From NCBI GenBank assembly GCA_045806525.1, contig JBJMJD010000009.1, positions 6,626-70,625 of the forward strand: 64,000 bases of DNA, read 5' to 3'. A model generated the notes under the pieces. That model had not been told where the DNA came from and made no database searches. It worked only from the letters and a program-made list of their open reading frames with translations. This document shows, in pieces, positions 1-64,000 of the stretch. This DNA is from Gaiellales bacterium. Lineage in GTDB: Bacteria > Actinomycetota > Thermoleophilia > Gaiellales > JAICJC01. A program made the translations under genes and the position numbers. Position 1 is the stretch's first letter. The number at the start of each line of letters is the position of its first letter.

Positions 1-212
1 AACATCTCGGCCTGCTGGCGGACGGCGGGCTGCTGTCGCGCCGCCGCGAGGGCCTGCGCTGCTACTACGCGATCGCCGATGACGCGGTCTTCACGCTCTG
101 CGATCAGGTCACCGCGTCGGTGCTGAGCCATCTCGACCAGCGCACCGAGCTGCTACGGGGGTCTACATCCGCGATTCCAGCGCCAGCACGTCCGCCACGT
201 AGCGCTGGGTGA
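1..212 (+). CDS. ArsR/SmtB-family transcriptional regulator, C-terminal fragment (5' end outside window)
   Basis: Frame 3 is open from the window edge to TGA at 210-212: HLGLLADGGLLSRRREGLRCYYAIADDAVF... This matches the ArsR recognition-helix/wing pattern (HL..L...GL...RREG....Y). It is absent from the ORF track because it has no in-window start. Confidence 0.55.
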   Translation, partial: HLGLLADGGLLSRRREGLRCYYAIADDAVFTLCDQVTASVLSHLDQRTELLRGSTSAIPAPARPPRSAG

Positions 213-960
213 CCCGCAGCAACCCGGACCGCCGGACGCCGGCAGGGCCCTGGTAGTAGGCGGCCAGCGCCAGCCGCTGGTCTCCGCCGAACACGTTCAG
301 CAGGTGGTGCAGGTAGGCCACGCCGATGCGGACGTTGCCGTCGGGCGTGCGCGCCACGGGATGACCGATCAGCCGCTCCGTGAACCGCCAGGTCGTGGGC
401 ATCACCTGCATCACACCCCAGGCGCCGACCGAGGAGACTGCGCCGCTGTTGTACCCGGATTCCATCCAGGCGACGGCTCGCGCCATCCGCGGATCGACGC
501 CGTAGTGGGCGGCCCACCGATCGAGCGAGCTGACCGCGTCGAAGCTGCCGCCAGCCGGCGAGGCCGGGACGGCTGCGGAGCCGGGGACGCGCAGGTCGCT
601 GCCTGCCAGCAGCACGCCGAACGGCGACATGCCGTTGATCGCGGCCAGGTGCGTGAGCGTGGTGCCGTAGCGGGCGGCGATGCCGCTGAGGGTGTCGCCC
701 CACTGCACCGTTATGCGGTGTGCGCCGGAGCTGGTGTGCCCGTGACCGGGGATGCGCAGCGTCGTGCCGGCGAGCAGCAGGCTGCGCGGCCGCATGCCGT
801 TGGCCTCCGCCAGGCGACGCAACGACACGCCGTGTGCGGATGCGATCCCGGTAAGCGTGTCGCCCCAGCGCACCGTGCAGCGCTGTGCGGCCAGGGCCGG
901 GCCGGCCGCGAACAGCGCCGCCATCGGGATCACCACCAGCAGGTATCGGAATCGGCGCAT
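163..960 (-). CDS. Secreted LysM-domain lytic transglycosylase (2x LysM + SLT-like domain)
   Basis: 265-aa ORF. Signal-like N-terminus MRRFRYLLVVIPMAALFAAGPALA. Two LysM repeats (VRWGDTLTGIASAHGVSLRRLAEANG and VQWGDTLSGIAARYGTTLTHLAAING). C-terminal SLT motifs AWMESGYN, WGVMQVMP, AYYQG. Confidence 0.85.
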   Translation of the reverse strand: MRRFRYLLVVIPMAALFAAGPALAAQRCTVRWGDTLTGIASAHGVSLRRLAEANGMRPRSLLLAGTTLRIPGHGHTSSGAHRITVQWGDTLSGIAARYGTTLTHLAAINGMSPFGVLLAGSDLRVPGSAAVPASPAGGSFDAVSSLDRWAAHYGVDPRMARAVAWMESGYNSGAVSSVGAWGVMQVMPTTWRFTERLIGHPVARTPDGNVRIGVAYLHHLLNVFGGDQRLALAAYYQGPAGVRRSGLLRVTQRYVADVLALESRM

Positions 961-1060
961 GAACTGGTGCAGTTCGCGGCCGCCCTGGCGACTCCTCCAC
1001 AGCGGCTGCGAGGACCCAGCCGGATCTTCACCTGGGCCGGCGCGTCCGCTATGCTGTGCT

Positions 1061-1080
1061 CTGACTGACTAGTCAGTCAG
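1061..1080. promoter_or_regulatory. Perfect 20-bp palindrome, candidate TetR operator
   Basis: CTGACTGACT/AGTCAGTCAG is an exact reverse complement. It sits 18 nt upstream of the tetR start at 1099. Confidence 0.6.
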
Positions 1081-1098
1081 TACCCCGGGAGCGAACAG

Positions 1099-1695
1099 AT
1101 GGCCGACCGTAAGACCGAGATCCTCGAGGCAACGTGCCGCGTCATCGCCCGGGAGGGCGCCGACGGGCTGCGCATGGGGACGGTGGCCCGCGAGGCCGGC
1201 GTCTCGAGCGCGCTCCTGCACTACTACTTCGACACCCGGGCCGACCTGCTGATGCAGGCCTTCGAGCACGCGGACATCAAGGCCGACCAGGCTGCCGACG
1301 CCGCGCTGGCCGGCATCCCGGGGGCGGTCGAGCGGCTGCGGCGGCTGCTGGAGATCTACGCCGGGGCCGATGCCGTGTTCCGTGACGACTGGGTGCTGTG
1401 GGTCGAGATGTGGCGCAGCGCGATCTTCGACGAGCGGCTGGCCGAGAGCGTGCGCCGCTCGTCGGCCTCGTGGATCGAACAGATCACGGACCTGCTGGAG
1501 CAGGCGCGCGACGAGGGGTCGATCGGCGACGCGATCGTCGTCAACGACGTGGCGATGCGGCTGGCGGCGACCGTGGACGGGCTTGGCCTGCAGATCCTTT
1601 CCGGCATCACCAGCCACGACCGAGCCGCGGAGCTGATCAGAAGCGCGCTGGCGATCGAGCTGGGGCTTCCCACAACTGCGAGGAGCGGCGTATGA
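1099..1695 (+). CDS. TetR/AcrR-family transcriptional regulator
   Basis: 198 aa. N-terminal HTH: ILEATCRVIAREGADGLRMGTVAREAGVSSALLHYYF. Its stop overlaps the next start (ATGA at 1692-1695). Confidence 0.9.
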   Translation: MADRKTEILEATCRVIAREGADGLRMGTVAREAGVSSALLHYYFDTRADLLMQAFEHADIKADQAADAALAGIPGAVERLRRLLEIYAGADAVFRDDWVLWVEMWRSAIFDERLAESVRRSSASWIEQITDLLEQARDEGSIGDAIVVNDVAMRLAATVDGLGLQILSGITSHDRAAELIRSALAIELGLPTTARSGV

Positions 1696-2804
1696 GCGTG
1701 GTCGGCGACACCAAGGGCAAGACACTGCCGGCACGGGCGTACACGTCGCCCGAGGTGTACGAGTCGGAGATGCGCGAGGTGTTCCTGAAGTCGTGGAACT
1801 TCGCCTGCCACGTCAGCGACGTCGCGGAGCCGGGCAGGTTCTGGACGACCACGATCGCGGGCGAGCCGATCGCCGTGCTGCGCGACAAGGAGGGGCAGCT
1901 GCGCGCGCTCTCGAACGTCTGCCGGCACCGCGCGGCGCGCATCCTGGACGGCCAGGGCAGCTGCCCGAAGGTGCTGCGCTGCCCCTACCACGGCTGGACG
2001 TACCGGCAGGACGGCCAGCTGGCGGCGGTGCCCGAGGCGCGCGGCTTCGAGGAGCTCGACCGCGAGAGCGTGCGGCTACCGGCCTTCCGGGTGGGCGAGC
2101 TGAGCGGGATGGTGTTCGTCTGCATGAGCGAGGAGACCGAGCCGCTCGACAGCTACTTCGGCGACCTGGCCGAGAAGCTGGCGCCGCTGCGGCTGGCCGA
2201 GCTGGGCGCCGGCCCGCGGATCGCGAACGGCTATGACCACAACTGGAAGGTGATCACCGACAACTACCTGGAGGGCTACCACATCCCGGTCGGCCATCCC
2301 GGCCTGCTGCGGCTGCTCGACTACAAGCGCTACGTCGCCACCCCTGCAAAGAACCACACCTGGATCGACGGGCCGTTCCGCAACAAGCCGTCGCGGAACT
2401 ACCAGGAGCGGCTGTACCAGAAGCTGCTGCGGCCGATGAAGGAGTTCCCCGAGGACCTGCTGGGAGCGTGGACGTACGTCCACTTGTGGCCCGCCACGTT
2501 CATCGACATCTACCCGGACCAGGTCGACACCTGGCAGCTGTTCCCCGCCGGGCTGCGGCACACCCGCACCGAGGCGCGGGTCTATCACTCGGGCTCCGGC
2601 GCCATCCGCGACCGGCTGGTGCGGGCCATCAACTGGCGCGTCAACACCAAGGTGATGGCCGAGGACGTGGAGCTGTGCGACATGGTGCAGCTGGGCCTGG
2701 AGTCGCGCACGTATGAGCGCGGCGTGCTGAACCGCAACGAGAACGGCGTGCTGGCGTTCCACGACCTGCTGCGGCAGGCCGTTCCGGGCATCGACGAGCC
2801 GTGA
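1692..2804 (+). CDS. Rieske [2Fe-2S] non-heme iron oxygenase, alpha-subunit type
   Basis: ATG at 1692, in frame with ORF 1398..2804. Rieske motif CRHRAARI...CPYHGWTY. Mononuclear-iron motif NWKVITDNYLEGYHIPVGHP. No beta subunit gene is adjacent. Confidence 0.85.
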   Translation: MSVVGDTKGKTLPARAYTSPEVYESEMREVFLKSWNFACHVSDVAEPGRFWTTTIAGEPIAVLRDKEGQLRALSNVCRHRAARILDGQGSCPKVLRCPYHGWTYRQDGQLAAVPEARGFEELDRESVRLPAFRVGELSGMVFVCMSEETEPLDSYFGDLAEKLAPLRLAELGAGPRIANGYDHNWKVITDNYLEGYHIPVGHPGLLRLLDYKRYVATPAKNHTWIDGPFRNKPSRNYQERLYQKLLRPMKEFPEDLLGAWTYVHLWPATFIDIYPDQVDTWQLFPAGLRHTRTEARVYHSGSGAIRDRLVRAINWRVNTKVMAEDVELCDMVQLGLESRTYERGVLNRNENGVLAFHDLLRQAVPGIDEP

Positions 2805-3148
2805 GGATCATCCGTGGCGATGACCGCTGGCTGTTCCTGACGCCGGAGATCGAGCGCGAGGTGCCGTCGCTGCTGGCCGCGCTCGGCGCGGGTGACGCCG
2901 ACGCCGAGGCGGGGCGGATCGAGCGGCTGATCCACGACGGGCACATGCAGGACTGGTTCGACTATCTGCGCGACTGCCGGGCGCGGCTGGAGGCGGCCGA
3001 GGTCGCCGGCGAGCAGGCGGCGTCGGCCGAACGGATGGCGGCGGTGCTGCGTGAGCAGTACCTGCTGGCGCCGGCGCTGCGCGACGACGAGGCCCATGAC
3101 GCGCCCGAGCGACGACGACTGGAGGAGCTTCTGTGGACTTCGCACTGA
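2801..3148 (+). CDS. Hypothetical protein (115 aa) coupled between the oxygenase and ACAD genes
   Basis: GTG start overlaps the oxygenase stop (GTGA). Its end overlaps the ACAD start by 16 nt. No recognisable motif. Confidence 0.4.
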   Translation: MRIIRGDDRWLFLTPEIEREVPSLLAALGAGDADAEAGRIERLIHDGHMQDWFDYLRDCRARLEAAEVAGEQAASAERMAAVLREQYLLAPALRDDEAHDAPERRRLEELLWTSH

Positions 3149-4320
3149 CCCCCGGGCAGCGTGAGCTGCGAGCCCGCGCCGCTGCGTTCGTGGACGAGGT
3201 GCTGATCCCGCTTGAGCTGACGGCGGAGCTGGCCGGCGGACGGCTGCCGGAGGCGGACCGCCGCTACGTCCGCGACCAGGCCCGCGAGCGAGGGCTCGAC
3301 TCGGGCAACCACCCGGTGGAGCTGGGCGGGCGCGGCTGGGACAACATCGAGCAGGTGCTGGTGCAGGAGGAGCTGGGCCGCAACACCAATGCGATCTGGT
3401 GGAACATGGCGGGCGGCTACAACGTGCTGTCCAGCGGGACGTCCGAGCAGATCGACCGGTACCTGCGCCCGACGCTGCGGGGCGACCGGGCCGACGCCTA
3501 CGCCGTCACGGAGGGGGGCGCAGGGTCGGACTCCGGCTCTATCGCCGGCACGGCGGTCGAGACGGCCGGCGGCTGGCACCTCAGCACCGAAAAGTGGTTC
3601 GTCACAACCGGCGACGTGGCCGACTACTTCATCGTGATGGTGAACGTGCTGCGCGACGGGGATCTGCTGCCGACGCTGTTTCTGGTCGACCGCGACACGC
3701 CCGGGATCGAGGTGGTGGACGATCCGCCCTTCACCCACAACTACCCGCACGGCCACCCCACCATCCGGTTCGACTGCGACCTGCCCCCAGACGCGGTGCT
3801 GGGCGGCCCGGACATGGTGGGCAAGGGCGCCGAGCTGCAGAACGAGTGGTTCGTGGAGGAGCGGATCCACATCGGCGCCCGTTGCGTGGGCGCGATGCGA
3901 CGGCTGCTGGCCGAGACGGTGGACTGGACGATCGAGCGCCGCCAGTTCGGCTCCCGCATCTTCGACTTCCAGGGCGTCAGCTTCCCGCTCGCCGACTCGG
4001 CGTCGGACTGCCTGGCGGCACGGCTGCTGGTCTACCACGTGGCCTCTATGGCGGATGACCCTGCCGCCGACCCCAAGCTGGTGCACCACCGGGCGAGCGC
4101 GGCCAAGCTGTTCGCCAGCGAGGCGGCCCACCGCTGCGCCGACCGGTCGGTGCAGGCGTTCGGCGGCCGTGGATACATGCGGACGAACACGGCCGAGCGG
4201 TTCCTGCGCGAGCTGCGGGTCGACCGCATCTGGGAGGGCACCAGCGAGATTCAGCGGCTGATCGTGGCCCGCGGGCTCGAGCGCCGCGGCGTCGAGACGC
4301 TGCTCGACGTGACCGGCTGA
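3133..4320 (+). CDS. Acyl-CoA dehydrogenase family protein
   Basis: 395 aa. Starts DFALTPGQRELRARAAAFVDE. C-terminal RIWEGTSEIQRLIVARGL is typical of ACADs. Confidence 0.85.
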   Translation: MDFALTPGQRELRARAAAFVDEVLIPLELTAELAGGRLPEADRRYVRDQARERGLDSGNHPVELGGRGWDNIEQVLVQEELGRNTNAIWWNMAGGYNVLSSGTSEQIDRYLRPTLRGDRADAYAVTEGGAGSDSGSIAGTAVETAGGWHLSTEKWFVTTGDVADYFIVMVNVLRDGDLLPTLFLVDRDTPGIEVVDDPPFTHNYPHGHPTIRFDCDLPPDAVLGGPDMVGKGAELQNEWFVEERIHIGARCVGAMRRLLAETVDWTIERRQFGSRIFDFQGVSFPLADSASDCLAARLLVYHVASMADDPAADPKLVHHRASAAKLFASEAAHRCADRSVQAFGGRGYMRTNTAERFLRELRVDRIWEGTSEIQRLIVARGLERRGVETLLDVTG

Positions 4321-4453
4321 TCTCTCGATTTCGGCGATGGGCCGGGGCCACGATGTGTCACGGATCCGGTGCGATCCTCGTCGAACCCGGGAGCGGATGT
4401 TTGACACCATCCGCCGGGCGCGCGAGGGTGCATCGGTGGACGGGATCCGCCGC

Positions 4454-4984
4454 ATGCGGCGCGTGTGGGTGATCGGGATCAGTGGGTCGGGCAAGACCAC
4501 GCTTGCGGCCGAGCTGGCTCGCCGGCTGGGCGTCCCTCACATCGAACTGGATGCCATGCATCACGGCCCCGATTGGGCGGAACCTGACCTCGACCAGTTC
4601 CGCGGCGACGTGGCGGGCGTCGTTGCCGGCGATGGATGGGTGGTCGACGGCGGCTACCAGCGCAAGCTCGGCACCATGGTGCCCGAGGCGGCCGACACGC
4701 TGATCTGGCTCGACCTGCCGCTGCATGTGTCGATGCTGCGCACCGCCCGCCGCTCGCTCAGCCGGGTGCTGCGCCGCGCCGAGCTCTGGAACGGCAACCG
4801 CGAGACGCTTGGCGCCCTGTTCTGGGGACGCGAGTCGCTGCTCTGGTGGTCGGTCAAGCAGCACCGTATCTACGAGCACTCGCTGCCGGAGCTGTTCGCG
4901 TCGCCCGAGTGCGCGGACAAGCGGATCCTGCGCCTGCGGTCCGCGAAGTCCGTGCGGGCGTGGCTGGCAACCGTTCCCGGCTGA
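4454..4984 (+). CDS. P-loop NTPase/kinase (adenylate-kinase-like, topology-modulation-protein-like)
   Basis: Walker A VWVIGISGSGKTTLAAELARRLG lies right after M at 4454. Upstream in-frame ATGs at 4337 and 4397 are possible, but homolog-like N-termini begin just before the P-loop. Confidence 0.7.
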   Translation: MRRVWVIGISGSGKTTLAAELARRLGVPHIELDAMHHGPDWAEPDLDQFRGDVAGVVAGDGWVVDGGYQRKLGTMVPEAADTLIWLDLPLHVSMLRTARRSLSRVLRRAELWNGNRETLGALFWGRESLLWWSVKQHRIYEHSLPELFASPECADKRILRLRSAKSVRAWLATVPG

Positions 4985-4988
4985 ACCG

Positions 4989-5204
4989 CTAGCTCTGCTC
5001 GGGCTCCGAGCGGCCCAGCCGCTCCAGCAGCTCGCCCACGCGCTGCTCGGCCTGGTTCAGCCGGGCCAGGCACAGCGCATGCAGCTGCTCGCCGCGCTCC
5101 CACAGCTTCAGCGACTCGTCCAGCGAGATCTGCCCGTCCTCCAGGCGCCGCACGATCTGCTCGAGCTCGGCCCGCGCCTGCTCGAAGGTCATCTCGTCGC
5201 TCAC
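4989..5204 (-). CDS. xseB: Exodeoxyribonuclease VII small subunit
   Basis: 71 aa: VSDEMTFEQARAELEQIVRRLEDGQISLDESLKLWERGEQL. The GTG start overlaps the xseA stop (GTGA at 5201-5204). An alternative ATG is at 5192. Confidence 0.85.
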   Translation of the reverse strand: MSDEMTFEQARAELEQIVRRLEDGQISLDESLKLWERGEQLHALCLARLNQAEQRVGELLERLGRSEPEQS

Positions 5205-6433
5205 TCCGTCACCTCCTCGACCGTGGCGGCGATCCGGCCCTGCGACAGCCGCACCCCGATCCGCTGGCCGGCCGAGACCGCGTCCGCCGCCGTCACCACG
5301 GTGCCGGCCGCGTCCTGCACGATCGCATACCCGCGTTCGAGCGTCGCCGCCGGCCCCAGCAGCCGCAGGCGGTCGAAGGCATGGCCCACTCGCACCCGCT
5401 CCCGCTCCAGGCGGCCGACCGGCCAGCGGTCGAGGCCGTCGCGCACCCGCAGCAGCGACTCCCGCCGCACGGCGATCCAGCTGCGCGGGTCGGCGAAGGC
5501 CGGCCGCGACACCAGCATCGCGAGCGACTCCCGGCAGCGGTGGGTGCGCGTCTGCAGCGCCCGCCCTGCGCGTGCGGCCAGATCGTCCAGGTCGGCGGTG
5601 ATCGCCGCGTGGTCGGGCACCACCAGCCGTGCCGCCAGGCTGGGCGTGCCCGCCCGCAGGTCGGCCACGTGGTCGACGATCGGCGTGTCCTGCTCGTGCC
5701 CGATCGCCGACACCACCGGCGTCCGGCACCGATCCACCGCCCGCACCAGCCGCTCGTCCGAGAACGGCAGCAGGTCCTCGAAGCTGCCGCCGCCGCGCGC
5801 CAGCACGATCACATCCACCTCGCCGTCCCGGTCGAGCCGCTCCAGCGCCGCCAGGATCTGCGGCACCGCGCCCGGCCCCTGCACGGCGGCCTCCTCCACC
5901 CGGAACCGCGCCGGCGGGTAGCGCACGGCGGCGGTCTCGATCACGTCGCGCTTGGCCGCTGCGTCACGTCCGCAGATCACCCCGATCACCCGAGGCAGCA
6001 GCGGCAGGGGCCGCTTCCGCTCCGGTGCGAACAGCCCCTCCTCGCCCAGGCGCCGCTTCAGGTCCTCGATCTGCCGCAGCACCAGGCCCAGCCCGTACGG
6101 CTCGATCGCGCTCACCCGCAGCCGCAGCTCGCCCCGCTTCGCATACAGCTCGGCCCGCCCCCGCGCGTGCACCCTGTCTCCCGGCCGCAGCGGCGGCCGG
6201 ATCGCCTCCAGCCGATAGCGCGGCACCAGCGCCTGCAGCGATGCGCCCTCACCCGGGTCCTTCAGCGTCAGGTAGGCGTACGTCCAGCCGCTCTGCTGTT
6301 TCATCTCGGCCACCTCGCCGTCCACCCACACCTCCGGCAGGCGCTGCAGCCAGCCGCTCACACCGTGGTTGAAGCCGGCCACGGAATAGACCTGCCGGTC
6401 GCCGTACTGCACGGGCTGGGGCTTCACGCTCAT
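5201..6433 (-). CDS. xseA: Exodeoxyribonuclease VII large subunit
   Basis: 410 aa with an OB-fold N-terminus and catalytic region (PLLPRVIGVICGRDAAAKRDV, ARGGGSFEDLLPFSDE). It sits directly upstream of xseB. Confidence 0.9.
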   Translation of the reverse strand: MSVKPQPVQYGDRQVYSVAGFNHGVSGWLQRLPEVWVDGEVAEMKQQSGWTYAYLTLKDPGEGASLQALVPRYRLEAIRPPLRPGDRVHARGRAELYAKRGELRLRVSAIEPYGLGLVLRQIEDLKRRLGEEGLFAPERKRPLPLLPRVIGVICGRDAAAKRDVIETAAVRYPPARFRVEEAAVQGPGAVPQILAALERLDRDGEVDVIVLARGGGSFEDLLPFSDERLVRAVDRCRTPVVSAIGHEQDTPIVDHVADLRAGTPSLAARLVVPDHAAITADLDDLAARAGRALQTRTHRCRESLAMLVSRPAFADPRSWIAVRRESLLRVRDGLDRWPVGRLERERVRVGHAFDRLRLLGPAATLERGYAIVQDAAGTVVTAADAVSAGQRIGVRLSQGRIAATVEEVTE

Positions 6434-6470
6434 GGCGGCAGTATCGCCCCAGAACGGCAGGTCGCGCCGG

Positions 6471-6671
6471 TCAGGTGAGGATGCGCACGGCCACCTGCGG
6501 CGCGCATCCGTGCTCGAGCATGTTCACGGCCACGTGCAGGTCGGCGTCGGCCAGCGCGATGCGCTCGGCCACGTTCAGCGGATAGCCCGCCTGCAGCAGC
6601 ACATGCAGCCTCCACGCCTCCACCTCGGCGGACGTCCCGGGCTGCACCTCGATCACTTGGGCTGCGGTCAT
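6471..6671 (-). CDS. Small hypothetical protein (66 aa)
   Basis: ATG at 6671 within ORF 6471..6755. Product MTAAQVIEVQPGTSAEVEAWRLHVLLQAGYPLNVAERIAL... has no recognisable family. Confidence 0.35.
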   Translation of the reverse strand: MTAAQVIEVQPGTSAEVEAWRLHVLLQAGYPLNVAERIALADADLHVAVNMLEHGCAPQVAVRILT

Positions 6672-6730
6672 CGGGTGATGGTACGAACGGGGTCGGACGT
6701 ACCAATCTTGGGTGGCGGGACGCTGGTATC

Positions 6731-7717
6731 GTGGCCTGCATGGGCGCCGTCGCACGCGGTCTGTGGCTCGAGTTGCGGGTGATTCCGGTGCTGCTCTGGA
6801 GCTTCTCCGCCATCACCCTCGGCACCGCTCTGGGCGGCCGATCGGACGTCGAGGGCTGGTACTACCTGGGAGCGGTGGCCCTGGGCGTGTTGATCCAGGG
6901 CGTGCTCGCACACACCCTCAACGAGATCGAGGACTGGCGCTCGGGCACCGATCGCCACGATTCGCCGCGCGTCATCTCCGGCGGCAGCAAGGTGCTGGTG
7001 GCGGGGCTGCTGACGCCGCGTGCGCTGAAGCTGCTGTTCGCGGTCGCCTTCGTCGCAACCACCGTGCTGGGACTCGCCCTGGTCGCCTCACGCGGCCTTG
7101 TGATGCTCCCGTTCGGCCTGGCGGGCGTGGCCGGAGCGGTGCTGTACACGCTGCCGCCGGTGCGGGCCGCCTACCGACCGTTCCTGGGCGAGGCGATCGC
7201 GTGCGTCTGCCTGTGGCTGTGCGTGACCGGAGCCGCCGTGCTGCAGGGCGGCAGGATCGACGGGACGGTGGCCGTGGCGGCGCTGGCGGTGGCCGCCTAC
7301 GCCGTCGGCATGCTGATGGTGCACCACTACCTCGACTACGAGGCCGACCGCTCGGCCATCCCCATGAAGACCACCACCATTGTGCTGCTGGGCCTGCGAC
7401 GGGGCCGGATCTACGCGATCGGGTGGGGGACAGTGGCGCTGGGGTCGGCGGCCGGCGCCGCCGTGGCCGAGCCGAAGCTGACGCCGCTGGCGGTGGCGTA
7501 CGTGGTCGGCCTCGCGTGTCACGTGCGCTGCCGTCCGGACGACGTCGCCTCCGTGACCACGAATGAGATGGGCATCATCTTCTTCGGCATCGCCGGCGCC
7601 CTGATCTCGGCCGCGCTGCTCGTGCCGGCGCTGGCCTGGGCTGCCCTCGCAGCCGCCGCGCTGGTCGCGCTCGAGATGCGCCTCGCGGTGCAGCCGGCGG
7701 AGACGCCTGCCGCATGA
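6731..7717 (+). CDS. UbiA-family aromatic/polyprenyl prenyltransferase (integral membrane)
   Basis: 328 aa and multi-TM. Two Asp-rich motifs: HTLNEIEDWRSGTD and HHYLDYEADR. Confidence 0.7.
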   Translation: MACMGAVARGLWLELRVIPVLLWSFSAITLGTALGGRSDVEGWYYLGAVALGVLIQGVLAHTLNEIEDWRSGTDRHDSPRVISGGSKVLVAGLLTPRALKLLFAVAFVATTVLGLALVASRGLVMLPFGLAGVAGAVLYTLPPVRAAYRPFLGEAIACVCLWLCVTGAAVLQGGRIDGTVAVAALAVAAYAVGMLMVHHYLDYEADRSAIPMKTTTIVLLGLRRGRIYAIGWGTVALGSAAGAAVAEPKLTPLAVAYVVGLACHVRCRPDDVASVTTNEMGIIFFGIAGALISAALLVPALAWAALAAAALVALEMRLAVQPAETPAA

Positions 7718-8370
7718 GCCTCGAGCTGGAGCTGGAAGCCGCCCGTGATGCCGCCCAGCACCTGGCCGGCAACGGCGAGCAGGTGGCGGCGGTGATGGCC
7801 AGCGAGCCGGGGCTGGCGGCGCGCGTCTATCTGATCGCGTTCGAGGCGGATGGGGAGCACAGCTACCTGGCGCTGGGCCCGGACCTGTCGCCGGTGCACG
7901 ACCGCCGGCTTGTGCGCGACGCCGTCGTCATGCTGGCGCTGGCGGAACGGGCCGAGGAAGCGTCCGTGGCGCTGCAGGCGGAGTCGCTCGAGCGGGAGTT
8001 TGCGACCGCCGAGCAGGCGCTGCGGGACGGCCATCCCGCCGAGGCCGCCGCGGCGGCCGATGTGCGCTCGGCGTTGCACGAGCTGGCGGAGGCCGCGGAC
8101 GGCCCGCGGGTGGCCACGCCCCTCTACCTGGACACGATCGGCGCCGCCTCCGGCCGGCTGGCCGTGGCCCTGGTCGGGCTCCGCGACCAGGTCGAGCTGA
8201 TGACCTCGCCGGGAGCCGCACCCAGCGGCGCGGCCGAGGCCGCCTGGCGGGCGCTGGGCGTGGCCGCCAGCGCCGGTGACCCGTCCCAGTTCTCGCACTC
8301 CATGACCGCGACAACCGCCGCCGCGGAGGCGCTCGCCGATGACGTGCTGGAGCGGCTGCGGCCCGTATGA
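7714..8370 (+). CDS. Hypothetical protein (218 aa, Ala/Glu-rich)
   Basis: Start overlaps the prenyltransferase stop (ATGA). No motif recognised. Confidence 0.45.
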   Translation: MSLELELEAARDAAQHLAGNGEQVAAVMASEPGLAARVYLIAFEADGEHSYLALGPDLSPVHDRRLVRDAVVMLALAERAEEASVALQAESLEREFATAEQALRDGHPAEAAAAADVRSALHELAEAADGPRVATPLYLDTIGAASGRLAVALVGLRDQVELMTSPGAAPSGAAEAAWRALGVAASAGDPSQFSHSMTATTAAAEALADDVLERLRPV

Positions 8371-8382
8371 TCCGCGGCGCCC

Positions 8383-9297
8383 GTGCGAATCGTTGACCGT
8401 CTCATCGCGACCTCGCTGCCTGTCGTGCCGCGACCGCTGGTGCGCCACTTCGCCGACCGCTACATGGCCGGCGAGACGCTGGCCGATGCCATCTCGACGG
8501 TCTCCGCGCTGAACGGGATCGGCGCCGCGGCGACGGTCGACGTGCTGGGCGAGTTCGTCCACGACGTCGCGCAGTGCCAGGCCACGGCCGACGAGTACGT
8601 CGAGCTGCTGGACGCTATCGCCGGCGAGGGCCTCGACGCCAACGTCTCGATCAAGCTGTCGGCACTGGGCGCCGAAATCGATCCTCAGCTCGCGCTCGAA
8701 CACACCCGCCGGGTGGTGCTGGCCGCCGCCGGCCACGGCAGCCGGGTGCGGATCGACATGGAGCACAGCGGTCTCACCGACCAGACGATCGGCGTCTACC
8801 GCACGCTCCGCGACGAGGGGCACGACAACGTGGGAATCGTGCTGCAGGCCTACCTGCGCCGCACCTCCGGCGACGTGCGCGCGCTGGCCGACCTCGCGCC
8901 GAGCGTGCGCCTGGTCAAGGGCATCTACATCGAGCCTCCCGACATCGCCTACACCGAGCCGGCGCTGGTCAATCGCAACTTCCTGGCGCTGCTGCGCGAC
9001 CTCGTCGACCGCGGCTGGGCGGTGGCGGTTGCCAGTCACGACAACGAGCTGGTGGGAGAGGCCCGGCGGATGGCCGACGAGCGGCACCTGCAGCCCGACC
9101 GATTCGAGTTCCAGCTGCTGCTCGGCGTCAAGGAGCCACTGCGCGACCAGCTGATCGCGGCCGGCCACCGAGTGCGCATCTACGTGCCCTACGGCCAGGC
9201 CTGGTACGCCTACTCGCTGCGACGGCTGAAGGAAAACCCCAGCATCGCCGGGTACGTTGCCCGCGACGTGGTGCGCGGCCTGGTGCGGAAGCCGTGA
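8383..9297 (+). CDS. Proline dehydrogenase
   Basis: 304 aa. PRODH barrel motifs: VDVLGEFV, VSIKLSALG, VRIDMEHS, GIVLQAYLRRT, VRLVKGIY, FEFQLLLGV, YVPYG..WYAYSLRRLKENP. Confidence 0.8.
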   Translation: MRIVDRLIATSLPVVPRPLVRHFADRYMAGETLADAISTVSALNGIGAAATVDVLGEFVHDVAQCQATADEYVELLDAIAGEGLDANVSIKLSALGAEIDPQLALEHTRRVVLAAAGHGSRVRIDMEHSGLTDQTIGVYRTLRDEGHDNVGIVLQAYLRRTSGDVRALADLAPSVRLVKGIYIEPPDIAYTEPALVNRNFLALLRDLVDRGWAVAVASHDNELVGEARRMADERHLQPDRFEFQLLLGVKEPLRDQLIAAGHRVRIYVPYGQAWYAYSLRRLKENPSIAGYVARDVVRGLVRKP

Positions 9298-10469
9298 GCG
9301 CCCACCCCCGGCCGGCCGACGGGGAGCAGCTGTGGCGCATCCTGCGCCGGTATGAGGGGCCGCTGGGCGACGGGACGGAACCGGCCATCGTCTGGCAGCG
9401 GGCCGAGGGCGCCACCGTCTGGGACGCCGACGGACGCGCCTACACCGATCTCAGCTCCGGCTTCGGCGTGGCCGCCGTCGGGCACCGCAACCCACGGGTG
9501 GTGGCCGCCATCCACCGCCAGGCCGACCTGCTGCTGCACGGGCTCGGCGACCTGCACCCGACCGACGTCCGCGCCCGGCTGGCGGAGCGGTTGGCGGGGC
9601 TGGCGCCCTTCGGGCTGACCCGGATGCTGTTCCAGCTGACCGGCGCCGGCGCGATCGAGCTGGCCCTCAAGACCGCACACCTGGCGACCGGCCGGCCGGT
9701 CGTGGTCGGGTTCGGCGGGGGCTATCACGGCACCGGTTTGGGGGCGCTCGCCCCGGGCGGCTGGCCCGAGTTCCGCGATCCCTTCCGGGAGTGGCTGGCG
9801 CCGGCCCGGATCGAGGACTACGGCGTGGTTCCGCAGCTGGACGCCTCGGTCGCGTGCATCGTGGTCGAGCCCATGCAGGGGCGTGGGGGAGTGGTCGAGC
9901 CGCCGCCCGGCTTCCTGGCCGGGCTGCGCGACGCCTGCGACCGGGCCGGCGCCCTGCTGGTGGTCGACGAGGTGTTCACCGGGCTCGGGCGCACCGGCAC
10001 GATGTGGATGTGCCAGGCGCTGGACGTGCGGCCCGACCTGCTGGTGTGCGGCAAGGCGCTGGCCGGAGGGCTGCCGCTCTCAGCCTGCCTGGGCACGCCC
10101 GAGCTGATGGATCGGGCCTGGGCCGGGCACGGCGATATCGCGATCGACACCCATACCCATCTCGGCAGCCCTCTGTCGTGTGCGGCCGCGCTGGCGGTGC
10201 TGGACGAGATCGAATCGCAGGTGTTGCCCCAGCGGGCACTGGAGCTGGAGCTGGTGGTGCGCTCGGCCCTGCCCGAGGTGCGCGGGCGCGGGCTGGCGCT
10301 GGGCCTGCCCTGCGATGCGCCTGCGGCCTGCGGCCGGCTGCTGCGGCGCGGCGTGATCGCTGTGCCGGCTGGGCGAGACGCCGAGGTGCTCGAGATCAGC
10401 CCGCCGCTGACGATCGGCGAGCCGCAGCTGGTCGATGCGCTGGCGCTGGTCGCGGAGGCGGCCGCGTGA
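9294..10469 (+). CDS. Class-III PLP-dependent aminotransferase
   Basis: GTG at 9294 overlaps the PRODH stop (GTGA). Motifs DLSSGFGVAAVGHRNPRVV, GGYHG, VDEVFTGLGRTG, and CGKALAGG (PLP Lys). Confidence 0.85.
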   Translation: MSAHPRPADGEQLWRILRRYEGPLGDGTEPAIVWQRAEGATVWDADGRAYTDLSSGFGVAAVGHRNPRVVAAIHRQADLLLHGLGDLHPTDVRARLAERLAGLAPFGLTRMLFQLTGAGAIELALKTAHLATGRPVVVGFGGGYHGTGLGALAPGGWPEFRDPFREWLAPARIEDYGVVPQLDASVACIVVEPMQGRGGVVEPPPGFLAGLRDACDRAGALLVVDEVFTGLGRTGTMWMCQALDVRPDLLVCGKALAGGLPLSACLGTPELMDRAWAGHGDIAIDTHTHLGSPLSCAAALAVLDEIESQVLPQRALELELVVRSALPEVRGRGLALGLPCDAPAACGRLLRRGVIAVPAGRDAEVLEISPPLTIGEPQLVDALALVAEAAA

Positions 10470-11173
10470 CCGAGTCCGGCGGCAGCGCACCCATCTCGGC
10501 CCGCTACGTGACCGTGGCGTGCGTGTTCGTCACCTGCCTGATCCTGTCGAACATCCTGGCCGTCAAGCTGCTCGAGTTCCACGGACGCGTGCTGGATGCC
10601 GGCAACGTCGTGTTTCCGGTCAGCTACATCATCGGCGACGTGCTGACCGAGGTATGGGGCTTCCGCGCAGCCCGCCGCGTGATCTGGACCGGCTTTGGCT
10701 GCAACCTGCTGGCAGCGGTGGCGATCCAGGCCGCCATCCACCTGCCACCGGCCGGTTTCTGGGGTGACCAGAAGGCGTATGAGACGATCCTCGGCTTCTC
10801 CACGCGGCTGCTGGTTGCCTCGTTCTGCGCATTCCTGGTGGGCGAGTTCGTGAACTCGGCGATCATGGCCAAGATGAAGGTGCTGACCGAGGGCCGCTGG
10901 CTGTGGACGCGCACCATCTCGTCCACCGTGGTCGCCGAGGCGCTGGACTCGACCGTGTTCGTCACCATCGCCTTCGCGGGCGCGGGCGTCCCGCTCTGGA
11001 ACACGATCGTCACCAACTGGGGCTTCAAGACGGCGTACGAGATCCTGGCCACGCCGCTCACCTACTGGGTGGTGGCCTACCTGAAGCGCACCGAAGGGGT
11101 GGACGTCTACGACCGCGACACGCCGCTGGTGCCGATCGAGTTCCACCGCCCCGCGCCCGCGGCGCAGCCCTGA
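10466..11173 (+). CDS. YhhQ/VUT-family membrane protein (queuosine-precursor transporter family)
   Basis: GTG at 10466 overlaps the upstream stop (GTGA). Multi-TM with FPVSYIIGDVLTEVWG and LDSTVFVTIAF, as I recall for the YhhQ family. Confidence 0.65.
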   Translation: MTESGGSAPISARYVTVACVFVTCLILSNILAVKLLEFHGRVLDAGNVVFPVSYIIGDVLTEVWGFRAARRVIWTGFGCNLLAAVAIQAAIHLPPAGFWGDQKAYETILGFSTRLLVASFCAFLVGEFVNSAIMAKMKVLTEGRWLWTRTISSTVVAEALDSTVFVTIAFAGAGVPLWNTIVTNWGFKTAYEILATPLTYWVVAYLKRTEGVDVYDRDTPLVPIEFHRPAPAAQP

Positions 11174-11189
11174 CGGCGACCGGCCATCG

Positions 11190-11393
11190 TCAGTGCGCCG
11201 GCTCGGACCCCTTGCTGGTGCCCTGAGCCAGGCGATCGAGGTCGGCCAGGCGCTGCATGCCGTACTCGCGCACCGGGTCGCCGGCCGGCAGGCCGCTGAT
11301 CAGCGCCGCCATCCGCTCCGCCAGCTGGTAGGCAAACTGCGGCGTGGCCGGGCCCCAGAGGGCGTCGATGTCGCGTTTGGTCGGTGCGCTCAT
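11190..11393 (-). CDS. Small hypothetical protein (67 aa)
   Basis: Intact ORF with normal-looking codon usage. No motif recognised. Confidence 0.35.
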   Translation of the reverse strand: MSAPTKRDIDALWGPATPQFAYQLAERMAALISGLPAGDPVREYGMQRLADLDRLAQGTSKGSEPAH

Positions 11394-11550
11394 GGCCGGC
11401 GGAGTCTAGATGACGGGCTTCTGGGGAATGCGTCTTCACCGAACCTTCACCCGATCGACACCGCGGCGCGACCCATACACCGACCGTGCGGGGCCACACT
11501 GCGTCGATGATCGGCAACCGTGCCAGTTGTGGGTTCGAGGCCGAGAGCCC

Positions 11551-12261
11551 ATGCCCCGCGTTCTGATCGTCGAGGACGACTCGCTGATCGCGAACGCGAT
11601 GGCAACCCATCTCCGCCATGCGGGGATGGACGTCGAGTGGTCGGACCGCGGCGACCGCGCCATGAAGAAGCTGCGATTCGAGCGGCCCGACGTGGCCATC
11701 ATCGATCTGATGTTGCCGGGGATGGACGGCTGGCGCATGATCGAGGCGCTGCGTGCCGATGGCATCGGGATACCGCTGATCGTGGTCAGCGCCCGGGGCA
11801 CCGAGCAGGACAAGGTGCACGCGCTCGGGATCGGCGGCGATGACTACCTCGCCAAGCCGTTCGGCATGGGTGAGCTTGTCGCGCGTGTCAAGGCCGCGGT
11901 CAGGCGGGCGGGCGCGTTTTCGAGCGATGGGGGACGCTCGAGGGTGGAGGTACCGGGGCTGATCGTCGACCCGGACCTCCACCGCGCCCTCATCGATGGC
12001 CGCGATGCCGAGCTGACCCGCACCGAGTTCCGGCTGCTCTCGGTGCTGGCGTCCGAGCAGGGCCGCGTGATGACGCGCGACCAGCTGCAGCAGCGGGTCT
12101 GGGGCACGCCCTACCGGCCGCGCGACCGCTCCGTCGACGTGTGCGTGCGCAAGCTGCGCGAGAAGCTCGACCAGCGCTCGGGCACGCATAGCTACATCCA
12201 CACCCACTACGGCGTCGGCTACCGCTTCGACGCCGAGCCGCTGGCCGTCGCCCCAACGTAG
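11551..12261 (+). CDS. OmpR/PhoB-family response regulator
   Basis: ATG at 11551: MPRVLIVEDD..., DVAIIDLMLPGMDG, GDDYLAKPF. Winged-helix C-terminus LTRTEFRLLSVLA...YIHTHYGVGYRF. No histidine kinase gene is adjacent. Confidence 0.9.
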   Translation: MPRVLIVEDDSLIANAMATHLRHAGMDVEWSDRGDRAMKKLRFERPDVAIIDLMLPGMDGWRMIEALRADGIGIPLIVVSARGTEQDKVHALGIGGDDYLAKPFGMGELVARVKAAVRRAGAFSSDGGRSRVEVPGLIVDPDLHRALIDGRDAELTRTEFRLLSVLASEQGRVMTRDQLQQRVWGTPYRPRDRSVDVCVRKLREKLDQRSGTHSYIHTHYGVGYRFDAEPLAVAPT

Positions 12262-12267
12262 ACGTAC

Positions 12268-13467
12268 CTAGCCCGCCGCGGCCTGCTGCGCCCGGTTGGT
12301 GATCACCTCTCCGGACTCGAGGTCGAAGAAGTGGAATCGGTCGGTCGCGATCGCCAGCTCCACCTCGTCGCCCGCGCGCGCCGGGCAGCGGGCGTTGACG
12401 CGGGCCGTGCAGATCGTCTCGTTGGCGTCGGCCACCAGCGGCACCACGGTGCTGTCGGCGGCGTCCGGCTCCGCCGCCGCGCGCACCGCCTCGGTGGCCA
12501 CCGGGGCGATGTCGAGGCGGAAGATGACGTTGATCTCGGAGCCCAGCTCCTCGACCACGTCTGCCCGCACGTGCAGGGTGGGAGAGCCCTCGTCCCGCCC
12601 CAGTGCGGCGTCCTCGAAGTCGGCCGGACGCAGGCCCAGCACCAGTGAGCGGCCCTCGTAGGCGCGCAGATCGATGCCGTCGGGAACCGGCAGCCGGTGC
12701 TCGGCGAAGGCCAGCTCGCCGCCGTGCACGGTGGCCTCGATCAGGTTCATCGACGGCGATCCGATGAACGCCGCCACGAACAGGTTGGCGGGCTCGCGGT
12801 AGAGCGTCTGGGGCGTGTCCAGCTGCTGGACGACGCCGTCCTTCATCACCGCCACACGGTCGCCCAGCGTCATTGCCTCGACCTGGTCGTGGGTGACGTA
12901 GATGGTGGTGGTGTGCAGGGTGTCGCGCAGGCGTGCCAGCTCAGCCCGCATCTGCACCCGCAGCTTGGCGTCGAGGTTCGAGAGCGGCTCGTCCATCAGA
13001 AACGCCTGCGGCTCGCGCACCATGGCACGGCCCATGGCGACGCGCTGCCGCTGGCCGCCCGAGAGCTGTGCCGGCTTTCGGCCGAGCAGCGTGTCAAGAC
13101 CCAGCACCTGTGCCACCTCATCCACCTTTGCCTTGCGATCGGCCTTGGGCGCGCCGCGCAGCTTCAGGCCCAGGCCGAGGTTCTGCTCGACCGTCATGTG
13201 CGGGTAGAGCGCGTAGTTCTGGAACACCATGGCGATGTCGCGGTCGCGCGGGGACATGTCGGTCACGATGCTGTCCCCGATCACGACCTCGCCGGTCGAG
13301 AGCTCCTCCAGCCCTGCGATGATCCGAAGCAGCGTCGACTTGCCGCAGCCGGACGGGCCTACGAGCACCATGAACTCGCCGTCCGCGACCTCCAGGCTGA
13401 CGTGGTCGACCGCGACCACCTCGGACCCGAACACCTTCGTCACCTCGTCCAGCAGGATCCGCGCCAC
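12268..13467 (-). CDS. Sugar ABC transporter ATP-binding protein (MalK/MsiK/UgpC type)
   Basis: 399 aa. Walker A GPSGCGKST, signature LSGGQRQRV, Walker B FLMDEPLSNLD, plus a C-terminal regulatory domain. Confidence 0.9.
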   Translation of the reverse strand: MARILLDEVTKVFGSEVVAVDHVSLEVADGEFMVLVGPSGCGKSTLLRIIAGLEELSTGEVVIGDSIVTDMSPRDRDIAMVFQNYALYPHMTVEQNLGLGLKLRGAPKADRKAKVDEVAQVLGLDTLLGRKPAQLSGGQRQRVAMGRAMVREPQAFLMDEPLSNLDAKLRVQMRAELARLRDTLHTTTIYVTHDQVEAMTLGDRVAVMKDGVVQQLDTPQTLYREPANLFVAAFIGSPSMNLIEATVHGGELAFAEHRLPVPDGIDLRAYEGRSLVLGLRPADFEDAALGRDEGSPTLHVRADVVEELGSEINVIFRLDIAPVATEAVRAAAEPDAADSTVVPLVADANETICTARVNARCPARAGDEVELAIATDRFHFFDLESGEVITNRAQQAAAG

Positions 13468-14480
13468 TACCGCTCCCTTCCAGGGGATGTCAGCCGATCG
13501 TGCGTCACCGCCGCGCGCAGCTCGGCATATGCTCGCCGCCCGGCCCCGATCTCGTCAAGGCCGAGGAAGGCGGCGCCCAGCACCGGCGGGGCGTCCAGCA
13601 CGCTCACACGGGCGTCGGCGGCGACCGCCTTCACGCCCTGCTCGATGTGCCCGAGCAGCCGAGGGTCGCGCCCCCGCGCCACGCCGCCGCCGAGCACCAC
13701 GTCGCTGTCGCGGCGGGTCATGGCCAGGCGGCGCAGGGCCGAGACCACCATCGCCACGATCTCGTCGGCCAGGCGGTCGACGATGTCCTGGGCGGCCGTA
13801 TCACCGGACCCGGAGCTGGACAGCACCAGACGCGGCAGCTCCGTGAGGCTGTGCTGGTCGATCGTTCCCAGGTAGATGGCCTCCATCAACTGGTGGGGTG
13901 TGCGCAGGCCGAAGTGGGCCGGCACCGACTGCTCGAGCGAGGTCCTCGGCCCGCGGCCGTCGCGTCCGCGGATGGCCGCGCGCAGCGCCTGCAGGCCGAT
14001 CCAGTCGCCACCGCCGCCGTCGCCGGAGATCTCGCCGATGGCGGCGTAGCGGACGATCTTGCCGGTGGGGGAGACGGCACAGCAGTTGAGGCCGGTGCCG
14101 CAGACGACCCCGACGCCCCACGACCGCTCGGTGCCGGCGCGGAGCACGGCGAATGTGTCGTTGCGCAGGACGACCCGCTCAGCCCAGCGGCGCGCGTGCA
14201 GGCTGCGGCTCAGGCGCCGGTCGTCCACCGGCAGATCGGCGCCGGCCAGGCAGAGCACGGCGGCATCGGCGATCGGGCCCGGGCCGGGCGTGATGCCGGC
14301 GCTGCGGCAGGCGCGGGCCACCGTCGCGTCGAGTCGGGCGAAGGATCCGTCGTGGTCATGCGGCGCGAAGCTGGCGCCGCGCCCACGGGCGGCGCCAAGC
14401 ACGCGCCCTCCGCGGCTGAGCAGCACCGCATCCAGCTTCGAGTTGCCGCCGTCCACGGCCAGCACCGCCGGTCTAGCCAA
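13467..14480 (-). CDS. BadF/BadG/BcrA/BcrD-type ATPase (N-acetylglucosamine-kinase-like sugar kinase)
   Basis: 337 aa. N-terminal phosphate-1 motif VLAVDGGNSKLDAV, then VVCGTGLNC and VVLGGGVA. Confidence 0.7.
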   Translation of the reverse strand: MARPAVLAVDGGNSKLDAVLLSRGGRVLGAARGRGASFAPHDHDGSFARLDATVARACRSAGITPGPGPIADAAVLCLAGADLPVDDRRLSRSLHARRWAERVVLRNDTFAVLRAGTERSWGVGVVCGTGLNCCAVSPTGKIVRYAAIGEISGDGGGGDWIGLQALRAAIRGRDGRGPRTSLEQSVPAHFGLRTPHQLMEAIYLGTIDQHSLTELPRLVLSSSGSGDTAAQDIVDRLADEIVAMVVSALRRLAMTRRDSDVVLGGGVARGRDPRLLGHIEQGVKAVAADARVSVLDAPPVLGAAFLGLDEIGAGRRAYAELRAAVTHDRLTSPGRER

Positions 14481-15069
14481 GCTGCTCCACCCCCACGATC
14501 TCGGCGCCGGCTCGGCGCAGGCGTTCGAGCAGCTCGGGCAGGGCTGCGGCGGTCACGTCCGGCCAGCTGTGCATGAGCGCGATGCCGCCGTCGCCCTCGC
14601 GGTCATGGCCGTCGAGCACGCGCTCGACCAGGTCGGCGGTGGTGCGGACCGGCTCCCAGTCGAAGGAATCGATCGTCCAGCTGACGTGCCGGTAGCCGGC
14701 CCGCTCGATGGCGGCCAGCACGCGCGGGTCGTCCTGGCCCTGGCCGTAGGGGCAGCGGAACCACGGTCGCGGGCTAACGCCGCCGGCCTGCTCGATCATC
14801 TCCTCGGCCTCGCTCAGGGAGGCGGCGATGCCGGCGTCGGTCAGCATGTCCATGGGGGCGTGGGACTTGGAGTGGTTGCCGATCGTGTGGCCGTCCTCGG
14901 CGATCCGCCGCGCCATGACCGGGTTGGAGCTCGCCCAGCGGCCCTGGATGAAGAAGGTGGCGCGCGCGCCCGCGGCGCCCAGCGCGTCCAGCATCGCCGG
15001 CAGGTTGTCCGGGGTGCACGGGAAGTCGGGGTGCTCGGTGTCGATCGTGAGGGCGATGCGTGCGCTCAT
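14473..15069 (-). CDS. Polysaccharide/chitooligosaccharide deacetylase (NodB domain)
   Basis: 198 aa. Motifs LTIDTEHP, ATFFIQGRW, HTIGNHSKSH. Confidence 0.75.
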   Translation of the reverse strand: MSARIALTIDTEHPDFPCTPDNLPAMLDALGAAGARATFFIQGRWASSNPVMARRIAEDGHTIGNHSKSHAPMDMLTDAGIAASLSEAEEMIEQAGGVSPRPWFRCPYGQGQDDPRVLAAIERAGYRHVSWTIDSFDWEPVRTTADLVERVLDGHDREGDGGIALMHSWPDVTAAALPELLERLRRAGAEIVGVEQLG

Positions 15070-16097
15070 TCGCGGGTGGTCACCTTCCCTGCGATGGCGA
15101 ACTCGCCGGGAGTCAGGCCGCGGCAGCGCGCCAGGCGCCAGGCCAGCAGCTGGGCCGGAACGGTGGCGACCGCTGCCGCCAGGCCACCGCTGAGCGGGCC
15201 CACCGAGATCGCCTCGGTACCCTCCGGGCAGTCGCCGTCCTGGCTGACGACGAGCACGGCCGCCCCGGCACCGGCCAGCTCGCCGGCCAGCTTCAGCTCG
15301 AGCGTGCGCGTGCCGGGCTCGGTTGCGATCACCATCACGGCCAGGTGAGGGCCGGCCAGCTCGAGCGGGCCGTGGCGGAACTGGGCCGCCTGCATCGACT
15401 CGGCCGGGAAGCGGGCCGCCTCCTTCAGCGTCAGCGCGCCCATCTCGGCGGCGGCGCGGGCCGAGCCGCGGCCAACCAGGGCCAGCGTGGGGCGGCCGTC
15501 GATCCAGGAGCTGAGGTGGTCGGCGGCCGCGTCCGGCTCGGCCACCAGGCGCTCCATCTCGAGGGCGGCGCGCTCCAGCGGCGGGTTACCGGTGAGCGCC
15601 TCGAGCACGGCCATGGCACCGGCGAAGGTCATGGTTGAGGGGCCGAACTCCTCGCCGGCGCAGGTGTCGAGCGCGATGTCGGCGGCGGCGGCGACGGTGT
15701 TGGCGGAGCCGTTGGTGACGGCGGCGATGGTGGGACGGGCGCCGGCCGGGAGCCTGTCGATGAGGCGGACAAGCTCGGCGCTCTCGCCGGACTGGCTGAC
15801 ACAGACGAGCAGCGAATCCGGCTGCAGCAGGGGCATGCGGAAGTGCAGCAGCTCGGCCGTGTCCAGCATCGAGCAGGGCCGGCCCTGCCCGGCGAGGGCG
15901 GTGACGACCGGATAGCACGCATCGTAGGAGCTGCCCATGCCGGTGAACAGGATCGACCGCGATGACGCGACGGCGTCGCGCAGGCGGGCGAGCTGCTCGG
16001 ACTGTCTGACCAACCCCCGGCCGGCCCGGCGGAGCGCCTCGGGCTGCTCCGCGATCTCGGCCACGAATCTGTCAGGAAACTTTCCTAACGATTTCAT
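15066..16097 (-). CDS. SIS-domain sugar-phosphate isomerase/deaminase (GlmS C-terminal-like)
   Basis: ATG at 16097 (MKSLGKFPDRFVAEIAEQPEAL...). First SIS motif ILFTGMGSSYDA...VCVSQSGESAE, followed by a second SIS half. The rest of track ORF 15066..17579 is a shadow extension. An alternative GTG start is at 16064. Confidence 0.75.
   Translation of the reverse strand: MKSLGKFPDRFVAEIAEQPEALRRAGRGLVRQSEQLARLRDAVASSRSILFTGMGSSYDACYPVVTALAGQGRPCSMLDTAELLHFRMPLLQPDSLLVCVSQSGESAELVRLIDRLPAGARPTIAAVTNGSANTVAAAADIALDTCAGEEFGPSTMTFAGAMAVLEALTGNPPLERAALEMERLVAEPDAAADHLSSWIDGRPTLALVGRGSARAAAEMGALTLKEAARFPAESMQAAQFRHGPLELAGPHLAVMVIATEPGTRTLELKLAGELAGAGAAVLVVSQDGDCPEGTEAISVGPLSGGLAAAVATVPAQLLAWRLARCRGLTPGEFAIAGKVTTRE
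16070..16089 (+). promoter_or_regulatory. Shared cis element copy 1 (TGTCAG-N5-TTTCCTAAC)
   Basis: TGTCAGGAAACTTTCCTAAC, 42 nt upstream of the GH4 start at 16131. It matches 18933-18952 at 17 of 20 positions, and similarity continues about 11 nt further. Confidence 0.4.
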
Positions 16098-16130
16098 TCC
16101 GCGGCCAGGATACCGTAGGATGAGGCCGTC

Positions 16131-17393
16131 GTGAAGGTTGCAGTCATCGGTGGAGGTAGCACGTACACGCCCGAGTTGGTGGAGGGCTTCGGCCTGCGCC
16201 GCGACGTGCTGCCGGTGGACGAGCTGGTGCTGCACGACATCGACCAGGAGCGGCTGGACATCGTCGGCGGGCTGGCCGGCCGGATTCTCGAGAAGCTGGA
16301 GTTCCCTGGGCGGCTGACGCTGACCACCGACCGGGAACAGGCCGTCGAGGGTGCCAGCTTCGTGCTGGTGCAGCTGCGGGTGGGCGGCCTGCGGGCGCGG
16401 CTGGGGGACGAGACGATCCCCGCCAGGTTCGGGCTGATCGGCCAGGAGACGACGGGTCCGGGCGGCTTCGCGAAGGCGCTGCGCACGGTGCCGGTGGTGC
16501 TCGGGATCGCCGAGGACACGGCCCGGCTGGGCGCCGAGGGCGCATGGCTGCTCGACTTCACGAACCCCGCGGGGCTGGTCACGCAGGCGCTGTCCGACGC
16601 GGGACACCGCGCGATCGGGCTCTGCAACATCCCGATCGGGTTCCAGCGGATGCTGGCCAAGCAGCTGGGAGTGGAGCCGGCCCAGGTGCAGCTCGAGCAC
16701 GTCGGGCTGAACCACCTGTCGTGGGAGCGCAAGGTGGTGGTGGACGGCGTCGACCGGCTGCCCGACCTGATCAAGACCTATGCCGACCAGCTGGGGGAGG
16801 AGGTCGATCTGCCCGGTGACCTGGTGCGTTTGACGCGGTCGATCCCCTCGTACTACCTGCGCTACTTCTATCTGACGGGCGAGGTGCTCGAGAAGCAGGC
16901 CGGCGCGCGCTCGCGAGCCGACGAGGTGATGCAGATCGAGCGAGAGCTGCTGGAGATGTACCGCGACCCGGCGCTGGACGTGAAGCCGAAGCTGCTCGAG
17001 CAGCGGGGCGGTGCCTTCTACTCGGAGGCGGCGGCGATGCTGGTGGAGTCGCTGTACACGGATCGCGGCGACGTGCAGGTGGTGAACGTGCGCAACGCCG
17101 GGGCGATCCCGAACGTCGATGCGGACGCGGTGGTGGAGGTGGCGTGCCGGATCAGCGCGTCGGGAGCAGAGCCGCTCCCGGTCGACCCGCTGGCGCCGGA
17201 GATGCTGGGGCTGGTCGAGCAGGTGAAGGCCTACGAGCGGCTGACCGTGGCGGCGGCGATCAGCGGCGACCGCGAGCTGGCCCTGAAGGCGCTGATGGCC
17301 AACCCGCTGTCGTCGGACTACCGGGTGGCGGTGCCGCTGCTGGACGCGCTGCTCGAGGGCAACCGCGAGCACCTGCCGCGCTTCTTCGGCTGA
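16131..17393 (+). CDS. Glycoside hydrolase family 4 (6-phospho-beta-glucosidase / ChbF-like)
   Basis: 420 aa. NAD-binding N-terminus KVAVIGGGSTYTPEL. Also LIGQETTGPGGFAKALRTVPV and GLCNIP. Confidence 0.85.
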   Translation: MKVAVIGGGSTYTPELVEGFGLRRDVLPVDELVLHDIDQERLDIVGGLAGRILEKLEFPGRLTLTTDREQAVEGASFVLVQLRVGGLRARLGDETIPARFGLIGQETTGPGGFAKALRTVPVVLGIAEDTARLGAEGAWLLDFTNPAGLVTQALSDAGHRAIGLCNIPIGFQRMLAKQLGVEPAQVQLEHVGLNHLSWERKVVVDGVDRLPDLIKTYADQLGEEVDLPGDLVRLTRSIPSYYLRYFYLTGEVLEKQAGARSRADEVMQIERELLEMYRDPALDVKPKLLEQRGGAFYSEAAAMLVESLYTDRGDVQVVNVRNAGAIPNVDADAVVEVACRISASGAEPLPVDPLAPEMLGLVEQVKAYERLTVAAAISGDRELALKALMANPLSSDYRVAVPLLDALLEGNREHLPRFFG

Positions 17394-17636
17394 CGGCCTT
17401 GCACGCGGCCGCCGTGACGCCCGCGTGAGCAGGTCGTCACGCCTCGCCAACTGCAAAGGGCTCAGAGCCCGACTCGGGCCGGGTGATGCCCTCGTGACGA
17501 GGCCGGCACACCTGTAACGGCCGGTGTGACGCGGGTTTCGCATGGTTACCTCGAGCGCCCGATTATTGGAGTCAAACACCGACTCGGCCCCCGGCGAGGG
17601 TTCGCCGCACGATCGGCACGGGCCGTTGCGCGGGAG

Positions 17637-18878
17637 CTACGTTCGGACGACCGTCAGCTCGTGGGCGTGCTGTTGCACTTTTGCGATGGCTGTGACGGCA
17701 TCCTCGACGCCCTTGAGGCCGGCCCGAAACACGCTCTCGTTCAGGTACACCGCCTCGCGTTCGCCGGCCGACTCGGCGATCGGAAAGCTCATCGTCGCCG
17801 GATCCAGGCGGTTGGCGTGCACCACGCACACCGGCAGGCGTGACAGCTGCGGCTGGAACAGGTCGTAGCGGCTCATCGGCGGATACTGCACCTCGGCTGC
17901 GATCCCCTCGGCCTCGAGCGCGTCGGCCACGGCCTCGCAGGTCGCGCCGGCGAACGCGTCGGGGTCGATCCGGAACAGGTAGCGGTAGAAGCCCCAGCGC
18001 GTGATCCGCGGGTGGATCGGGTTGATCGAGACGCCGGTGAGCCCCGCGGCCAGCTGCTCGAACAGCCGCGCGCCTGTCTCCCGCTCGGCCCGCTGGGCCT
18101 CGAACCGGTCCAGCTGCGTGCACAAGAGCGCGCAGGCCAGCTCGCCCAGCCGGTAGTTCGCACCGAACGTGAACTGCTGCTCGGCCTCGTCCTTCGGCCG
18201 GCCGCAGTCGATGATCGAGTGGGCGAGCCGTGCCAGATCCTCGTCGCCGGTCAGGAGCGTCCCACCCTCGCCCGCCGTCAGCGTCTTGGAGGACTGGTGG
18301 CTGAACGAGCCGAACGCGCCGATGCTCCCGGCGCCGCGGCCGCCCCACTGCTGGCCGTGCGCGTGCGCGCAGTCCTCGACGATCGCCAGCCCGTGCCGGT
18401 CGGCGATCGCGACCAGGCGATCCATGTCGGCCATCTGCTGGCCCAGATGCACCGGCATGATGGCGCGCGTCCGCGGTGTGATCGCGGCCTCGACGGCGTC
18501 GGGGTCGATCGTCCAGCGCTCCGGTTCCACGTCCACGATCACCGGCAGCGCACCCGCTGCGATCGCGGCATAGGCGGTGGCGGCGAACGTCAGCGCCGGC
18601 ACGATCACCTCGTCGCCCCAGCCGATCCCGAGCGCCTTCAGCGCCACCTCCATCGTCACCGTCCCGTTCACCATCACGATGCCGTGTGCCGCGCCCTGGT
18701 AGGCGGCGAACCGCGCCGCGAACTCGGCGTTACGCGGGCCTGGCTCCGGCCAGCCGCCGATCTGCCCGTTCAGCACCACATCCGCCACGGCGTCGGCGTC
18801 TCGCTGGTCGACCTGCGGCCAGGCCGGATACGGCTCGCTGCGCACGCGGGTACCGCCGTGTATCGCCAGAACGCTCAT
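17637..18878 (-). CDS. DegT/DnrJ/EryC1/StrS-family PLP aminotransferase (inosose/keto-sugar aminotransferase-like)
   Basis: ATG at 18878 is preceded by GGAGG. Motifs VIVPALTFAATA, IVEDCAHAHG, and SFSHQSSKTLTAGEGG (PLP Lys). Confidence 0.85.
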   Translation of the reverse strand: MSVLAIHGGTRVRSEPYPAWPQVDQRDADAVADVVLNGQIGGWPEPGPRNAEFAARFAAYQGAAHGIVMVNGTVTMEVALKALGIGWGDEVIVPALTFAATAYAAIAAGALPVIVDVEPERWTIDPDAVEAAITPRTRAIMPVHLGQQMADMDRLVAIADRHGLAIVEDCAHAHGQQWGGRGAGSIGAFGSFSHQSSKTLTAGEGGTLLTGDEDLARLAHSIIDCGRPKDEAEQQFTFGANYRLGELACALLCTQLDRFEAQRAERETGARLFEQLAAGLTGVSINPIHPRITRWGFYRYLFRIDPDAFAGATCEAVADALEAEGIAAEVQYPPMSRYDLFQPQLSRLPVCVVHANRLDPATMSFPIAESAGEREAVYLNESVFRAGLKGVEDAVTAIAKVQQHAHELTVVRT

Positions 18879-18932
18879 CCCATCCTCCGTGACGTCTTGA
18901 CACCCGTCCGCTCCAGGGCGTATTTTCCTCAC

Positions 18933-18952
18933 TGTCAGTAAGGTTTCCTAAC
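18933..18952 (+). promoter_or_regulatory. Shared cis element copy 2 (TGTCAG-N5-TTTCCTAAC)
   Basis: TGTCAGTAAGGTTTCCTAAC lies in the divergent region between the DegT-type gene and the ROK gene. It ends 12 nt before the GGAAGGAG Shine-Dalgarno at 18964-18971. Confidence 0.4.
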
Positions 18953-19046
18953 TATATGCTTCCGGAAGGAGCACAGCACGGCAACGGAACCGATCAGTTT
19001 CGCCGCGGGCCAGCCCCGTCTCCTGCGAGCCATCAACGAGCGTAGC

Positions 19047-20183
19047 GTGCTCGAGCTGATCCGGCGCACCGGCGCCACCTCGCGCGCCCAGATCGCCCGC
19101 GCCAGCGGCCTCTCCAAGCCGACCGTCTCGCTCGCGCTGGGCGGACTGGTGGACGCCGGCCTCGTGCACGAGGTCGGCCGCGCCACCGGCGGCAAGGGGC
19201 CCAGCGCCGTGCTCTATGAGCTCAACCCGGAGTCCGGATGGGTGGTCGGCATCGACGTCGGCGCCCACTGGGTGAGGGTGGCGCTGGCCGACATCACGGG
19301 AGCCATCGTCGCCCGCCGCGACGAGCGTGCGCGCTCGCGCAGCTCCGGCGCGCTGGTCGCTCAGATCGGCGAGATCGCACACGGCGTGGCCAGCCAGGGC
19401 GACCTGCGCTGGCGCCAGGTGACGCACGCTACGGTCGGGAGCTCCGGCGTGCTCGATCCATCCCGTGGCCTGCTGGCCCACGCCCCCAACCTGCCCGGCT
19501 GGGGTCGCCAGGGCCTGGTCGGGGCCATCCGCGCCGAGCTTGGCACCGCCGTCAGCTTCGAGAACGACGTCAACCTTGCCGCCCTCGGCGAGCGCGCGCA
19601 CGGCGCCGGCCGCGACGTCGGCACGTTCGTGTTCCTGTGGGTCGGGACCGGCGTGGGCATGGGCATCGTCATCGACGGCGAGCTCTACCGCGGCGCCGGC
19701 GGCGCCGCCGGCGAGATCGGCTACAAGCCGGTCGGAACCGGCGACCCCGGTGACGCCGGCTTCCGCCGCCGCGGCATGCTCGAGGAGCAGACCGGCGCCT
19801 CGGCCGTGATGCGCGACGCTCGCTCGGCCGGCCTGCGGCCGGCCCGCTCGCCGAAGTCGGTGTTCGCGGCGGCCGCCCGCGGCAGCGCCGACGCCGCGGC
19901 CGTCGTCCGCCGCGAGGCCGACCGCGTCGCGCTGGCGATCGCCGCCGTCGCACCCGTGCTCGACCCGGAGCTGGTGATCCTGGGCGGAGGCATCGGCAGC
20001 AACTCCGACCTGCTGGCGCCCGTCGACGCCCGCCTGCGCGAGATCTCCCCGTTCCGCCTGCGCCTCGCCACCACCCAGCTGGGCGCCGACGCCGTCCTGC
20101 ACGGCGCCGTCAGCACCGCACTGCAGGCGGCGCAGGAGCAGCTGTTCACCCGCAAACCCCTCTCCCGAATCGCCGTCATATGA
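19047..20183 (+). CDS. ROK-family transcriptional regulator
   Basis: 378 aa from the first canonical start (GTG 19047). HTH LIRRTGATSRAQIARASGLSKPTVSLALGGL, then a ROK sugar-kinase-like fold (GIDVGAHW). Conserved-looking N-terminal residues (RLLRAINERS) lie upstream of any ATG/GTG/TTG, so the true start is probably near 18978; see findings. Confidence 0.8.
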   Translation: MLELIRRTGATSRAQIARASGLSKPTVSLALGGLVDAGLVHEVGRATGGKGPSAVLYELNPESGWVVGIDVGAHWVRVALADITGAIVARRDERARSRSSGALVAQIGEIAHGVASQGDLRWRQVTHATVGSSGVLDPSRGLLAHAPNLPGWGRQGLVGAIRAELGTAVSFENDVNLAALGERAHGAGRDVGTFVFLWVGTGVGMGIVIDGELYRGAGGAAGEIGYKPVGTGDPGDAGFRRRGMLEEQTGASAVMRDARSAGLRPARSPKSVFAAAARGSADAAAVVRREADRVALAIAAVAPVLDPELVILGGGIGSNSDLLAPVDARLREISPFRLRLATTQLGADAVLHGAVSTALQAAQEQLFTRKPLSRIAVI

Positions 20184-20206
20184 TGAAAGGTCAGGAGGCC
20201 ACACCG

Positions 20207-21574
20207 ATGAGACGAATGCGATTGCTCGCCCTGAGCTCGCTGGCCATGCTGGTCGTTGCAGCAGGCTGCGGCGGGGGAAGCTCCAGCTCCAGCAGCTCGG
20301 GCGGCCCCGCCACCACGCTCGACAAGACGCCGGTCACGATCACCATGTGGGATCTGTGGAGCGGTGAGGAGGGTAAGCCCTTCAACGACGCCCTCAAGGG
20401 CTTCACCAAGAAGTACCCGTGGATCACGGTCAAGCAGGTCGTGCAGCCGAACACACCCAACGACACGTTCGACCCGAACCTGGTCAACGCCATCAACGGC
20501 GGCAACGCGCCCGACGTGGCGATGCCGTTCGGCCCTGACTACATCGGTCAGTACTGCTCCACCGGCCTCTGGCAGGACCTGACGCCGTACATGCAGGCCG
20601 ACAACCTCAACATCGACGACTTCGCTCCCGGCGCGATCACCTACACCAACTCCGGCGGCAAGCAGTGCGCGCTGCCGTCGTTGACCGACGCCTACGGCCT
20701 CTACTACAACACCAAGCTGCTTCAGCAGGCCGGCATCGCCGAGCCGCCCAAGACCATGGACGAGCTGATGGCCGACGCCAAGAAGCTGACCGTGCGCAAC
20801 TCGGACGGAAGCATCAAGGTGGCCGGGTTCGTGCCGCTCAACCAGTGGGAGGAGCTGGGGCCGGGCGACCTCAGCAACGCCTGGGGCGCCAAGTGGTTCG
20901 ACAGCTCGAACAAGGCCGTCCTCGGCACCGATCCCGGCTGGGCTGCCGCGCTCCGCTGGCAGAAGCAGCTGATCGACTGGTACGGCTACGACAACATCAC
21001 CAAGTTCTTCGCCGCCAACACCAACAACGAGTTCAACACCAGCAATGCGTTCCAGAAGGGCAACGTGGCCATGACGTTCGACGGTGAGTGGCGCACGGCG
21101 TTCATCAAGCGCGGCGCCCCCAAGCTCCAGTACGGCACCGCGCCGTTCCCGGCCGATGCCGCCCACCCCGACCAGTACGGCTCCTCACGGGTCGGCGGCA
21201 CCATCGTCGGCATCCCCAAGGGCGCCAAGCATCCCGACCAGGCATGGCTGCTGGTCAAGTACCTGGCATCCGACACCAACTACCTGGTGCAGATGGCAAA
21301 CGCGGTCGGAAACGTGCCCACCACCAAGGCTGCGGTCGCGTCTCCCGACCTGACGCTGCCGCCGCAGTTCAAGACATTCCTGCAGGCCTGGGTCAACCCG
21401 AAGTCGGCGTTCGCACCGCCGTTGCAGGCTGCGGGAGGCGGATACGCCGACCTGCTCGACACGTTCGAGGACAAGTGGCAGGCCGGCAAGATCCCCGACT
21501 CGCAGCTCGAGTCACAGCTGAACACGCTTGACCAGAACATCGACAACCAGCTGACCCAGGGGACGGCCCCGTAG
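20207..21574 (+). CDS. ABC transporter extracellular solute-binding lipoprotein (family 1, sugar)
   Basis: ATG at 20207 lies 8 nt after AGGAGG. Lipobox MRRMRLLALSSLAMLVVAAGCGGGSSSSSSS. Confidence 0.85.
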   Translation: MRRMRLLALSSLAMLVVAAGCGGGSSSSSSSGGPATTLDKTPVTITMWDLWSGEEGKPFNDALKGFTKKYPWITVKQVVQPNTPNDTFDPNLVNAINGGNAPDVAMPFGPDYIGQYCSTGLWQDLTPYMQADNLNIDDFAPGAITYTNSGGKQCALPSLTDAYGLYYNTKLLQQAGIAEPPKTMDELMADAKKLTVRNSDGSIKVAGFVPLNQWEELGPGDLSNAWGAKWFDSSNKAVLGTDPGWAAALRWQKQLIDWYGYDNITKFFAANTNNEFNTSNAFQKGNVAMTFDGEWRTAFIKRGAPKLQYGTAPFPADAAHPDQYGSSRVGGTIVGIPKGAKHPDQAWLLVKYLASDTNYLVQMANAVGNVPTTKAAVASPDLTLPPQFKTFLQAWVNPKSAFAPPLQAAGGGYADLLDTFEDKWQAGKIPDSQLESQLNTLDQNIDNQLTQGTAP

Positions 21575-21669
21575 CGCTGGCCGCCCCCAGCACGGCGCCC
21601 TACACGCGGCGCACGCCGGCCGAACGCCGGCGTGCGCGGCGTAGGGCGTCGCTGCGCAAGTACCTGACG

Positions 21670-22575
21670 GTGCTGCTATTGCTGTCGCCGTGGATCATCG
21701 GCTTCGTCGCGTTCACGATGGGGCCGATGGTGCTGAGCTTCTACTACTCGTTCACGCACTACGACCTGCTGACCTCGCCGCACTGGATCGGGCTGGACAA
21801 CTACCGGTTCATGTTCGGCAAGCTGACGCTGAACGGTCAGCCCGACCAGGGTGACCCCTTCTTCTGGACGTCGGTCAAGAACACGCTGTGGATCATCGTC
21901 TTCGGCGTGCCGCTGCGGATCTTCTTCGGCATCATCACGGCCATGCTGCTGACCCGCCCCAAGCGCGGCGTCAACGGCTACCGGACGCTGTTCTTCATGC
22001 CGTCGATGGCGCCCACCGTCGGCGCCTCGCTGGTGTTCGTCTACCTGTTCAACCCCGCCACCGGCCCGATCAACCAGTTCCTCGGCCATCTCAGCCTCAA
22101 CCAGCCGCTCTGGTTCTTCGATCCGCGGTGGGCGAAGCCCGCGCTGCTGATCCTGGGGCTGTGGGGGATCGGCGATGCGATCGTGCTGTACCTGGCCGGC
22201 CTCCTGAACGTCCCGCGCGACCTGTACGAGGCGATCGCGATCGAAGGCGCCAACGCCTGGCAGCGGTTCCGCTACGTGACGCTGCCGATGCTGACGCCGG
22301 TGATCTTCTTCACGCTGATCATCGGGATCATCGACGGCTTCCAGTACTTCGATCAGGCATACGTCAGCTCCACGACCGCCGGTGGCGGCGTTGGCTCGCC
22401 CGACAACTCGCTCCTGTTCTACTCGGTCTGGCTCTACGAACAGGCCTTCAGCTACTTCCACATGGGCTACGCCTCGGCCATGGCGTGGGTGATGTTCGTC
22501 GCGACGATGGTGCTGACGGCCGTGCTGCTTCTGACCTCACGGCGCTGGGTGCACTACGGCGGGGGTCTGTCATAG
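21670..22575 (+). CDS. Carbohydrate ABC transporter permease (MalF/UgpA type)
   Basis: 301 aa from GTG 21670. Carries the EAA-loop region AIAIEGANAWQRFRYVTLPML. The Arg-rich cytoplasmic N-terminus expected for this family is encoded in frame upstream without a canonical start; see findings. Confidence 0.8.
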   Translation: MLLLLSPWIIGFVAFTMGPMVLSFYYSFTHYDLLTSPHWIGLDNYRFMFGKLTLNGQPDQGDPFFWTSVKNTLWIIVFGVPLRIFFGIITAMLLTRPKRGVNGYRTLFFMPSMAPTVGASLVFVYLFNPATGPINQFLGHLSLNQPLWFFDPRWAKPALLILGLWGIGDAIVLYLAGLLNVPRDLYEAIAIEGANAWQRFRYVTLPMLTPVIFFTLIIGIIDGFQYFDQAYVSSTTAGGGVGSPDNSLLFYSVWLYEQAFSYFHMGYASAMAWVMFVATMVLTAVLLLTSRRWVHYGGGLS

Positions 22576-22634
22576 CCCAGGTCGCCCAGCCCCGCTCTGG
22601 CATCCCGGTCGCCACCAGACGGCGCCCCGCGGCC

Positions 22635-23483
22635 GTGCGCAGGCGCCGGTTTCTGATGATGGTGGCCAACCACTGCGTGCTGATCGCCGTCTCCTGCGCC
22701 TTCCTGTTCCCGGTCGTCTACATGTTCTTCACCGCTCTGCAGAGCGACAACCAGGCGCTGACCGGGTCGCTGTGGCCAAACCCGTTCGTCTGGTCGAACT
22801 TCAGCACCGTGTTCCACGACATCAACGTCGGCCGGTATGCCTGGAACACGTTCCTGTACGCCGGGCTCTCGACCGTCGGCGTCGTCTGCAGCTGCGTGCC
22901 GGTTGCGTACGCCTTCGCCCGGATCGACTGGCGTGGCCGCAACATCGTGTTCCTGCTCGTGCTCTCGACGCTGATGTTGCCCAACCAGGTGACGTCCATC
23001 CCGCTCTACATCCTGTGGGCCAAGCAGTTCCACGAGTGGACCGGGATTCAGTTCATCGGAACGCTCAAGCCCCTGATCATCCCCAGCTTCTTCGGCGACG
23101 CCTTCTCGATCTTCCTGCTCCGCCAGTTCTTCATGACCATCCCCAAGGAGCTGTCGGAGGCGATGCGGGTGGACGGCGCCAACGAGCTGCAGATCCTGTG
23201 GAAGGTGATCGTGCCGCTGGCCAAGCCGGCGATCGTCGCCGTTGCCCTGTTCAACTTCATCTACGCCTGGAACGACTTCTACGGGCCGTTGGTGTATCTG
23301 GCGCAGAGCCCTGACTCGCAGACGCTGTCCGTGGCGCTGTCGGCCTTCCGCGGCATCCACCACGTCGACTGGAACCTGACGATGGCCGCGGCCCTGATCT
23401 TCATGCTGCCCGTGATCGTGATCTTCTTCCTGGCCCAGCGCGTCTTCATCGAAGGGATCACGCTGACCGGCGTCAAAGGGTAG
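22635..23483 (+). CDS. Carbohydrate ABC transporter permease (MalG/UgpE type)
   Basis: GTG at 22635 (an alternative ATG is at 22656). Product VRRRRFLMMVANHCVLIAVS... EAA loop EAMRVDGANELQILWKVIVPLAKP. Confidence 0.8.
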   Translation: MRRRRFLMMVANHCVLIAVSCAFLFPVVYMFFTALQSDNQALTGSLWPNPFVWSNFSTVFHDINVGRYAWNTFLYAGLSTVGVVCSCVPVAYAFARIDWRGRNIVFLLVLSTLMLPNQVTSIPLYILWAKQFHEWTGIQFIGTLKPLIIPSFFGDAFSIFLLRQFFMTIPKELSEAMRVDGANELQILWKVIVPLAKPAIVAVALFNFIYAWNDFYGPLVYLAQSPDSQTLSVALSAFRGIHHVDWNLTMAAALIFMLPVIVIFFLAQRVFIEGITLTGVKG

Positions 23484-23492
23484 GTTGCCCCG

Positions 23493-24431
23493 GTGCGCAT
23501 CGCCCTGTTCGGCTCCGGTTGGATCATGGACTTCCACGCCCGTGGCGTGCTGGAGCACCCAGGCGGCGAGCTGGTGGCGGCCGCGAACTGGCGCGAGGCA
23601 TCGCTGCGATCGCTGGCCCAGCGGCACAGCATCCCTCGCGTCACCACAGACTGGCGGGAGCTGGCCGCCGATCCCGAGGTCGAAGCCGTGATCATCGGCA
23701 CGCCCAACGCCCTGCACGCTCCGCAGGCGATCGCCTGCCTGGAGGCCGGCAAGCACGTGCTGGTGGAGAAGCCGATGGCCCGGACGCTGGCCGAGGCCGA
23801 GGCCATGAACAGGGCCGCCGCCGCGTCCGGCAGGCGGCTGATGGTGGCACATTGCTGGCGCTTCCACGACGACGTGCGCGCGCTGCGGGTGCGGATCGCG
23901 AGCGGCGAACTGGGCGAGATCACCAAGACCCGCGGCTACGGCGTGCACGCGGGCTGGGGCCCGTCGGGATGGTTCACGGATCCCGAGCTGGCCGGCGGTG
24001 GAGCGCTGCTGGACCTGGGCGTCCACGCCATCGACACGGTGCGGTTCCTGCTGGGCGACCCCGCCCTGGACAACGTCTGCGCCCGCATCGCCACCCGCTA
24101 CGGCGACTACGCGGTGGACGACGACGGGCTGCTCCTGATCGGTTGGGCGAACGGCACCAGCTCGCTGGTCGAATCGGGATGGTGGCACCCTCATCTCGCC
24201 GGCCTGGAGGCCGATACGGAGGTGTATGGCACCGGCGGATACGCACGCGTATGGCAGTTCACCGAGGGGCCCGAGGGCTACGAGCACTGCGCGCAGCCGA
24301 TGTACAGCGCCCAGGTGGCGGAGTTCATCGACGCGCTGGTGGAGGGCCGGCAGCCGCGGCCCAGCGGTGAGGACGGAGCGGTGGTGATGGACGCGGTCGA
24401 GCGCGCGTACCGATCGGCGGGGATCCGATGA
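23493..24431 (+). CDS. Gfo/Idh/MocA-family NAD(P)-dependent oxidoreductase
   Basis: 312 aa. Rossmann start RIALFGSGWIM, then VIIGTPNALHAPQAIACLEAGKHVLVEKPMA. Confidence 0.85.
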   Translation: MRIALFGSGWIMDFHARGVLEHPGGELVAAANWREASLRSLAQRHSIPRVTTDWRELAADPEVEAVIIGTPNALHAPQAIACLEAGKHVLVEKPMARTLAEAEAMNRAAAASGRRLMVAHCWRFHDDVRALRVRIASGELGEITKTRGYGVHAGWGPSGWFTDPELAGGGALLDLGVHAIDTVRFLLGDPALDNVCARIATRYGDYAVDDDGLLLIGWANGTSSLVESGWWHPHLAGLEADTEVYGTGGYARVWQFTEGPEGYEHCAQPMYSAQVAEFIDALVEGRQPRPSGEDGAVVMDAVERAYRSAGIR

Positions 24432-25390
24432 CGGCCGTCCTCGGTGTCGACGGCGGCGGCTCCAAGACGCACGCCGCGATCTGTGACGAGAACGGCACGC
24501 TGATCGGCGCCGGCACCGCCGGCCCCAGCAACTGGGAGACGGTGGGGCTGCGGGGCGCGTCGGACAGCATCGGCGACGCGATCGAGCGCGCGATGGACGG
24601 CACCGGCCTGCGCCGGTCGGCCCTGGAGGCGGCCGTGTTCGGCCTCGCCGGCGTCGACTGGCCGTCGGACGTACCACGGCTGGAGGCGGCGTTCGAGGCG
24701 CTCCGGCTGGACATCCCGCCGACCATCCTGAACGACTCCTTCATCGCGCTTCGGGCAGGTGTGCGGGCCCCCTGGGGGGTGGTGGTGATCGCCGGCACGG
24801 GCACCGTTGCCGCGGGGCGCAACAGCGCCGGCGAGACGTACCGCACGCTCGGGCTGGGCAGGCTGCTGGGCGACGAGGGCAGCGCCTCCGACGTCGGCGA
24901 GGCGGCCTTGCGCGCGGTTGCCAGGGCGTACGTCGGGCGCGGGCCGGCCACGTCCCTGAGCGAGGGACTGTGCGAGCTGATGGGCGCCGCCACCGTCGCC
25001 CAGCTGCTGGAGGAGTACAGCCGTGGCGGCGAGCGCGAGTCGAACGCGGCGCCGCTGGTGCTGCGCCACGCCGAGCGCGGGGACGAGGTCGCGACCGACA
25101 TCGTGGAGTGGGCGGGCGCACAGCTGGGCGAGGCGGCGCGAGTGGTCGCATCCAGGCTGGCGATGGATGACGAGCCGTTCGAGCTGGTGATGAGCGGCGG
25201 GCTGTTCCACGGCCGCAGCGAGCGGCTCGAGCAGCGCATCGCGGCCGAGGTGCCGAGCGCGCTTCTGACCAGGCTGGAGGCGCCACCGGTGGTGGGTGCG
25301 GTGCTGATGGCGCTCGAGCAGCGCGGCAGCCGCCCGACGGCGGAGGTGCACGATCGCATCGGCGGCAGCCTGGTGACGGCGTTCCGATAG
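24428..25390 (+). CDS. BadF/BadG/BcrA/BcrD-type ATPase (second N-acetylglucosamine-kinase-like kinase)
   Basis: 320 aa. Motifs VLGVDGGGSKTHAAI and VVIAGTGTVAAG. Its start overlaps the upstream stop (ATGA). Confidence 0.75.
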   Translation: MTAVLGVDGGGSKTHAAICDENGTLIGAGTAGPSNWETVGLRGASDSIGDAIERAMDGTGLRRSALEAAVFGLAGVDWPSDVPRLEAAFEALRLDIPPTILNDSFIALRAGVRAPWGVVVIAGTGTVAAGRNSAGETYRTLGLGRLLGDEGSASDVGEAALRAVARAYVGRGPATSLSEGLCELMGAATVAQLLEEYSRGGERESNAAPLVLRHAERGDEVATDIVEWAGAQLGEAARVVASRLAMDDEPFELVMSGGLFHGRSERLEQRIAAEVPSALLTRLEAPPVVGAVLMALEQRGSRPTAEVHDRIGGSLVTAFR

Positions 25391-25400
25391 CGGTGCCTGC

Positions 25401-26225
25401 ATGGCGGTAGCGCTGGCGCTGATCGCCTCGCTGTGCTGGGGCGTGGCCGACTTCATGGGCGGGTCACTCAGCCGCCGGCATCCGCTGGTGGTGGTGGTGC
25501 TGGTCAGCCAGGCCGTGGGCCTGGCGGGTGTGGTGGTCGCGGCCGCGGTTCGCAGCGGAGGCTACGACACGGGTGCCGCGCTGCCGGGTGTCCTGGCCGG
25601 CCTGGCCGGTGTGGTGGCGGTCTCGTCGTTCTACCGCTCCATGACGCTGGGCGCGATCAGCGTGGCGGCGCCGATCCTCGCCACCAGCGCGGTGGTGCCG
25701 GTCGTGGTGGGGCTGGCCACCGGCGAGCGGCCGAGTGCCGTGCAGCTGGCCGGCATCGGCGCCGCCCTGGCCGGGGTCGCCCTGGTGTCACGCGAGCCGT
25801 CGGCGGGGGGAGGCACCGTCCGCGGTGCCGGCGTGACGCTCGCCCTGGTGGCGGCGCTGGGCCTGGGGCTGCAGCTGGTCGCGCTCGATCACGCCGCCCG
25901 CGCCGATCCGCTGTGGGGCGTTGCCACCGCGCGTCTCACCTCCGTCACCGCATTCGCCGTGGCCGCCCTCGTTGTGCGACCGGCGTTCACGCGCGCGGCG
26001 CTGCCCGCCCTCGTGGTGGTGGGCTTGCTGGATGTCACCGCCAACGCGGGGTTCGCGGTGGCCACGACCCACGGCTACCTCAGCATCGTGGCCGTGCTGG
26101 GGTCACTGTTTCCCCTGGTCACGGTCGCGCTGGCGCACGTGCGGCTGCAAGAGCGCCTCAGCAGCGGTCAGCGGGCCGGCGTCGGCCTGGCGCTGGCTGG
26201 GGTGGTCGCGATCGCCGGCGGGTGA
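25401..26225 (+). CDS. EamA/DMT-family transporter
   Basis: 274 aa, about 10 TM helices, with the two-repeat hydrophobic architecture typical of DMT transporters. Confidence 0.7.
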   Translation: MAVALALIASLCWGVADFMGGSLSRRHPLVVVVLVSQAVGLAGVVVAAAVRSGGYDTGAALPGVLAGLAGVVAVSSFYRSMTLGAISVAAPILATSAVVPVVVGLATGERPSAVQLAGIGAALAGVALVSREPSAGGGTVRGAGVTLALVAALGLGLQLVALDHAARADPLWGVATARLTSVTAFAVAALVVRPAFTRAALPALVVVGLLDVTANAGFAVATTHGYLSIVAVLGSLFPLVTVALAHVRLQERLSSGQRAGVGLALAGVVAIAGG

Positions 26226-26234
26226 TGACCAACC

Positions 26235-27305
26235 CTAGGGGAATAGGTGCCGCAGTGGTTCGACCGCGCCCTTGTTCTGCGCGCCGCCCTTCGGGCCGCG
26301 CATCATCAGCACCACGGTTGCGATCATCGCCAGCACCAGCATCAGCAGCGCTGCCGCCACGAACAGGTGCCAGCCGTAGTGCTGGACTACACGGACCACG
26401 GTTACGGGCGGCACCAGCGCTGCGGCGTCGACGTGGCGAGCCCTGCACAGCGCGCTGGGGTTCGCCGGCTTGCCGAGGAAGCGGTTGACCGTCGCCCGTT
26501 GCTCGGAGATCTGCGTGTGCCGCGGCACCTGGCACCGGAGTGCCGCACCGCCTCGCTGGCGCAGCTCGACCAGCCCCACGACGTCGGCCGCGGTCAGATC
26601 GGTCGAGGCCGAGTCGGCGAGCACACCGCCCATCGTCTGCATCCGCTCAAAGCCTGCCGGCGCCAGCACCTTGTGCACGATCCCCGCAAGCACCGCATCG
26701 CTGGCTGTCTCGAGCTGCTCGCGGGTGGTCGCCGCGTCCACGTAGGCCTGGGCCCGATCACCGTCCAGGTTCAGCTTGCCCCTGCCGAAGCGCAGCTCGC
26801 GGCCGTCTGGGGTCAGTGCCACGAACGTGGCCTTGTTCTCGACGGTGATGCCACCCAGACCGTCGACCAGAGGGCCGACACGAGCCGGGTCGATCAGGGC
26901 CACGTGGTCGACCCTGATGCCTTCCGCTCGGAGCGCTCCGATCGCTTGCCGGGTGTTCAGGTCGTCGAGCGGCGAGCTGTTCACCTGGGTGCTTGGGGGC
27001 AGTGTCAGGAAGGCGGCCAGGTTCTGGTCGGGAACGGTCGAGAACAGCACCGCCGCACCGGCGGAGATCCCGGAGCTGTAGCGCACCAGCGTCACCTGCG
27101 GATGGTCGAGGATGCCGGCGTCGGCCGGCAGCGCCGCGCGTACGGGCGCGGGCAGCCGCGCCTGCGACTTCGAGATATCGCCCGACACGCCCCGCAGCTG
27201 ATAGGCCACCCAGCCGAGCACCACTGCGGCCATGCAGAGCCCGACCACGAGCAGCACCCCCGACACCTGTATCAGCCTTACGAGCAGACGGTCGCGCGCC
27301 TCCAT
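26235..27305 (-). CDS. LytR/CpsA/Psr (LCP)-like membrane-anchored protein
   Basis: ATG at 27305 is preceded by GGGGGGAG. N-terminal TM helix. Core VDHVALIDPARVGPLVDGLGGITVEN...LDGDRAQAYV resembles the LCP domain. There is an extra C-terminal TM helix. Confidence 0.5.
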   Translation of the reverse strand: MEARDRLLVRLIQVSGVLLVVGLCMAAVVLGWVAYQLRGVSGDISKSQARLPAPVRAALPADAGILDHPQVTLVRYSSGISAGAAVLFSTVPDQNLAAFLTLPPSTQVNSSPLDDLNTRQAIGALRAEGIRVDHVALIDPARVGPLVDGLGGITVENKATFVALTPDGRELRFGRGKLNLDGDRAQAYVDAATTREQLETASDAVLAGIVHKVLAPAGFERMQTMGGVLADSASTDLTAADVVGLVELRQRGGAALRCQVPRHTQISEQRATVNRFLGKPANPSALCRARHVDAAALVPPVTVVRVVQHYGWHLFVAAALLMLVLAMIATVVLMMRGPKGGAQNKGAVEPLRHLFP

Positions 27306-27431
27306 GCAGACTCCCCCCAGAGCCTCGAAACAGAGCCGTGGCTGGGTGTCCACAGACCCACCCCAGCCACACACCGTGCACAGTACCGCGATTCGTGGTC
27401 GTGTCAATAGCCACGCCTGGCTGGCGCGATC

Positions 27432-28232
27432 TCAGCCACCGACGGGCGTCAGCATGTAGTGCACGGCCAGATTCGTGTGCTCGCCGAACGGGGCCATCGC
27501 CTCACGAACGCGCTGCTCGGACCAGATCGGATCGTCGGAGAACCAGGCGGCCACCGCCTTGCGCACAGCCAGATCGCCCGCCGCGACAACATCGCGGCGT
27601 CCCAGGCAACGCGCCAGCAGCCAGTCCGCCGTCCAGCGCCCGATCCCAGGCAGCCGCGTCACGTATGCGATCACTGCCTCGTTATCGAGGTGGGCAACAT
27701 CCAGATCGGCGTCTGCCAGTGCCGCGATCGACCGCATCTTCATCGCCGACAGCTTGAGGCCGGCCAGGTCGGCGCCGCGCACCTCCTGCTGCCGCGGGAA
27801 GCGCCACCACTCGAAGCCGTCATGGTCGATGCGCTGCCCCAGCCGTTGCACCAGCGCCGCACGCATCACCGCCGCCGCCCGCAGCGAGATCTGCTGCGCG
27901 GTGACCGCCGTCACCATCGCCTCGAACGGATCGGCCAGCAGCGGCGGCCGGAATCCGGGTGCGCGGGCTGCGAGCGCCGGGAACGCCCGCGCGAACCCGT
28001 CGATGTCGAAGCCCGCCCCGAGCAGGTGGGCCACCTCGTCGCGGTCGCGGTCGGTGTAGACGCCGTAGGCAGTCAGCCCGTGTGCCTCGATGCGAACGGG
28101 CAAGCCCGACCCGAGCACGCGATGCAGGCCGCCACCCTGCCAGCGGCTGGCCAGGTCGTCGCCGAACATCCGGAACCGGAAGGTCGAGCGCTCGAAGTCG
28201 TAGGGTGCCGGGACCGGCAACGGGAGCTTCAT
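27432..28232 (-). CDS. DNA-3-methyladenine glycosylase II (AlkA-like, HhH-GPD)
   Basis: 266 aa. Motifs FEAMVTAVTAQQISLRAA and HhH LPGIGRWTADWLLARCLGRRDVVAAGDLAVRKA. Confidence 0.8.
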   Translation of the reverse strand: MKLPLPVPAPYDFERSTFRFRMFGDDLASRWQGGGLHRVLGSGLPVRIEAHGLTAYGVYTDRDRDEVAHLLGAGFDIDGFARAFPALAARAPGFRPPLLADPFEAMVTAVTAQQISLRAAAVMRAALVQRLGQRIDHDGFEWWRFPRQQEVRGADLAGLKLSAMKMRSIAALADADLDVAHLDNEAVIAYVTRLPGIGRWTADWLLARCLGRRDVVAAGDLAVRKAVAAWFSDDPIWSEQRVREAMAPFGEHTNLAVHYMLTPVGG

Positions 28233-28246
28233 GCGAAGATTGTCCC

Positions 28247-29518
28247 ATGGCCCGGATCGCCATCATCGGAGGGGGCTCCGCCTACATGCCGGGGCTGGCG
28301 TTCAGCTTCGCCCGCGAGTCGCAGCGGTTCGCGGGCTCGACGCTGGTGCTGCACGACATCGACCCGGATGCGCTCGACGTGCAGACGCGCCTGACCGGCT
28401 CGATCCTGCGCGCGCACGCAGCAGCACCGCTCGAGGTGACCTCCACCCGAGAGCTGGGGCGCGCCCTGGACGGCGCCGACTTCGTTCTCACCAGCTTCCG
28501 GCCGGGCGGACTCGAGGCGCGCCACCGCGACGAGTCGATCCCGCCCCAGTACGGCGTGATCGGCCAGGAGACGACTGGTCCCGGCGGGCTGGCCATGGCC
28601 ATGCGGTCGATCCCTGCCGTGCTCGAGATCGCGGCCGGCATGCGCCGCGGCGCCGCCGACGGCGCGCTGCTCCTGAACTACACGAACCCGGTCCAGCTCG
28701 TGACCGATGCCCTCGTCCGCCATGGCGGAGTGAACGCGATCGGGCTGTGCGACCAGCACGGCGGCGAGATCGCCTTTCTGGCCGGCCTGCTCGGCGCCGA
28801 CCCGCACGACATGGAAACCGACATCTGGGGCACGAATCACCTCACGTGGACGCGCGCGGTCCGGCTGCGCGGCGAGGACGTGACCGGGCTCGTGTTCGAG
28901 CTGCTGGAGGCGCTCGACCCGGCCGACGTCGATGGCGACTACTGGGTGCCGGTCGTGCGGCTGTTCCCGCTGTACGGCCTGATTCCGAGCCGCTACCTGG
29001 GCTACTACGCCATGCATGACGAGATGCTGGAGCGCTACCGCCGCAGCGGCCGCACGCGCGCGCAGGAGATCTTGGCCGAGCTGCCGCCGATCCTCGCCAG
29101 CTACCGGGAGCAGGCAGACAGCGACGATCCGCGCCCGCTGGGCGGGCGCTTCAGCGCCGAGCACGGCGACTTCGCGGTGGGCGTGATGGCGGCTGTGCTG
29201 TCCGGCGAGCCGCGCCGGTTCGTGCTGAACGTGCCCAACCGGGGAGCCATCGACGGGCTGCCGGACGACGCGATCGTGGAGGTGCCGTGCACGCTGCGCG
29301 GCCTCGACATCGTGCGCCACCGCATGGGGCCGATGCCCGCGCAGGTGGCGGGCCTGGTGCTGCAGCTGACCGCGCATGCCCGGCTGGCCTCCGAGGCCGC
29401 CGTCACGGGCGATCGCCGGCTGGCGCTGCGAGCGATGATGGCGCACCCGTTGGTGAACGACATCACGGCCGCGGAGGAGATGCTTGACCGGCTGATCCCG
29501 GACGAAGCACCATCGTGA
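28247..29518 (+). CDS. Glycoside hydrolase family 4, second paralog
   Basis: ATG at 28247 within ORF 27959..29518. Motifs MARIAIIGGGSAYMPGL, VIGQETTGPGGLAMAMRSIPA, GLCDQH. Confidence 0.85.
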   Translation: MARIAIIGGGSAYMPGLAFSFARESQRFAGSTLVLHDIDPDALDVQTRLTGSILRAHAAAPLEVTSTRELGRALDGADFVLTSFRPGGLEARHRDESIPPQYGVIGQETTGPGGLAMAMRSIPAVLEIAAGMRRGAADGALLLNYTNPVQLVTDALVRHGGVNAIGLCDQHGGEIAFLAGLLGADPHDMETDIWGTNHLTWTRAVRLRGEDVTGLVFELLEALDPADVDGDYWVPVVRLFPLYGLIPSRYLGYYAMHDEMLERYRRSGRTRAQEILAELPPILASYREQADSDDPRPLGGRFSAEHGDFAVGVMAAVLSGEPRRFVLNVPNRGAIDGLPDDAIVEVPCTLRGLDIVRHRMGPMPAQVAGLVLQLTAHARLASEAAVTGDRRLALRAMMAHPLVNDITAAEEMLDRLIPDEAPS

Positions 29519-30236
29519 CCATCTCGAGCGGCGCGCCGGCGAACGCGGCATCGAGCGACGTCTGGTCGGGGTACGTACCCTCGAGCAACCGTGCCTCGAC
29601 CTGCAGCCGCAGCGCTGCCCCGGCGAGCGGCCAGGGCGTAAGCGCCGCCTGCGTGCGCGCATCGTCGTCCCAGCGCAGGTCGAGATCGGCCGGCTCGCCG
29701 TCGGTGGGGACGGCGGTGAACGCCGCCTGCTGGTCGGCGCCGGTGCAGAGGAACAGCGACAGCCAGTCCCAGCAGCGCAGCAGCGTCGCGTTGAGTGCGA
29801 CGTTTGCCGCATCCGCGCCGAGCGACTCGCGCAGCCGCTTCTGGAACGCGTACTCGCCGGCGAGGTATCCGCGCACCGGCTCAGCCGCCCGCTCCTGCTC
29901 AGAGACGTAGCGTTCGTAGAGGCCGGTGCCGTGCATCGACACCAGCAGCGCCGCATAGCCGCTCTGGGCCACCATCAGCCGCGCCGCCCGGCTCCACAGC
30001 TCAACGTGCGTCGCGCGCGGCATCGACGTGAACGAGTAGGGGAGACCCGAGCGCGGGTCGAGCACCGGCGCCGCGTCCCAGGCGGCCATGCCGATATCGT
30101 GCTGCAGCGCCGCCAGGCGCACCGCGTCGGGCGGCTCGAAACGCCAGGCCCAGGCTTCGGCCAGGCGGCCGGACAGCCACGCGTGCGCCGGCTGTCCGAT
30201 CGCCAGCGTCCCGCGCGGATCGGGCCGCAGGATCAC
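29463..30236 (-). CDS. HD-domain-like hypothetical protein
   Basis: GTG at 30236 overlaps the upstream GNAT stop (GTGA). Motif QPAHAW...LAALQHDIGMAAWD resembles the H...HD signature of HD-superfamily hydrolases. Its 3' end overlaps the convergent GH4 gene by 56 nt. Confidence 0.45.
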   Translation of the reverse strand: MILRPDPRGTLAIGQPAHAWLSGRLAEAWAWRFEPPDAVRLAALQHDIGMAAWDAAPVLDPRSGLPYSFTSMPRATHVELWSRAARLMVAQSGYAALLVSMHGTGLYERYVSEQERAAEPVRGYLAGEYAFQKRLRESLGADAANVALNATLLRCWDWLSLFLCTGADQQAAFTAVPTDGEPADLDLRWDDDARTQAALTPWPLAGAALRLQVEARLLEGTYPDQTSLDAAFAGAPLEMVTMVLRPGSAGQASPPRP

Positions 30237-30769
30237 GCCTCTCCCGGCAGCAGTGAGAACACGACGTGATCGCGGGCGACCCCGCGCGCCAGCATGCCGG
30301 ATCGCATCACGCCCTCGCGGGTGAAGCCGGCCCGTTCGGCCACGGCCTGGGAGGCCGTGTTGTCGACATCGGCCATCAGGTGCAGGCGGCCGATCGGCCA
30401 TTCCCGCAACGTCCATCGCGCCAGCAACCGCAGCGCGCGGGTGGCGGCGCCGCGGCCGCGTGCCTCCGGAGCCAGCCAGTAGCCGATCTCGGCCATGCCC
30501 GCGTCCCACGGCTTGAGGGCCACGCCCACCGCTCCCAACAGCGCGCCGGTGGCCCGGTCTGTGACGGCCAGGTTCAGCTCGCCCGCCGTCACGGTGCGGG
30601 CCACGAATGCGCGGGCGTCCTCGGGCATGTAGGGGATCGGGATCACGGGGATGAAACGCCGTACGCCCGGGTCGTTGCAGCAGCGCACCAGCTCCTCGAC
30701 GTCCGCCTCTGTCCACGGGCGCAGCGCCACGGCCTGATCCACCAGCGGCGGGTCGGGAGCTGCGTTCAC
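30233..30769 (-). CDS. GNAT-family N-acetyltransferase (RimJ/RimL-like)
   Basis: 178 aa. Motifs IGYWLAPEARGRGAATRALRLLARW and NTASQAVAERAGFTREG. Confidence 0.8.
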   Translation of the reverse strand: MNAAPDPPLVDQAVALRPWTEADVEELVRCCNDPGVRRFIPVIPIPYMPEDARAFVARTVTAGELNLAVTDRATGALLGAVGVALKPWDAGMAEIGYWLAPEARGRGAATRALRLLARWTLREWPIGRLHLMADVDNTASQAVAERAGFTREGVMRSGMLARGVARDHVVFSLLPGEA

Positions 30770-31311
30770 GATCGATCACCCGGCAGCAGCGAGAACATGA
30801 CGGCGTCGCGTCGCTCGCCGCGCAGGTCATACCAGTTGCGAAGCGTCCCCTCCGGTACGAAACCGGCTCGCTCGGCGACCCGCATCGAGGCCGGGTTGTC
30901 GACGTCGGTGAACAGCTGCAGTCGGATCAGTGGAAGCGTCGCCAGCGCCCAGCGCGACAGCAGCACCAGCGCTTTGGAGGCCAGGCCGCTGCCCCGGGCC
31001 TCGGGCGCCACCCAGTAGCCTGTCTGGGCGATGCCCGCGGCAATCGTTCGCAGGCCGATCGAGCCGCGCAGCGCCGCATCTGCGGCGTCGCCGATCACGA
31101 GCGTCGCCGAGCCCTGGTCGAGCCGCTGCTGGGCCGCGCCGATGAAGGCGATCGCGTCGTCCTCGGTGTAGGGCATCGGCAGCGTCGGGATGAACCTGCG
31201 GATCTGCTCCTCGTTGCAGCAGCGCACGGCGTCCGGCACGTCCTGCATCGACCATGGCCGAAGCGCGATGACGCCGTCCGAGAGCGGGGGATCCGGGTAG
31301 CCCAGAGCCAT
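30766..31311 (-). CDS. GNAT-family N-acetyltransferase (tandem paralog)
   Basis: 181 aa and collinear with the neighbouring GNAT: ALRPW...VRCCN...RRFIP..P.PY; TGYWVAPEARGSGLASKAL; NPASMRVAERAGFVPEG. Confidence 0.8.
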   Translation of the reverse strand: MALGYPDPPLSDGVIALRPWSMQDVPDAVRCCNEEQIRRFIPTLPMPYTEDDAIAFIGAAQQRLDQGSATLVIGDAADAALRGSIGLRTIAAGIAQTGYWVAPEARGSGLASKALVLLSRWALATLPLIRLQLFTDVDNPASMRVAERAGFVPEGTLRNWYDLRGERRDAVMFSLLPGDRS

Positions 31312-31333
31312 CCACCTAGCCTAGCCCCGCTGC

Positions 31334-31621
31334 TCAGCGTGCCCGCGCGAACCGTTCCACCGCGTGCAGCAGCTCCTGCGTCTTTGCCTCCGCAGCCTGC
31401 GGGTCACCGGAGCGCATCGCATCGCTGACGCAGTGGTTGACGTGGCCGTCCAGCACCCGCAGCCCGACCTTCTCGAGCGCCGTCGAGACGGCGCTGATCT
31501 GGTCGAGGATGTCGATGCAGTAGCGGTCGTCCTCGACCATCCGCTCGATCCCGCGCACCTGGCCCTCGATCCGGTGCAGCCGCTTCGTGATCGCGTCCTT
31601 CTCCCCGCTGTATCCCTGCAT
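31334..31621 (-). CDS. csoR: CsoR-family metal-sensing transcriptional repressor
   Basis: 95 aa. Motif RLHRIEGQVRGIERMVEDDRYCIDILDQISAV...H..HC carries the C-H-C ligand pattern. Its ATG shares one nt with the copA stop. Confidence 0.85.
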   Translation of the reverse strand: MQGYSGEKDAITKRLHRIEGQVRGIERMVEDDRYCIDILDQISAVSTALEKVGLRVLDGHVNHCVSDAMRSGDPQAAEAKTQELLHAVERFARAR

Positions 31622-33810
31622 CAGACCGGCTCCTCTCTGCGGCTGCGGAAGCTCCGCAGCCGCAGGCTGTTGGTAACGACGAACAGGCTCGAGCAGGCCA
31701 TGGCGGCCGCGGCGAGCATCGGGTTCAGCAGGCCGGCGAAGGCCAGCGGTATCAGAACCACGTTGTAGGCGAACGCCCAGAACAGGTTGCCCTTGATCAC
31801 GGCCAGCGTGCGCCGCGCCAGCCGGATCGCGTCGCCGGCCGCGCGCAGGTCGCCCGACACGAGCGTCAGGTCGCCGGCCTCGACGGCCACCTCGGTGCCG
31901 GTGCCCATGGCCAGGCCGAGGTCGGCCTGGGCCAGCGCCGGGGCATCGTTGACGCCGTCTCCAACCATGGCAACGACCGCGCCCGCATCCTGCAGGCGCC
32001 GCACCTCGGTCGCCTTGTCCTGCGGCAGCACGCCGGCCCGGTAGCGATCGATGCCGACGCTGCTGGCCACCGCCGCAACCGCCCGGTCGTTGTCCCCGCT
32101 GAGCAGGAACGGCTCCAGTCCCAGCTGGCGCAGCTGCATGATCGCCTCGGCGGCTTCGGGCTTGACCGCGTCGATCAGCCGGATCCTGCCGATCGGCCTG
32201 CCGTCACACGTCACGGCGGCAACGGTGCCATCCTCGTCCACGGCCTCCGGCACGTCGCTTCCCCGTCCGACCATGATCGTGTGGCCGTCCACCTTCGCCT
32301 CGGCGCCTTGCCCGGGCAGGGTGCGCGCCTCGGTCGCGGCCGGCAGCGGGCCGGCGGCACCGGCATGCCGTGCGATGGCGCGCGACACCGGGTGGTCGCT
32401 TGCGGCGGCGGCTGCGCCGGCCAGCCGCAGCAGCTGTGCGACGGCGACGTCGCCGGTTGCGGTCACCTCGGCCACACGCATGTGGCCGGTCGTGACGGTG
32501 CCGGTCTTGTCGAGCACGATCATCGTCACGCGCCGCGTCTGCTCGAGCACCTCGGGGCCCTTGATCAGCACACCCAGCTGGGCGCCGCGCCCCGTGCCGA
32601 CCAGCAGCGCGGTGGGTGTGGCAAGACCCAGCGCGCACGGGCAGGCCACCACCAGCACGGCCACCGCGGCGCCGAAGGCCTCTGCGGCGCCGGCGCCGTT
32701 CAGCAGCCAGAACGCCAGCGCTGCGGCGGACAGCACGATCACGACCGGGACGAACACCGCGGATACGCGGTCGGCCAGCCGCTGGGCGTCGGCCTTGCCG
32801 CCCTGGGCTGCGAAGACCATGCGGCCGATGCGGGCGACCATCGTGTCAGAGCCGACCGCGGTCGCCCGGATGACCAGCCGCCCCTCACCGTTCACGGTGG
32901 AGCCGGTGACGCTGTCGCCGGGGGCCACGTCGACGGGCACGCTCTCACCGGTCAGGAGCGAGCGGTCGATCGCTGACCGTCCGTCCAGCACCAGCCCGTC
33001 GGTGGCGACGCGCTCACCCGGCCGCACCACGAAGGTATCTCCCACCACCAGCTGTGCGGTCGGCACACGCCGTTCGCGCCCGTCCGCGAGCAGCGTCGCC
33101 TCCGGCGCCCCCAGCTCCAGCAGCGCTCGCAGCGCAGCTCCCGCCTGGCGCTTCGCCCGCGCCTCGAAGAACCGGCCGGCCAGCACCAGGGTCGTGACCA
33201 CCGCCGCCACCTCCAGGTACAGGTCCTCACCGGGAGAGCCGCCCGTCTGCAGCGACCAGGCGATGGACATGCGGTAGTGGAGCCCGCCTGCGTCGAGGAA
33301 CAGGATCGCGACCGCCGACCACGCCCATGCCGCCAGGGTGCCGATCGAGACCAGCGTGTCCATCGTGGCTGCGCCGTGGCGAAGGGCGCTCAGCGCCGCG
33401 CGGTGGAACTCGGCGCCGCCCCAGAACACGACCACCGTCGTCAGCGCAAACGAGATCCACTGCCAGCCGTCGAACTGTAGCGACGGCACCATCGCGAGCA
33501 GCAGCACCGGCAGGGAAAGCCCCGCCGACACGGCCAGGCGCACGCCGACGCGGCGGTCGCTCGCGGGCGGTAGCGGGGTCATGTCGGCGCCGGGCAGCTG
33601 CGCCCGGTAGCCGGTCTCCTCGATGGTGCGCAGGATCAGCCGCGGTCCGGCACGGCCGGGGTCGAAATCGACCGCCGCCCGCTCGGTGGCGAAGTTGACG
33701 GTGGCGTGGACGCCGTCCAGGCCGTTCAGCCGGCGCTCGATGCGGCCGGCGCAGGACGCGCAGCTCATGCCCTCGACGGGCAGCTCGAGGTGCTCGCGCG
33801 TTGCAGGCAT
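31621..33810 (-). CDS. copA: Copper-translocating P1B-type ATPase
   Basis: 729 aa. N-terminal metal-binding domain GMSCASCAGRIE, TM CPC motif VVACPCALGLATP, phosphorylation site DKTGT, and hinge MVGDGVNDAPAL. Confidence 0.95.
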   Translation of the reverse strand: MPATREHLELPVEGMSCASCAGRIERRLNGLDGVHATVNFATERAAVDFDPGRAGPRLILRTIEETGYRAQLPGADMTPLPPASDRRVGVRLAVSAGLSLPVLLLAMVPSLQFDGWQWISFALTTVVVFWGGAEFHRAALSALRHGAATMDTLVSIGTLAAWAWSAVAILFLDAGGLHYRMSIAWSLQTGGSPGEDLYLEVAAVVTTLVLAGRFFEARAKRQAGAALRALLELGAPEATLLADGRERRVPTAQLVVGDTFVVRPGERVATDGLVLDGRSAIDRSLLTGESVPVDVAPGDSVTGSTVNGEGRLVIRATAVGSDTMVARIGRMVFAAQGGKADAQRLADRVSAVFVPVVIVLSAAALAFWLLNGAGAAEAFGAAVAVLVVACPCALGLATPTALLVGTGRGAQLGVLIKGPEVLEQTRRVTMIVLDKTGTVTTGHMRVAEVTATGDVAVAQLLRLAGAAAAASDHPVSRAIARHAGAAGPLPAATEARTLPGQGAEAKVDGHTIMVGRGSDVPEAVDEDGTVAAVTCDGRPIGRIRLIDAVKPEAAEAIMQLRQLGLEPFLLSGDNDRAVAAVASSVGIDRYRAGVLPQDKATEVRRLQDAGAVVAMVGDGVNDAPALAQADLGLAMGTGTEVAVEAGDLTLVSGDLRAAGDAIRLARRTLAVIKGNLFWAFAYNVVLIPLAFAGLLNPMLAAAAMACSSLFVVTNSLRLRSFRSRREEPV

Positions 33811-33824
33811 GCGCCCAGCCTAGC

Positions 33825-33841
33825 ATACCCCCAAGGGGTAT
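33825..33841. promoter_or_regulatory. CsoR-type operator (ATACCCC-N3-GGGGTAT)
   Basis: ATACCCCCAAGGGGTAT is a 7-bp perfect inverted repeat 15 nt upstream of the copA start. It matches the GC-tract inverted repeat described for CsoR operators. Confidence 0.7.
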
Positions 33842-34603
33842 CTAGGAGGGGTCTGCGACTGCCGCCGCCAGCTCCAGCAGGTGCTCGGACTCGGGCACAG
33901 GCGGCCCCAGCTCGCGGTAGAGGCCGGGCGCACGCGACAGCTCGACCAGCCCGGCCCACGCCAGGTCCTGGTCACGGTCGTCGCGCAGCGTCTCCAGCAC
34001 CGCCAGCGACCGTTCCAACGTGCGCCGGCAGAACGTCAGCCAGACCATGCCGTGCTCGCGCCGCTGCGGCTCGGCGGGCACCTCGCCGCCGTCCGCCTGG
34101 CGCAGGTGCGCGGTGCAGGAGTCGGCCAGCATCTGCACGGCCTGATCGGCGTCCTCCGTCTCCGGATCGGGCGCTGTCTGAGAAGCGTGCGCGACCTCCA
34201 GCAGCTCGTCCGCCACGACGAACAGCGCGGCCGAGACGCCATCCACCTGCTCCAGGAAGCCGGCATGCAGGCCGCGTTCGGCCGGGGTTGGTGCGGTCGC
34301 AGGACGCACCCCGTCGCGGTCGAGCCTGATGTAGCCGCCGGCGTCGACTCCGATGTGCGACAGCAGGTCGGCGAACACCAGCGCCTGCACCGCGTCCTGC
34401 AGCCCGTGCACGACCTCGATCGAGACAGCGTCGCGCTCGTGCGCAAGCGCGGCGGCTGTCATTCGGTCGTTCACGAAACGGGACAGCTTCCGCAGCGTTT
34501 GCAGTCGCGGCGACGGCGGCGATGCGTCCAGGCGCCCGGCCGCGCCGTGCGTGCGGGCGCACAGCGACAGCAGGTCGTCGGCGGTCAGTTGCTCAGAGGG
34601 CAT
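33842..34603 (-). CDS. Hypothetical protein
   Basis: ATG at 34603 within ORF 33842..34690; the start is uncertain. No motif recognised. The stop codon abuts the copA operator. Confidence 0.4.
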   Translation of the reverse strand: MPSEQLTADDLLSLCARTHGAAGRLDASPPSPRLQTLRKLSRFVNDRMTAAALAHERDAVSIEVVHGLQDAVQALVFADLLSHIGVDAGGYIRLDRDGVRPATAPTPAERGLHAGFLEQVDGVSAALFVVADELLEVAHASQTAPDPETEDADQAVQMLADSCTAHLRQADGGEVPAEPQRREHGMVWLTFCRRTLERSLAVLETLRDDRDQDLAWAGLVELSRAPGLYRELGPPVPESEHLLELAAAVADPS

Positions 34604-34658
34604 GCCGCCAGGGTACACCTGCGGCGGGCGTTCTGACCGCGCGGCTACCCTCTTGCCC

Positions 34659-35552
34659 GTGCGCCGAACACCGGACTCCGCGGATGCCATGCTGGTGTTC
34701 GCGAACGTCCTCTGGTCGTTGAACTACGCGACCACCAAGTACGCCTTCGGCGAGTGGCTGCCGCTGGCATTCTCGGCCACGCGCTTTCTCTGCGCGGGCA
34801 TCATCTTCGCCCTGTTCGTGCTGTGGCGCGAGGGCAGCCTGCGCATCCGGCGCTCGGACGTGAAGCTGGTGCTGGCCACCGCGGCCGTGGGCATCCTGCT
34901 CAACCAGCTCACGTTCAACTACGCGGTCGACAAGACGACCGCCGGCAACACCGCGCTGATCCTGGCCTCCGCGCCCGCGTTCGCGGCGCTGTTCGCCTCG
35001 CTCGCCGGGCACGAGCACGTGCAGCGCAAGCACTGGCTGGCGTTGGCCGTGTCGGTGGCCGGCGTGGTGCTGGTGATCCAGGGCGGCTCCGGCGTGGCCG
35101 GCGTCAGCCTGGTCGGCGACCTGCTGGCGGTGGGCGCCGCCATCACCTGGGCCGCCTACTCCGTGATGCTGCGGCCGCTGTTCGGACGCTACTCGGCGGC
35201 ACGCATCAGCGCGCTGATGGTGTCGATCGGCGGGGTCATGATCCTGCCCTTCGGCCTGCCCCAGATGCACGAGCAGGACTGGGCCGGTCTCAGCGGGCTG
35301 CACTGGGCCGCCTGGGGCTACTCCACGATCTTCCCGGTGCTCGTGACCAACCTGCTCTACTTCCGCGCGCTCCGCACGATCGGCGCCTCGCGGGCCACGC
35401 TCTACATGTACCTGCAGCCGTTCCTGGGCGCGCTGTTCGCCGCCTGGCTGCTGGGCGAGCAGGTCACCGGCCTGCAGATCCTGGGCGGCGCCGTGATCGT
35501 GGGCGGGGTCTCCATGGGCCGGCTGATGCCGGGCGCGACGGTGCGCGAGTGA
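34659..35552 (+). CDS. EamA/DMT-family transporter
   Basis: GTG at 34659 or ATG at 34689. Product MLVFANVLWSLNYATTKYAF... has 10 predicted TM helices. Confidence 0.75.
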   Translation: MRRTPDSADAMLVFANVLWSLNYATTKYAFGEWLPLAFSATRFLCAGIIFALFVLWREGSLRIRRSDVKLVLATAAVGILLNQLTFNYAVDKTTAGNTALILASAPAFAALFASLAGHEHVQRKHWLALAVSVAGVVLVIQGGSGVAGVSLVGDLLAVGAAITWAAYSVMLRPLFGRYSAARISALMVSIGGVMILPFGLPQMHEQDWAGLSGLHWAAWGYSTIFPVLVTNLLYFRALRTIGASRATLYMYLQPFLGALFAAWLLGEQVTGLQILGGAVIVGGVSMGRLMPGATVRE

Positions 35553-36670
35553 CGGGCCGGCGCGCGACGCTGCCTCTGTACCTGGGCGGCTTCCTGGGCC
35601 CGTTCGGCGGCGCCGTGCTGGCCGTGCTGATCCCCGAGCTGCGCGACGCCTTCCACGCGACCACCGATCAGGTGGCGCTGGCGGTGCCGGCCTACCTCGT
35701 GCCGTTCGCGCTGCTGCAGATCGTGTCGGGCACGATCGGCGAGCGGATCGGCCGCCGCCGGGCCGTGCGCGCGGCCTACCTGGTGTACGCGGTGGCCCTG
35801 CTGCTGGCCGCGGTGGCGCCCACGATCGGGGTATTCCTGGTGTCGCGCGGGCTGCAGGGAACGGCCAACGCGTTCACGACGCCGCTGCTGCTGGCAGGGC
35901 TGGCCGACGCGGTGCCGGCCGGCGAGCGCGGCCGCGCGGTCGGCATGTTCGCAGGCGTACAGGCCGGCGGCTTGTCGCTGGCGCCGCTGCTGGGCGGCCT
36001 GGCCGCCGAGGGCAGCTGGCGGCTTGCATTCATCCTGCCGGCCCTGGTGTCGCTCGGGCTGATGCTGATGCCGCCGCCCGACCCGATCCGGGCCGTTGGT
36101 GAGCAGCTGCCGACGCTGCGGTCGGTGGCCACGCCGCGGATGGGCCTGCTGTGCGCCGCCGGCTTCGCGGGCTACCTGGGCATGGCCGGCCTCGCCCTCC
36201 TGATCTCGCTGCGCGCCGACGACGCGTTCGCGTTGGGTGCCACCGGCCGTGGCGCGGTGCTGGCCGTCTATGGGGCGGCCGGCCTCCTGTTCGGGCGGCT
36301 GGGCGGGCTCGGGTCGGAGCGGCTGGGCCCGGCCCGTGCCGCCGTGCTGGCAGCGATCGGCTGCGCCGCGATGATCGCGCCGCTCGGGATCGCTCCGTCG
36401 GTCGGGGCGACGGCGCTGCTGTGGTTTGCAGCAGGTGCTGTGTCGGCGCTTCTCTGGGCGGCCCTGAACACGATCGCCGTGGAAGCCGTACCGGCCAACC
36501 GAGGCGGCGCCGTGTCGCTGTTCGCCGCGTTCAAGTTCTCCGGCACGGCGGTGGCGCCGCTGGCGTGGCTACCCGTCTATGACGCCTCGCCGGGCCTGGC
36601 CTTCCTGGCCGCCGGGATCGTGCTGCTGGCGATCGTGCCGCTGGCGCCGTGGTCGCTGCGCGTGCCCTAG
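35549..36670 (+). CDS. MFS transporter
   Basis: GTG at 35549 overlaps the upstream stop (GTGA). Contains the MFS loop motif GTIGERIGRRRA. About 12 TM helices. Confidence 0.75.
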   Translation: MTGRRATLPLYLGGFLGPFGGAVLAVLIPELRDAFHATTDQVALAVPAYLVPFALLQIVSGTIGERIGRRRAVRAAYLVYAVALLLAAVAPTIGVFLVSRGLQGTANAFTTPLLLAGLADAVPAGERGRAVGMFAGVQAGGLSLAPLLGGLAAEGSWRLAFILPALVSLGLMLMPPPDPIRAVGEQLPTLRSVATPRMGLLCAAGFAGYLGMAGLALLISLRADDAFALGATGRGAVLAVYGAAGLLFGRLGGLGSERLGPARAAVLAAIGCAAMIAPLGIAPSVGATALLWFAAGAVSALLWAALNTIAVEAVPANRGGAVSLFAAFKFSGTAVAPLAWLPVYDASPGLAFLAAGIVLLAIVPLAPWSLRVP

Positions 36671-37938
36671 CCCGCGGCGGCGAGCGCCCGCATCACCCAC
36701 ACCGCTAACACCCGCGCGCACCGCGCCACATCCTCGAGCTCGATGTGCTCGTCCGGGGCGTGGGCCAGGAACGGATCGCCAGGCCCGTAGAGCACGGTCG
36801 GCGTCGCTCCCTCGTTGATCAGCAGGCGCATGTCGGCGCCGTAGGGAACGCCCACGAAGCCGGGCAGCTTGCCCAGCACGTCGCGGGCCGCCTCGCCCAC
36901 GCCCCAGGGCAGCTCGTGGGTGTGGGGCACGACCGCCGAGGCGAACCGTCCGCCGGTGATCTCGATCGAGGCGGGGTGGTCGCGCAGCCAGTCGTCGCCC
37001 GCACAGGCCCCGACCACGGCGGCTCGCAGCGCCTGCTCGGCCTGCTCCGGCGTCTCGCCGACGCGCACGCCGTAGCGGCCCTCGACGGTGACCCGGTCGG
37101 GAACGGTCGACGACCAGTCGCCGCCGGATATGCGGCCCAGGTTGGTGGGGTAGGGAAGGCCGAGCTCGCGCATGGCGGGGTTCTGCTCGCTCTCGTTCCG
37201 TTCCCTCTCATCGGCCAGCAGCCCGTCGTGGACGACGCGCAGCTTCTCGATCGCCGAGACGCCCTTGAGACGGTAGGCGGCGTGCGCGGAGCGGCCGCTG
37301 ACTGTCAGCAGAAAGGTGATCGCGCCGGCCTGCGCGGTCACGATCTCGAGCCTGGTGGGCTCGGTGATCACCGCCATCTCGGCCACGTAACCGGACCGGA
37401 TCGCGGCCAGCATGCCGGCGCCGCCGTCCTCTTCGCTGGGCACGGTCACCAGCACCGCCTCGCCCTGTAGCTCGGTCCCGGTGTCGACCAGCGCCCGCAG
37501 CGCGGCCAGGCCGGCCACCACGCCGCCCTTCATGTCCATCGAGCCGCGCCCGTACAGGCGGCCGTCGCGCAGCTCCGCGCCGAACGGGTCGGTGCTCCAG
37601 TCCTCCCGCGGCCCGGGCGGCACCGTGTCGATGTGCCCGGCGACGATCACCCGCCGCGGGGCTCCGACCTCGCCGATGGCGCCCGCCACGACCGGCAGCG
37701 TCGTGCGCGGCGCCTCCATGCCCGGGAAGTCGGGGTCGCCCGCCAGCTGTGCCGGGTCGGTGTCGACGCGCGTCACCTCGAGGCCGGCGTGCGCCATCCG
37801 CAGGGCCGCCTCGGTCTGCACGGCGCCCTCCTGACCGGTGACGCTGGGGATCCGCACCAGCGCCGCCAGGTCGTCGCCGATGCGGTCACGGTCGACGGCC
37901 GCGATCACGGCCAGCTCCGACGGCGTCAGGTTCTTCAT
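36667..37938 (-). CDS. M20-family metallopeptidase / ArgE-DapE-type deacylase
   Basis: 423 aa. Motifs VIVAGHIDTVPPG and LYGRGSMDMKGGV, with a dimerisation lid region. Confidence 0.8.
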   Translation of the reverse strand: MKNLTPSELAVIAAVDRDRIGDDLAALVRIPSVTGQEGAVQTEAALRMAHAGLEVTRVDTDPAQLAGDPDFPGMEAPRTTLPVVAGAIGEVGAPRRVIVAGHIDTVPPGPREDWSTDPFGAELRDGRLYGRGSMDMKGGVVAGLAALRALVDTGTELQGEAVLVTVPSEEDGGAGMLAAIRSGYVAEMAVITEPTRLEIVTAQAGAITFLLTVSGRSAHAAYRLKGVSAIEKLRVVHDGLLADERERNESEQNPAMRELGLPYPTNLGRISGGDWSSTVPDRVTVEGRYGVRVGETPEQAEQALRAAVVGACAGDDWLRDHPASIEITGGRFASAVVPHTHELPWGVGEAARDVLGKLPGFVGVPYGADMRLLINEGATPTVLYGPGDPFLAHAPDEHIELEDVARCARVLAVWVMRALAAAG

Positions 37939-38798
37939 CCGCGCAGGATGGGACGCGTCAGGCAGGTCGGCCCGCCGCTGCCGTTCACGCCCACCTGGCC
38001 GGCGGGAAAAGCGTGCACCTCGGCCCCGGCAGCCTCCAGGCGCGCGCGCGTGACCGGGTTGCCATCTGCGACAACGGCCACCCTGGGGCTGACGGCCAGC
38101 ACGTTGCAGCCCAGCGAGAGGTACTCCTGCTCGGGCACCTCCACCAGCCGCACGCCCCGCTCCTGCAGCAGCTCCAGCAGGCCGCAGGGGAACAGCGGCA
38201 GGAACACCACCGCCAGATCGTCGGCGATCGGCGAGATCACGCTCATCAGGTGCACGAGCTCGCCGGCGCCCTTCCAGTAGGGGACGTCGAATACCTCAAC
38301 CTCTACCTCAGGTTCAAGGATCGAGCGCAGCTGGGCGGCACCGGAGCGGTTCGTGCGAAGCGTCCGGCCCACGCACAGGGTGCGCTCGTCCAGCCAGAAC
38401 GTGTCGCCGCCCTCGGCCGTGCCCGGCGACTCGATCCGGCCCACGGTGGGGATGCCTCGCTCGTTGCACCAGCGCTCGATCACCAGCTCCTCGCCGACCC
38501 GGTTGGGCTTGCCGGCCAGCAGCGGCAGCACGCCGCGGTCGGTGACCAGCGCCGGGTCGAAGGTGTAGGTGAGGTCGGGATCGGACTCGCAGTCCAGCTC
38601 GTGGACGGTGGCGCCCAGGTCGGCCAGGATCGTCGTCAGCGCGTCGTGCTCGCGCTGCGCTGCGACCAGGTCGACCGGGTGCAGGAAGCCGTGGGCGGGA
38701 TCGTCGAAGGCGGCGCCGAAGGCCGCAGCGGGGCGCTTCACCAGGACGTCGCGCAGCTGCGCGGTCATGCTCTGGGCGCCGAAGGTGGGGGTGCTCAT
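37935..38798 (-). CDS. Amidinotransferase-fold guanidino-modifying enzyme (dimethylarginine dimethylaminohydrolase / arginine-deiminase-like)
   Basis: 287 aa. Motifs TAEGGDTFWL and HLMSVISP, and the C-terminal catalytic Cys context GSGGPTCLTRPI. Confidence 0.7.
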   Translation of the reverse strand: MSTPTFGAQSMTAQLRDVLVKRPAAAFGAAFDDPAHGFLHPVDLVAAQREHDALTTILADLGATVHELDCESDPDLTYTFDPALVTDRGVLPLLAGKPNRVGEELVIERWCNERGIPTVGRIESPGTAEGGDTFWLDERTLCVGRTLRTNRSGAAQLRSILEPEVEVEVFDVPYWKGAGELVHLMSVISPIADDLAVVFLPLFPCGLLELLQERGVRLVEVPEQEYLSLGCNVLAVSPRVAVVADGNPVTRARLEAAGAEVHAFPAGQVGVNGSGGPTCLTRPILRG

Positions 38799-38829
38799 GC
38801 TTGCGAACAGTAGACTGTCGCGACGTCAC

Positions 38830-39114
38830 ATGAGCGATGAACACGACTACCGCGAGCAGTACAACGAGGCCATCGCCAGGGCCGTGGCCGGTCAGGTCGG
38901 TGTCTACCCGGACTTCGACCGCCACCGCCAGGAGACGGTGTGGCGGGTGCTCTCGTCCGACCGCCAGGCGCTGCTCACGTTCTGCCAGCGCCAGGGCATC
39001 TCGGTGGGCAGGATGGACACCATCAAGACCCTGAAGAGCCCCAAGCCGCTGTACCAGCTGATGGCCGTCGGCCACGACGCCCAGACGATCGCGAAGTGGC
39101 AGGGAGCGCACTAG
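38830..39114 (+). CDS. Small hypothetical protein (94 aa)
   Basis: ATG at 38830 within ORF 38569..39114. No motif recognised. Confidence 0.4.
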   Translation: MSDEHDYREQYNEAIARAVAGQVGVYPDFDRHRQETVWRVLSSDRQALLTFCQRQGISVGRMDTIKTLKSPKPLYQLMAVGHDAQTIAKWQGAH

Positions 39115-39118
39115 CGGC

Positions 39119-39748
39119 GTGGCCCTGATCGTCGTCGACTTCGACGGCACGATCACCGAGTCAGACAGCCTCGTCCAGATCGTGCAGACGTACGCGCCGC
39201 AGCTGTTCGACGAGCTGGAGGGCGACCTCGACGCCGGGCGGATCACGCTGCACCAGTGCATCGAGCGCGAGTTTGCCGCGGTCCGCGGCGACCACGACGC
39301 GATCGTGGCGGAGGCGGTCGCGCGGGTGCGGGTGCGGCCCGGCTTCGCGGAGTTCGTGGCCGCGGCGCAGGCGGCGGGGCACCGGGTGGTGGTGGTATCA
39401 AGCGGGTTCGAGGCGATCATCCGGCCGGTGCTGGTGCGCGACGGTGTCCCCGAGGTGGAGCTGTTCGCTCACGACGTGCGGTTCTCAGCGAAGGGCGGGG
39501 TGGTGGATTTCCGCTACGGCGAGCAGTGCGACGTCTGCGGGCAGGAATGCAAGCGGTCGGTGGTCCGTGCGCTGCGGGACGGCGGCGACGTTGTCTACGT
39601 TGGTGACGGCTACTCCGACCGCTGCGCGGCGCTGGCGGCCGATCGCGTGTTCGCCCGTCGAGAGCTGGCCCGGGACATGGAGGCCCGGGGCGTCGCGTAC
39701 GAGCCGTTCGACGACTTCGTGAGCGTGCGGGCGGCGCTGGGCCTGTAG
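39119..39748 (+). CDS. HAD-IB family phosphatase (PSPase/MtnX-like)
   Basis: 209 aa. Motif I VVDFDGTIT, motif II VVVVSSG, motif III/IV CK...VVYVGDGYSD. Confidence 0.75.
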   Translation: MALIVVDFDGTITESDSLVQIVQTYAPQLFDELEGDLDAGRITLHQCIEREFAAVRGDHDAIVAEAVARVRVRPGFAEFVAAAQAAGHRVVVVSSGFEAIIRPVLVRDGVPEVELFAHDVRFSAKGGVVDFRYGEQCDVCGQECKRSVVRALRDGGDVVYVGDGYSDRCAALAADRVFARRELARDMEARGVAYEPFDDFVSVRAALGL

Positions 39749-40531
39749 CTACTCGGCCGTGGTGTAGGTGGCGGTGATACCGCCGTCCACCAGCATGGCC
39801 GCGCCGTTCGTCCAGCTGGACTCGTCGCCGGCCAGGTAGAGCACGGCGTTTGCGACCTCCTCGGGCGTGCCGAGGCGGCCGTCGGGGAGGTGCACGGCGC
39901 GGCGCTGCCACTGATGCTCATCGGTCAGGAACGCTCCCACCAGGCCGGTGTCGACCGGGCCCGGGCAGACGGCGTTGCAGCGGATGCCCTGCTTGGCGTA
40001 GACGGCGGCCACCTCACGGGTCATCGACACGACGCCGCCCTTGCTGGCCGAATAGGCGATCTGGGGGGTGGCGGCGCCCATCAGTGCGACGAAGCTGGCG
40101 GTGTTGATGATAGAGCCGCCGCCGCAGCGCAGCAGGTGCGGGATCTGGTGGTGCAGGCACAGGAACACGCCGGTCAGGTTGACCGAGAGGATCCGCTGCC
40201 AGGTGGCGGGGCTGGTCGATACCGGGTCGGTGTCGTCGGGCAGCAGGATGCCGGCGTTGTTGTGGCAGACGTCGATGCGTCCGTGGCGGTCGGCGACGGC
40301 GGCGTAGAGGGCGGCCACGGAGGCGTCGTCGGTGACGTCGACGGAGAAGGCCGCGGACTCGCCGGGCAGCCCGGCGGCGGCGCGCTGGGCTGCCGCCAGG
40401 TCGATATCCGCGACGGCGACGCGGCCGCCCTCCGCGGCCAGGCGGCGGCAGGTGGCAAGGCCGATGCCGGAGGCACCGCCGGTGACGACGCAGACCTTTC
40501 CCTCGACGCGTCCGGGGGGCATGGCGGGCAT
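39749..40531 (-). CDS. Short-chain dehydrogenase/reductase (SDR)
   Basis: 260 aa. Motifs VVTGGASGIG, NNAG, and YSASKGGV (YxxxK). Confidence 0.9.
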   Translation of the reverse strand: MPAMPPGRVEGKVCVVTGGASGIGLATCRRLAAEGGRVAVADIDLAAAQRAAAGLPGESAAFSVDVTDDASVAALYAAVADRHGRIDVCHNNAGILLPDDTDPVSTSPATWQRILSVNLTGVFLCLHHQIPHLLRCGGGSIINTASFVALMGAATPQIAYSASKGGVVSMTREVAAVYAKQGIRCNAVCPGPVDTGLVGAFLTDEHQWQRRAVHLPDGRLGTPEEVANAVLYLAGDESSWTNGAAMLVDGGITATYTTAE

Positions 40532-40540
40532 TAAACGCGA

Positions 40541-40571
40541 GAGGGGCGCCCGCGTGTCGCGGACGCCCCTC
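40541..40571 (-). terminator. GC-rich hairpin downstream of the permease gene (putative intrinsic terminator)
   Basis: Outer stem GAGGGGCG/CGCCCCTC (8 bp) with inner stem CCGCG/CGCGG. On the minus strand it is followed by TCGCGTTTAAT. It starts 15 nt after the permease stop. Confidence 0.45.
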
Positions 40572-40585
40572 CGGCGGTCATCGGG

Positions 40586-42151
40586 TTACAGCCCGTCGTG
40601 CACCATCCGGCCGATCGTCTCGTACTTGGCGCGGTCGTTCGATTTCAGATACAGCGCGTATCCGATACCTCCCACGAACACCAGCACGTCGATTATCACC
40701 AGGTACCAGGCGTAGGTGTAGCCGGCGCCGAGGAAGTCGATCTTATCGATCGCGACCCCCAGCACCGCCAGCTGACCAACCACCGAGATGATCGGGGCGA
40801 TCGTGTGGTTCCACATCCGGTGCTCACCCGGATGATGGGTGCGGAAGTAGTTCCAGATCGCCACCGACACCAGCGCCTGGATGAACAGGATCAACACCAC
40901 GCCCATGAATGCGGCCAGGCCGTAGAGCTGGACGTAGGCCTGCGACGACGCGGCGGTCTGGTTCGGAGCCGTCGTGGTGAAGAAGTAGAACGCCAGCACG
41001 ATCAGGGCCGCGATCACGGACTGCGCGATCGAGGCGATGTGCGGGCTGCGGTACTTCGGGTGCGTCCGGCCCAGCGCCGACGGCAGCACCTTCTCGCGTC
41101 CCAGCGAGTAGAGGTAGCGGGCCGTGGTGTTGTGGAAGGCCATGCCACACGCGAATGAGCCGGTGATGATCAGGTAGCTCATCACGTCGCTCAGGAACTG
41201 GTTGCCGAACTCCTTGGCCGGGGCGAGATAGAACGCTGCCGGGTCGGACACGGCCACCAGTGCCGCGTCGTGGGTGGTGAAGTACGACGAGAGCGCCGCC
41301 CACGAGGTGATGGTGTAGAAGATGCCCAGTCCGATCACCGAGACGTACATCGCCCTCGGCACGATCTTCTTGGGGTTGCGCGACTCCTCGCCGTAGTTAG
41401 GAGCCATCTCGAATCCCACCCACGACCAGAAGGCGAAGAACACGCCGACCGCCCATGCGCCGGCCGCGACTGCGTTGTCGCCGCTGCCGGATGCGGGCAG
41501 GTTCTTGAAGGCGTTCAGCGGGTTGATGGCCGCTGCCTGGATGTTGTTACCGCCGTGTCAGAACACGACCAGGTCGAAGATCAGCAGTGCGATCACCTCG
41601 CTGATCAGCGCCAGGCCCAGCACGCGTGCCGAGATGTGCACGTCGAAGTAGGCGAGGATCGAGATCAGCACGACCATGAACAGCGCGACGATCACCCATG
41701 AGGGGTGATAGCCGTACTGGGCGAGCTTGAGCGTGCCGAAGTATGCGAAGCCCCCGCACAGCGAGGCCTCGAACACCGAGTAGGCAACCACCATTGCGAG
41801 ACCACTGGCCATGCCCAACTCGCGGCCGAGCCCGTGGCTGATGAAGCTGTAAAAACCGCCCGCAGCGGTGACCTTGCGGGCCATGGATACGTACCCCACC
41901 GAGAAGATGGCGAGGATGACCGTCGCGAACGCAAAGCCGGCGGGTGTGCCGACGCCGTTGCCGTATCCGACTGACAGCGGCGTGTTGAAGAGCATTGCGG
42001 AGATCGGCGCCGCGCCGGTCACCGTCAGGAAGAGAACGCCGGCGAGACCAACGGCGCCGCCGTGCAGCTTCTGGACATCGTCGCGTTCGGAGACGTCGAC
42101 GCTGTCGATCTGGATCATCCCCTGATGGCCAGGGGGTTCCATGCCTTCCAC
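40586..42151 (-). pseudogene. APC-family amino acid permease interrupted by a single in-frame TGA (41558-41560)
   Basis: ORFs 41558..42535 and 40586..41443 are in the same frame. Read through, the junction is ...LIFDLVVF*HGGNNIQAAAINPLNAF...VFFAFWSWVGFEMAPNYGEESRNPKK. The total is 522 codons from GTG 42151, which is preceded by AAGGAGGG. Confidence 0.75.
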
Positions 42152-42195
42152 TTGTCCCTCCTTTGAGCATTGACCGGTATGGGCATCTGCCCGGG

Positions 42196-42660
42196 CTAGC
42201 TGACGGCTGCCACCTCCTTGTTCTCGCCCCCGTCGCGCGTCTCGCCGGCGGCGAGCGTCGCGACCAGGATGCGCTCGACGACGTCCCGCCACTCGTCCTG
42301 GCGGACTTCGACGCGATCGGGCAGCAGCCGGCGCCGCTTGACGTCGGCGTAGTGGTCCTTCGCGAGCACGTCGAAGGCGCCGATCGTGCGGATCACGATG
42401 CCGTAGTCGCCGGCGCCGACGAAGCTGCCGATCCAGTCGCCCGGCCGGCCGTCGTCTGCGAACACGCCCTCCTCGACGCCCTGCCAGTACGCGTGCTGGA
42501 ACAGGCAGCCGGCGACGCCGCGGTCCGTCCAGCATCCGGCGGTGACGGCTCGTTCACCGCGGCCGATGCCACGAAGCGCGAGCTGAAGGAGTTCGCGGCC
42601 GCGATCACTCTCGGCCAGGACGGCCAGATCGTCGCGCACCCTTTGCTCTTGCGGGTTCAT
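42196..42660 (-). CDS. Hypothetical protein (154 aa)
   Basis: ATG at 42660 lies 6 nt after GGAGG. No motif recognised. It is directly upstream of the permease. Confidence 0.45.
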   Translation of the reverse strand: MNPQEQRVRDDLAVLAESDRGRELLQLALRGIGRGERAVTAGCWTDRGVAGCLFQHAYWQGVEEGVFADDGRPGDWIGSFVGAGDYGIVIRTIGAFDVLAKDHYADVKRRRLLPDRVEVRQDEWRDVVERILVATLAAGETRDGGENKEVAAVS

Positions 42661-42827
42661 GTTTGACCTCCGCTCGTCGGATCTGGCCACGATAATGCCA
42701 GCTTGAACGCTTAGATACAAGGGTCTGGACGGCATCGCGGCACGCGATGTGCCGCCAGCACTGTCAACACGCGGGACGCCGTGCAACCCGGCCGATGACG
42801 GTTCGCCGGGCTCTCCGGAAGGGCGCC

Positions 42828-42865
42828 GGGTGATAGAGAGGTGCCGGGCACCGTCGTAACAGCCG
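42828..42865 (+). repeat. REP-like repeat, left copy
   Basis: GGGTGATAGAGAGGTGCCGGGCACCGTCGTAACAGCCG. It contains the hairpin GGTGCC-G-GGCACC and ends 11 nt before the transposase stop codon. Confidence 0.85.
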
Positions 42866-42876
42866 TTGCACCGCCG

Positions 42877-43599
42877 TTACATCGCCGCGACGACCCGCCG
42901 CCACGCGGTCATCTCGCTCACGCCTAGGTGAGTGGCGATCTGTGCATAGGTGTAGCCGTTGAGTCGAGCCGCTCGCAGTCCCTCTGGGCCGACGGGCTTC
43001 CCCGGCCGCAGGATCCCGATCAACGGCTTCGGATGCGACGATCGAATTTCGTGCCTCCCGTCCTCGACCCATTCTCGGAGCAATACTCGGGCTTCGTCCG
43101 GATCTGGGGAGAATCGGTCAAGCGTCGGTCGCACGCTTAGAAACGGCTCTCGCGGGCCATAGCCGAGAGTCGCGCGGCAGCTCGACCAGGGCCAGCCTTC
43201 GGGCCGCTTGCACAAACCCGCTCTCACGGGGTTGAGCGGGATGTACCGGATTACCTCGCGCAGGTGCTCGTCCGTGAGGATGAGGCCGTCGGAATATCGC
43301 CGCTGGAACAGATGCCCGATCCGCTCGTACTTCTCGTTGAAGCGATGGGCGTAGGTGCTGTTGAGCCACTGCATGCCGATCGCGATGTTCGGTTCGGGAG
43401 TCTCGATCAGCAGGTGGTAGTGGTTCGACATCAGGCAGTAGGCGTGAACCTTCCAGCCGTGGCGCTGCTTGGCCCGTGCGATCGTCTGTAGGAGCAACAC
43501 CCGATCCTCGTCCGAAGCGAAGATCTCGCGCCGGTTGTTCCCACGCATGGTGACGTGATAGAGGCCGCCGGCTACCTGGGGTCTGCGTCTTCGAGGCAT
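42877..43599 (-). CDS. IS200-like / REP-associated tyrosine transposase (Y1 HUH family) with C-terminal HTH
   Basis: 240 aa. Motifs GLYHVTMRGNNRREIF and AYCLMSNHYHLLIE (HUH = HYH). RYIPLNPVRAGL carries the catalytic Tyr context. Also WPWSS, and a C-terminal HTH GYTYAQIATHLGVSEMTAWRRV. Confidence 0.85.
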   Translation of the reverse strand: MPRRRRPQVAGGLYHVTMRGNNRREIFASDEDRVLLLQTIARAKQRHGWKVHAYCLMSNHYHLLIETPEPNIAIGMQWLNSTYAHRFNEKYERIGHLFQRRYSDGLILTDEHLREVIRYIPLNPVRAGLCKRPEGWPWSSCRATLGYGPREPFLSVRPTLDRFSPDPDEARVLLREWVEDGRHEIRSSHPKPLIGILRPGKPVGPEGLRAARLNGYTYAQIATHLGVSEMTAWRRVVAAM

Positions 43600-43659
43600 G
43601 GTTCGACGCTACCGGCGCCGGCTTCTCGTGTCTGTCACGGAACGGTCTCGGATCGGTGC

Positions 43660-43697
43660 CGGCTGTTACGACGGTGCCCGGCACCCCTCTATCACCC
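43660..43697 (-). repeat. REP-like repeat, right copy (inverted)
   Basis: CGGCTGTTACGACGGTGCCCGGCACCCCTCTATCACCC is the reverse complement of the left copy except for one base. It lies 60 nt upstream of the transposase start and 19 nt downstream of the BMC-T-like gene stop. Confidence 0.85.
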
Positions 43698-43716
43698 GCG
43701 ACCGGGCCGAGCGACG

Positions 43717-44322
43717 CTACGCGCCCTCCTGCAGCGCTTCCACCGCTGCCTGATATCCCTCCACGGCCTCTGCGTCGCGCCCGCTCATGATCAGCCGGCC
43801 GGTTGCGCCGAGCAGCGCCGCGTAGATCAGCTTCACCGGTGCTCGTTTCTCGGCCCGGTTGGCCGCCGTGGCGATGTAGGCCGCCGGGGTCGCCTCGATC
43901 AGGAACATCGTCTCGTCCTGCAGCAGCAGGTTCGCGCCGCCCATCCTGTTGATCAGCTGCGCCTGGTTGGGATGCACCCGCGTCACCAGCTCCGACGCCA
44001 CCACCTCCGGCCGCCTCGCGTCCGCCACCGTCAGCTTCAGCCGCTCCAGCACCGCCCGCGCCGCCTCCCGCACCGCAACCGGGTCGCGCCCGTGCAGCTC
44101 CAACGTCCCGTACTGCCGCTCCACCACCTGCAGCCCCGACCGCACGTCCGCGTTCTTCACCGCCGCGTTCACGAGCGAGAACACCTCGTTCGCCGGCGCC
44201 ACCTCCACGTACAGCTGCGCGAACCCCGCCGACGGCGGATCGCCCTGGCAGGTCTGCGCCACGTAGGCCGCCCACTGCGGCTGCATGGCGTCGATCTCGA
44301 CGAAGGCGCGGAGGTCGGCCAC
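43717..44322 (-). CDS. Divergent tandem-domain BMC shell protein (BMC-T-like)
   Basis: 201 aa, made of two roughly 100-aa halves. Each half aligns by eye to the in-window BMC-H core. Example: LIEATPAAYIATAANRAEKRAPVKL...GRLIMSGRDAEAVEGYQAAVEA against [25 protein letters not shown]...[21 protein letters not shown]. The first half reads LYVEVAPANEVFSLVNAAVKNADV...GTLELHGRDPVAVREAARAV. It is the last gene of the shell operon. Confidence 0.55.
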   Translation of the reverse strand: MADLRAFVEIDAMQPQWAAYVAQTCQGDPPSAGFAQLYVEVAPANEVFSLVNAAVKNADVRSGLQVVERQYGTLELHGRDPVAVREAARAVLERLKLTVADARRPEVVASELVTRVHPNQAQLINRMGGANLLLQDETMFLIEATPAAYIATAANRAEKRAPVKLIYAALLGATGRLIMSGRDAEAVEGYQAAVEALQEGA

Positions 44323-44324
44323 CT

Positions 44325-44570
44325 CTACCGGGACGGATCCACGATCGCGACCACCGCCGCGTCGGTCGGAACGCCGCGCGTCTGATCCGTCTCACGCGCC
44401 GCGCCGCCCATCGCGACCAGCACCATGTCGCCCTCTCCGGCGCCCACCAGATCCACCGCCACCAGCTCCCCGCCGCCCCCCACCGGGGTCACCGTCAGCA
44501 GGCTGAACCCGGTTAGCCCGGCCGCCTTCTGCGTCGCCACCGTGCTTCCCGTGACATGGCATCGCTGCAT
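44325..44570 (-). CDS. BMC vertex protein (BMC-P, EutN/CcmL family)
   Basis: 81 aa: VTGSTVATQKAAGLTGFSLLTVTPV...LVAVDLVGAGEGDMVLVAMGGAAR...DAAVVAIVD. This matches the EutN/CcmL pattern. Confidence 0.85.
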   Translation of the reverse strand: MQRCHVTGSTVATQKAAGLTGFSLLTVTPVGGGGELVAVDLVGAGEGDMVLVAMGGAARETDQTRGVPTDAAVVAIVDPSR

Positions 44571-44579
44571 CTCGTCCTC

Positions 44580-45056
44580 CTAGCTTTGCGGCCGCAGTCG
44601 CACGGCGCCGTCGAGGTCGTTCCAGGGAATGATCGCGTCCACCGCCGCCTGTATCCGGTTCAGCGCCATCAGCAGGTGCTCGATCACGACCGCGTACTCG
44701 CGCGACGTGTCCGGCCGCCACTCGGCCAGGATCGACGCCGCCCGACGCAGCAGCTGCACCGTCTCGGGCATCTCCCACTTCGCCGTCCGCGCCGCCGTCC
44801 GCTCCAGCAGCATCGCCGTCACCGAGCACAGCTCCGGCAGCCGCAGGTCGCCGTCCAGCGCCGCCTGCCGCACCACCTGCAGCTGCTCCCCGGCCCAGAA
44901 CAGGTCGAAGTTGCAGTACAGCACGCACGGCAGATTGCCCATCGGCGGCAGCGTGAACCGCCGCAGCGCCGCCACGTCCGGCGGCTCGCCGATCCAGCGG
45001 TCGACCGTGAACTCGCGCAGCTCCTCCACCAGCATCGCCGCCGACACGTAGGCCAT
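44580..45056 (-). CDS. Hypothetical protein (158 aa) embedded between shell genes
   Basis: ATG at 45056 shares one nt with the upstream stop (TGATG). The N-terminus MAYVSAAMLVEELREFTV looks like a short amphipathic helix. No family recognised. Confidence 0.45.
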   Translation of the reverse strand: MAYVSAAMLVEELREFTVDRWIGEPPDVAALRRFTLPPMGNLPCVLYCNFDLFWAGEQLQVVRQAALDGDLRLPELCSVTAMLLERTAARTAKWEMPETVQLLRRAASILAEWRPDTSREYAVVIEHLLMALNRIQAAVDAIIPWNDLDGAVRLRPQS

Positions 45057-45436
45057 CAGGCCAGCTCCATCCGCACCGGCAGCGATCCCGCCTCCAGGAT
45101 CTTGCGCCCGCACCGTGCCAGCCCATCCAGGTTGCTCCGCACGCGTGCCACATAGCTGACCTCGCCGAACGGCTGCGTTTCGCCGTAGAACAGGCACAGC
45201 GTCTGCCGACCCGGGTAGTAGCCGATGTCTCCCGCGACAACGTCGGTCTTGCCGTTCTCCTGCTCTGCGAAGAACGGCACCATGACGATCGTCTCCTCGC
45301 CCGCGAACTTGGCGTGCACCATCGTCGACTCGAACGGCAGGATCGAGCGGATATAGCCGCACACGCGCGGCGCATCGTCCACCAGCAGCTCGGCCTCGAT
45401 CACCTCGCCGTCGCAGAGGATGCGGATCGCCGGCAT
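45056..45436 (-). CDS. Small hypothetical protein, possibly cyclophilin-like fold (DUF3830-like, unverified)
   Basis: 126 aa: IRILCDGEVIEAELLVDDAPRVCGYIRSILPFESTMVHAKFAGEE...GDIGYYPGRQTLCLFYGE. From memory only, this pattern resembles cyclophilin-like DUF families. Confidence 0.4.
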   Translation of the reverse strand: MPAIRILCDGEVIEAELLVDDAPRVCGYIRSILPFESTMVHAKFAGEETIVMVPFFAEQENGKTDVVAGDIGYYPGRQTLCLFYGETQPFGEVSYVARVRSNLDGLARCGRKILEAGSLPVRMELA

Positions 45437-45438
45437 CC

Positions 45439-45735
45439 TCAGCGCTTCGCCGCGGCCGGTGCCACCGCCGCCGGCAGCACCTTCATCACGTCCTCGTGCG
45501 GCCGCGGGATCAGGTGCGCCGACACCAGCTCGCCGGTCTTCTTGGCCGCCGTCGCGCCGGCGTCGATCGCCGCCTTGACCGCACCCACGTCGCCACGCAC
45601 GGCAACGGTCACGTAGCCGCCGCCGATCGACTCGCGGCCAAGGATCTCGACGCTGGCCGCTTTCACCATCGCGTCCGCCGCTTCGATCGCGGCCACCAGC
45701 CCGCGCGTCTCGATCAGCCCCAGTGCTCCATCCAT
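45439..45735 (-). CDS. BMC hexamer shell protein (BMC-H, PduA/EutM type)
   Basis: 98 aa. [61 protein letters not shown] is near-consensus PF00936. Confidence 0.95.
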
Positions 45736-45749
45736 GTCTGCGTCCTCCT

Positions 45750-47546
45750 TTAGGACCCGTACCAGTCGAGGGTGTCAGTTCCGATGTTCAGGTGAATGTT
45801 CTTGGACTCCAGGTACTCGCTCAGCGACTCCAGCCCCAGGTCGTAGCCGGTGCCGCTCTCCTTGTATCCGCCGAACGGCGCCTCCGACGGGTAGACCCCG
45901 TACTGGTTGACCCAGATCGACCCGGCCTCCAGCCTATGCGCCACGCGGTGCGCGCGCCCGACGTCGCTCGTCCAGATCCCGGCCGCCAGCCCGTAGCGCA
46001 CGTCGTTCGCGATCCGCACCGCCTCATCCTCGCCGTCGAATGGCACGATCACCACCACCGGCCCGAAGATCTCCTCCTGCGCGATCCGCATGTCGTTTGA
46101 GCCCGCGAAGATCGTGGGCTCGATGAAGTTGCCGCCGGCCAGCTCCGGGTGCGACGGCCGCACGCCGCCGGCCACCACCGTCGCCCCCTCCGCCTTCCCG
46201 ATCTCGACGTACTCGTAGACGCGCTGGCACTGGCGCTCGTTGATCAGCGCACCCAGCTGAGTCGACCAGCGGTGCGGCATGCCGACCCGGATCCCGGACG
46301 CCTTGTCGGCGAACCGCCGCACGAACTCGTCGTAGACCGGCCGCTCGACCAGCACCCGCGACCCGGCCGAGCAGACCTCGCCCTGGGCCAGGTAGATGCC
46401 GAACACCGAGCCGATCACGGCCCGCTCCAGGTCGGCGTCGGCGAACACGATCGACGGCGACTTACCGCCCAGCTCCAGCGACACCCGCTTGATCGTGCCG
46501 GCCCCCGCCCGCATCACCGTGCGCCCGGTCACGGTCGACCCTGTGAACGCGATCTTGTCGACGCCGGGGTGCTCCGCCAGCGCCGCGCCCGCAGTCGCGC
46601 CCAGCCCCGGCACCACGTTCAACACTCCCGGCGGCAGCCCCGCCTCCAGCGCGATCCGGCCCAGCTCCAGGCACGTCAGCGGTGCCAGCTCGGGAGCCTT
46701 CAGCACGACCGTGTTACCGGCCGCCAGCGCCGCCGAGCCCTTGCGGCAGGCGATGTGCAGCGGAAAGTTCCAGGGGATGATCATGCCCACCACGCCCATC
46801 GGCTCCTTGCGCACGTAGTCGAGCGAGCTGGTCGGCATCGCCAGCACCCGCCCGTCGATCACGCGCACCAATCCCTGGTAGTAGCGCCACGGGTCCCAGC
46901 AGGCCGGCAGGTCGACCAGCGCCGCCTCGCGGATCGGCTTGCCGACGTCGTACGACTCGATCCGCGCCAGCCGGTCGCGGTCGGCCTCGATCAGCTCCGC
47001 TATCCGAAGCAGGATCCGCGACCGCCTCTCCGGCGCCATGTCGCGCCAGGCCGGCAGCGCGTCGCGCGCCGCGCGGACCGCCCGGTCGATGTCGTCGGGC
47101 CCGGCCGCCGCTACCTCCACGATCGTGCGGTTGGTGGCCGGATCGATCGTGGGCACGGTCTCACCGCCGGCGGCTTCGCGCCATTCGCCGTTGATCAGCA
47201 GCTTCGTCTGCAGCGAGCCGGTGTCGGGCAGGCCCTCGATCGGCGCACCGCCGGGCGCCGGCGGCCGGGAGCCGCCCTGCACCCGCCGCCCGGCGGCCGG
47301 CTGTTCGCGCACCAGCCCCGCCAATGCCGGCGCCGGCAAGCCGCCCGCGGTTACAGGAAGCGCCGCCACCACGTCGCCCGCGGGCTGGGGCTGGGACGTC
47401 GCGCCACCCTCGACCAGCCGCACGCCGTGCATCCGGGCCGCGTCCAGCGCCGCGTCGGTCAGCGTCGTGTGCTCGCGCACCATCAGCTCCCGCTCTCCCT
47501 GCTCGGCCAACGCGCGGATGTCGTCGGCGGTGACGAACTCCTTCAC
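45750..47546 (-). CDS. NAD(P)-dependent aldehyde dehydrogenase (hydrolytic type) with about 115-aa N-terminal extension
   Basis: GTG at 47546 overlaps the upstream stop (GTGA); 598 aa. The core starts near residue 115 ([11 protein letters not shown]). Hallmarks [33 protein letters not shown]. The extension is a roughly 46-aa module ([45 protein letters not shown]) plus a Pro/Gly/Ala linker. The remainder of track ORF 45750..49091 is a shadow. Confidence 0.9.
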
Positions 47547-48838
47547 CGCTGGATCCGCCCCACCAGAGGCACCCCGGTGATCGCCTCGCACTCGAGCGTC
47601 AGCGCGCGCAGATCCTCGGGCTCCAGGTTGTGCACGTCCGATTTTCCGCAGGCCCGCGCCAGCATCTGGATCTCCATGGTCATGGCGTTCAGGAAGTTCA
47701 CCACACGCTCGGTGGCCGAGTCTACGTCGAGCCGCGCCATCAGTTCCGGGTCCTGTGTGGTGACCCCGACAGGGCAGAGGCCGGTGTGGCACTCGCGGCA
47801 GGTGCCCGGCGCCACGCCGAGCCTGGCGTAGTCCTCCTCGTAGAGCGGCGCGTTGCAGTTGAGTGCGACCATCGCGGCGGTGGCGATGTAGACGGCGTCG
47901 GCGCCCAGCGCCAGCGCCTTGGCGGCATCGACGCCGTTGCGGATGCCGCCGGCTATCACGATCTGGACATCGCCGTAGGCGCCGATGTCGATCAGCGCCT
48001 CGCGGGCCTCGACCACCGCCGCCAGCGTGGGCACGCCGGTGTGGTCGAACAGCAGCAGCGGTGAGGCCGCCGACGCGCCCTCGAGCCCGTCGATCACGAC
48101 CACGTCGGCGCCGGCCTTGACCGCCAGCCGCACGTCGTCGAACACCCGGCAGGCGCCCAGCTTGACCCAGATCGGCACCCTGTGGCGGGTGGTCTCGCGC
48201 AGCTCCTCGATCTTCAGGCGCAGGTCGTCGGCGCCCAGGAAGTCGGGATGCCGCACCGGCGAGCGCTGGTCGACGCCGGGCGGCAGGTCGCGCATGCCGG
48301 CCACCTCGTCGGACACCTTGAAGCCCAGCAGCACGCCGCCGGTGCCGGGCTTGGCGCCCTGGCCGACCACGATCTCGACCGCATCCGCCTCCGCCATGTG
48401 GTGTGGGTTGTTGCCGTAGTGGCTGGGCGTCACCTGGTACACGAGCGTCTTCGACGCCGCCCGCTCGCGCGGGTGCATGCCGCCGTCGCCGGTGGTGGTG
48501 GAAATGCCAACCTGCGACGCCGCCCGGCCGAGCGCCTCCTTTGCATTCGCCGAAAGCGCTCCGAAGCTCATGCCCGAGATCGCGATCGGCGTCTCCAGCA
48601 CAACCGGGTTCGCGGCCCTCGTTCCCAGTGTGGTGCGGGTCTGGCAACGCTCGCGGTAGCCCTCCAGCGGCACTCGTGACAGCGTGCACGGGATGAAGGT
48701 GAGGTCGTCGAAGTTGGGCACCCGGCGGGTGGTCGAGAAGGCGCCCATCACGTACCGCCCGAGCTCGGCCTTCTGGCGGATGTCGGCCAGCGTCTCCTGC
48801 GACCAGACGTGGCTGGGACGGGACGGGTGCTCGATCAC
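47543..48838 (-). CDS. Glutamate-synthase-type FMN subunit (GltB domain 2 / N-methylglutamate synthase subunit C-like)
   Basis: GTG at 48838 overlaps the upstream stop (GTGA); 431 aa. Motifs LEGYRERCQTRTTLG, PIAISGMSFGALSANAKEALGRAA, TTTGDGGMHPRER, GQGAKPGTGG, IAGGIRNG. Confidence 0.85.
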   Translation of the reverse strand: MIEHPSRPSHVWSQETLADIRQKAELGRYVMGAFSTTRRVPNFDDLTFIPCTLSRVPLEGYRERCQTRTTLGTRAANPVVLETPIAISGMSFGALSANAKEALGRAASQVGISTTTGDGGMHPRERAASKTLVYQVTPSHYGNNPHHMAEADAVEIVVGQGAKPGTGGVLLGFKVSDEVAGMRDLPPGVDQRSPVRHPDFLGADDLRLKIEELRETTRHRVPIWVKLGACRVFDDVRLAVKAGADVVVIDGLEGASAASPLLLFDHTGVPTLAAVVEAREALIDIGAYGDVQIVIAGGIRNGVDAAKALALGADAVYIATAAMVALNCNAPLYEEDYARLGVAPGTCRECHTGLCPVGVTTQDPELMARLDVDSATERVVNFLNAMTMEIQMLARACGKSDVHNLEPEDLRALTLECEAITGVPLVGRIQR

Positions 48839-49545
48839 AGCGCGTCCCTCCAGATCGAGAACTCCTTCTTGTCGTAGCGCCACAGCTTCCCGGCCGAGCG
48901 CACCTTCTGCCACTCGCCGGCAGGCGCGAGGCCGTGACTACCGCAGAGGTCGGCCAGCCAGGCCAGCTCGTCGGCGGACGGTGGCTCGCAAACCGTGTCT
49001 GAGCCCAGCTCGGCGATGCGGCCACCGCAGAACAGCTCACCCTCGTACATCGAGTCGCCGAACCCGGGCCCGGCGTCGCCGCACACCACAAGCCGCGTGC
49101 GCTGGTTCATGAACCCCGACATGTACCCGGTGGATCCGCCGATCACCAGCGTGCCGCCCTTGCCGGCGATCGCCGACCGCGCGCCCGCGTCGCCCTTGAC
49201 GACCACCAGCCCGCCGCGCATCGAGGCGCCGGTGGAGCTGCCGCTATTTCCGCCCACGACGATGCTGCCGTCCATCATGTCGGCGCCCAGCGACCAGCCT
49301 GCGTTGCCGTCAACGGCAACGTCCAGCCCGTCGGACAGGCCGCCGCAGAAGTAGCCGACGTCGCCGCGGAACCGGACGGCCGCGCCGGGGTGGTCAAGGA
49401 AGCCCACCGCCAGGCTGTGCCGAGATCCCGGGTGCAGTACGTCCACCGTTCCGGCTCCGTCGTGCAGCAGCTGCCGTAGGCGGTCGTTGATCTGGCGCGT
49501 GCTGAGGCCCTGCGCGTCCAGCGTGGCCGGCGCTAGCGTGTCCAT
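48835..49545 (-). CDS. GXGXG-motif protein (GltB domain 3 / N-methylglutamate synthase subunit B-like)
   Basis: 236 aa. Beta-helix repeats VDGNAGWSLGADMMDGSIVVGGNSGSSTGASMRGGLVVVKGDAGARSAIAGKGGTLVIGG. Confidence 0.85.
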   Translation of the reverse strand: MDTLAPATLDAQGLSTRQINDRLRQLLHDGAGTVDVLHPGSRHSLAVGFLDHPGAAVRFRGDVGYFCGGLSDGLDVAVDGNAGWSLGADMMDGSIVVGGNSGSSTGASMRGGLVVVKGDAGARSAIAGKGGTLVIGGSTGYMSGFMNQRTRLVVCGDAGPGFGDSMYEGELFCGGRIAELGSDTVCEPPSADELAWLADLCGSHGLAPAGEWQKVRSAGKLWRYDKKEFSIWRDAL

Positions 49546-50450
49546 GCCCGCGCCTCGCCGCCCGCCAGCTCGTAGGTGTCGAAGTCGGCGCGGTCGCCGA
49601 ACGCCTCGGCCAGGGCGATGCCTTCGCTGACGACGGCCACCCAGTCGTCGGTCTCGGCCACCAAACAGGGCTTCGTGGAGAAGCGGTCGCGCGCGACGCC
49701 GAAGCCCTCGGCGGTCGACACCAGATAGGTGAAGGATCCATCTAGGTCGTCGATCGAGTCGCGCACAGCATCGTCCAGCGGCACGCCGGCCGCCATCCGG
49801 TCGGCCAGGTACACCGCGACGAACTCGGTGTCGTTGCCGGTCTGGAAACGGTGGCCGCGCATCTCGAACAGGCGCCGGTTCTTGTAGTAGTTGGTGACGT
49901 GGCCGTTGTGGACGACGGTCACGTCTGGGAACGGTCGCGCCCAGAACGGGTGCGAATGGTTCACGTCAACCCGCGACTCGGTCGCCATTCGGGCGTGACC
50001 GATCGCGTGGCTGTAGCTCGTTCCCAGCACGCCGAACCGCTCCGCCAGCTCGCGGGCGTCGGACGTGTGCTTGAGCAGCTCCAGCGATGTGCCGACCGAG
50101 AACACCCTCACGCCGGGTGCGCTGCGCTCGATCGCATCGGCCAGCGCCCCGATGTCACCGTCACCGCCGTTTCGCGCCAGCCCCAGCCGCCAGTAGCCGT
50201 CGCGGAACTGCTGGTCGGAGAGCTCGAACCCGGCCTCCGAGACGCCGTCGGACACCGCCGCGCGCGTGGCCTCACCGCCGGCCTCGCCGGCCCAGGCCGA
50301 AGCCACCAGGTCGCCCTGGAAGGGTGCGCCGTAGAGCGACAGCCCGGTCGAGTCCGGCCCGCGGCCGCGCAGCGCGGCAAGCATCGCCGTCAGCGTGGCG
50401 GCGACATCGACGCCGTCACGCTTTGCAAGGAATCCGGCGATGCCGCACAT
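49533..50450 (-). CDS. Class-II (Ntn) glutamine amidotransferase (GltB domain 1 / N-methylglutamate synthase subunit A-like)
   Basis: 305 aa, starting MCGIAGFL with nucleophile Cys2. Also RGPDSTG and HARMATES...HPF. Confidence 0.85.
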   Translation of the reverse strand: MCGIAGFLAKRDGVDVAATLTAMLAALRGRGPDSTGLSLYGAPFQGDLVASAWAGEAGGEATRAAVSDGVSEAGFELSDQQFRDGYWRLGLARNGGDGDIGALADAIERSAPGVRVFSVGTSLELLKHTSDARELAERFGVLGTSYSHAIGHARMATESRVDVNHSHPFWARPFPDVTVVHNGHVTNYYKNRRLFEMRGHRFQTGNDTEFVAVYLADRMAAGVPLDDAVRDSIDDLDGSFTYLVSTAEGFGVARDRFSTKPCLVAETDDWVAVVSEGIALAEAFGDRADFDTYELAGGEARAWTR

Positions 50451-50486
50451 GGATGCGACCCTACGCGCTCGGCGGCCGGTGCGTGA

Positions 50487-50501
50487 TGTGCACGATGCAC
50501 A
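50487..50501. promoter_or_regulatory. Inverted repeat TGTGCA-CGA-TGCACA in the 60-nt gap upstream of the amidotransferase gene
   Basis: A 6-bp perfect inverted repeat. It shares the octamer TGTGCACG with the repeat at 55520-55542. It could alternatively be a weak hairpin. Confidence 0.3.
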
Positions 50502-50510
50502 CCCTGCCGC

Positions 50511-51998
50511 TCACCGGGCCAGGTCGGCGAAGGCCGGCGCCAGCGCGTCGAACAGCAGCCGGTAGCGGCGGTAGCCCTGCTCGTAGGCGGCCGCAGCATC
50601 AGGGTCGGGATGGTGCTGCTCGGACGCCAGACGGCACATCGCCGCGGCCGCGGCCGGTACGTCCGCGTGCAACTCGCCGCCCGCGGCTGCCAGCATCGCG
50701 GCGCCACGGGAGGTCGTCTCGACGTCCTCGCTGTATCCGACCGGCAGCCCCGTCACGTCGGCGCGCATCTGACGCACCAGGGCCGAGCGCGCGCCGCCTG
50801 CCACGCAGACCACGCGCTGGCAGCCGAGCCCGGCTGCGGTGATGGCCTCGACGACGTCGCGCAGCGCGTAGGCCGAGCCCTCGAGCAGCGCCCGCACGAG
50901 GTGTCCGCGCCCGTGCGCGGGCGTCAGCCCGTACCAGGCGCCACGGGCTTCCGCCTCCCAGCGAGGCGCCATGGCGCCGCCCATCCAGGGCAGGAACACG
51001 AGCCCTTCGCTGGCCGCCGGCACCGCCTCGGCCGCCCGGTTGAGAGCCTCGTAGTCGGCACCGCCGCCCAGCTCGTCGCGGAACCAGCGGTAGTTGGCGC
51101 CGCTCGCCCAGCCCGGGTTCTCGAGCAGCCAGCGGCCGGGTGCGGCGTGGGGATGGCACTCGGCCACGCGACCGGCGTCGCGCAGCGGCCGGTCGCTGAC
51201 CGCACACACGGGCTCCGCTGTGCCGAGCACGTCGCAGACGGCGCCAGGCTCGGCCAGGCCGGCGCCCAGCGTGGCCGCCATCTCGTCGCCGCACCCACAG
51301 ATCACGAGCGCCTTCTCGCCGAGCCCGGTGGCGTCGGCGAACCCGGCGCTGACAGTGCCGAGCACCGCGTCGGCGGACACGACCGGCGGCAGCAACTCGG
51401 CGTCGATGCCGAACGCATCCAGCAGCGTCGTGTCCCAGCTGCCGGTGTCCGGATCGAGCAGCATGGTGGAGGACGCATTCGACCGGTCGACCGCGTCGGC
51501 TCCGCAGGCAACGCGCACCATGTACGAGCCGGGAAGCAGCGCCCGTGCCGTCCGCGCGTAGTCGTCGGGACGCTCCTGCGCGACCCAGGCCAGCTTCGCC
51601 GCCACATGCGACCCGTCCAGGTTGCAGCCCGACCGCCGGTACCACTCGTCGGCGTCGACGCGCGCCTCGGCCTGCCGGCAGAGCGGGTCGGCGCGGCGGT
51701 CCATCCAGATGATCGCGGGGCCGACCGGCTGCGCGTTGCGGTCGACGCAGACCAGCCCGTCCAGCTGCGAGCCGAACGAGATCGCCCGCACCCGGCGCAG
51801 GTTCACCCGTGCCGCCAGGTCGCGGAACCCGTTCACCAGCGCCGCGCGCCAGTCACGCGGGTCCTGCTCCACCCAGCCCGGACGCGGGTAGCGGAGCGGG
51901 TGCGGCTGGTATGTGGTGGCCAGCCGTTCGCCGGCCGCATCGAACACCGACAGGCATGACCCCTGCGAGCCGACGTCGATGCCGCAGACCAGCTCCAC
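50511..51998 (-). CDS. FGGY-family carbohydrate/polyol kinase
   Basis: 495 aa. Motifs VCGIDVGSQGS, GWVEQDP, PAIIWMDRRA, and the C-terminal FGGY half GGGARS. Confidence 0.85.
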   Translation of the reverse strand: MELVCGIDVGSQGSCLSVFDAAGERLATTYQPHPLRYPRPGWVEQDPRDWRAALVNGFRDLAARVNLRRVRAISFGSQLDGLVCVDRNAQPVGPAIIWMDRRADPLCRQAEARVDADEWYRRSGCNLDGSHVAAKLAWVAQERPDDYARTARALLPGSYMVRVACGADAVDRSNASSTMLLDPDTGSWDTTLLDAFGIDAELLPPVVSADAVLGTVSAGFADATGLGEKALVICGCGDEMAATLGAGLAEPGAVCDVLGTAEPVCAVSDRPLRDAGRVAECHPHAAPGRWLLENPGWASGANYRWFRDELGGGADYEALNRAAEAVPAASEGLVFLPWMGGAMAPRWEAEARGAWYGLTPAHGRGHLVRALLEGSAYALRDVVEAITAAGLGCQRVVCVAGGARSALVRQMRADVTGLPVGYSEDVETTSRGAAMLAAAGGELHADVPAAAAAMCRLASEQHHPDPDAAAAYEQGYRRYRLLFDALAPAFADLAR

Positions 51999-52001
51999 GC
52001 G

Positions 52002-53054
52002 TCAGCCGTTCGGGGCGACGACGACCTTCAGCGCCTCACCCGAGCGGATGCGCTGAAAGGCCGCCGGCGTGTCGTCCAGCGAGACAACATCCGACACGAC
52101 CCCGCGGATGTTGTGCGTGTTGCGGCGCAGCATCTCCAGCGCCTGCACCTGGTCGCGGTGCCGGGAGGCGTAGCTGCCGTGCACCGCCACCTCGCGGTAG
52201 TGCAACACGTTGGAGGGGAAGGCGATCGTGGTCGTGCCCTTGGGCAGTCCGCCGAAGTACAGCACCCGGCCCCGCGGCGCCGCCATCTCCATGGCCTGCT
52301 CCTGCGCCTGCACGTTCGAGCACGCCACGATCACGCGGTCGGCTCCGTCGCCGGTCTCGTCCTTGATGAACTGCACGGGGTCGATGCCGGTGGTGTCGAC
52401 GTACCGGACGTTCGCGTCGTTCAGCACTCCGCGGGCCAGATCCAGCCGGCCGGCCGAGGTCTCGAGCAGGTAGACGAGATCGGCGCCCTGCGCCAGCGCC
52501 AGCGCCACATGCGCGGTGCCGACCGGGCCGGCCCCGATCACGACCACGTGCTGCTCGAGCCCGATGTCGAGGTCCTTGTGGCCGCAGATCGCATCCGAGA
52601 GCGGGTCGGCGAACGTGGCGTGCACCGGGTCCAGGCCATCCGGGAGCACGAACACGTTCTTCAGCGCCACCTGCGGTACCGCGACCAGCTCGGTGTAGGC
52701 GCCCTGGTAGTCGAAGCCCATCAGGCCGCCGTTCTGGCAGAGGTGCTCGTTGCCGCCGCGGCAGAGGCTGCAGTGGCCACAGTAGAGCGTCGAGATCACG
52801 TGCACGGTGTCGCCGACTGCGGCCGCCAGGTCGGCGCCCGCGTCCGGTCCGATGTCGAGCACCTCACCGCAGATCTCGTGTCCCAGCACCGCGCCAGGCT
52901 GGATCCGGCGGTCGCCGTTGAAGAAGGTGCGCACGTCGGTGCCGCAGATCCCGCAGGCGGTCACGCGCAGCAGGCAGCCGTCGGCCGGGCAGGTCGCATC
53001 CGCGACCTCGCCCAGGTGCATCTCGCCCGGCCCGTCCCATATCGCCGCCCTCAT
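52002..53054 (-). CDS. Zinc-dependent alcohol/polyol dehydrogenase (MDR family)
   Basis: 350 aa. Catalytic Zn motifs CGICGTDV and GHEICGEV, structural Zn Cys cluster CGHCSLCRGGNEHLC, and Rossmann VVVIGAGPVG. Confidence 0.85.
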   Translation of the reverse strand: MRAAIWDGPGEMHLGEVADATCPADGCLLRVTACGICGTDVRTFFNGDRRIQPGAVLGHEICGEVLDIGPDAGADLAAAVGDTVHVISTLYCGHCSLCRGGNEHLCQNGGLMGFDYQGAYTELVAVPQVALKNVFVLPDGLDPVHATFADPLSDAICGHKDLDIGLEQHVVVIGAGPVGTAHVALALAQGADLVYLLETSAGRLDLARGVLNDANVRYVDTTGIDPVQFIKDETGDGADRVIVACSNVQAQEQAMEMAAPRGRVLYFGGLPKGTTTIAFPSNVLHYREVAVHGSYASRHRDQVQALEMLRRNTHNIRGVVSDVVSLDDTPAAFQRIRSGEALKVVVAPNG

Positions 53055-53103
53055 GAGCCGCTGATCGTATCGTGAAACCGCTCGCCCGGGCAGGCCGCGT
53101 GGG

Positions 53104-53784
53104 TCACCCGGCGTGGGCGGCTCCGCGCGCGGCGCCCAGGATCGCCGTCAGCTGGGCGGCCAGGTCGCCGCCCGGCACGAACTCGCCGTTGAGCGCGGCC
53201 GTCCCGACCGTGAAGGCCCACACGCCAAGCGCCGACAGCTCCTCGATCCGCGCCACCGAGTCGACCGAGCCGGCGCAGATCAGCGGCAGGCTGGTGGTCT
53301 CGGAAACCCGACGCACCAGCTCGGCGACGTCGCCGTCGTAGCGGTATGCCAGCAGGTTGATCCCGTCCACGCCCTGCGCCTCGACGCGGCGGGCGTCCTC
53401 GCAGATCTCGTCGATCGTTCCCCGCAGCAGGCAGGGATGTCCGACGATGCGGCCGATGTAGGGGAAGTAGCGCATCCCCGACCCCTCGATGATGCGCTGC
53501 ACATCCTGCACCTGCGTTCCGCCGATCAGGTAGTCGGGGTGCACCCGCATCGCCGCCTCGGCTGAGCGCAGCTCGTCCTCGAGCGTGGCCGACACCACCT
53601 CCAGGTGGGTGGTCGCCCCGGCCGCGCGGGCCGAGTCCAGGAACGCCGCGAGCTCCGCCTCGGGCAGGCCGATGTCCTTGCAACCGACGTGGCTGACACC
53701 CACCGTTGTCACGTCTGCGAACACCTCCTGGGCGTCCGTGAGCGTCTTGTCGTCGCGGGTCAGCATGAAGATGAACTCAGGCAT
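53104..53784 (-). CDS. TIM-barrel-like protein of unknown function
   Basis: ATG at 53784 lies 5 nt after GAGGAG; 226 aa. EFIFMLTRDD... and ...PLICAGSVDSVARIEELSALGVWAFTVGTAAL show a distant, from-memory resemblance to ribulose-phosphate-binding barrels of the GlpP/NanE type. Confidence 0.4.
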   Translation of the reverse strand: MPEFIFMLTRDDKTLTDAQEVFADVTTVGVSHVGCKDIGLPEAELAAFLDSARAAGATTHLEVVSATLEDELRSAEAAMRVHPDYLIGGTQVQDVQRIIEGSGMRYFPYIGRIVGHPCLLRGTIDEICEDARRVEAQGVDGINLLAYRYDGDVAELVRRVSETTSLPLICAGSVDSVARIEELSALGVWAFTVGTAALNGEFVPGGDLAAQLTAILGAARGAAHAG

Positions 53785-53798
53785 GTCGTCTCCTCGGG

Positions 53799-55502
53799 TC
53801 AGGGTTGCACGGTGCTCCGGAACCGCACCAGCCGGACCGCAAGGCCCAGCTCGAACCAGCTGCCCGGCTCCCGCACGTCGCGGTCGATGATCTCTCCGAT
53901 CCGGCGCAGGCGCTGGCGGAGGGTGTTGCGGTGGATGAACAGCGCCTCGGCCGAGCGACGGGCGTTGCCATGCTGCTCGAGGTAGACCTCGAGCGTCCGG
54001 AACAGCTGGCTGCCACGGCGTGCATCCGTCTCCTGCAGCCGCACCAGCGCCAGCTCCAGCGGGTCGGGGTCGCCTTCGCGGGAGATCGTCCACAGGTGCC
54101 GCTGTGCGCCCAGCGCCTGGTAGCTCCGCACGCCGCTGCCCCCGGCGCGGGCAATCGTGGCGGCGATCCGGGCCTGACGCACGGCGCTCTGCGGATCGTC
54201 GCCGGCGGGCTCGCTGATGCCGGCTCCGGCGCCCGGGGGCAGCGACCGGGCCAGCAGCTGCTCGAGCCGCGGCCGCCAGCTCTGGCTGGCGATCGGCACC
54301 AGCGCCGACAGCTCATGCGCGCGCGCGTCGATCACGGTCTGTGGGAAGCTGCCCGCGAGCTGCTCGCCGAGCGCGCCCCATAGCCGGTCGGGGTCGCCTC
54401 CCGCCGCGGCCTCCGCCAGCACCACCACATGGGGCCGGTCGAGCGGCACCGACTCACCCGCTCGCAGCGCCTCGAACAGCTGCCGTGCCCGCGTCCGCTG
54501 GGCGGCGGCGTCGCGCCGTCGATCCTCCTCGAGAGCCAGCGCGGCATGGTTGGCTATGGTCGCGATCAGCTCGGTGTTGTCGGTCGAGAGAACGCGTCGC
54601 TCCTGCGAGAAACAGAGCAGCACGCCGGTCGGCCGTCCCTCCAGCCGCACCGCAGCGGCGAACAGGGAGCGCGCACGCGGGTGCAGCGCCAGCTCGGGCG
54701 CGTCGTCCAGCGCGATGCTGGCCGGCCCGCCGCCCAGCAGCCGGGCCCAGGCGCGGGTCGCTGCGATCGGCTCACCGCTCAGCCGGGCCTGGTCGCTTGA
54801 TGCCCAGGCCTCCACCAGCAGCCGATCACGCGCCGCGTCGAACCGCAGCAGGGCCGCCAGCGAGCCGTCCAGCAGCTCCATGGTCGCGATCGCGAGACGG
54901 TGCATGGTCTCGCGTGGGCTGGCCGAGGTCATCCGGTGCGAGAGGTCGGCCAGCCGACGGAACACGTCCACGCTGCGCAGCGCCCGCTCGTGCAGCTGCG
55001 CGTTCTCGACCGCGCCGGCGACCAGGCTGGCGATCGTCTCCAACATCGTCACATCGGAGTCGCTGAACTCGTGCGGCGCCTCGGTGTGCAGGGTCAGCAC
55101 TCCCAGCAGCTGGCCGGAACGGCCCACCACCGGCACCGTCGCCACCGACTGGAAGCGCTCGTCATTGAGGTCGGGCACGTACCGGTAGCGCGCATCCTCG
55201 AGTGGGCGCTCGGTGATGATCCCGGCCTGTCGGGTGAGCGCAGTCCAGCCGGTAAGGCCCTCGCCCATGCCCAGCGAAAAGCGCCCGATCCACTCGGTGT
55301 AGCCGTCGATCGCGCCGCGCACCACCAGCCGCTCCTGCTCGGAGTCCCACAGGTAGACGAGGGCGCCCTGGCAGCGGGTCAGCTCGGCGCAGACCGCTAT
55401 CGCCTCCTCCAGCACGCGGTCGAGGTCGAGGCTGGAGTTGACGCGCGAGGCCAGCGCCGAGATCGCCTCGAGATCGCGCGCGTGCTCCTCGACCCGCACC
55501 AT
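53799..55502 (-). CDS. GAF-domain / PucR-family transcriptional regulator
   Basis: ATG at 55502; 567 aa. N-terminal GAF (LDLDRVLEEAIAVCAELT...GEGLTGW) and a second GAF-like region. C-terminal PucR HTH LFRTLEVYLEQHGNARRSAEALFIHRNTLRQRLRRIGEI. The upstream part of track ORF 53799..56321 is a shadow. Confidence 0.8.
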   Translation of the reverse strand: MVRVEEHARDLEAISALASRVNSSLDLDRVLEEAIAVCAELTRCQGALVYLWDSEQERLVVRGAIDGYTEWIGRFSLGMGEGLTGWTALTRQAGIITERPLEDARYRYVPDLNDERFQSVATVPVVGRSGQLLGVLTLHTEAPHEFSDSDVTMLETIASLVAGAVENAQLHERALRSVDVFRRLADLSHRMTSASPRETMHRLAIATMELLDGSLAALLRFDAARDRLLVEAWASSDQARLSGEPIAATRAWARLLGGGPASIALDDAPELALHPRARSLFAAAVRLEGRPTGVLLCFSQERRVLSTDNTELIATIANHAALALEEDRRRDAAAQRTRARQLFEALRAGESVPLDRPHVVVLAEAAAGGDPDRLWGALGEQLAGSFPQTVIDARAHELSALVPIASQSWRPRLEQLLARSLPPGAGAGISEPAGDDPQSAVRQARIAATIARAGGSGVRSYQALGAQRHLWTISREGDPDPLELALVRLQETDARRGSQLFRTLEVYLEQHGNARRSAEALFIHRNTLRQRLRRIGEIIDRDVREPGSWFELGLAVRLVRFRSTVQP

Positions 55503-55519
55503 GGCGCGAGCATATCGCG

Positions 55520-55542
55520 CCTGTGTGCACGCTGAACACAGG
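55520..55542. promoter_or_regulatory. Inverted repeat CCTGTGT-N9-ACACAGG in the divergent promoter region of the BMC locus
   Basis: A 7-bp perfect inverted repeat containing TGTGCACG. It is adjacent to a second palindrome, GCGCGA-N5-TCGCGC, at 55504-55520. It lies between the regulator start (55502) and the divergent gene start (55575). Confidence 0.3.
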
Positions 55543-55574
55543 CGAATCGGGGGCGATTCCGATAGTCTCGCCAC

Positions 55575-56378
55575 GTGAGCAGCACGACCGTCGTCACGGA
55601 CTGGGCCGAGCGCACCGCCGAGCTGCACCGCGAGCTGATGCCGCAGAAGGACAACCTGTGCGGCGCGTTCTGGGGCGCGCTGGTTCTGACCGCGGCCGGC
55701 GTGCACGGGATTGACCAGGACCTGGTCGCGCAGGAGTCGGGCACGCTGCTGCCGGAGGGCGGCGAGCCACCGCCGCTTGCAGGCGTCGAGTCGCGGGTGG
55801 ACTACCGCCTTGAGCTGCCGCTGGCGCCTAGGCCTCAGTCCGGCACGCCGGGGCGGGGGCTGGCGATCGCGATCGAGCGCCTGTCGGCCGGCCGCCTGGC
55901 GGCGGTGCCGGTGGCCGGTCCCTGGACGGCCGAGACGGTGGCCGAACTGCTCTCGCTGGACCGGCAGATGCCGCTGATCGCAAACGTCGACACCGGCGCG
56001 CTGTGGGGAGCGTCTGCTGACCGCAAGCAGGTGCAGCGCCACCTCGACACCGGAGCGGACGACGGCCCCGCGGCCGACTGGTCTGTTGGCCACTTCGTCA
56101 ACCCGGTGGCAGTTCAGCGCGGGCGGGGTGCCGCCATCGTCACTGTCCGCGACACGTACCCCGCGATTGCCGGAGGCGTCCACCTGCAGCCGGCGTCGCG
56201 CCTTGCCGCGGCGCTTCGCCGTGACGACGGGCGCGAGGGCGGCGTGCTCTGCGTGTGCGATGCTGGGCGAGCCGCCGGCCTCGAGCGCGACCTGGCCGCG
56301 GGCGGGTTGCAGGTTCGCCATTGGGACAACGGAACCCCCGAACGCCTGTCAAGGCATGGGCGGGGAAGGAGGGGATAG
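55575..56378 (+). CDS. Hypothetical protein with papain-like Cys/His/Asp pattern (phytochelatin-synthase-like?, unverified)
   Basis: 267 aa. Gln24-x4-Cys29 (PQKDNLCGAFWGALVL), His173 (DWSVGHFVNPV) and Asp193 (VTVRDTY). The His-Asp spacing is close to that of gamma-glutamylcysteine peptidase/PCS-type enzymes. The stop abuts the GS-like start. Confidence 0.4.
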   Translation: MSSTTVVTDWAERTAELHRELMPQKDNLCGAFWGALVLTAAGVHGIDQDLVAQESGTLLPEGGEPPPLAGVESRVDYRLELPLAPRPQSGTPGRGLAIAIERLSAGRLAAVPVAGPWTAETVAELLSLDRQMPLIANVDTGALWGASADRKQVQRHLDTGADDGPAADWSVGHFVNPVAVQRGRGAAIVTVRDTYPAIAGGVHLQPASRLAAALRRDDGREGGVLCVCDAGRAAGLERDLAAGGLQVRHWDNGTPERLSRHGRGRRG

Positions 56379-57713
56379 GTGGCCACTGACACCACGATCG
56401 GCGCCGCTCAGGTGCTCGACGGTTGGCGCGCCCAGGGGATCCGCTTCGTGCGGTTCGAGCTGCCCGACATGCACGGCACCAGCCGAGCCAAGATGGTGCC
56501 GATCGAGCGGGCCTACGGCTACGCCGAGTCGGGGCTGAACATGTACGGCGGCGTTGCCGTCCTGGACAGCAGGTCTGACGTCGTGGGTGGAACGCTCTAT
56601 CACGAGGAGGTCGCATACGGCGACCAGCTGCTGTTGCCCGATCTGGAGACGGCCGCGGTGGTACCCTGGCGCGAGGCCACGGCGCGCTGGATCTGTGATT
56701 CCACCTGGGCCGACGGCACCCCGCTCGAGGCGTTGCCGCGGCGGGTCTGGCGCACACAGCTGGAGCGCGCCCGCGCGCTCGGCTACGAGCCCCTGATCGG
56801 GTACGAGCCGGAGTTCTACCTGCTGACCGCCGACCAGGAGCTGCTGTTCGAGGGCTACCACATCTTCAACGTCACGCGGAACACGTACGTGCCCTTCATC
56901 CAGGAGCTGGTCGAGCAGCTGAACGCGTATGGGCTCGAGGTGATCACGGCCAACTGCGAGTACGCCGGCTCGCAGTGGGAGCTGCCCTGCCTGCCGCAGC
57001 GCGGCATGGCCGGTCCCGACCGCTGCTTCTCGTTCAAGAACGCGGTCAAGGAGCTGGCCCACCTGCACGGCTACACCGCCACGTTCATGAGCAAGCCGTT
57101 CGCCGACTCGGCTGGATCGGGGCTGCACACCCACGTGTCTCTGCTGAACGTCGCCGACGGCGGCAACGCGTTCGGGGATGCGTCAGACGAGGCCGGTATC
57201 TCGGCCGCGTGCCGCAGCTTCATCGCCGGCAACGTGCGCCACGCCGCTTCCACCTATGCGCTGCTGGCTCCGACGGTGAACTGCATGAAGCGCCGCCGCA
57301 CGCACACGTTCAGCCCCACCAACGTGTCCTGGGGGCTGGAGGATCGCTCGGCGCTGATCCGGATAAAGGGCGGCACCACCGAGTCGAGGCACATCGAGCA
57401 CCGTGCTCCCACCGGCCTGGCCAACCCATACCTGGTGGGGGCGGCGATTCTGGCGGCCGGGCTGAACGGCATCGAGGACGGCCTCGAGCTGGAGCCGGCC
57501 GCTCATCCGCCGGCCGAGGAGGACGAGTCGCGGGCGAAGCTGCCGACATCGGTGCGCGAGTCGCTGGAGGCGCTGGAGGCGGACGAGCGGATTGCGGGCG
57601 CCCTCGGCCAGGACTTCGTCACCGCCTACGGCGTGATGCGACGCCACGAGCTGTCCCGCTTCGACGATCACGTTACCGACTGGGAACGCAACGAGTATGT
57701 CGAGATCTACTAG
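56379..57713 (+). CDS. Glutamine-synthetase-like ligase (gamma-glutamyl-amine synthetase candidate; GmaS/PuuA/GlnA-like family)
   Basis: GTG at 56379 follows GGAAGGAGGGG; 444 aa. Has a GS beta-grasp N-terminus (IRFVRFELPDMHGTSRAKMVP). Catalytic-domain motifs YEPEFYL, KPFADSAGSGLHTHVSL, NVSWGLEDRSALIRI. Confidence 0.85.
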   Translation: MATDTTIGAAQVLDGWRAQGIRFVRFELPDMHGTSRAKMVPIERAYGYAESGLNMYGGVAVLDSRSDVVGGTLYHEEVAYGDQLLLPDLETAAVVPWREATARWICDSTWADGTPLEALPRRVWRTQLERARALGYEPLIGYEPEFYLLTADQELLFEGYHIFNVTRNTYVPFIQELVEQLNAYGLEVITANCEYAGSQWELPCLPQRGMAGPDRCFSFKNAVKELAHLHGYTATFMSKPFADSAGSGLHTHVSLLNVADGGNAFGDASDEAGISAACRSFIAGNVRHAASTYALLAPTVNCMKRRRTHTFSPTNVSWGLEDRSALIRIKGGTTESRHIEHRAPTGLANPYLVGAAILAAGLNGIEDGLELEPAAHPPAEEDESRAKLPTSVRESLEALEADERIAGALGQDFVTAYGVMRRHELSRFDDHVTDWERNEYVEIY

Positions 57714-57907
57714 ATGGTTGGTTTCACGGGATGCGTGGATGCTGGTCGCAGGATGGGGCGCGTTGGGCGTCGGGAGCGTCCGCAGGGCAGGCTGGATGAT
57801 GTCCTGGCCGAGGACGATCGTGGCGTTCGGCGTGTCCCGGACCAGTCCGGCGCCGCGTAGCTCGTGGAACAACCATCTCTGCCGGCGACGCTGGGCGTGA
57901 CCGGGCG

Positions 57908-58579
57908 ATGAGGATCTCGGTCTTCATCACCTGCTTCAACGACACCCTGTTCCCGCAGACCGGCAGGGCGATGGTGGAGCTGCTGGAGCGGCTGGGGCAC
58001 GACGTCGAGTTCCGCCCGGAGCAGACGTGCTGCGGCCAGATGCACCTGAACAGCGGCTACCGCGACGAGGGGCTGGAGCTGGCGTCACGGATGCGGCGCG
58101 TATTCGACGGCGCCGAGGCGATCGTGACCCCGTCGGCCTCGTGCGCCGGCCACGTGCTCGAGCACGCGCCGGAGCTGCCGGTGCACGAGCTGTCGCAGTT
58201 CCTGACCGGCGTGCTCGGCGTCGAGGACGTCGGCGCGCGCTACCCGGCGCGGGTCGCGTATCACCCCACCTGTCACTCGCTGCGCACCCTGCATGTGGGG
58301 GACGGGCCGGGCCGCCTGCTCGCCGCCGTCCACGACCTCGATCTGGTGAAGATCGACGAGAGCGATCAGTGCTGTGGCTTCGGAGGCACCTTCGCGGTGA
58401 AGAACGCGGAGGTGTCGATGGCGATGCTCGACGACAAGCTGTCGGCCATCGAGCGCAGCGGCGCTGAGGCCGTCACCGCCGTCGACAACTCATGCCTGAT
58501 GCAGATCGGCGGCGGGCTCTCGCGGCGCGGCTCGCCGGTGCGCACGGTGCACCTGGCAGAGATCCTGGCGGCCACGTGA
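57908..58579 (+). CDS. lutA: L-lactate utilization protein A (CCG-domain Fe-S oxidoreductase)
   Basis: 223 aa: MRISVFITCFNDTLFPQTGRAMVELLERLG..VEF...QTCCGQ, with a second CCG motif CCGFGGTF. Confidence 0.85.
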   Translation: MRISVFITCFNDTLFPQTGRAMVELLERLGHDVEFRPEQTCCGQMHLNSGYRDEGLELASRMRRVFDGAEAIVTPSASCAGHVLEHAPELPVHELSQFLTGVLGVEDVGARYPARVAYHPTCHSLRTLHVGDGPGRLLAAVHDLDLVKIDESDQCCGFGGTFAVKNAEVSMAMLDDKLSAIERSGAEAVTAVDNSCLMQIGGGLSRRGSPVRTVHLAEILAAT

Positions 58580-59952
58580 GCAGCGCCAGGCGCGGCGGTG
58601 CCGCGTTTCCCCAGGCCGCGCACGTGGAGCTGCAAAACACGCAGCTGCGGCGGAACCTCGGCCACGCCACCCGCACGATCCGCGCCAAGCGGGCGGCGGT
58701 CGTTGACGAGCTCGGCAACTGGCAGCAGCTGCGCGAGGCCGGTGCGGCGATCAAGCGCGACGTGATGGCCAACCTGGACAGCTACCTGACGGAGTTCGAG
58801 CGGTCCGCCACCGACGCCGGTGCGACCGTGCACTGGGCGGCCGACGCCGGCACTGCCAACGACCTGGTCGCGGGCATCGTCGCAGCGCACGGCGAGCACC
58901 AGGTGGTCAAGGTGAAGTCGCTCACGACCGACGAGATCGGGCTCAACGACGCGCTTTCGGCCCGCGGCGTGGAAGCACTCGAGACCGACTTCGCGGAGCT
59001 GATCCTGCAGCTCGACGGCGACTGGTCGTCGCACATCCTGGTGCCGGCCATCCACCGCAACCGCACCGAGATCCGCGACCTGCTGCGGCGCACCATCGGC
59101 CCCGCCGACCTGTCGGACGATCCGGCCGCGCTGGCCGAGGCGGCGCGCATCCACCTGCGCGAGCGGTTCCTGCGCGCCCGCGTCGGCATCAGCGGCGCCA
59201 ACTTCGCGATCGCCGAGACCGGCACCCTGGTCGTGCTCGAGTCGGAGGGAAACGGCCGCATGTGCACGACCCTCCCCGACGTGCTGATCAGCGTGGTCGG
59301 GATCGAGAAGCTGCTGCCCCGCTTCGAACACCTGGCCGTGTTCATGCAGCTGCTCCCGCGTAGCTCGACCGGCGAGCGCATGAACCCCTACACCTCCCTC
59401 TGGACCGGCGTCACGCCCGGCGACGGCCCCGGCGAGATGCATGTTGTCCTGATCGACAACGGCCGCAGCGACGTGCTCCGTGACCCGGTCGGGCGCGAGG
59501 CGCTGCACTGCATCCGCTGCTCCGCCTGCCTGAACGTGTGCCCGGTCTACGAGCGCACCGGCGGCCATGCCTACGGATCGATCTACCCCGGGCCGATCGG
59601 GGCGATCCTGACGCCGCAGCTCGAGGGCATCGGCGCGGCCGCCAGCCTGCCATACGCCTCCAGCCTGTGCGGGGCCTGCTACGAGGTGTGCCCGGTCAAG
59701 ATCGATATCCCGCGCGTGCTGGTGCACCTGCGGGGTCTGGCGCGCAAGAGCGGAGCCGAGCGGCGGGCGATGCGGACGCTGGCCTGGCTGTTCGCGGACG
59801 CCGGCCGCTACCGGCGCGCGCAGCGGCTGGCGCGGGTGCTGCCGGCCCGCGTGGCCGGCGCTGGCCCGATGAGGGCGTGGACGGCCGGCCGCGACCTGCC
59901 CCCCGTGGCGCCCCAGAGCTTCCGGGAGTGGTGGCATGAGCGACGCCCGTGA
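58576..59952 (+). CDS. lutB: L-lactate utilization protein B (4Fe-4S ferredoxin-type, LUD domain)
   Basis: GTG at 58576 overlaps the lutA stop (GTGA). Motifs CIRCSACLNVCPVY and CGACYEVCPVKIDIP. The LUD domain carries ISGANFAIAETGTLVVLESEGNGR. Confidence 0.9.
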   Translation: MSSARRGGAAFPQAAHVELQNTQLRRNLGHATRTIRAKRAAVVDELGNWQQLREAGAAIKRDVMANLDSYLTEFERSATDAGATVHWAADAGTANDLVAGIVAAHGEHQVVKVKSLTTDEIGLNDALSARGVEALETDFAELILQLDGDWSSHILVPAIHRNRTEIRDLLRRTIGPADLSDDPAALAEAARIHLRERFLRARVGISGANFAIAETGTLVVLESEGNGRMCTTLPDVLISVVGIEKLLPRFEHLAVFMQLLPRSSTGERMNPYTSLWTGVTPGDGPGEMHVVLIDNGRSDVLRDPVGREALHCIRCSACLNVCPVYERTGGHAYGSIYPGPIGAILTPQLEGIGAAASLPYASSLCGACYEVCPVKIDIPRVLVHLRGLARKSGAERRAMRTLAWLFADAGRYRRAQRLARVLPARVAGAGPMRAWTAGRDLPPVAPQSFREWWHERRP

Positions 59953-60553
59953 GATCGTGCTGGGCCGCGTCCGCGCGGCGCTGGTCGACAGCCCGCAGCC
60001 GGCCGCCACGGCGCTGCCGCCGGCGCCGCCCCCTCCTGCCGACCCGGTCGCGCTGTTCGCAGAGCGCGCGGGCGAGTATCGCGCCGCCGTGCACCGCGTC
60101 GATCGGGCCGGCGTGGCAGAGCGGGTCGCCGAGATCTGCGCCGCCCACGGTGCCCGCCGCCTGGCCGTGCCGGAGGATCTGCCGGGAGGCTGGCTTCCGC
60201 ACGGTGTGGAGGCGACCCGCGATGCGACGGTCTCGGCTCTCGATCGGGTGGACGGCGTGCTCACGGGCTGCGCCGCTGCCATCGCCGAGACCGGCACCAT
60301 CGTGCTGGACGGCGGTCCCGGCCAGGGCATCCGCGCGATGACGCTGGTGCCGGACCTGCACATCTGCGTGGTCCCGGTGGAGCTCGTATGCGCCTCGATC
60401 GGCGAGGCGTTTCAGCGGGTGGAGCCGTCGGTACGGTGCCGCCGCGCGCCGCTGACGCTGATCTCGGGACCGTCCGCCACCTCCGACATCGAGCTGTCTC
60501 GGGTCGAAGGCGTGCACGGCCCACGCCGGCTTGAGATCGTGATCGCCAGCTAG
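59936..60553 (+). CDS. lutC: L-lactate utilization protein C (LUD domain)
   Basis: 205 aa. Motifs ILGRVRAAL, GCAAAIAETGTIVLDGG, and SGPSATSDIE. Confidence 0.8.
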   Translation: MSDAREIVLGRVRAALVDSPQPAATALPPAPPPPADPVALFAERAGEYRAAVHRVDRAGVAERVAEICAAHGARRLAVPEDLPGGWLPHGVEATRDATVSALDRVDGVLTGCAAAIAETGTIVLDGGPGQGIRAMTLVPDLHICVVPVELVCASIGEAFQRVEPSVRCRRAPLTLISGPSATSDIELSRVEGVHGPRRLEIVIAS

Positions 60554-61230
60554 CTGACGACCGGCCAGTCCGGCCGGTCGCGGATCGCGTCGAGGTCGCT
60601 GTCGCCGGCCGACCAGGTGCGCACCGCGTCCGGATCGCCGGCGAAGGCCTGCGACAGCAGCTCGATCGCCTCGTCGTCGCGGCCGGCCAGCGCCCGGTAG
60701 CACGCCGCGTTGTAGAGGATCGAGGTGTTGCCCGGGTGCTCGGCAAGGCCGGCCTTGAGCAGGTCGTAGGCCCCGTCCAGATCTCCGGCCTTCGCGACCG
60801 CGTCCGCCGCGAAGTAGTGCTCCCACGCCGACGGCGTGAAGGCTTCCCCCGGCTTACCGCCGATCGCGAGCACCGTCGTGTTCGGCTCCGCCGCCACGGC
60901 GTGCCGCTTCAGCGCCGGATCGGCCAGGTACACCAGGGAGCCCGCGGGCACGTCGCTGGTCTCGCCGTCCACCGTGAAGGTCGCCCGGCCGTTCAGCACC
61001 AGGTAGATCTCCTCGTGTCCGAGCTGCGTCTCGGTGTGCTCCTCGACCAGGTCGTCGCCGATGTTGGCCGCGGTGTAGGCATTGATGCCGAAGGCACGCA
61101 CGCCCAGCGTGCGCCGCAGCGGCCGCCACTGCAGCGTTCCGTTCACCACCGCCAGGGACGGCACGTCGCCGATCGCGAGCACCTGAAAGCCGTCGGTCAC
61201 CTCCCTCACCTTACCCGCGAAATCACGCAT
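60550..61230 (-). CDS. Cupin-domain protein with C-terminal TPR-like region
   Basis: 226 aa. Cupin core GHEEIYLVLNGRATFTVDGE. The C-terminus AYDLLKAGLAEHPGNTSILYNAACYRALAGRDDEAIELL is TPR-like. Confidence 0.6.
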   Translation of the reverse strand: MRDFAGKVREVTDGFQVLAIGDVPSLAVVNGTLQWRPLRRTLGVRAFGINAYTAANIGDDLVEEHTETQLGHEEIYLVLNGRATFTVDGETSDVPAGSLVYLADPALKRHAVAAEPNTTVLAIGGKPGEAFTPSAWEHYFAADAVAKAGDLDGAYDLLKAGLAEHPGNTSILYNAACYRALAGRDDEAIELLSQAFAGDPDAVRTWSAGDSDLDAIRDRPDWPVVS

Positions 61231-61268
61231 CTAGCGAGGCTCCAGATCTTGGGCTAGAGTTCGTTGCG

Positions 61269-61841
61269 ATGTCAATCACTCTCTACTCAGCCGACATTTG
61301 CCCCTACTGCGTGCGCACCCGCCTGGTGCTGAACGGAAAGGGCATCGAGTACGACCTGGTGCAGGTCGACCTGCCCGACAAGCCGGCCTGGCTGCGCGAG
61401 CTGAACCCGCGCAACCGCGTGCCCGTGCTCGACGTCGACGGACAGGTGCTGTGGGAGTCAGAGGCGCTCAACGACTTCCTCGACGAGACGCACCCCGAGC
61501 CGGCCATGATGCCGTCCGACCCGATCGATCGTGCCTGTGTGCGGATGGTGCTGCGGCGATTCGAGGATCTCTCCGACGCGTTCTACGCCGCCCGCAGGGA
61601 AGAGGACGGGGCGATCGAGGCGCTGCACGCCGAGCTTCGGTGGGTGTCGTCACAGCTCGAGCAGAGCAGCTACCTGGTCGGCGAGAGCTACACGCTGGCC
61701 GAGCCGGGTGTCTGGCCGTGGATCACGCGCCTGCACCGGGTCGGAGTCGACATCGGTCAGTACCCGGCCATCGCTGCCTGGTGTGACCGCCTGGCGGAGC
61801 GGCCCGAGTACGCGGCCGAGCTCAGCCTGCTGGCCGCGTAG
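61269..61841 (+). CDS. Glutathione S-transferase / glutaredoxin-2-like protein (CPYC active site)
   Basis: 190 aa. Motifs LYSADICPYCVRTRLVL and RVPVLDVDGQVLWESEALNDFL, followed by a C-terminal GST helical domain. Confidence 0.8.
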   Translation: MSITLYSADICPYCVRTRLVLNGKGIEYDLVQVDLPDKPAWLRELNPRNRVPVLDVDGQVLWESEALNDFLDETHPEPAMMPSDPIDRACVRMVLRRFEDLSDAFYAARREEDGAIEALHAELRWVSSQLEQSSYLVGESYTLAEPGVWPWITRLHRVGVDIGQYPAIAAWCDRLAERPEYAAELSLLAA

Positions 61842-62532
61842 CGAACCGCGCGAAGCGTTCGGCCAGCGTGCGGCCCACCCGCTGGTGCGTCTCGAGGTGC
61901 GCGTCCAGCGACTCCAGGAACCGGTCGCGGGGATAGCCGTTCGTGGCCAGGTCGTCGCCGCCCATCTCCAGCCAGGTCAGCAGCACCGGCCGCGTCACCT
62001 CGATGTGGAACTGGGTGCCCCAGGCGGCGTCACCGACCCGCAGCGCCTGCAGCGAGACCGGGTTGGTCATCAGCTCCACGGCCCCGCTGCCGGGACGGCA
62101 GGCGTAGTAGTGCCACTGCATCGCCTGGAACCGCCGCGGGAGCTCGTCGAACAGTGCGTCGCCGGCGGCGGCGGGCGTCAGCTCCACCTCGTGCCAGCCG
62201 ATCTCGTGCGGCTCGCAGCGGTACACGGTGCCGCCCGCGGCCTCGGTCAGCACCTGCGCGCCCAGGCACAGGCCCATGTAAGGCGTGCGCCGCTCGAGCG
62301 CCTCGCGCACCAGCTCGATCTCCCGCGCCAGCCAGGGATGCTCGGCGGCCTGGTGCGTGTCGACCAGGCCGCCGCCCGCCACCACCGCCTCGAAACCGTC
62401 CAGCGACGCGGGCAGCTCGTCCCCGGCGTAGGGGTGCAGCGTGTCGACCGTGAACCCGTGCTGCTCGAGCGCATCCACGAACAGGCCGGCGGGATCGGTC
62501 GACTCGTTCTGGATATGCAGCGCCCTAGCCAC
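61822..62532 (-). CDS. Class-I glutamine amidotransferase-like protein
   Basis: 236 aa. Nucleophile elbow YMGLCLGAQVL and the downstream motif FHIE. Confidence 0.8.
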   Translation of the reverse strand: MARALHIQNESTDPAGLFVDALEQHGFTVDTLHPYAGDELPASLDGFEAVVAGGGLVDTHQAAEHPWLAREIELVREALERRTPYMGLCLGAQVLTEAAGGTVYRCEPHEIGWHEVELTPAAAGDALFDELPRRFQAMQWHYYACRPGSGAVELMTNPVSLQALRVGDAAWGTQFHIEVTRPVLLTWLEMGGDDLATNGYPRDRFLESLDAHLETHQRVGRTLAERFARFATRPAG

Positions 62533-63598
62533 GGAACTTCGCCGCCTCGCGGTACGCCTCCTGCTCGCGCCGGATCAGGTCGGGGTTGACGTCGCGCGCC
62601 ACCGCCAGCTCGTGCGCCAGCCACTGCACGGCGGGTGCCGTCGCCAGCAGCGCCTCGGCCGCGGCGGGAAGCGCATCCGCCGCCGGCGTCGGCACGTACC
62701 CAGCTGCGGCCATCCCCCGGTCGGGCGCCTGGCGGCCGACCACGGCACACCGCACACCGACCCGAGCGGACGCCTGCAGGACCATCTGGCCGAGCTCCCG
62801 GCGAGGGCCGGAGCGCCGTCGCTCGTGCTCGATCAGCACCAGCCCGGTGCGCTCGTCGCAGGCCGGCAGGTGGCCGTGCAGGAAGGTCTCGAGATCCCGC
62901 ATCGCCGTCGGGATGTGGGCCGCCTCCTCGATCTTGAGGGTCAGCTCGCGGGCCGCGATGCGGTCGGCGCCCGACCCGACCACGATCAGGTGGTCGCAGC
63001 CGTTCAGGGCTTCGGCCACGGCCGTGACGGAGCCGCGGTCGCTGACTCCGGCCGTGACCAGCCCCTCGACGACGCCGGGCGACGGCCTCGCGGCCAGGGC
63101 CAGGGTGGCGGCGATCGGCGAGGTGTAGCCGACCGTGTGACACCAGCTGCGGTCGACCATGGGCGTGACCAGCACGGCGTCAGCCTGCTCGGTGGCCTTG
63201 CTCTCGCCCCGCGCGGTGATCAGGGCGGTGCTCGACCCGGCGCGCCGAGCCGCCTCGAGCGCCTCGATCGTGGCCCAGGTGCCGCCTTCGTGGGAGATGC
63301 CAAGCACCGCTCCGCCCTGCTGTGGGTCGAGTGCCGCCTCGTACGCCTGCCGTGATCCGGCCGCTGTGCCCGCCTCGGTCAGGATCTCCGCCGCCGCCAT
63401 CGCCGCGTGCTCGCTGGTGCCGCAGCCGACCATGGTCAACGGGCCGTCCACCTTCAGCAGCAGCGCCAGCGCTGCCGTGTCGCTCGTGGTTGCGATCCGC
63501 TCGAGCAGCGCCGGCTGGGCCTCGATCATCTCCTGCATCACCCAGGGCGGGTGGGCGCGCAGCTCCGGGAAGTCGTCGGTGTGCCAGTCGTCGGTCAT
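62525..63598 (-). CDS. SIS-domain sugar-phosphate isomerase/deaminase (second GlmS-C-like paralog)
   Basis: 357 aa. Motifs MIEAQPALL, MVGCGTSEHAA, ISHEGGT, and a second SIS half LIVVGSGAD. Confidence 0.8.
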   Translation of the reverse strand: MTDDWHTDDFPELRAHPPWVMQEMIEAQPALLERIATTSDTAALALLLKVDGPLTMVGCGTSEHAAMAAAEILTEAGTAAGSRQAYEAALDPQQGGAVLGISHEGGTWATIEALEAARRAGSSTALITARGESKATEQADAVLVTPMVDRSWCHTVGYTSPIAATLALAARPSPGVVEGLVTAGVSDRGSVTAVAEALNGCDHLIVVGSGADRIAARELTLKIEEAAHIPTAMRDLETFLHGHLPACDERTGLVLIEHERRRSGPRRELGQMVLQASARVGVRCAVVGRQAPDRGMAAAGYVPTPAADALPAAAEALLATAPAVQWLAHELAVARDVNPDLIRREQEAYREAAKFRG

Positions 63599-63622
63599 GC
63601 GGCGCAGTCTATGCGCGCCCGG

Positions 63623-64000
63623 TCATCGTCCGGCGCCGGCCGCCAGCACCGTGACGCGACCGCGGCCGATCTCGACGTGGCCGCCGCGCTGGAGCTGGTG
63701 CAGTACGCGGTTCACCGTCAGCCGCGAGGTGCCTGCCAGACCGGCCAGATCGTCCTGCGTGAGCGGGATCGTGGCCCGTCCGGACGGTTCGCGGTACCGC
63801 TCGGCGAGCCCGTCCAGCATCAGACGCACGCGCCGCGGCGCCGGCGTGTAGAGCGCCTCGACCAGGCGCTCGGTCAGCTCGGCAACACGCTGCCCGAGCA
63901 GCTCCACCAGGAACACGTCGATCTCCCGGTAGCGGGCACGCAGGCGGTCGAGGTCGGTGCGGGACAGCGCATAGGTCTCGCTGGCCGAGATCGCCTCGAC
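63623..64000 (-). CDS. Crp/Fnr-family transcriptional regulator, C-terminal part (5' end outside window)
   Basis: The frame is open to the window edge. Product ...YALSRTDLDRLRARYREIDVFLVELLGQRV... with HTH LTQDDLAGLAGTSRLTVNRVLHQLQRGGHVEI. Confidence 0.7.
   Translation of the reverse strand, partial: VEAISASETYALSRTDLDRLRARYREIDVFLVELLGQRVAELTERLVEALYTPAPRRVRLMLDGLAERYREPSGRATIPLTQDDLAGLAGTSRLTVNRVLHQLQRGGHVEIGRGRVTVLAAGAGR

Follow-up and report, generated by a model that had tools for sequence, protein, structure and literature searches.

The window, by which we mean the whole 64-kb stretch of Gaiellales DNA that was analysed, holds two tandem open reading frames of 267 aa and 444 aa at the positions given by the original prediction. 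The first encodes a protein of the family DUF6885, and the second encodes a ligase of the glutamine synthetase (GS) fold. The pair and the signals around it are as follows; related loci are given by locus number (L001 and so on).

53799-55511, minus strand: GAF-GAF-PucR(HTH_30) transcriptional regulator (GAF_2 4e-25, HTH_30 7e-21)
55518-55544, no strand: palindrome CGCCTGTGTGCA-n3-TGAACACAGGCG in the 63-nt divergent intergenic region
55563-55568, plus strand: TAGTCT, a -10-like hexamer (TAnnnT), 6 nt before the DUF6885 GTG
55575-56378, plus strand: DUF6885 gene, 267 aa, predicted cytosolic papain-fold thiol enzyme (PF21819, AF2, Foldseek, residue conservation)
56364-56374, plus strand: Shine-Dalgarno-like GGAAGGAGGGG, 5 nt ahead of the ligase GTG and still within the DUF6885 gene, at its 3' end
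56379-57713, plus strand: GS-fold ATP-dependent ligase, 444 aa, predicted gamma-glutamyl-amine ligase (Gln-synt_C 6e-83, site residues)

Arrangement and predicted coupling of the pair

The TAG stop of the DUF6885 gene (56376-56378) is followed by the GTG start of the ligase gene (56379-56381) with a gap of 0 nt, as had been predicted. The two genes had also been called a divergent pair, which is incorrect since both lie on the plus strand. The true divergent partner of DUF6885 is the GAF-PucR regulator, 63 nt upstream of the DUF6885 start. Both frames have coding-type GC3 (0.86 for DUF6885, 0.91 for the ligase). The gene pair and its adjacency are far beyond chance, because the Pfam matches reach 2e-66 and 6e-83 and the adjacency recurs in 51 of 78 species-level loci. 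An 840-aa minus-strand frame (53799-56321) overlapping the DUF6885 gene is a high-GC artefact, because homologous regulators are 568-601 aa long.

The core of the Shine-Dalgarno-like site, AAGGAGG, lies at 56366-56372, 6 nt before the ligase GTG. Together with the abutting genes, this site suggests that translation of DUF6885 and the ligase is coupled. In the orthologous loci the DUF6885 stop and the GS start abut or overlap, and the distance from the end of one tblastn match to the start of the next is -43 to +54 nt in nearly all of them; the exception is L014, with an offset of +183 nt and a tblastn match that starts at query residue 81.

The arms of the palindrome are 92% complementary, and in L001-L006 and L008 they are conserved around a variable loop. 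A related motif, GTGTGCA...ACAC, is found in L081 and L083. We consider the palindrome a candidate operator of the GAF-PucR regulator, which occupies the same position in L001-L008, L081, L083 and L084. A scan for consensus sigma-70 promoters upstream of DUF6885 found nothing. The hexamer TAGTCT or TAGGCT stands at the same distance in L001-L008 and L081, and its spacing of 6 nt from the GTG suggests a leaderless mRNA and supports the GTG at 55575 as the start codon.

Neighbouring genes

The genes on either side of the pair and its regulator are listed below.

43717-45735, minus strand: BMC shell block (Pfam), with BMC-H 45439-45735, cyclophilin-like/DUF3830 45056-45436, an unknown protein 44580-45050, BMC-P EutN 44325-44570 and BMC-T-like 43717-44322
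45750-47546, minus strand: aldehyde dehydrogenase, 598 aa, BADH/aminobutyraldehyde-DH/PuuC-like (Aldedh 1e-171)
47543-50450, minus strand: trio like a split glutamate synthase or the N-methylglutamate synthase MgsABC (Pfam), with class-II amidotransferase 49533-50450, GXGXG 48835-49545 and FMN Glu_synthase domain 47543-48913
50511-51998, minus strand: FGGY sugar kinase, xylulokinase-like (FGGY_N, FGGY_C)
52002-53054, minus strand: Zn-dependent alcohol/polyol dehydrogenase, ZnADH, threonine-dehydrogenase-like (ADH_N, ADH_zinc_N)
53104-53760, minus strand: TIM-barrel-like protein, first gene past the regulator (weak His_biosynth match)
57908-60553, plus strand: lutA/lutB/lutC-like lactate-utilisation genes downstream of the ligase (CCG, LUD_dom, Fer4, LutB_C)
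61822-62532, minus strand: class-I glutamine amidotransferase/peptidase C26-like protein (GATase 2e-16, Peptidase_C26 6e-7)

Both the ligase and a PuuC/BADH-like aldehyde dehydrogenase are present in the window. The Aldedh domain covers residues 122-584 of the dehydrogenase and follows an N-terminal extension of about 115 aa; the best NCBIfam families are BADH, ABALDH and PuuC. The kinase scores 327 bits with the XylB model (cut-off 380) and the Zn-dependent dehydrogenase 164 bits with the tdh model, which is below the cut-off. The TIM-barrel-like protein has no NCBIfam match; its gene is conserved in L002-L008 and L076, at a position near that of DeoC in related loci. The MgsABC-like trio is also found in L081, L083, L084 and L085, the same BMC shell block in L080, L085 and L101, and the lut-like genes directly after the ligase in L001-L008 and L083. 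The C26-like protein is 29% identical to the C26 gene product of the Dormibacterota operon L071 and, with its PuuD-like fold, is a candidate competing gamma-glutamyl hydrolase. Further candidates for deglutamylation are the MgsA-like class-II amidotransferase of the window's BMC operon and the C26/PuuD-like proteins of L071 and L082.

The DUF6885 protein is predicted to be a papain-fold thiol enzyme

The 267-aa protein matches Pfam DUF6885 (PF21819) with 224 bits (E 2e-66; cut-off 27) over nearly the full length of the profile (positions 5-251 of 251). All 103 homologs of set A2 match the family as well. At least 830 members of the family were detected, forming 271 clusters at 50% identity, and our literature search found no paper that names it. 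The protein has no signal peptide, and its N-terminus belongs to the folded domain.

The AlphaFold (AF2) model has a pLDDT of 95 and a pTM of 0.92. All 15 Foldseek matches in the PDB with E<=1e-3 are papain-like (clan-CA-type) cysteine enzymes, including Der p 1, papain-family enzymes, cathepsin B and a papain-like toxin, and a staphopain match just misses this threshold. The papain-like fold that had been proposed is therefore borne out by the top structural matches, at a moderate similarity (query-normalised TM 0.3-0.46). At E<=10, neither phmmer nor the family profile found a papain-like match among all PDB chains, and no other Pfam family of the papain-like clan matches DUF6885.

The catalytic motifs are located where the original prediction placed them, namely PQKDNLCGAFWG from residue 23 (Gln24, Cys29), WSVGHFV from residue 169 (His173) and VRDTY from residue 191 (Asp193). 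The proposed conservation in orthologs also holds down to 27% identity, with Gln24 and Cys29 kept in 62 of 62 sequences, His173 in 60 and Asp193 in 58 (plus two with Glu). In the model, helix 29-40 begins with Cys29, strand 172-182 begins with His173, and Asp193 follows the adjacent strand 187-192; this modelled order of Gln, Cys, His and Asp is that of the papain-like (clan CA) superfamily. We predict that DUF6885 is a very remote papain-fold thiol enzyme, with Gln24 as the oxyanion residue, Cys29 as the nucleophile, and His173 and Asp193.

Relation to phytochelatin synthase

The protein had further been assigned to the phytochelatin synthase (PCS) type. There are likenesses to PCS and to the cyanobacterial PCS-like Alr0975 (C83, PF05023), including the papain-like fold, a Cys...His...Asp triad, a Gln shortly before the Cys and a G-H-F motif at the His (His-x19-Asp in DUF6885, x17 in PCS). 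The Nostoc PCS structure 6tho matches the model with a TM of 0.51-0.55. As a single planned comparison, hhalign of the DUF6885 profile A3 against a 30-sequence PCS alignment (A4, seeded with an AtPCS1 sequence that is 90% identical to a Brassica PCS) gave a probability of 7% with E/P 0.005 over 112 columns. This alignment spans residues 100-235, outside which the N-terminal Cys motif lies, and puts His173 on PCS His162, Asp193 on Asp180 and HLQP on HWVP. Unlike PCS, DUF6885 has Gln-x4-Cys instead of Gln-x5-Cys, and 0 of 103 members match PF05023 at E<=10. In the same register, the substrate-binding residues of AtPCS1 are not conserved: Arg183 (in DVARFKYPP) is replaced by Pro196, and Arg212-Gly213 by Gly222-Gly223. 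Membership of DUF6885 in the PCS family is not supported by these sequence comparisons. Nor does the chemistry ascribed to PCS hold, since the bond that PCS cuts in glutathione is Cys-Gly, the unit that it transfers is gamma-Glu-Cys, and it is not known to cleave a gamma-glutamyl bond.

These comparisons bear on an alternative in which DUF6885 is an acyl- or gamma-glutamyl-transferase (transpeptidase) like PCS, BtrH or transglutaminase. The thioester would be resolved by an amine or amino-acid acceptor, so that a glutamyl or glutamyl-amine unit is moved; where DUF6885 stands between two different ligases, as in 21 loci, the products of the flanking ligases could be linked. Among the best structural neighbours, Nostoc PCS stands alone as a named non-protease with a functional annotation, and the His and Asp fall in register. 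However, the hhalign probability is low, PF05023 does not match, the two PCS arginines are missing, and the contexts (permeases, aminotransferases, aldehyde dehydrogenases) are catabolic rather than biosynthetic. We regard a transferase as improbable.

The ligase is predicted to use an organic amine

The 444-aa protein matches Gln-synt_C with E 6e-83 and scores below every NCBIfam equivalog cut-off. It reaches 243 bits with the GlnA model TIGR00653 (cut-off 429), 229 bits with the gamma-glutamylputrescine synthetase model GGputSyn (PuuA; cut-off 650), and 259 bits with TIGR03105 (gln_synth_III, "type III glutamate--ammonia ligase"; cut-off 470). We take TIGR03105 to stand for GmaS-type enzymes, as PDB 7cql bears the same name. 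The closest PDB relatives include the GmaS structures 9qur (7e-48) and 7cql (1e-45), and the ligase is equidistant from GSI-alpha and GmaS structures (E 1e-45 to 1e-53).

For the GS fold we considered EPEF, E-x7-E, GSGxHxH, the Arg of NxxKR, a RIP-type Arg and ExR. The metal, ATP and glutamate residues are kept (EPEFY 143-147, NCEYAGSQWE 192-201, GSGLHTH 246-252, R305, R323/R328 and E340/R342), and all of them are conserved in 115-116 of 116 orthologs. In alignment to true GS structures, Gly57 stands in place of the ammonium-site Asp50' (MFDGS vs MYGGV) and precedes a 7-residue insertion, and Phe311 stands in place of the flap residue Glu327 (GYEAP vs HTFSP); Asp50' and Glu327 are given in Salmonella numbering. 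Gly57 and Phe311 are invariant in the 116 orthologs. Because Asp50' and Glu327 are lost in all of them, we predict that the protein ligates amines rather than serving as an assimilatory GS, in agreement with the original prediction.

Linkage of DUF6885 with GS-like genes

Across the 78 species-level DUF6885 loci, a GS-like gene lies directly downstream of DUF6885 in 51, adjoins it on either side in 57, and is found within 6 kb in 62. The flanking ligases fall into four GS-like subfamilies that share only about 30% identity, and in 21 loci DUF6885 is sandwiched between two GS-like genes (GS-DUF6885-GS). Therefore, the constant partner of DUF6885 is the ligase chemistry and not one particular amine. 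DUF6885 occurs either in Puu-like amine operons, with class-III aminotransferases, permeases and aldehyde dehydrogenases, or in BMC loci with a PuuC/BADH-like aldehyde dehydrogenase. The pair is a conserved cassette of amine-catabolic and BMC loci with predicted translational coupling. The remaining 16 loci have no GS-like gene within 6 kb, and in 10 of these an ADI-M20 pair faces DUF6885.

The coupling and the abutting or overlapping stop and start suggest a fixed stoichiometry, and most papain-fold neighbours in the PDB are proteases. This would suit a DUF6885 without any small-molecule role that is directed at the GS-like dodecamer itself, either as a cysteine peptidase or as an accessory subunit, and serves to mature, regulate or degrade it. 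We consider this very unlikely: L084 and L085 have orthologous ligases (72% identical) and no DUF6885, DUF6885 occurs without a nearby ligase in 16 loci, and four unrelated ligase subfamilies would all have to be substrates. The apparent DUF6885 fusion proteins P0160, P0255 and P0323 are gene-calling or frameshift artefacts.

In the Gaiellales, DUF6885 and the set of ZnADH, FGGY and DeoC (or the TIM-barrel gene) go together without exception: the window, L079, L080, L083, L101 and L102 have both, and L084 and L085 have neither, while the orthologous ligase, the MgsABC-like trio, the aldehyde dehydrogenase and the BMC remain. This pattern raises a second alternative, in which DUF6885 acts upstream of the ligase as a thiol amidase on a natural amide conjugate (N-acyl, polyhydroxy-acyl amine or peptide-like polyamine). 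The ligase would then gamma-glutamylate the freed amine, and the rest of the conjugate would pass to ZnADH, the FGGY kinase and the aldolase. DUF6885 also precedes the ligase in the operon, operons with a C26/PuuD-like deglutamylase still have DUF6885, and the papain-like CHAP amidase of glutathionylspermidine synthetase/amidase (GspSA) frees a polyamine from an amide. On the other hand, the Dormibacterota and Rubrobacter operons have no polyol-processing genes and keep the tight DUF6885-GS linkage, the glutamyl chemistry is constant over four ligase subfamilies while the amine-bearing substrate would have to differ, and no candidate conjugate is known. An amidase of this kind is unlikely, though it deserves serious consideration.

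L080 and L101 carry DUF6885 and GS with no MgsABC-like trio in the block reaching the BMC shell genes, and L102 agrees with them in gene order up to the end of its contig. In L084 and L085, the trio and the orthologous ligase are present and DUF6885 is not. This distribution would be expected if DUF6885 and the trio were alternative means of processing gamma-glutamyl amides.

Proposed function

Because of the papain-like prediction and the adjacency to GS-like amine ligases, DUF6885 probably forms or cleaves an amide bond during amine catabolism. The analyses above show its fold class, the conserved catalytic set, the loss of ammonium-site residues in the ligase and the linkage of the genes; from here on we infer its substrate, the bond cleaved, the pathway step at which it acts and how it may relate to the BMC. 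GS-like ligases are typically encoded next to their own gamma-glutamyl hydrolase (puuA/puuD, ipuC/ipuF, atdA1/atdA2), and papain-fold enzymes that act on gamma-glutamyl amides include NlpC/P60, PgdS and transglutaminases. We tentatively favor a thiol amidohydrolase that removes the gamma-glutamyl group, as a non-homologous functional analog of PuuD, IpuF or AtdA2, while recognizing that this may well prove wrong.

In this hydrolase model, the two genes would act as a conserved cassette within amine-catabolic clusters, transcribed together, probably as a leaderless mRNA, and translationally coupled. The ligase would activate the gamma-carboxyl of glutamate with ATP and join an organic amine instead of ammonium. 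A PuuC/BADH-like aldehyde dehydrogenase step would lead to a gamma-glutamyl amino acid. Cys29 would attack a gamma-glutamyl amide, most likely this oxidised end product, and water would resolve the acyl-thioester, regenerating glutamate and releasing the nitrogen-containing product.

Several observations speak against a hydrolase. A PuuD-like C26 hydrolase already lies beside DUF6885 in Dormibacterota and related operons, and the window itself has two further candidates, the MgsA-like amidotransferase and the C26-like gene, so that another enzyme for deglutamylation seems superfluous. In 16 loci no GS-like gene lies within 6 kb of DUF6885, and the Gaiellales co-occurrence with ZnADH, FGGY and DeoC fits the splitting of a polyol-amine conjugate before the ligase equally well. 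A ligase and a hydrolase of the same bond in fixed ratio would also waste ATP if the hydrolase did not act specifically on a later intermediate.

A broader proposal is that DUF6885 represents a novel family of the papain fold whose members act on small molecules, as gamma-glutamyl amidases or transferases, and run a gamma-glutamyl "handle" cycle with GS-like ligases around the BMC. Glutamylation of the amines would take place in the cytosol, a shell-enclosed PuuC/BADH-like dehydrogenase would oxidise the glutamylated amino-aldehyde once it had formed, and DUF6885 would strip the handle afterwards. We consider this cycle unlikely. If it were true, this would be the first BMC with a cargo pathway on gamma-glutamylated amines, in the Thermoleophilia that dominate many soils.

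Gamma-glutamylation is the main route by which many bacteria detoxify and catabolise polyamines, ethanolamine, alkylamines and anilines. To our knowledge, every characterised route of this kind ends with a hydrolase of the class-I amidotransferase fold. An enzyme of the papain fold, tied as here to four subfamilies of GS-like ligases, would be a non-homologous solution for deglutamylation, or else a new step. The linkage is carried by Thermoleophilia, Rubrobacteria and Dormibacterota, soil-abundant lineages whose biochemistry has hardly been studied. Our analysis gives DUF6885 a testable function and provides a handle on an uncharacterised type of BMC locus in which a GS-like ligase occurs along with a non-acylating aldehyde dehydrogenase and a split glutamate-synthase-like trio.

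Comparison with known systems

As in E. coli PuuA/PuuD (and IpuC/IpuF, AtdA1/AtdA2, and Streptomyces GlnA4 with its hydrolase), a GS-fold ligase, here predicted to glutamylate amines, adjoins a proposed deglutamylase, and the clusters share a PuuC-like aldehyde dehydrogenase, aminotransferases and a permease. Unlike in the Puu system, the ligase here, at 229 bits, scores far below the 650-bit cut-off of the gamma-glutamylputrescine synthetase model; the hydrolases known so far share the fold of class-I amidotransferases (peptidase C26) while DUF6885 is papain-like; and some loci, such as L071 and L082, which also have aminotransferases, contain both a C26 gene and DUF6885.

GspSA likewise combines an ATP-dependent amide ligase with a thiol amidase of papain-like (CHAP) type, which cleaves the ligase's own amide product to release a polyamine. 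However, its ligase is ATP-grasp and not GS-fold, its two activities are fused in one protein, and CHAP belongs to the NlpC/P60 branch whereas the structural neighbours of DUF6885 are in the papain/PCS/staphopain branch. NlpC/P60-type hydrolases (PgdS, gamma-D-Glu-mDAP endopeptidases) and transglutaminases/protein-glutaminase use a papain-superfamily Cys-His-(Asp/His) set for thioester attack on gamma-glutamyl amides; by this analogy, the chemistry proposed for DUF6885 is normal for a papain fold. Those enzymes are mostly secreted and modify cell walls or proteins, unlike DUF6885 with its missing signal peptide, and none of their structures is among its top 50 Foldseek matches.

The N-methylglutamate pathway (GmaS + MgsABC + MgdABCD) differs in that the trio here lies in a BMC operon and DUF6885 has no counterpart there, and the window contains no homolog of N-methylglutamate dehydrogenase or DAO. 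The two systems share a GS-like ligase together with a class-II amidotransferase, a GXGXG protein, an FMN glutamate-synthase-domain protein and one divergent regulator.

Coupling of DUF6885 to a class of ligases

The constant partner of DUF6885 is a class of glutamine-synthetase-like (GS-like) ligases and not one ortholog. In the window, which has a G+C content of 71%, the pair and its neighbour are arranged as follows.

The gene pair and its divergent neighbour (ORF calls for the pair)
55575-56378, + strand: DUF6885 gene, GTG start, 267 aa
56379-57713, + strand: GS-like ligase gene, GTG start, 444 aa
53799-55511, - strand: GAF-GAF-PucR regulator gene, the true divergent neighbour of the DUF6885 gene

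The TAG stop of the DUF6885 gene (56376-56378) is directly followed by the ligase GTG from 56379, and a Shine-Dalgarno-like run, GGAAGGAGGGG, lies ahead of this GTG at 56364-56374. ORF calls and sequence agree with the original prediction on both reading frames, their GTG starts, the abutting TAG/GTG and the positions of Gln24, Cys29, His173 and Asp193 in the 267-aa protein. The label "divergent" for the pair was wrong, as both genes are on the + strand. GC3 is 0.86 for the DUF6885 ORF and 0.91 for the ligase ORF, in the range expected of real genes in this genome.

We surveyed 78 loci on contigs from one genome per species.

Position of GS-like genes relative to DUF6885
Directly downstream, same strand: 51 of 78 (tblastn match offsets mostly -43 to +54 nt)
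Sandwich GS-DUF6885-GS, a subset of these 51: 21
Directly upstream only: 6 of 78
Within 6 kb, non-adjacent: 5 of 78
None within 6 kb: 16 of 78

The functional coupling of the pair holds. The ligases that flank DUF6885 form four subfamilies with only 29-37% identity between them. The window-type ligase lies downstream of DUF6885 in Gaiellales, Dormibacterota and Solirubrobacterales, a second subfamily lies upstream in Dormibacterota and Solirubrobacterales, and Rubrobacteria have their own separate upstream and downstream pair, which accounts for two further subfamilies. Such a tie to a ligase class is hard to explain unless both proteins act on a common chemical feature.

In the 16 ligase-less loci, DUF6885 mostly adjoins an EamA transporter, and 10 of these loci have it converging with a gene pair for an amidinotransferase/ADI-like protein and an M20 peptidase (ADI-M20). 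Loci in which DUF6885 follows EamA and converges with ADI-M20 include L010, L025, L029, L032, L033, L036, L044, L045, L048 and L054. A carbon-nitrogen hydrolase is also found upstream in two ligase-less loci. The ADI-M20 pair occurs further along type I loci (described below) and in the window at 36667-38798 as well.

The ligase

The window ligase has a GS catalytic domain (6e-83) and scores below every curated equivalog cut-off of the NCBIfam-type models, three of which are tabulated here.

Scores of the window ligase against equivalog models
GlnA: 243 bits, cut-off 429
Type-III glutamate--ammonia ligase (TIGR03105, which we take to be the GmaS-type family): 259 bits, cut-off 470
Gamma-glutamylputrescine synthetase: 229 bits, cut-off 650

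Its nearest solved structures are about equidistant (GSI-alpha, ~1e-53; GmaS 9qur, 7e-48; 7cql, 1e-45). In alignments with true GS, the residues for metal, ATP and glutamate are intact. Gly57, followed by a 7-residue insertion, takes the place of the ammonium-site Asp in the FDGSS motif, and Phe311 that of the Glu in the GYEAP flap; both replacements are invariant in 116 orthologs. In the three other GS-like subfamilies that adjoin DUF6885, the flap position is Phe or Trp. Since the ammonium-site Asp and the flap Glu are lost, the window ligase is predicted to be of the gamma-glutamyl-amine type rather than an assimilatory GS. The original expectation of a ligase other than an ordinary ammonium GS is borne out by these residues and by the score below the GlnA cut-off.

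A predicted papain-fold thiol enzyme

The 267-aa protein matches Pfam DUF6885 over its full length (E 2e-66), has no NCBIfam family and is 100% identical to the NCBI entry 'DUF6885 family protein [Gaiellales bacterium]'. No exact-sequence match for it or for the protein P0001 was found in the contig index. At least 830 DUF6885 proteins were detected in a set of 5.8 billion proteins, and the family comprises 271 clusters at 50% identity; in reference genomes it occurs almost exclusively in Thermoleophilia (Gaiellales, Solirubrobacterales), Rubrobacteria and Dormibacterota. It is unmentioned in any searchable paper. Searches of the PDB, by phmmer with the single sequence and by hmmsearch with the family profile, gave chance matches only and no sequence-detectable relative. 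Weak Pfam matches of the members (EccE in 20 of 103, best 0.002, and others) are scattered and were treated as noise.

AlphaFold2, given 103 homologs, yielded a model of very high confidence (pLDDT 95.1, pTM 0.92). When this model was compared with the PDB by Foldseek, all significant matches (cut-off 1e-3) were papain-like cysteine enzymes, as the papain-like call made from the sequence had anticipated. They include Der p 1 (8.7e-5), plant papains, cathepsin B, a papain-like toxin and the glutathione acyl-enzyme of a Nostoc phytochelatin-synthase-like protein (6tho, 2e-4, target-normalised TM 0.51-0.55). Staphopain and a CDI toxin fell just below the cut-off. By target-normalised TM, the papain-like toxin 9l5u_B ranks first (0.63) and 22oc second (0.61); the latter, a 'P210 CD lyase' released in 2026, has the best rmsd (4.9 A), and a literature search for 'P210 lyase' returned nothing. 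An arylamine-N-acetyltransferase-like or NlpC/P60 identity was rejected because neither is among the top 50 structural matches.

In the model, Cys29 is in the first turn of helix 29-40, His173 starts strand 172-182 and Asp193 lies just past the next strand, a modelled placement that is the canonical papain arrangement. Q24, C29, W33, N137, H173, D193, Y195, Q205 and R216 are invariant in the 103 homologs (46-89% identical). Among 62 distant representatives (26-67% identical), Q24, C29 and N137 are each found in 62, H173 in 60 and D193 in 58, with Glu in two more, so the proposed Cys/His/Asp triad is conserved in orthologs. In the model the N-terminus belongs to the folded domain, and thus the protein has no signal peptide; the C-terminal tail is disordered and, on inspection, unlike an encapsulation peptide. 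We conclude that the 267-aa protein is predicted to be an active, cytosolic papain-fold thiol enzyme.

The assignment to a phytochelatin synthase (PCS) type is not supported. None of the 103 DUF6885 members matches PF05023 or another clan-CA family at E<=10. In a single planned hhalign comparison of the DUF6885 profile with a PCS alignment, which was seeded with an AtPCS1 sequence sharing 90% identity with a Brassica PCS, the probability was 7%, with E and P both 0.005. The register places VGHF (His173) on GHF (His162), Asp193 on Asp180 and HLQP on HWVP. Arg183 and Arg212 of PCS are Pro196 and Gly222 in DUF6885, where Gln and Cys are also one residue closer together. Together, hhalign and Foldseek suggest a distant kinship with the PCS/C39 branch, short of family membership. 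This similarity and the sandwich loci are the points in favour of a PCS-like transferase, which we consider improbable. Nor is PCS a valid precedent for action on gamma-glutamyl bonds, as had been claimed, because the bond that it breaks in glutathione is Cys-Gly. Within the fold, NlpC/P60 gamma-glutamyl hydrolases, transglutaminases and the CHAP amidase of glutathionylspermidine synthetase serve as better precedents.

Three apparent fusions, P0160 (EamA with DUF6885), P0255 (a DUF6885 fragment with GS fragments) and P0323 (a 579-aa GS), were discounted as Rosetta-stone evidence; they contain junk or frameshifted segments, and the joined genes are merely neighbours.

Locus types and the proposed role of DUF6885

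In Gaiellales there are three locus types, whose genes include those of a bacterial microcompartment (BMC), an aldehyde dehydrogenase (AldDh) and, in types II and III, an MgsABC-like trio.

Locus types in Gaiellales (right side divergent from left)
Type I (L080, L101, L102). Left: BMC shell, AldDh, ADH, FGGY, DeoC, ZnADH. Right: DUF6885, GS, unknown, permease, SDR, DAO. Trio absent, DUF6885 present. L102 ends before AldDh and shell; L101 is without the SDR and DAO genes.
Type II (window, L001-L008, L081, L083). Left: BMC shell, AldDh, trio, FGGY, (DeoC or TIM-barrel gene), ZnADH, GAF-PucR. Right: DUF6885, GS, LutABC. Trio and DUF6885 present. L081 ends in AldDh; L083 and L001-L008 end within the trio.
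Type III (L084, L085). Left: BMC, AldDh, trio, ornithine-cyclodeaminase-like, regulator. Right: GS, 72% identical to the window ligase. Trio present; DUF6885, FGGY and ZnADH absent.

BMC-operon genes of the window
45750-47546, - strand: AldDh of the BADH/aminobutyraldehyde/PuuC type, not CoA-acylating, with an N-terminal extension of ~115 aa
47543-50450, - strand: trio, a split glutamate-synthase/N-methylglutamate-synthase-like system (class-II amidotransferase, GXGXG, FMN domain)
45056-45436, - strand: cyclophilin-like/DUF3830, between BMC-H and BMC-P
44580-45050, - strand: ~156-aa family-less protein, also between BMC-H and BMC-P

Metabolosomes normally use CoA-acylating aldehyde dehydrogenases, and the non-acylating type is unusual. 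The trio recurs in L081 and L083-L085, and the DUF3830 and ~156-aa genes have the same position in L080, L085 and L101. No homolog of N-methylglutamate dehydrogenase or DAO is present in the window. A literature search for N-methylglutamate synthase together with a microcompartment returned nothing, and no published account of a BMC locus of this kind came to light; GS-like or glutamate-synthase-like BMC loci go unmentioned in the main text of a BMC catalogue (PMC8217296).

The hypothesis that we tentatively prefer, which has serious rivals, makes DUF6885 the thiol amidohydrolase in a gamma-glutamylation route. The ligase would join glutamate to an amine, the conjugate would be oxidised through an aldehyde handled by the PuuC-like AldDh, in Gaiellales probably inside the BMC, and DUF6885 would strip the glutamate through a Cys29 thioester. 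That the pair might bracket BMC-internal steps, as originally proposed, is compatible with the data. The hydrolase role is favoured by the general pairing with GS-like ligases (16 of 78 loci lack one within 6 kb) and by the recurrent precedent of ligase/hydrolase neighbours such as puuA/puuD, ipuC/ipuF and atdA1/atdA2. Furthermore, type I loci have no other nearby candidate deglutamylase, and type III loci have an MgsA-like amidotransferase and no DUF6885.

Other loci speak against this role. L071 of Dormibacterota encodes, in this order, a class-III aminotransferase, a class-I amidotransferase/C26 protein (PuuD-like), GntR, an aminotransferase, a GS-like ligase, DUF6885, a second GS-like ligase and an amino-acid permease; L082 resembles it, with aldehyde dehydrogenase and ADH. 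Both are Puu/Pau-like amine-catabolic operons, and in both a C26 hydrolase stands alongside DUF6885. The window likewise encodes both a C26-like protein (61822-62532) and one resembling MgsA, and 16 loci have no ligase. Moreover, in Gaiellales DUF6885 tracks the ZnADH/FGGY/DeoC genes perfectly. This tracking fits equally well with an amidase that splits a polyol-amine conjugate and passes the amine to the ligase, an alternative that we regard as rather unlikely. That DUF6885 is an obligatory subunit or a protease of the ligase seems very improbable, weakened as it is both by type III loci, where the ligase occurs without DUF6885, and by the ligase-less loci. A known kind of pathway would thus be carried, in a variant form, by an uncharacterised enzyme family.

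Expression signals and minor observations

The divergent intergenic region between the DUF6885 and regulator genes is 63 nt long and contains a palindrome, CGCCTGTGTGCA-n3-TGAACACAGGCG, at 55518-55544. In close orthologous loci its arms are conserved and its loop is variable, and a related GTGTGCA...ACAC persists in loci where DUF6885 is only ~55-58% identical. The palindrome is a candidate PucR-type operator. A TAGTCT/TAGGCT (TAnnnT) hexamer, which in the window ends the stretch 55518-55568 and lies 6 nt ahead of the GTG start, recurs 6-7 nt before this codon in loci from as far afield as L007 and L081; it suggests a leaderless DUF6885-ligase mRNA and would back the annotated GTG start. No consensus sigma-70 promoter or intrinsic terminator was found in 55300-58100 and no Rfam family within 53000-60600. 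Neither a PADLOC defence family nor a plasmid homolog was found. Homologous regulators are only 568-601 aa long, and the minus-strand ORF of 840 aa that runs into the DUF6885 gene is therefore an artefact of high G+C.

Between ZnADH and the regulator, near the DeoC position of related loci, 53104-53760 (- strand) encodes a 218-aa TIM-barrel-like protein. It falls into no family of Pfam or NCBIfam, apart from a weak His_biosynth match, and has no detectable similarity to the DeoC of related loci. At 61822-63598 (- strand), the class-I amidotransferase/C26-like gene overlaps that of a protein with two SIS domains, similar to NagB-II or to the isomerase half of GlmS. This pair could act as deglycase or deaminase on an amino-sugar phosphate, a role that would be in keeping with the ZnADH/FGGY genes.

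Just past the last shell gene, an IS200/Y1-transposase-like ORF with a C-terminal HTH (42877-43599, - strand) parts the BMC operon from the unknown/permease/SDR genes at 39749-42786. In L083 the latter genes are downstream of lutABC, and this gene order together with the transposase-like ORF suggests a rearrangement. Between the ligase stop and lutA, 57714-57879 (+ strand) forms a near-perfect hairpin of ~165 nt with the termini ATGGTTG...CAACCAT (RNA MFE of 57714-57907, -115 kcal/mol, z -5.97), which has no Rfam family. It is absent in orthologous loci, where lutA starts 3-120 nt after the ligase. Copies 83-96% identical occur on 10 soil metagenome contigs with none of the window's genes nearby, and the hairpin has the appearance of a palindromic, MITE-like mobile element that has entered the operon by insertion.
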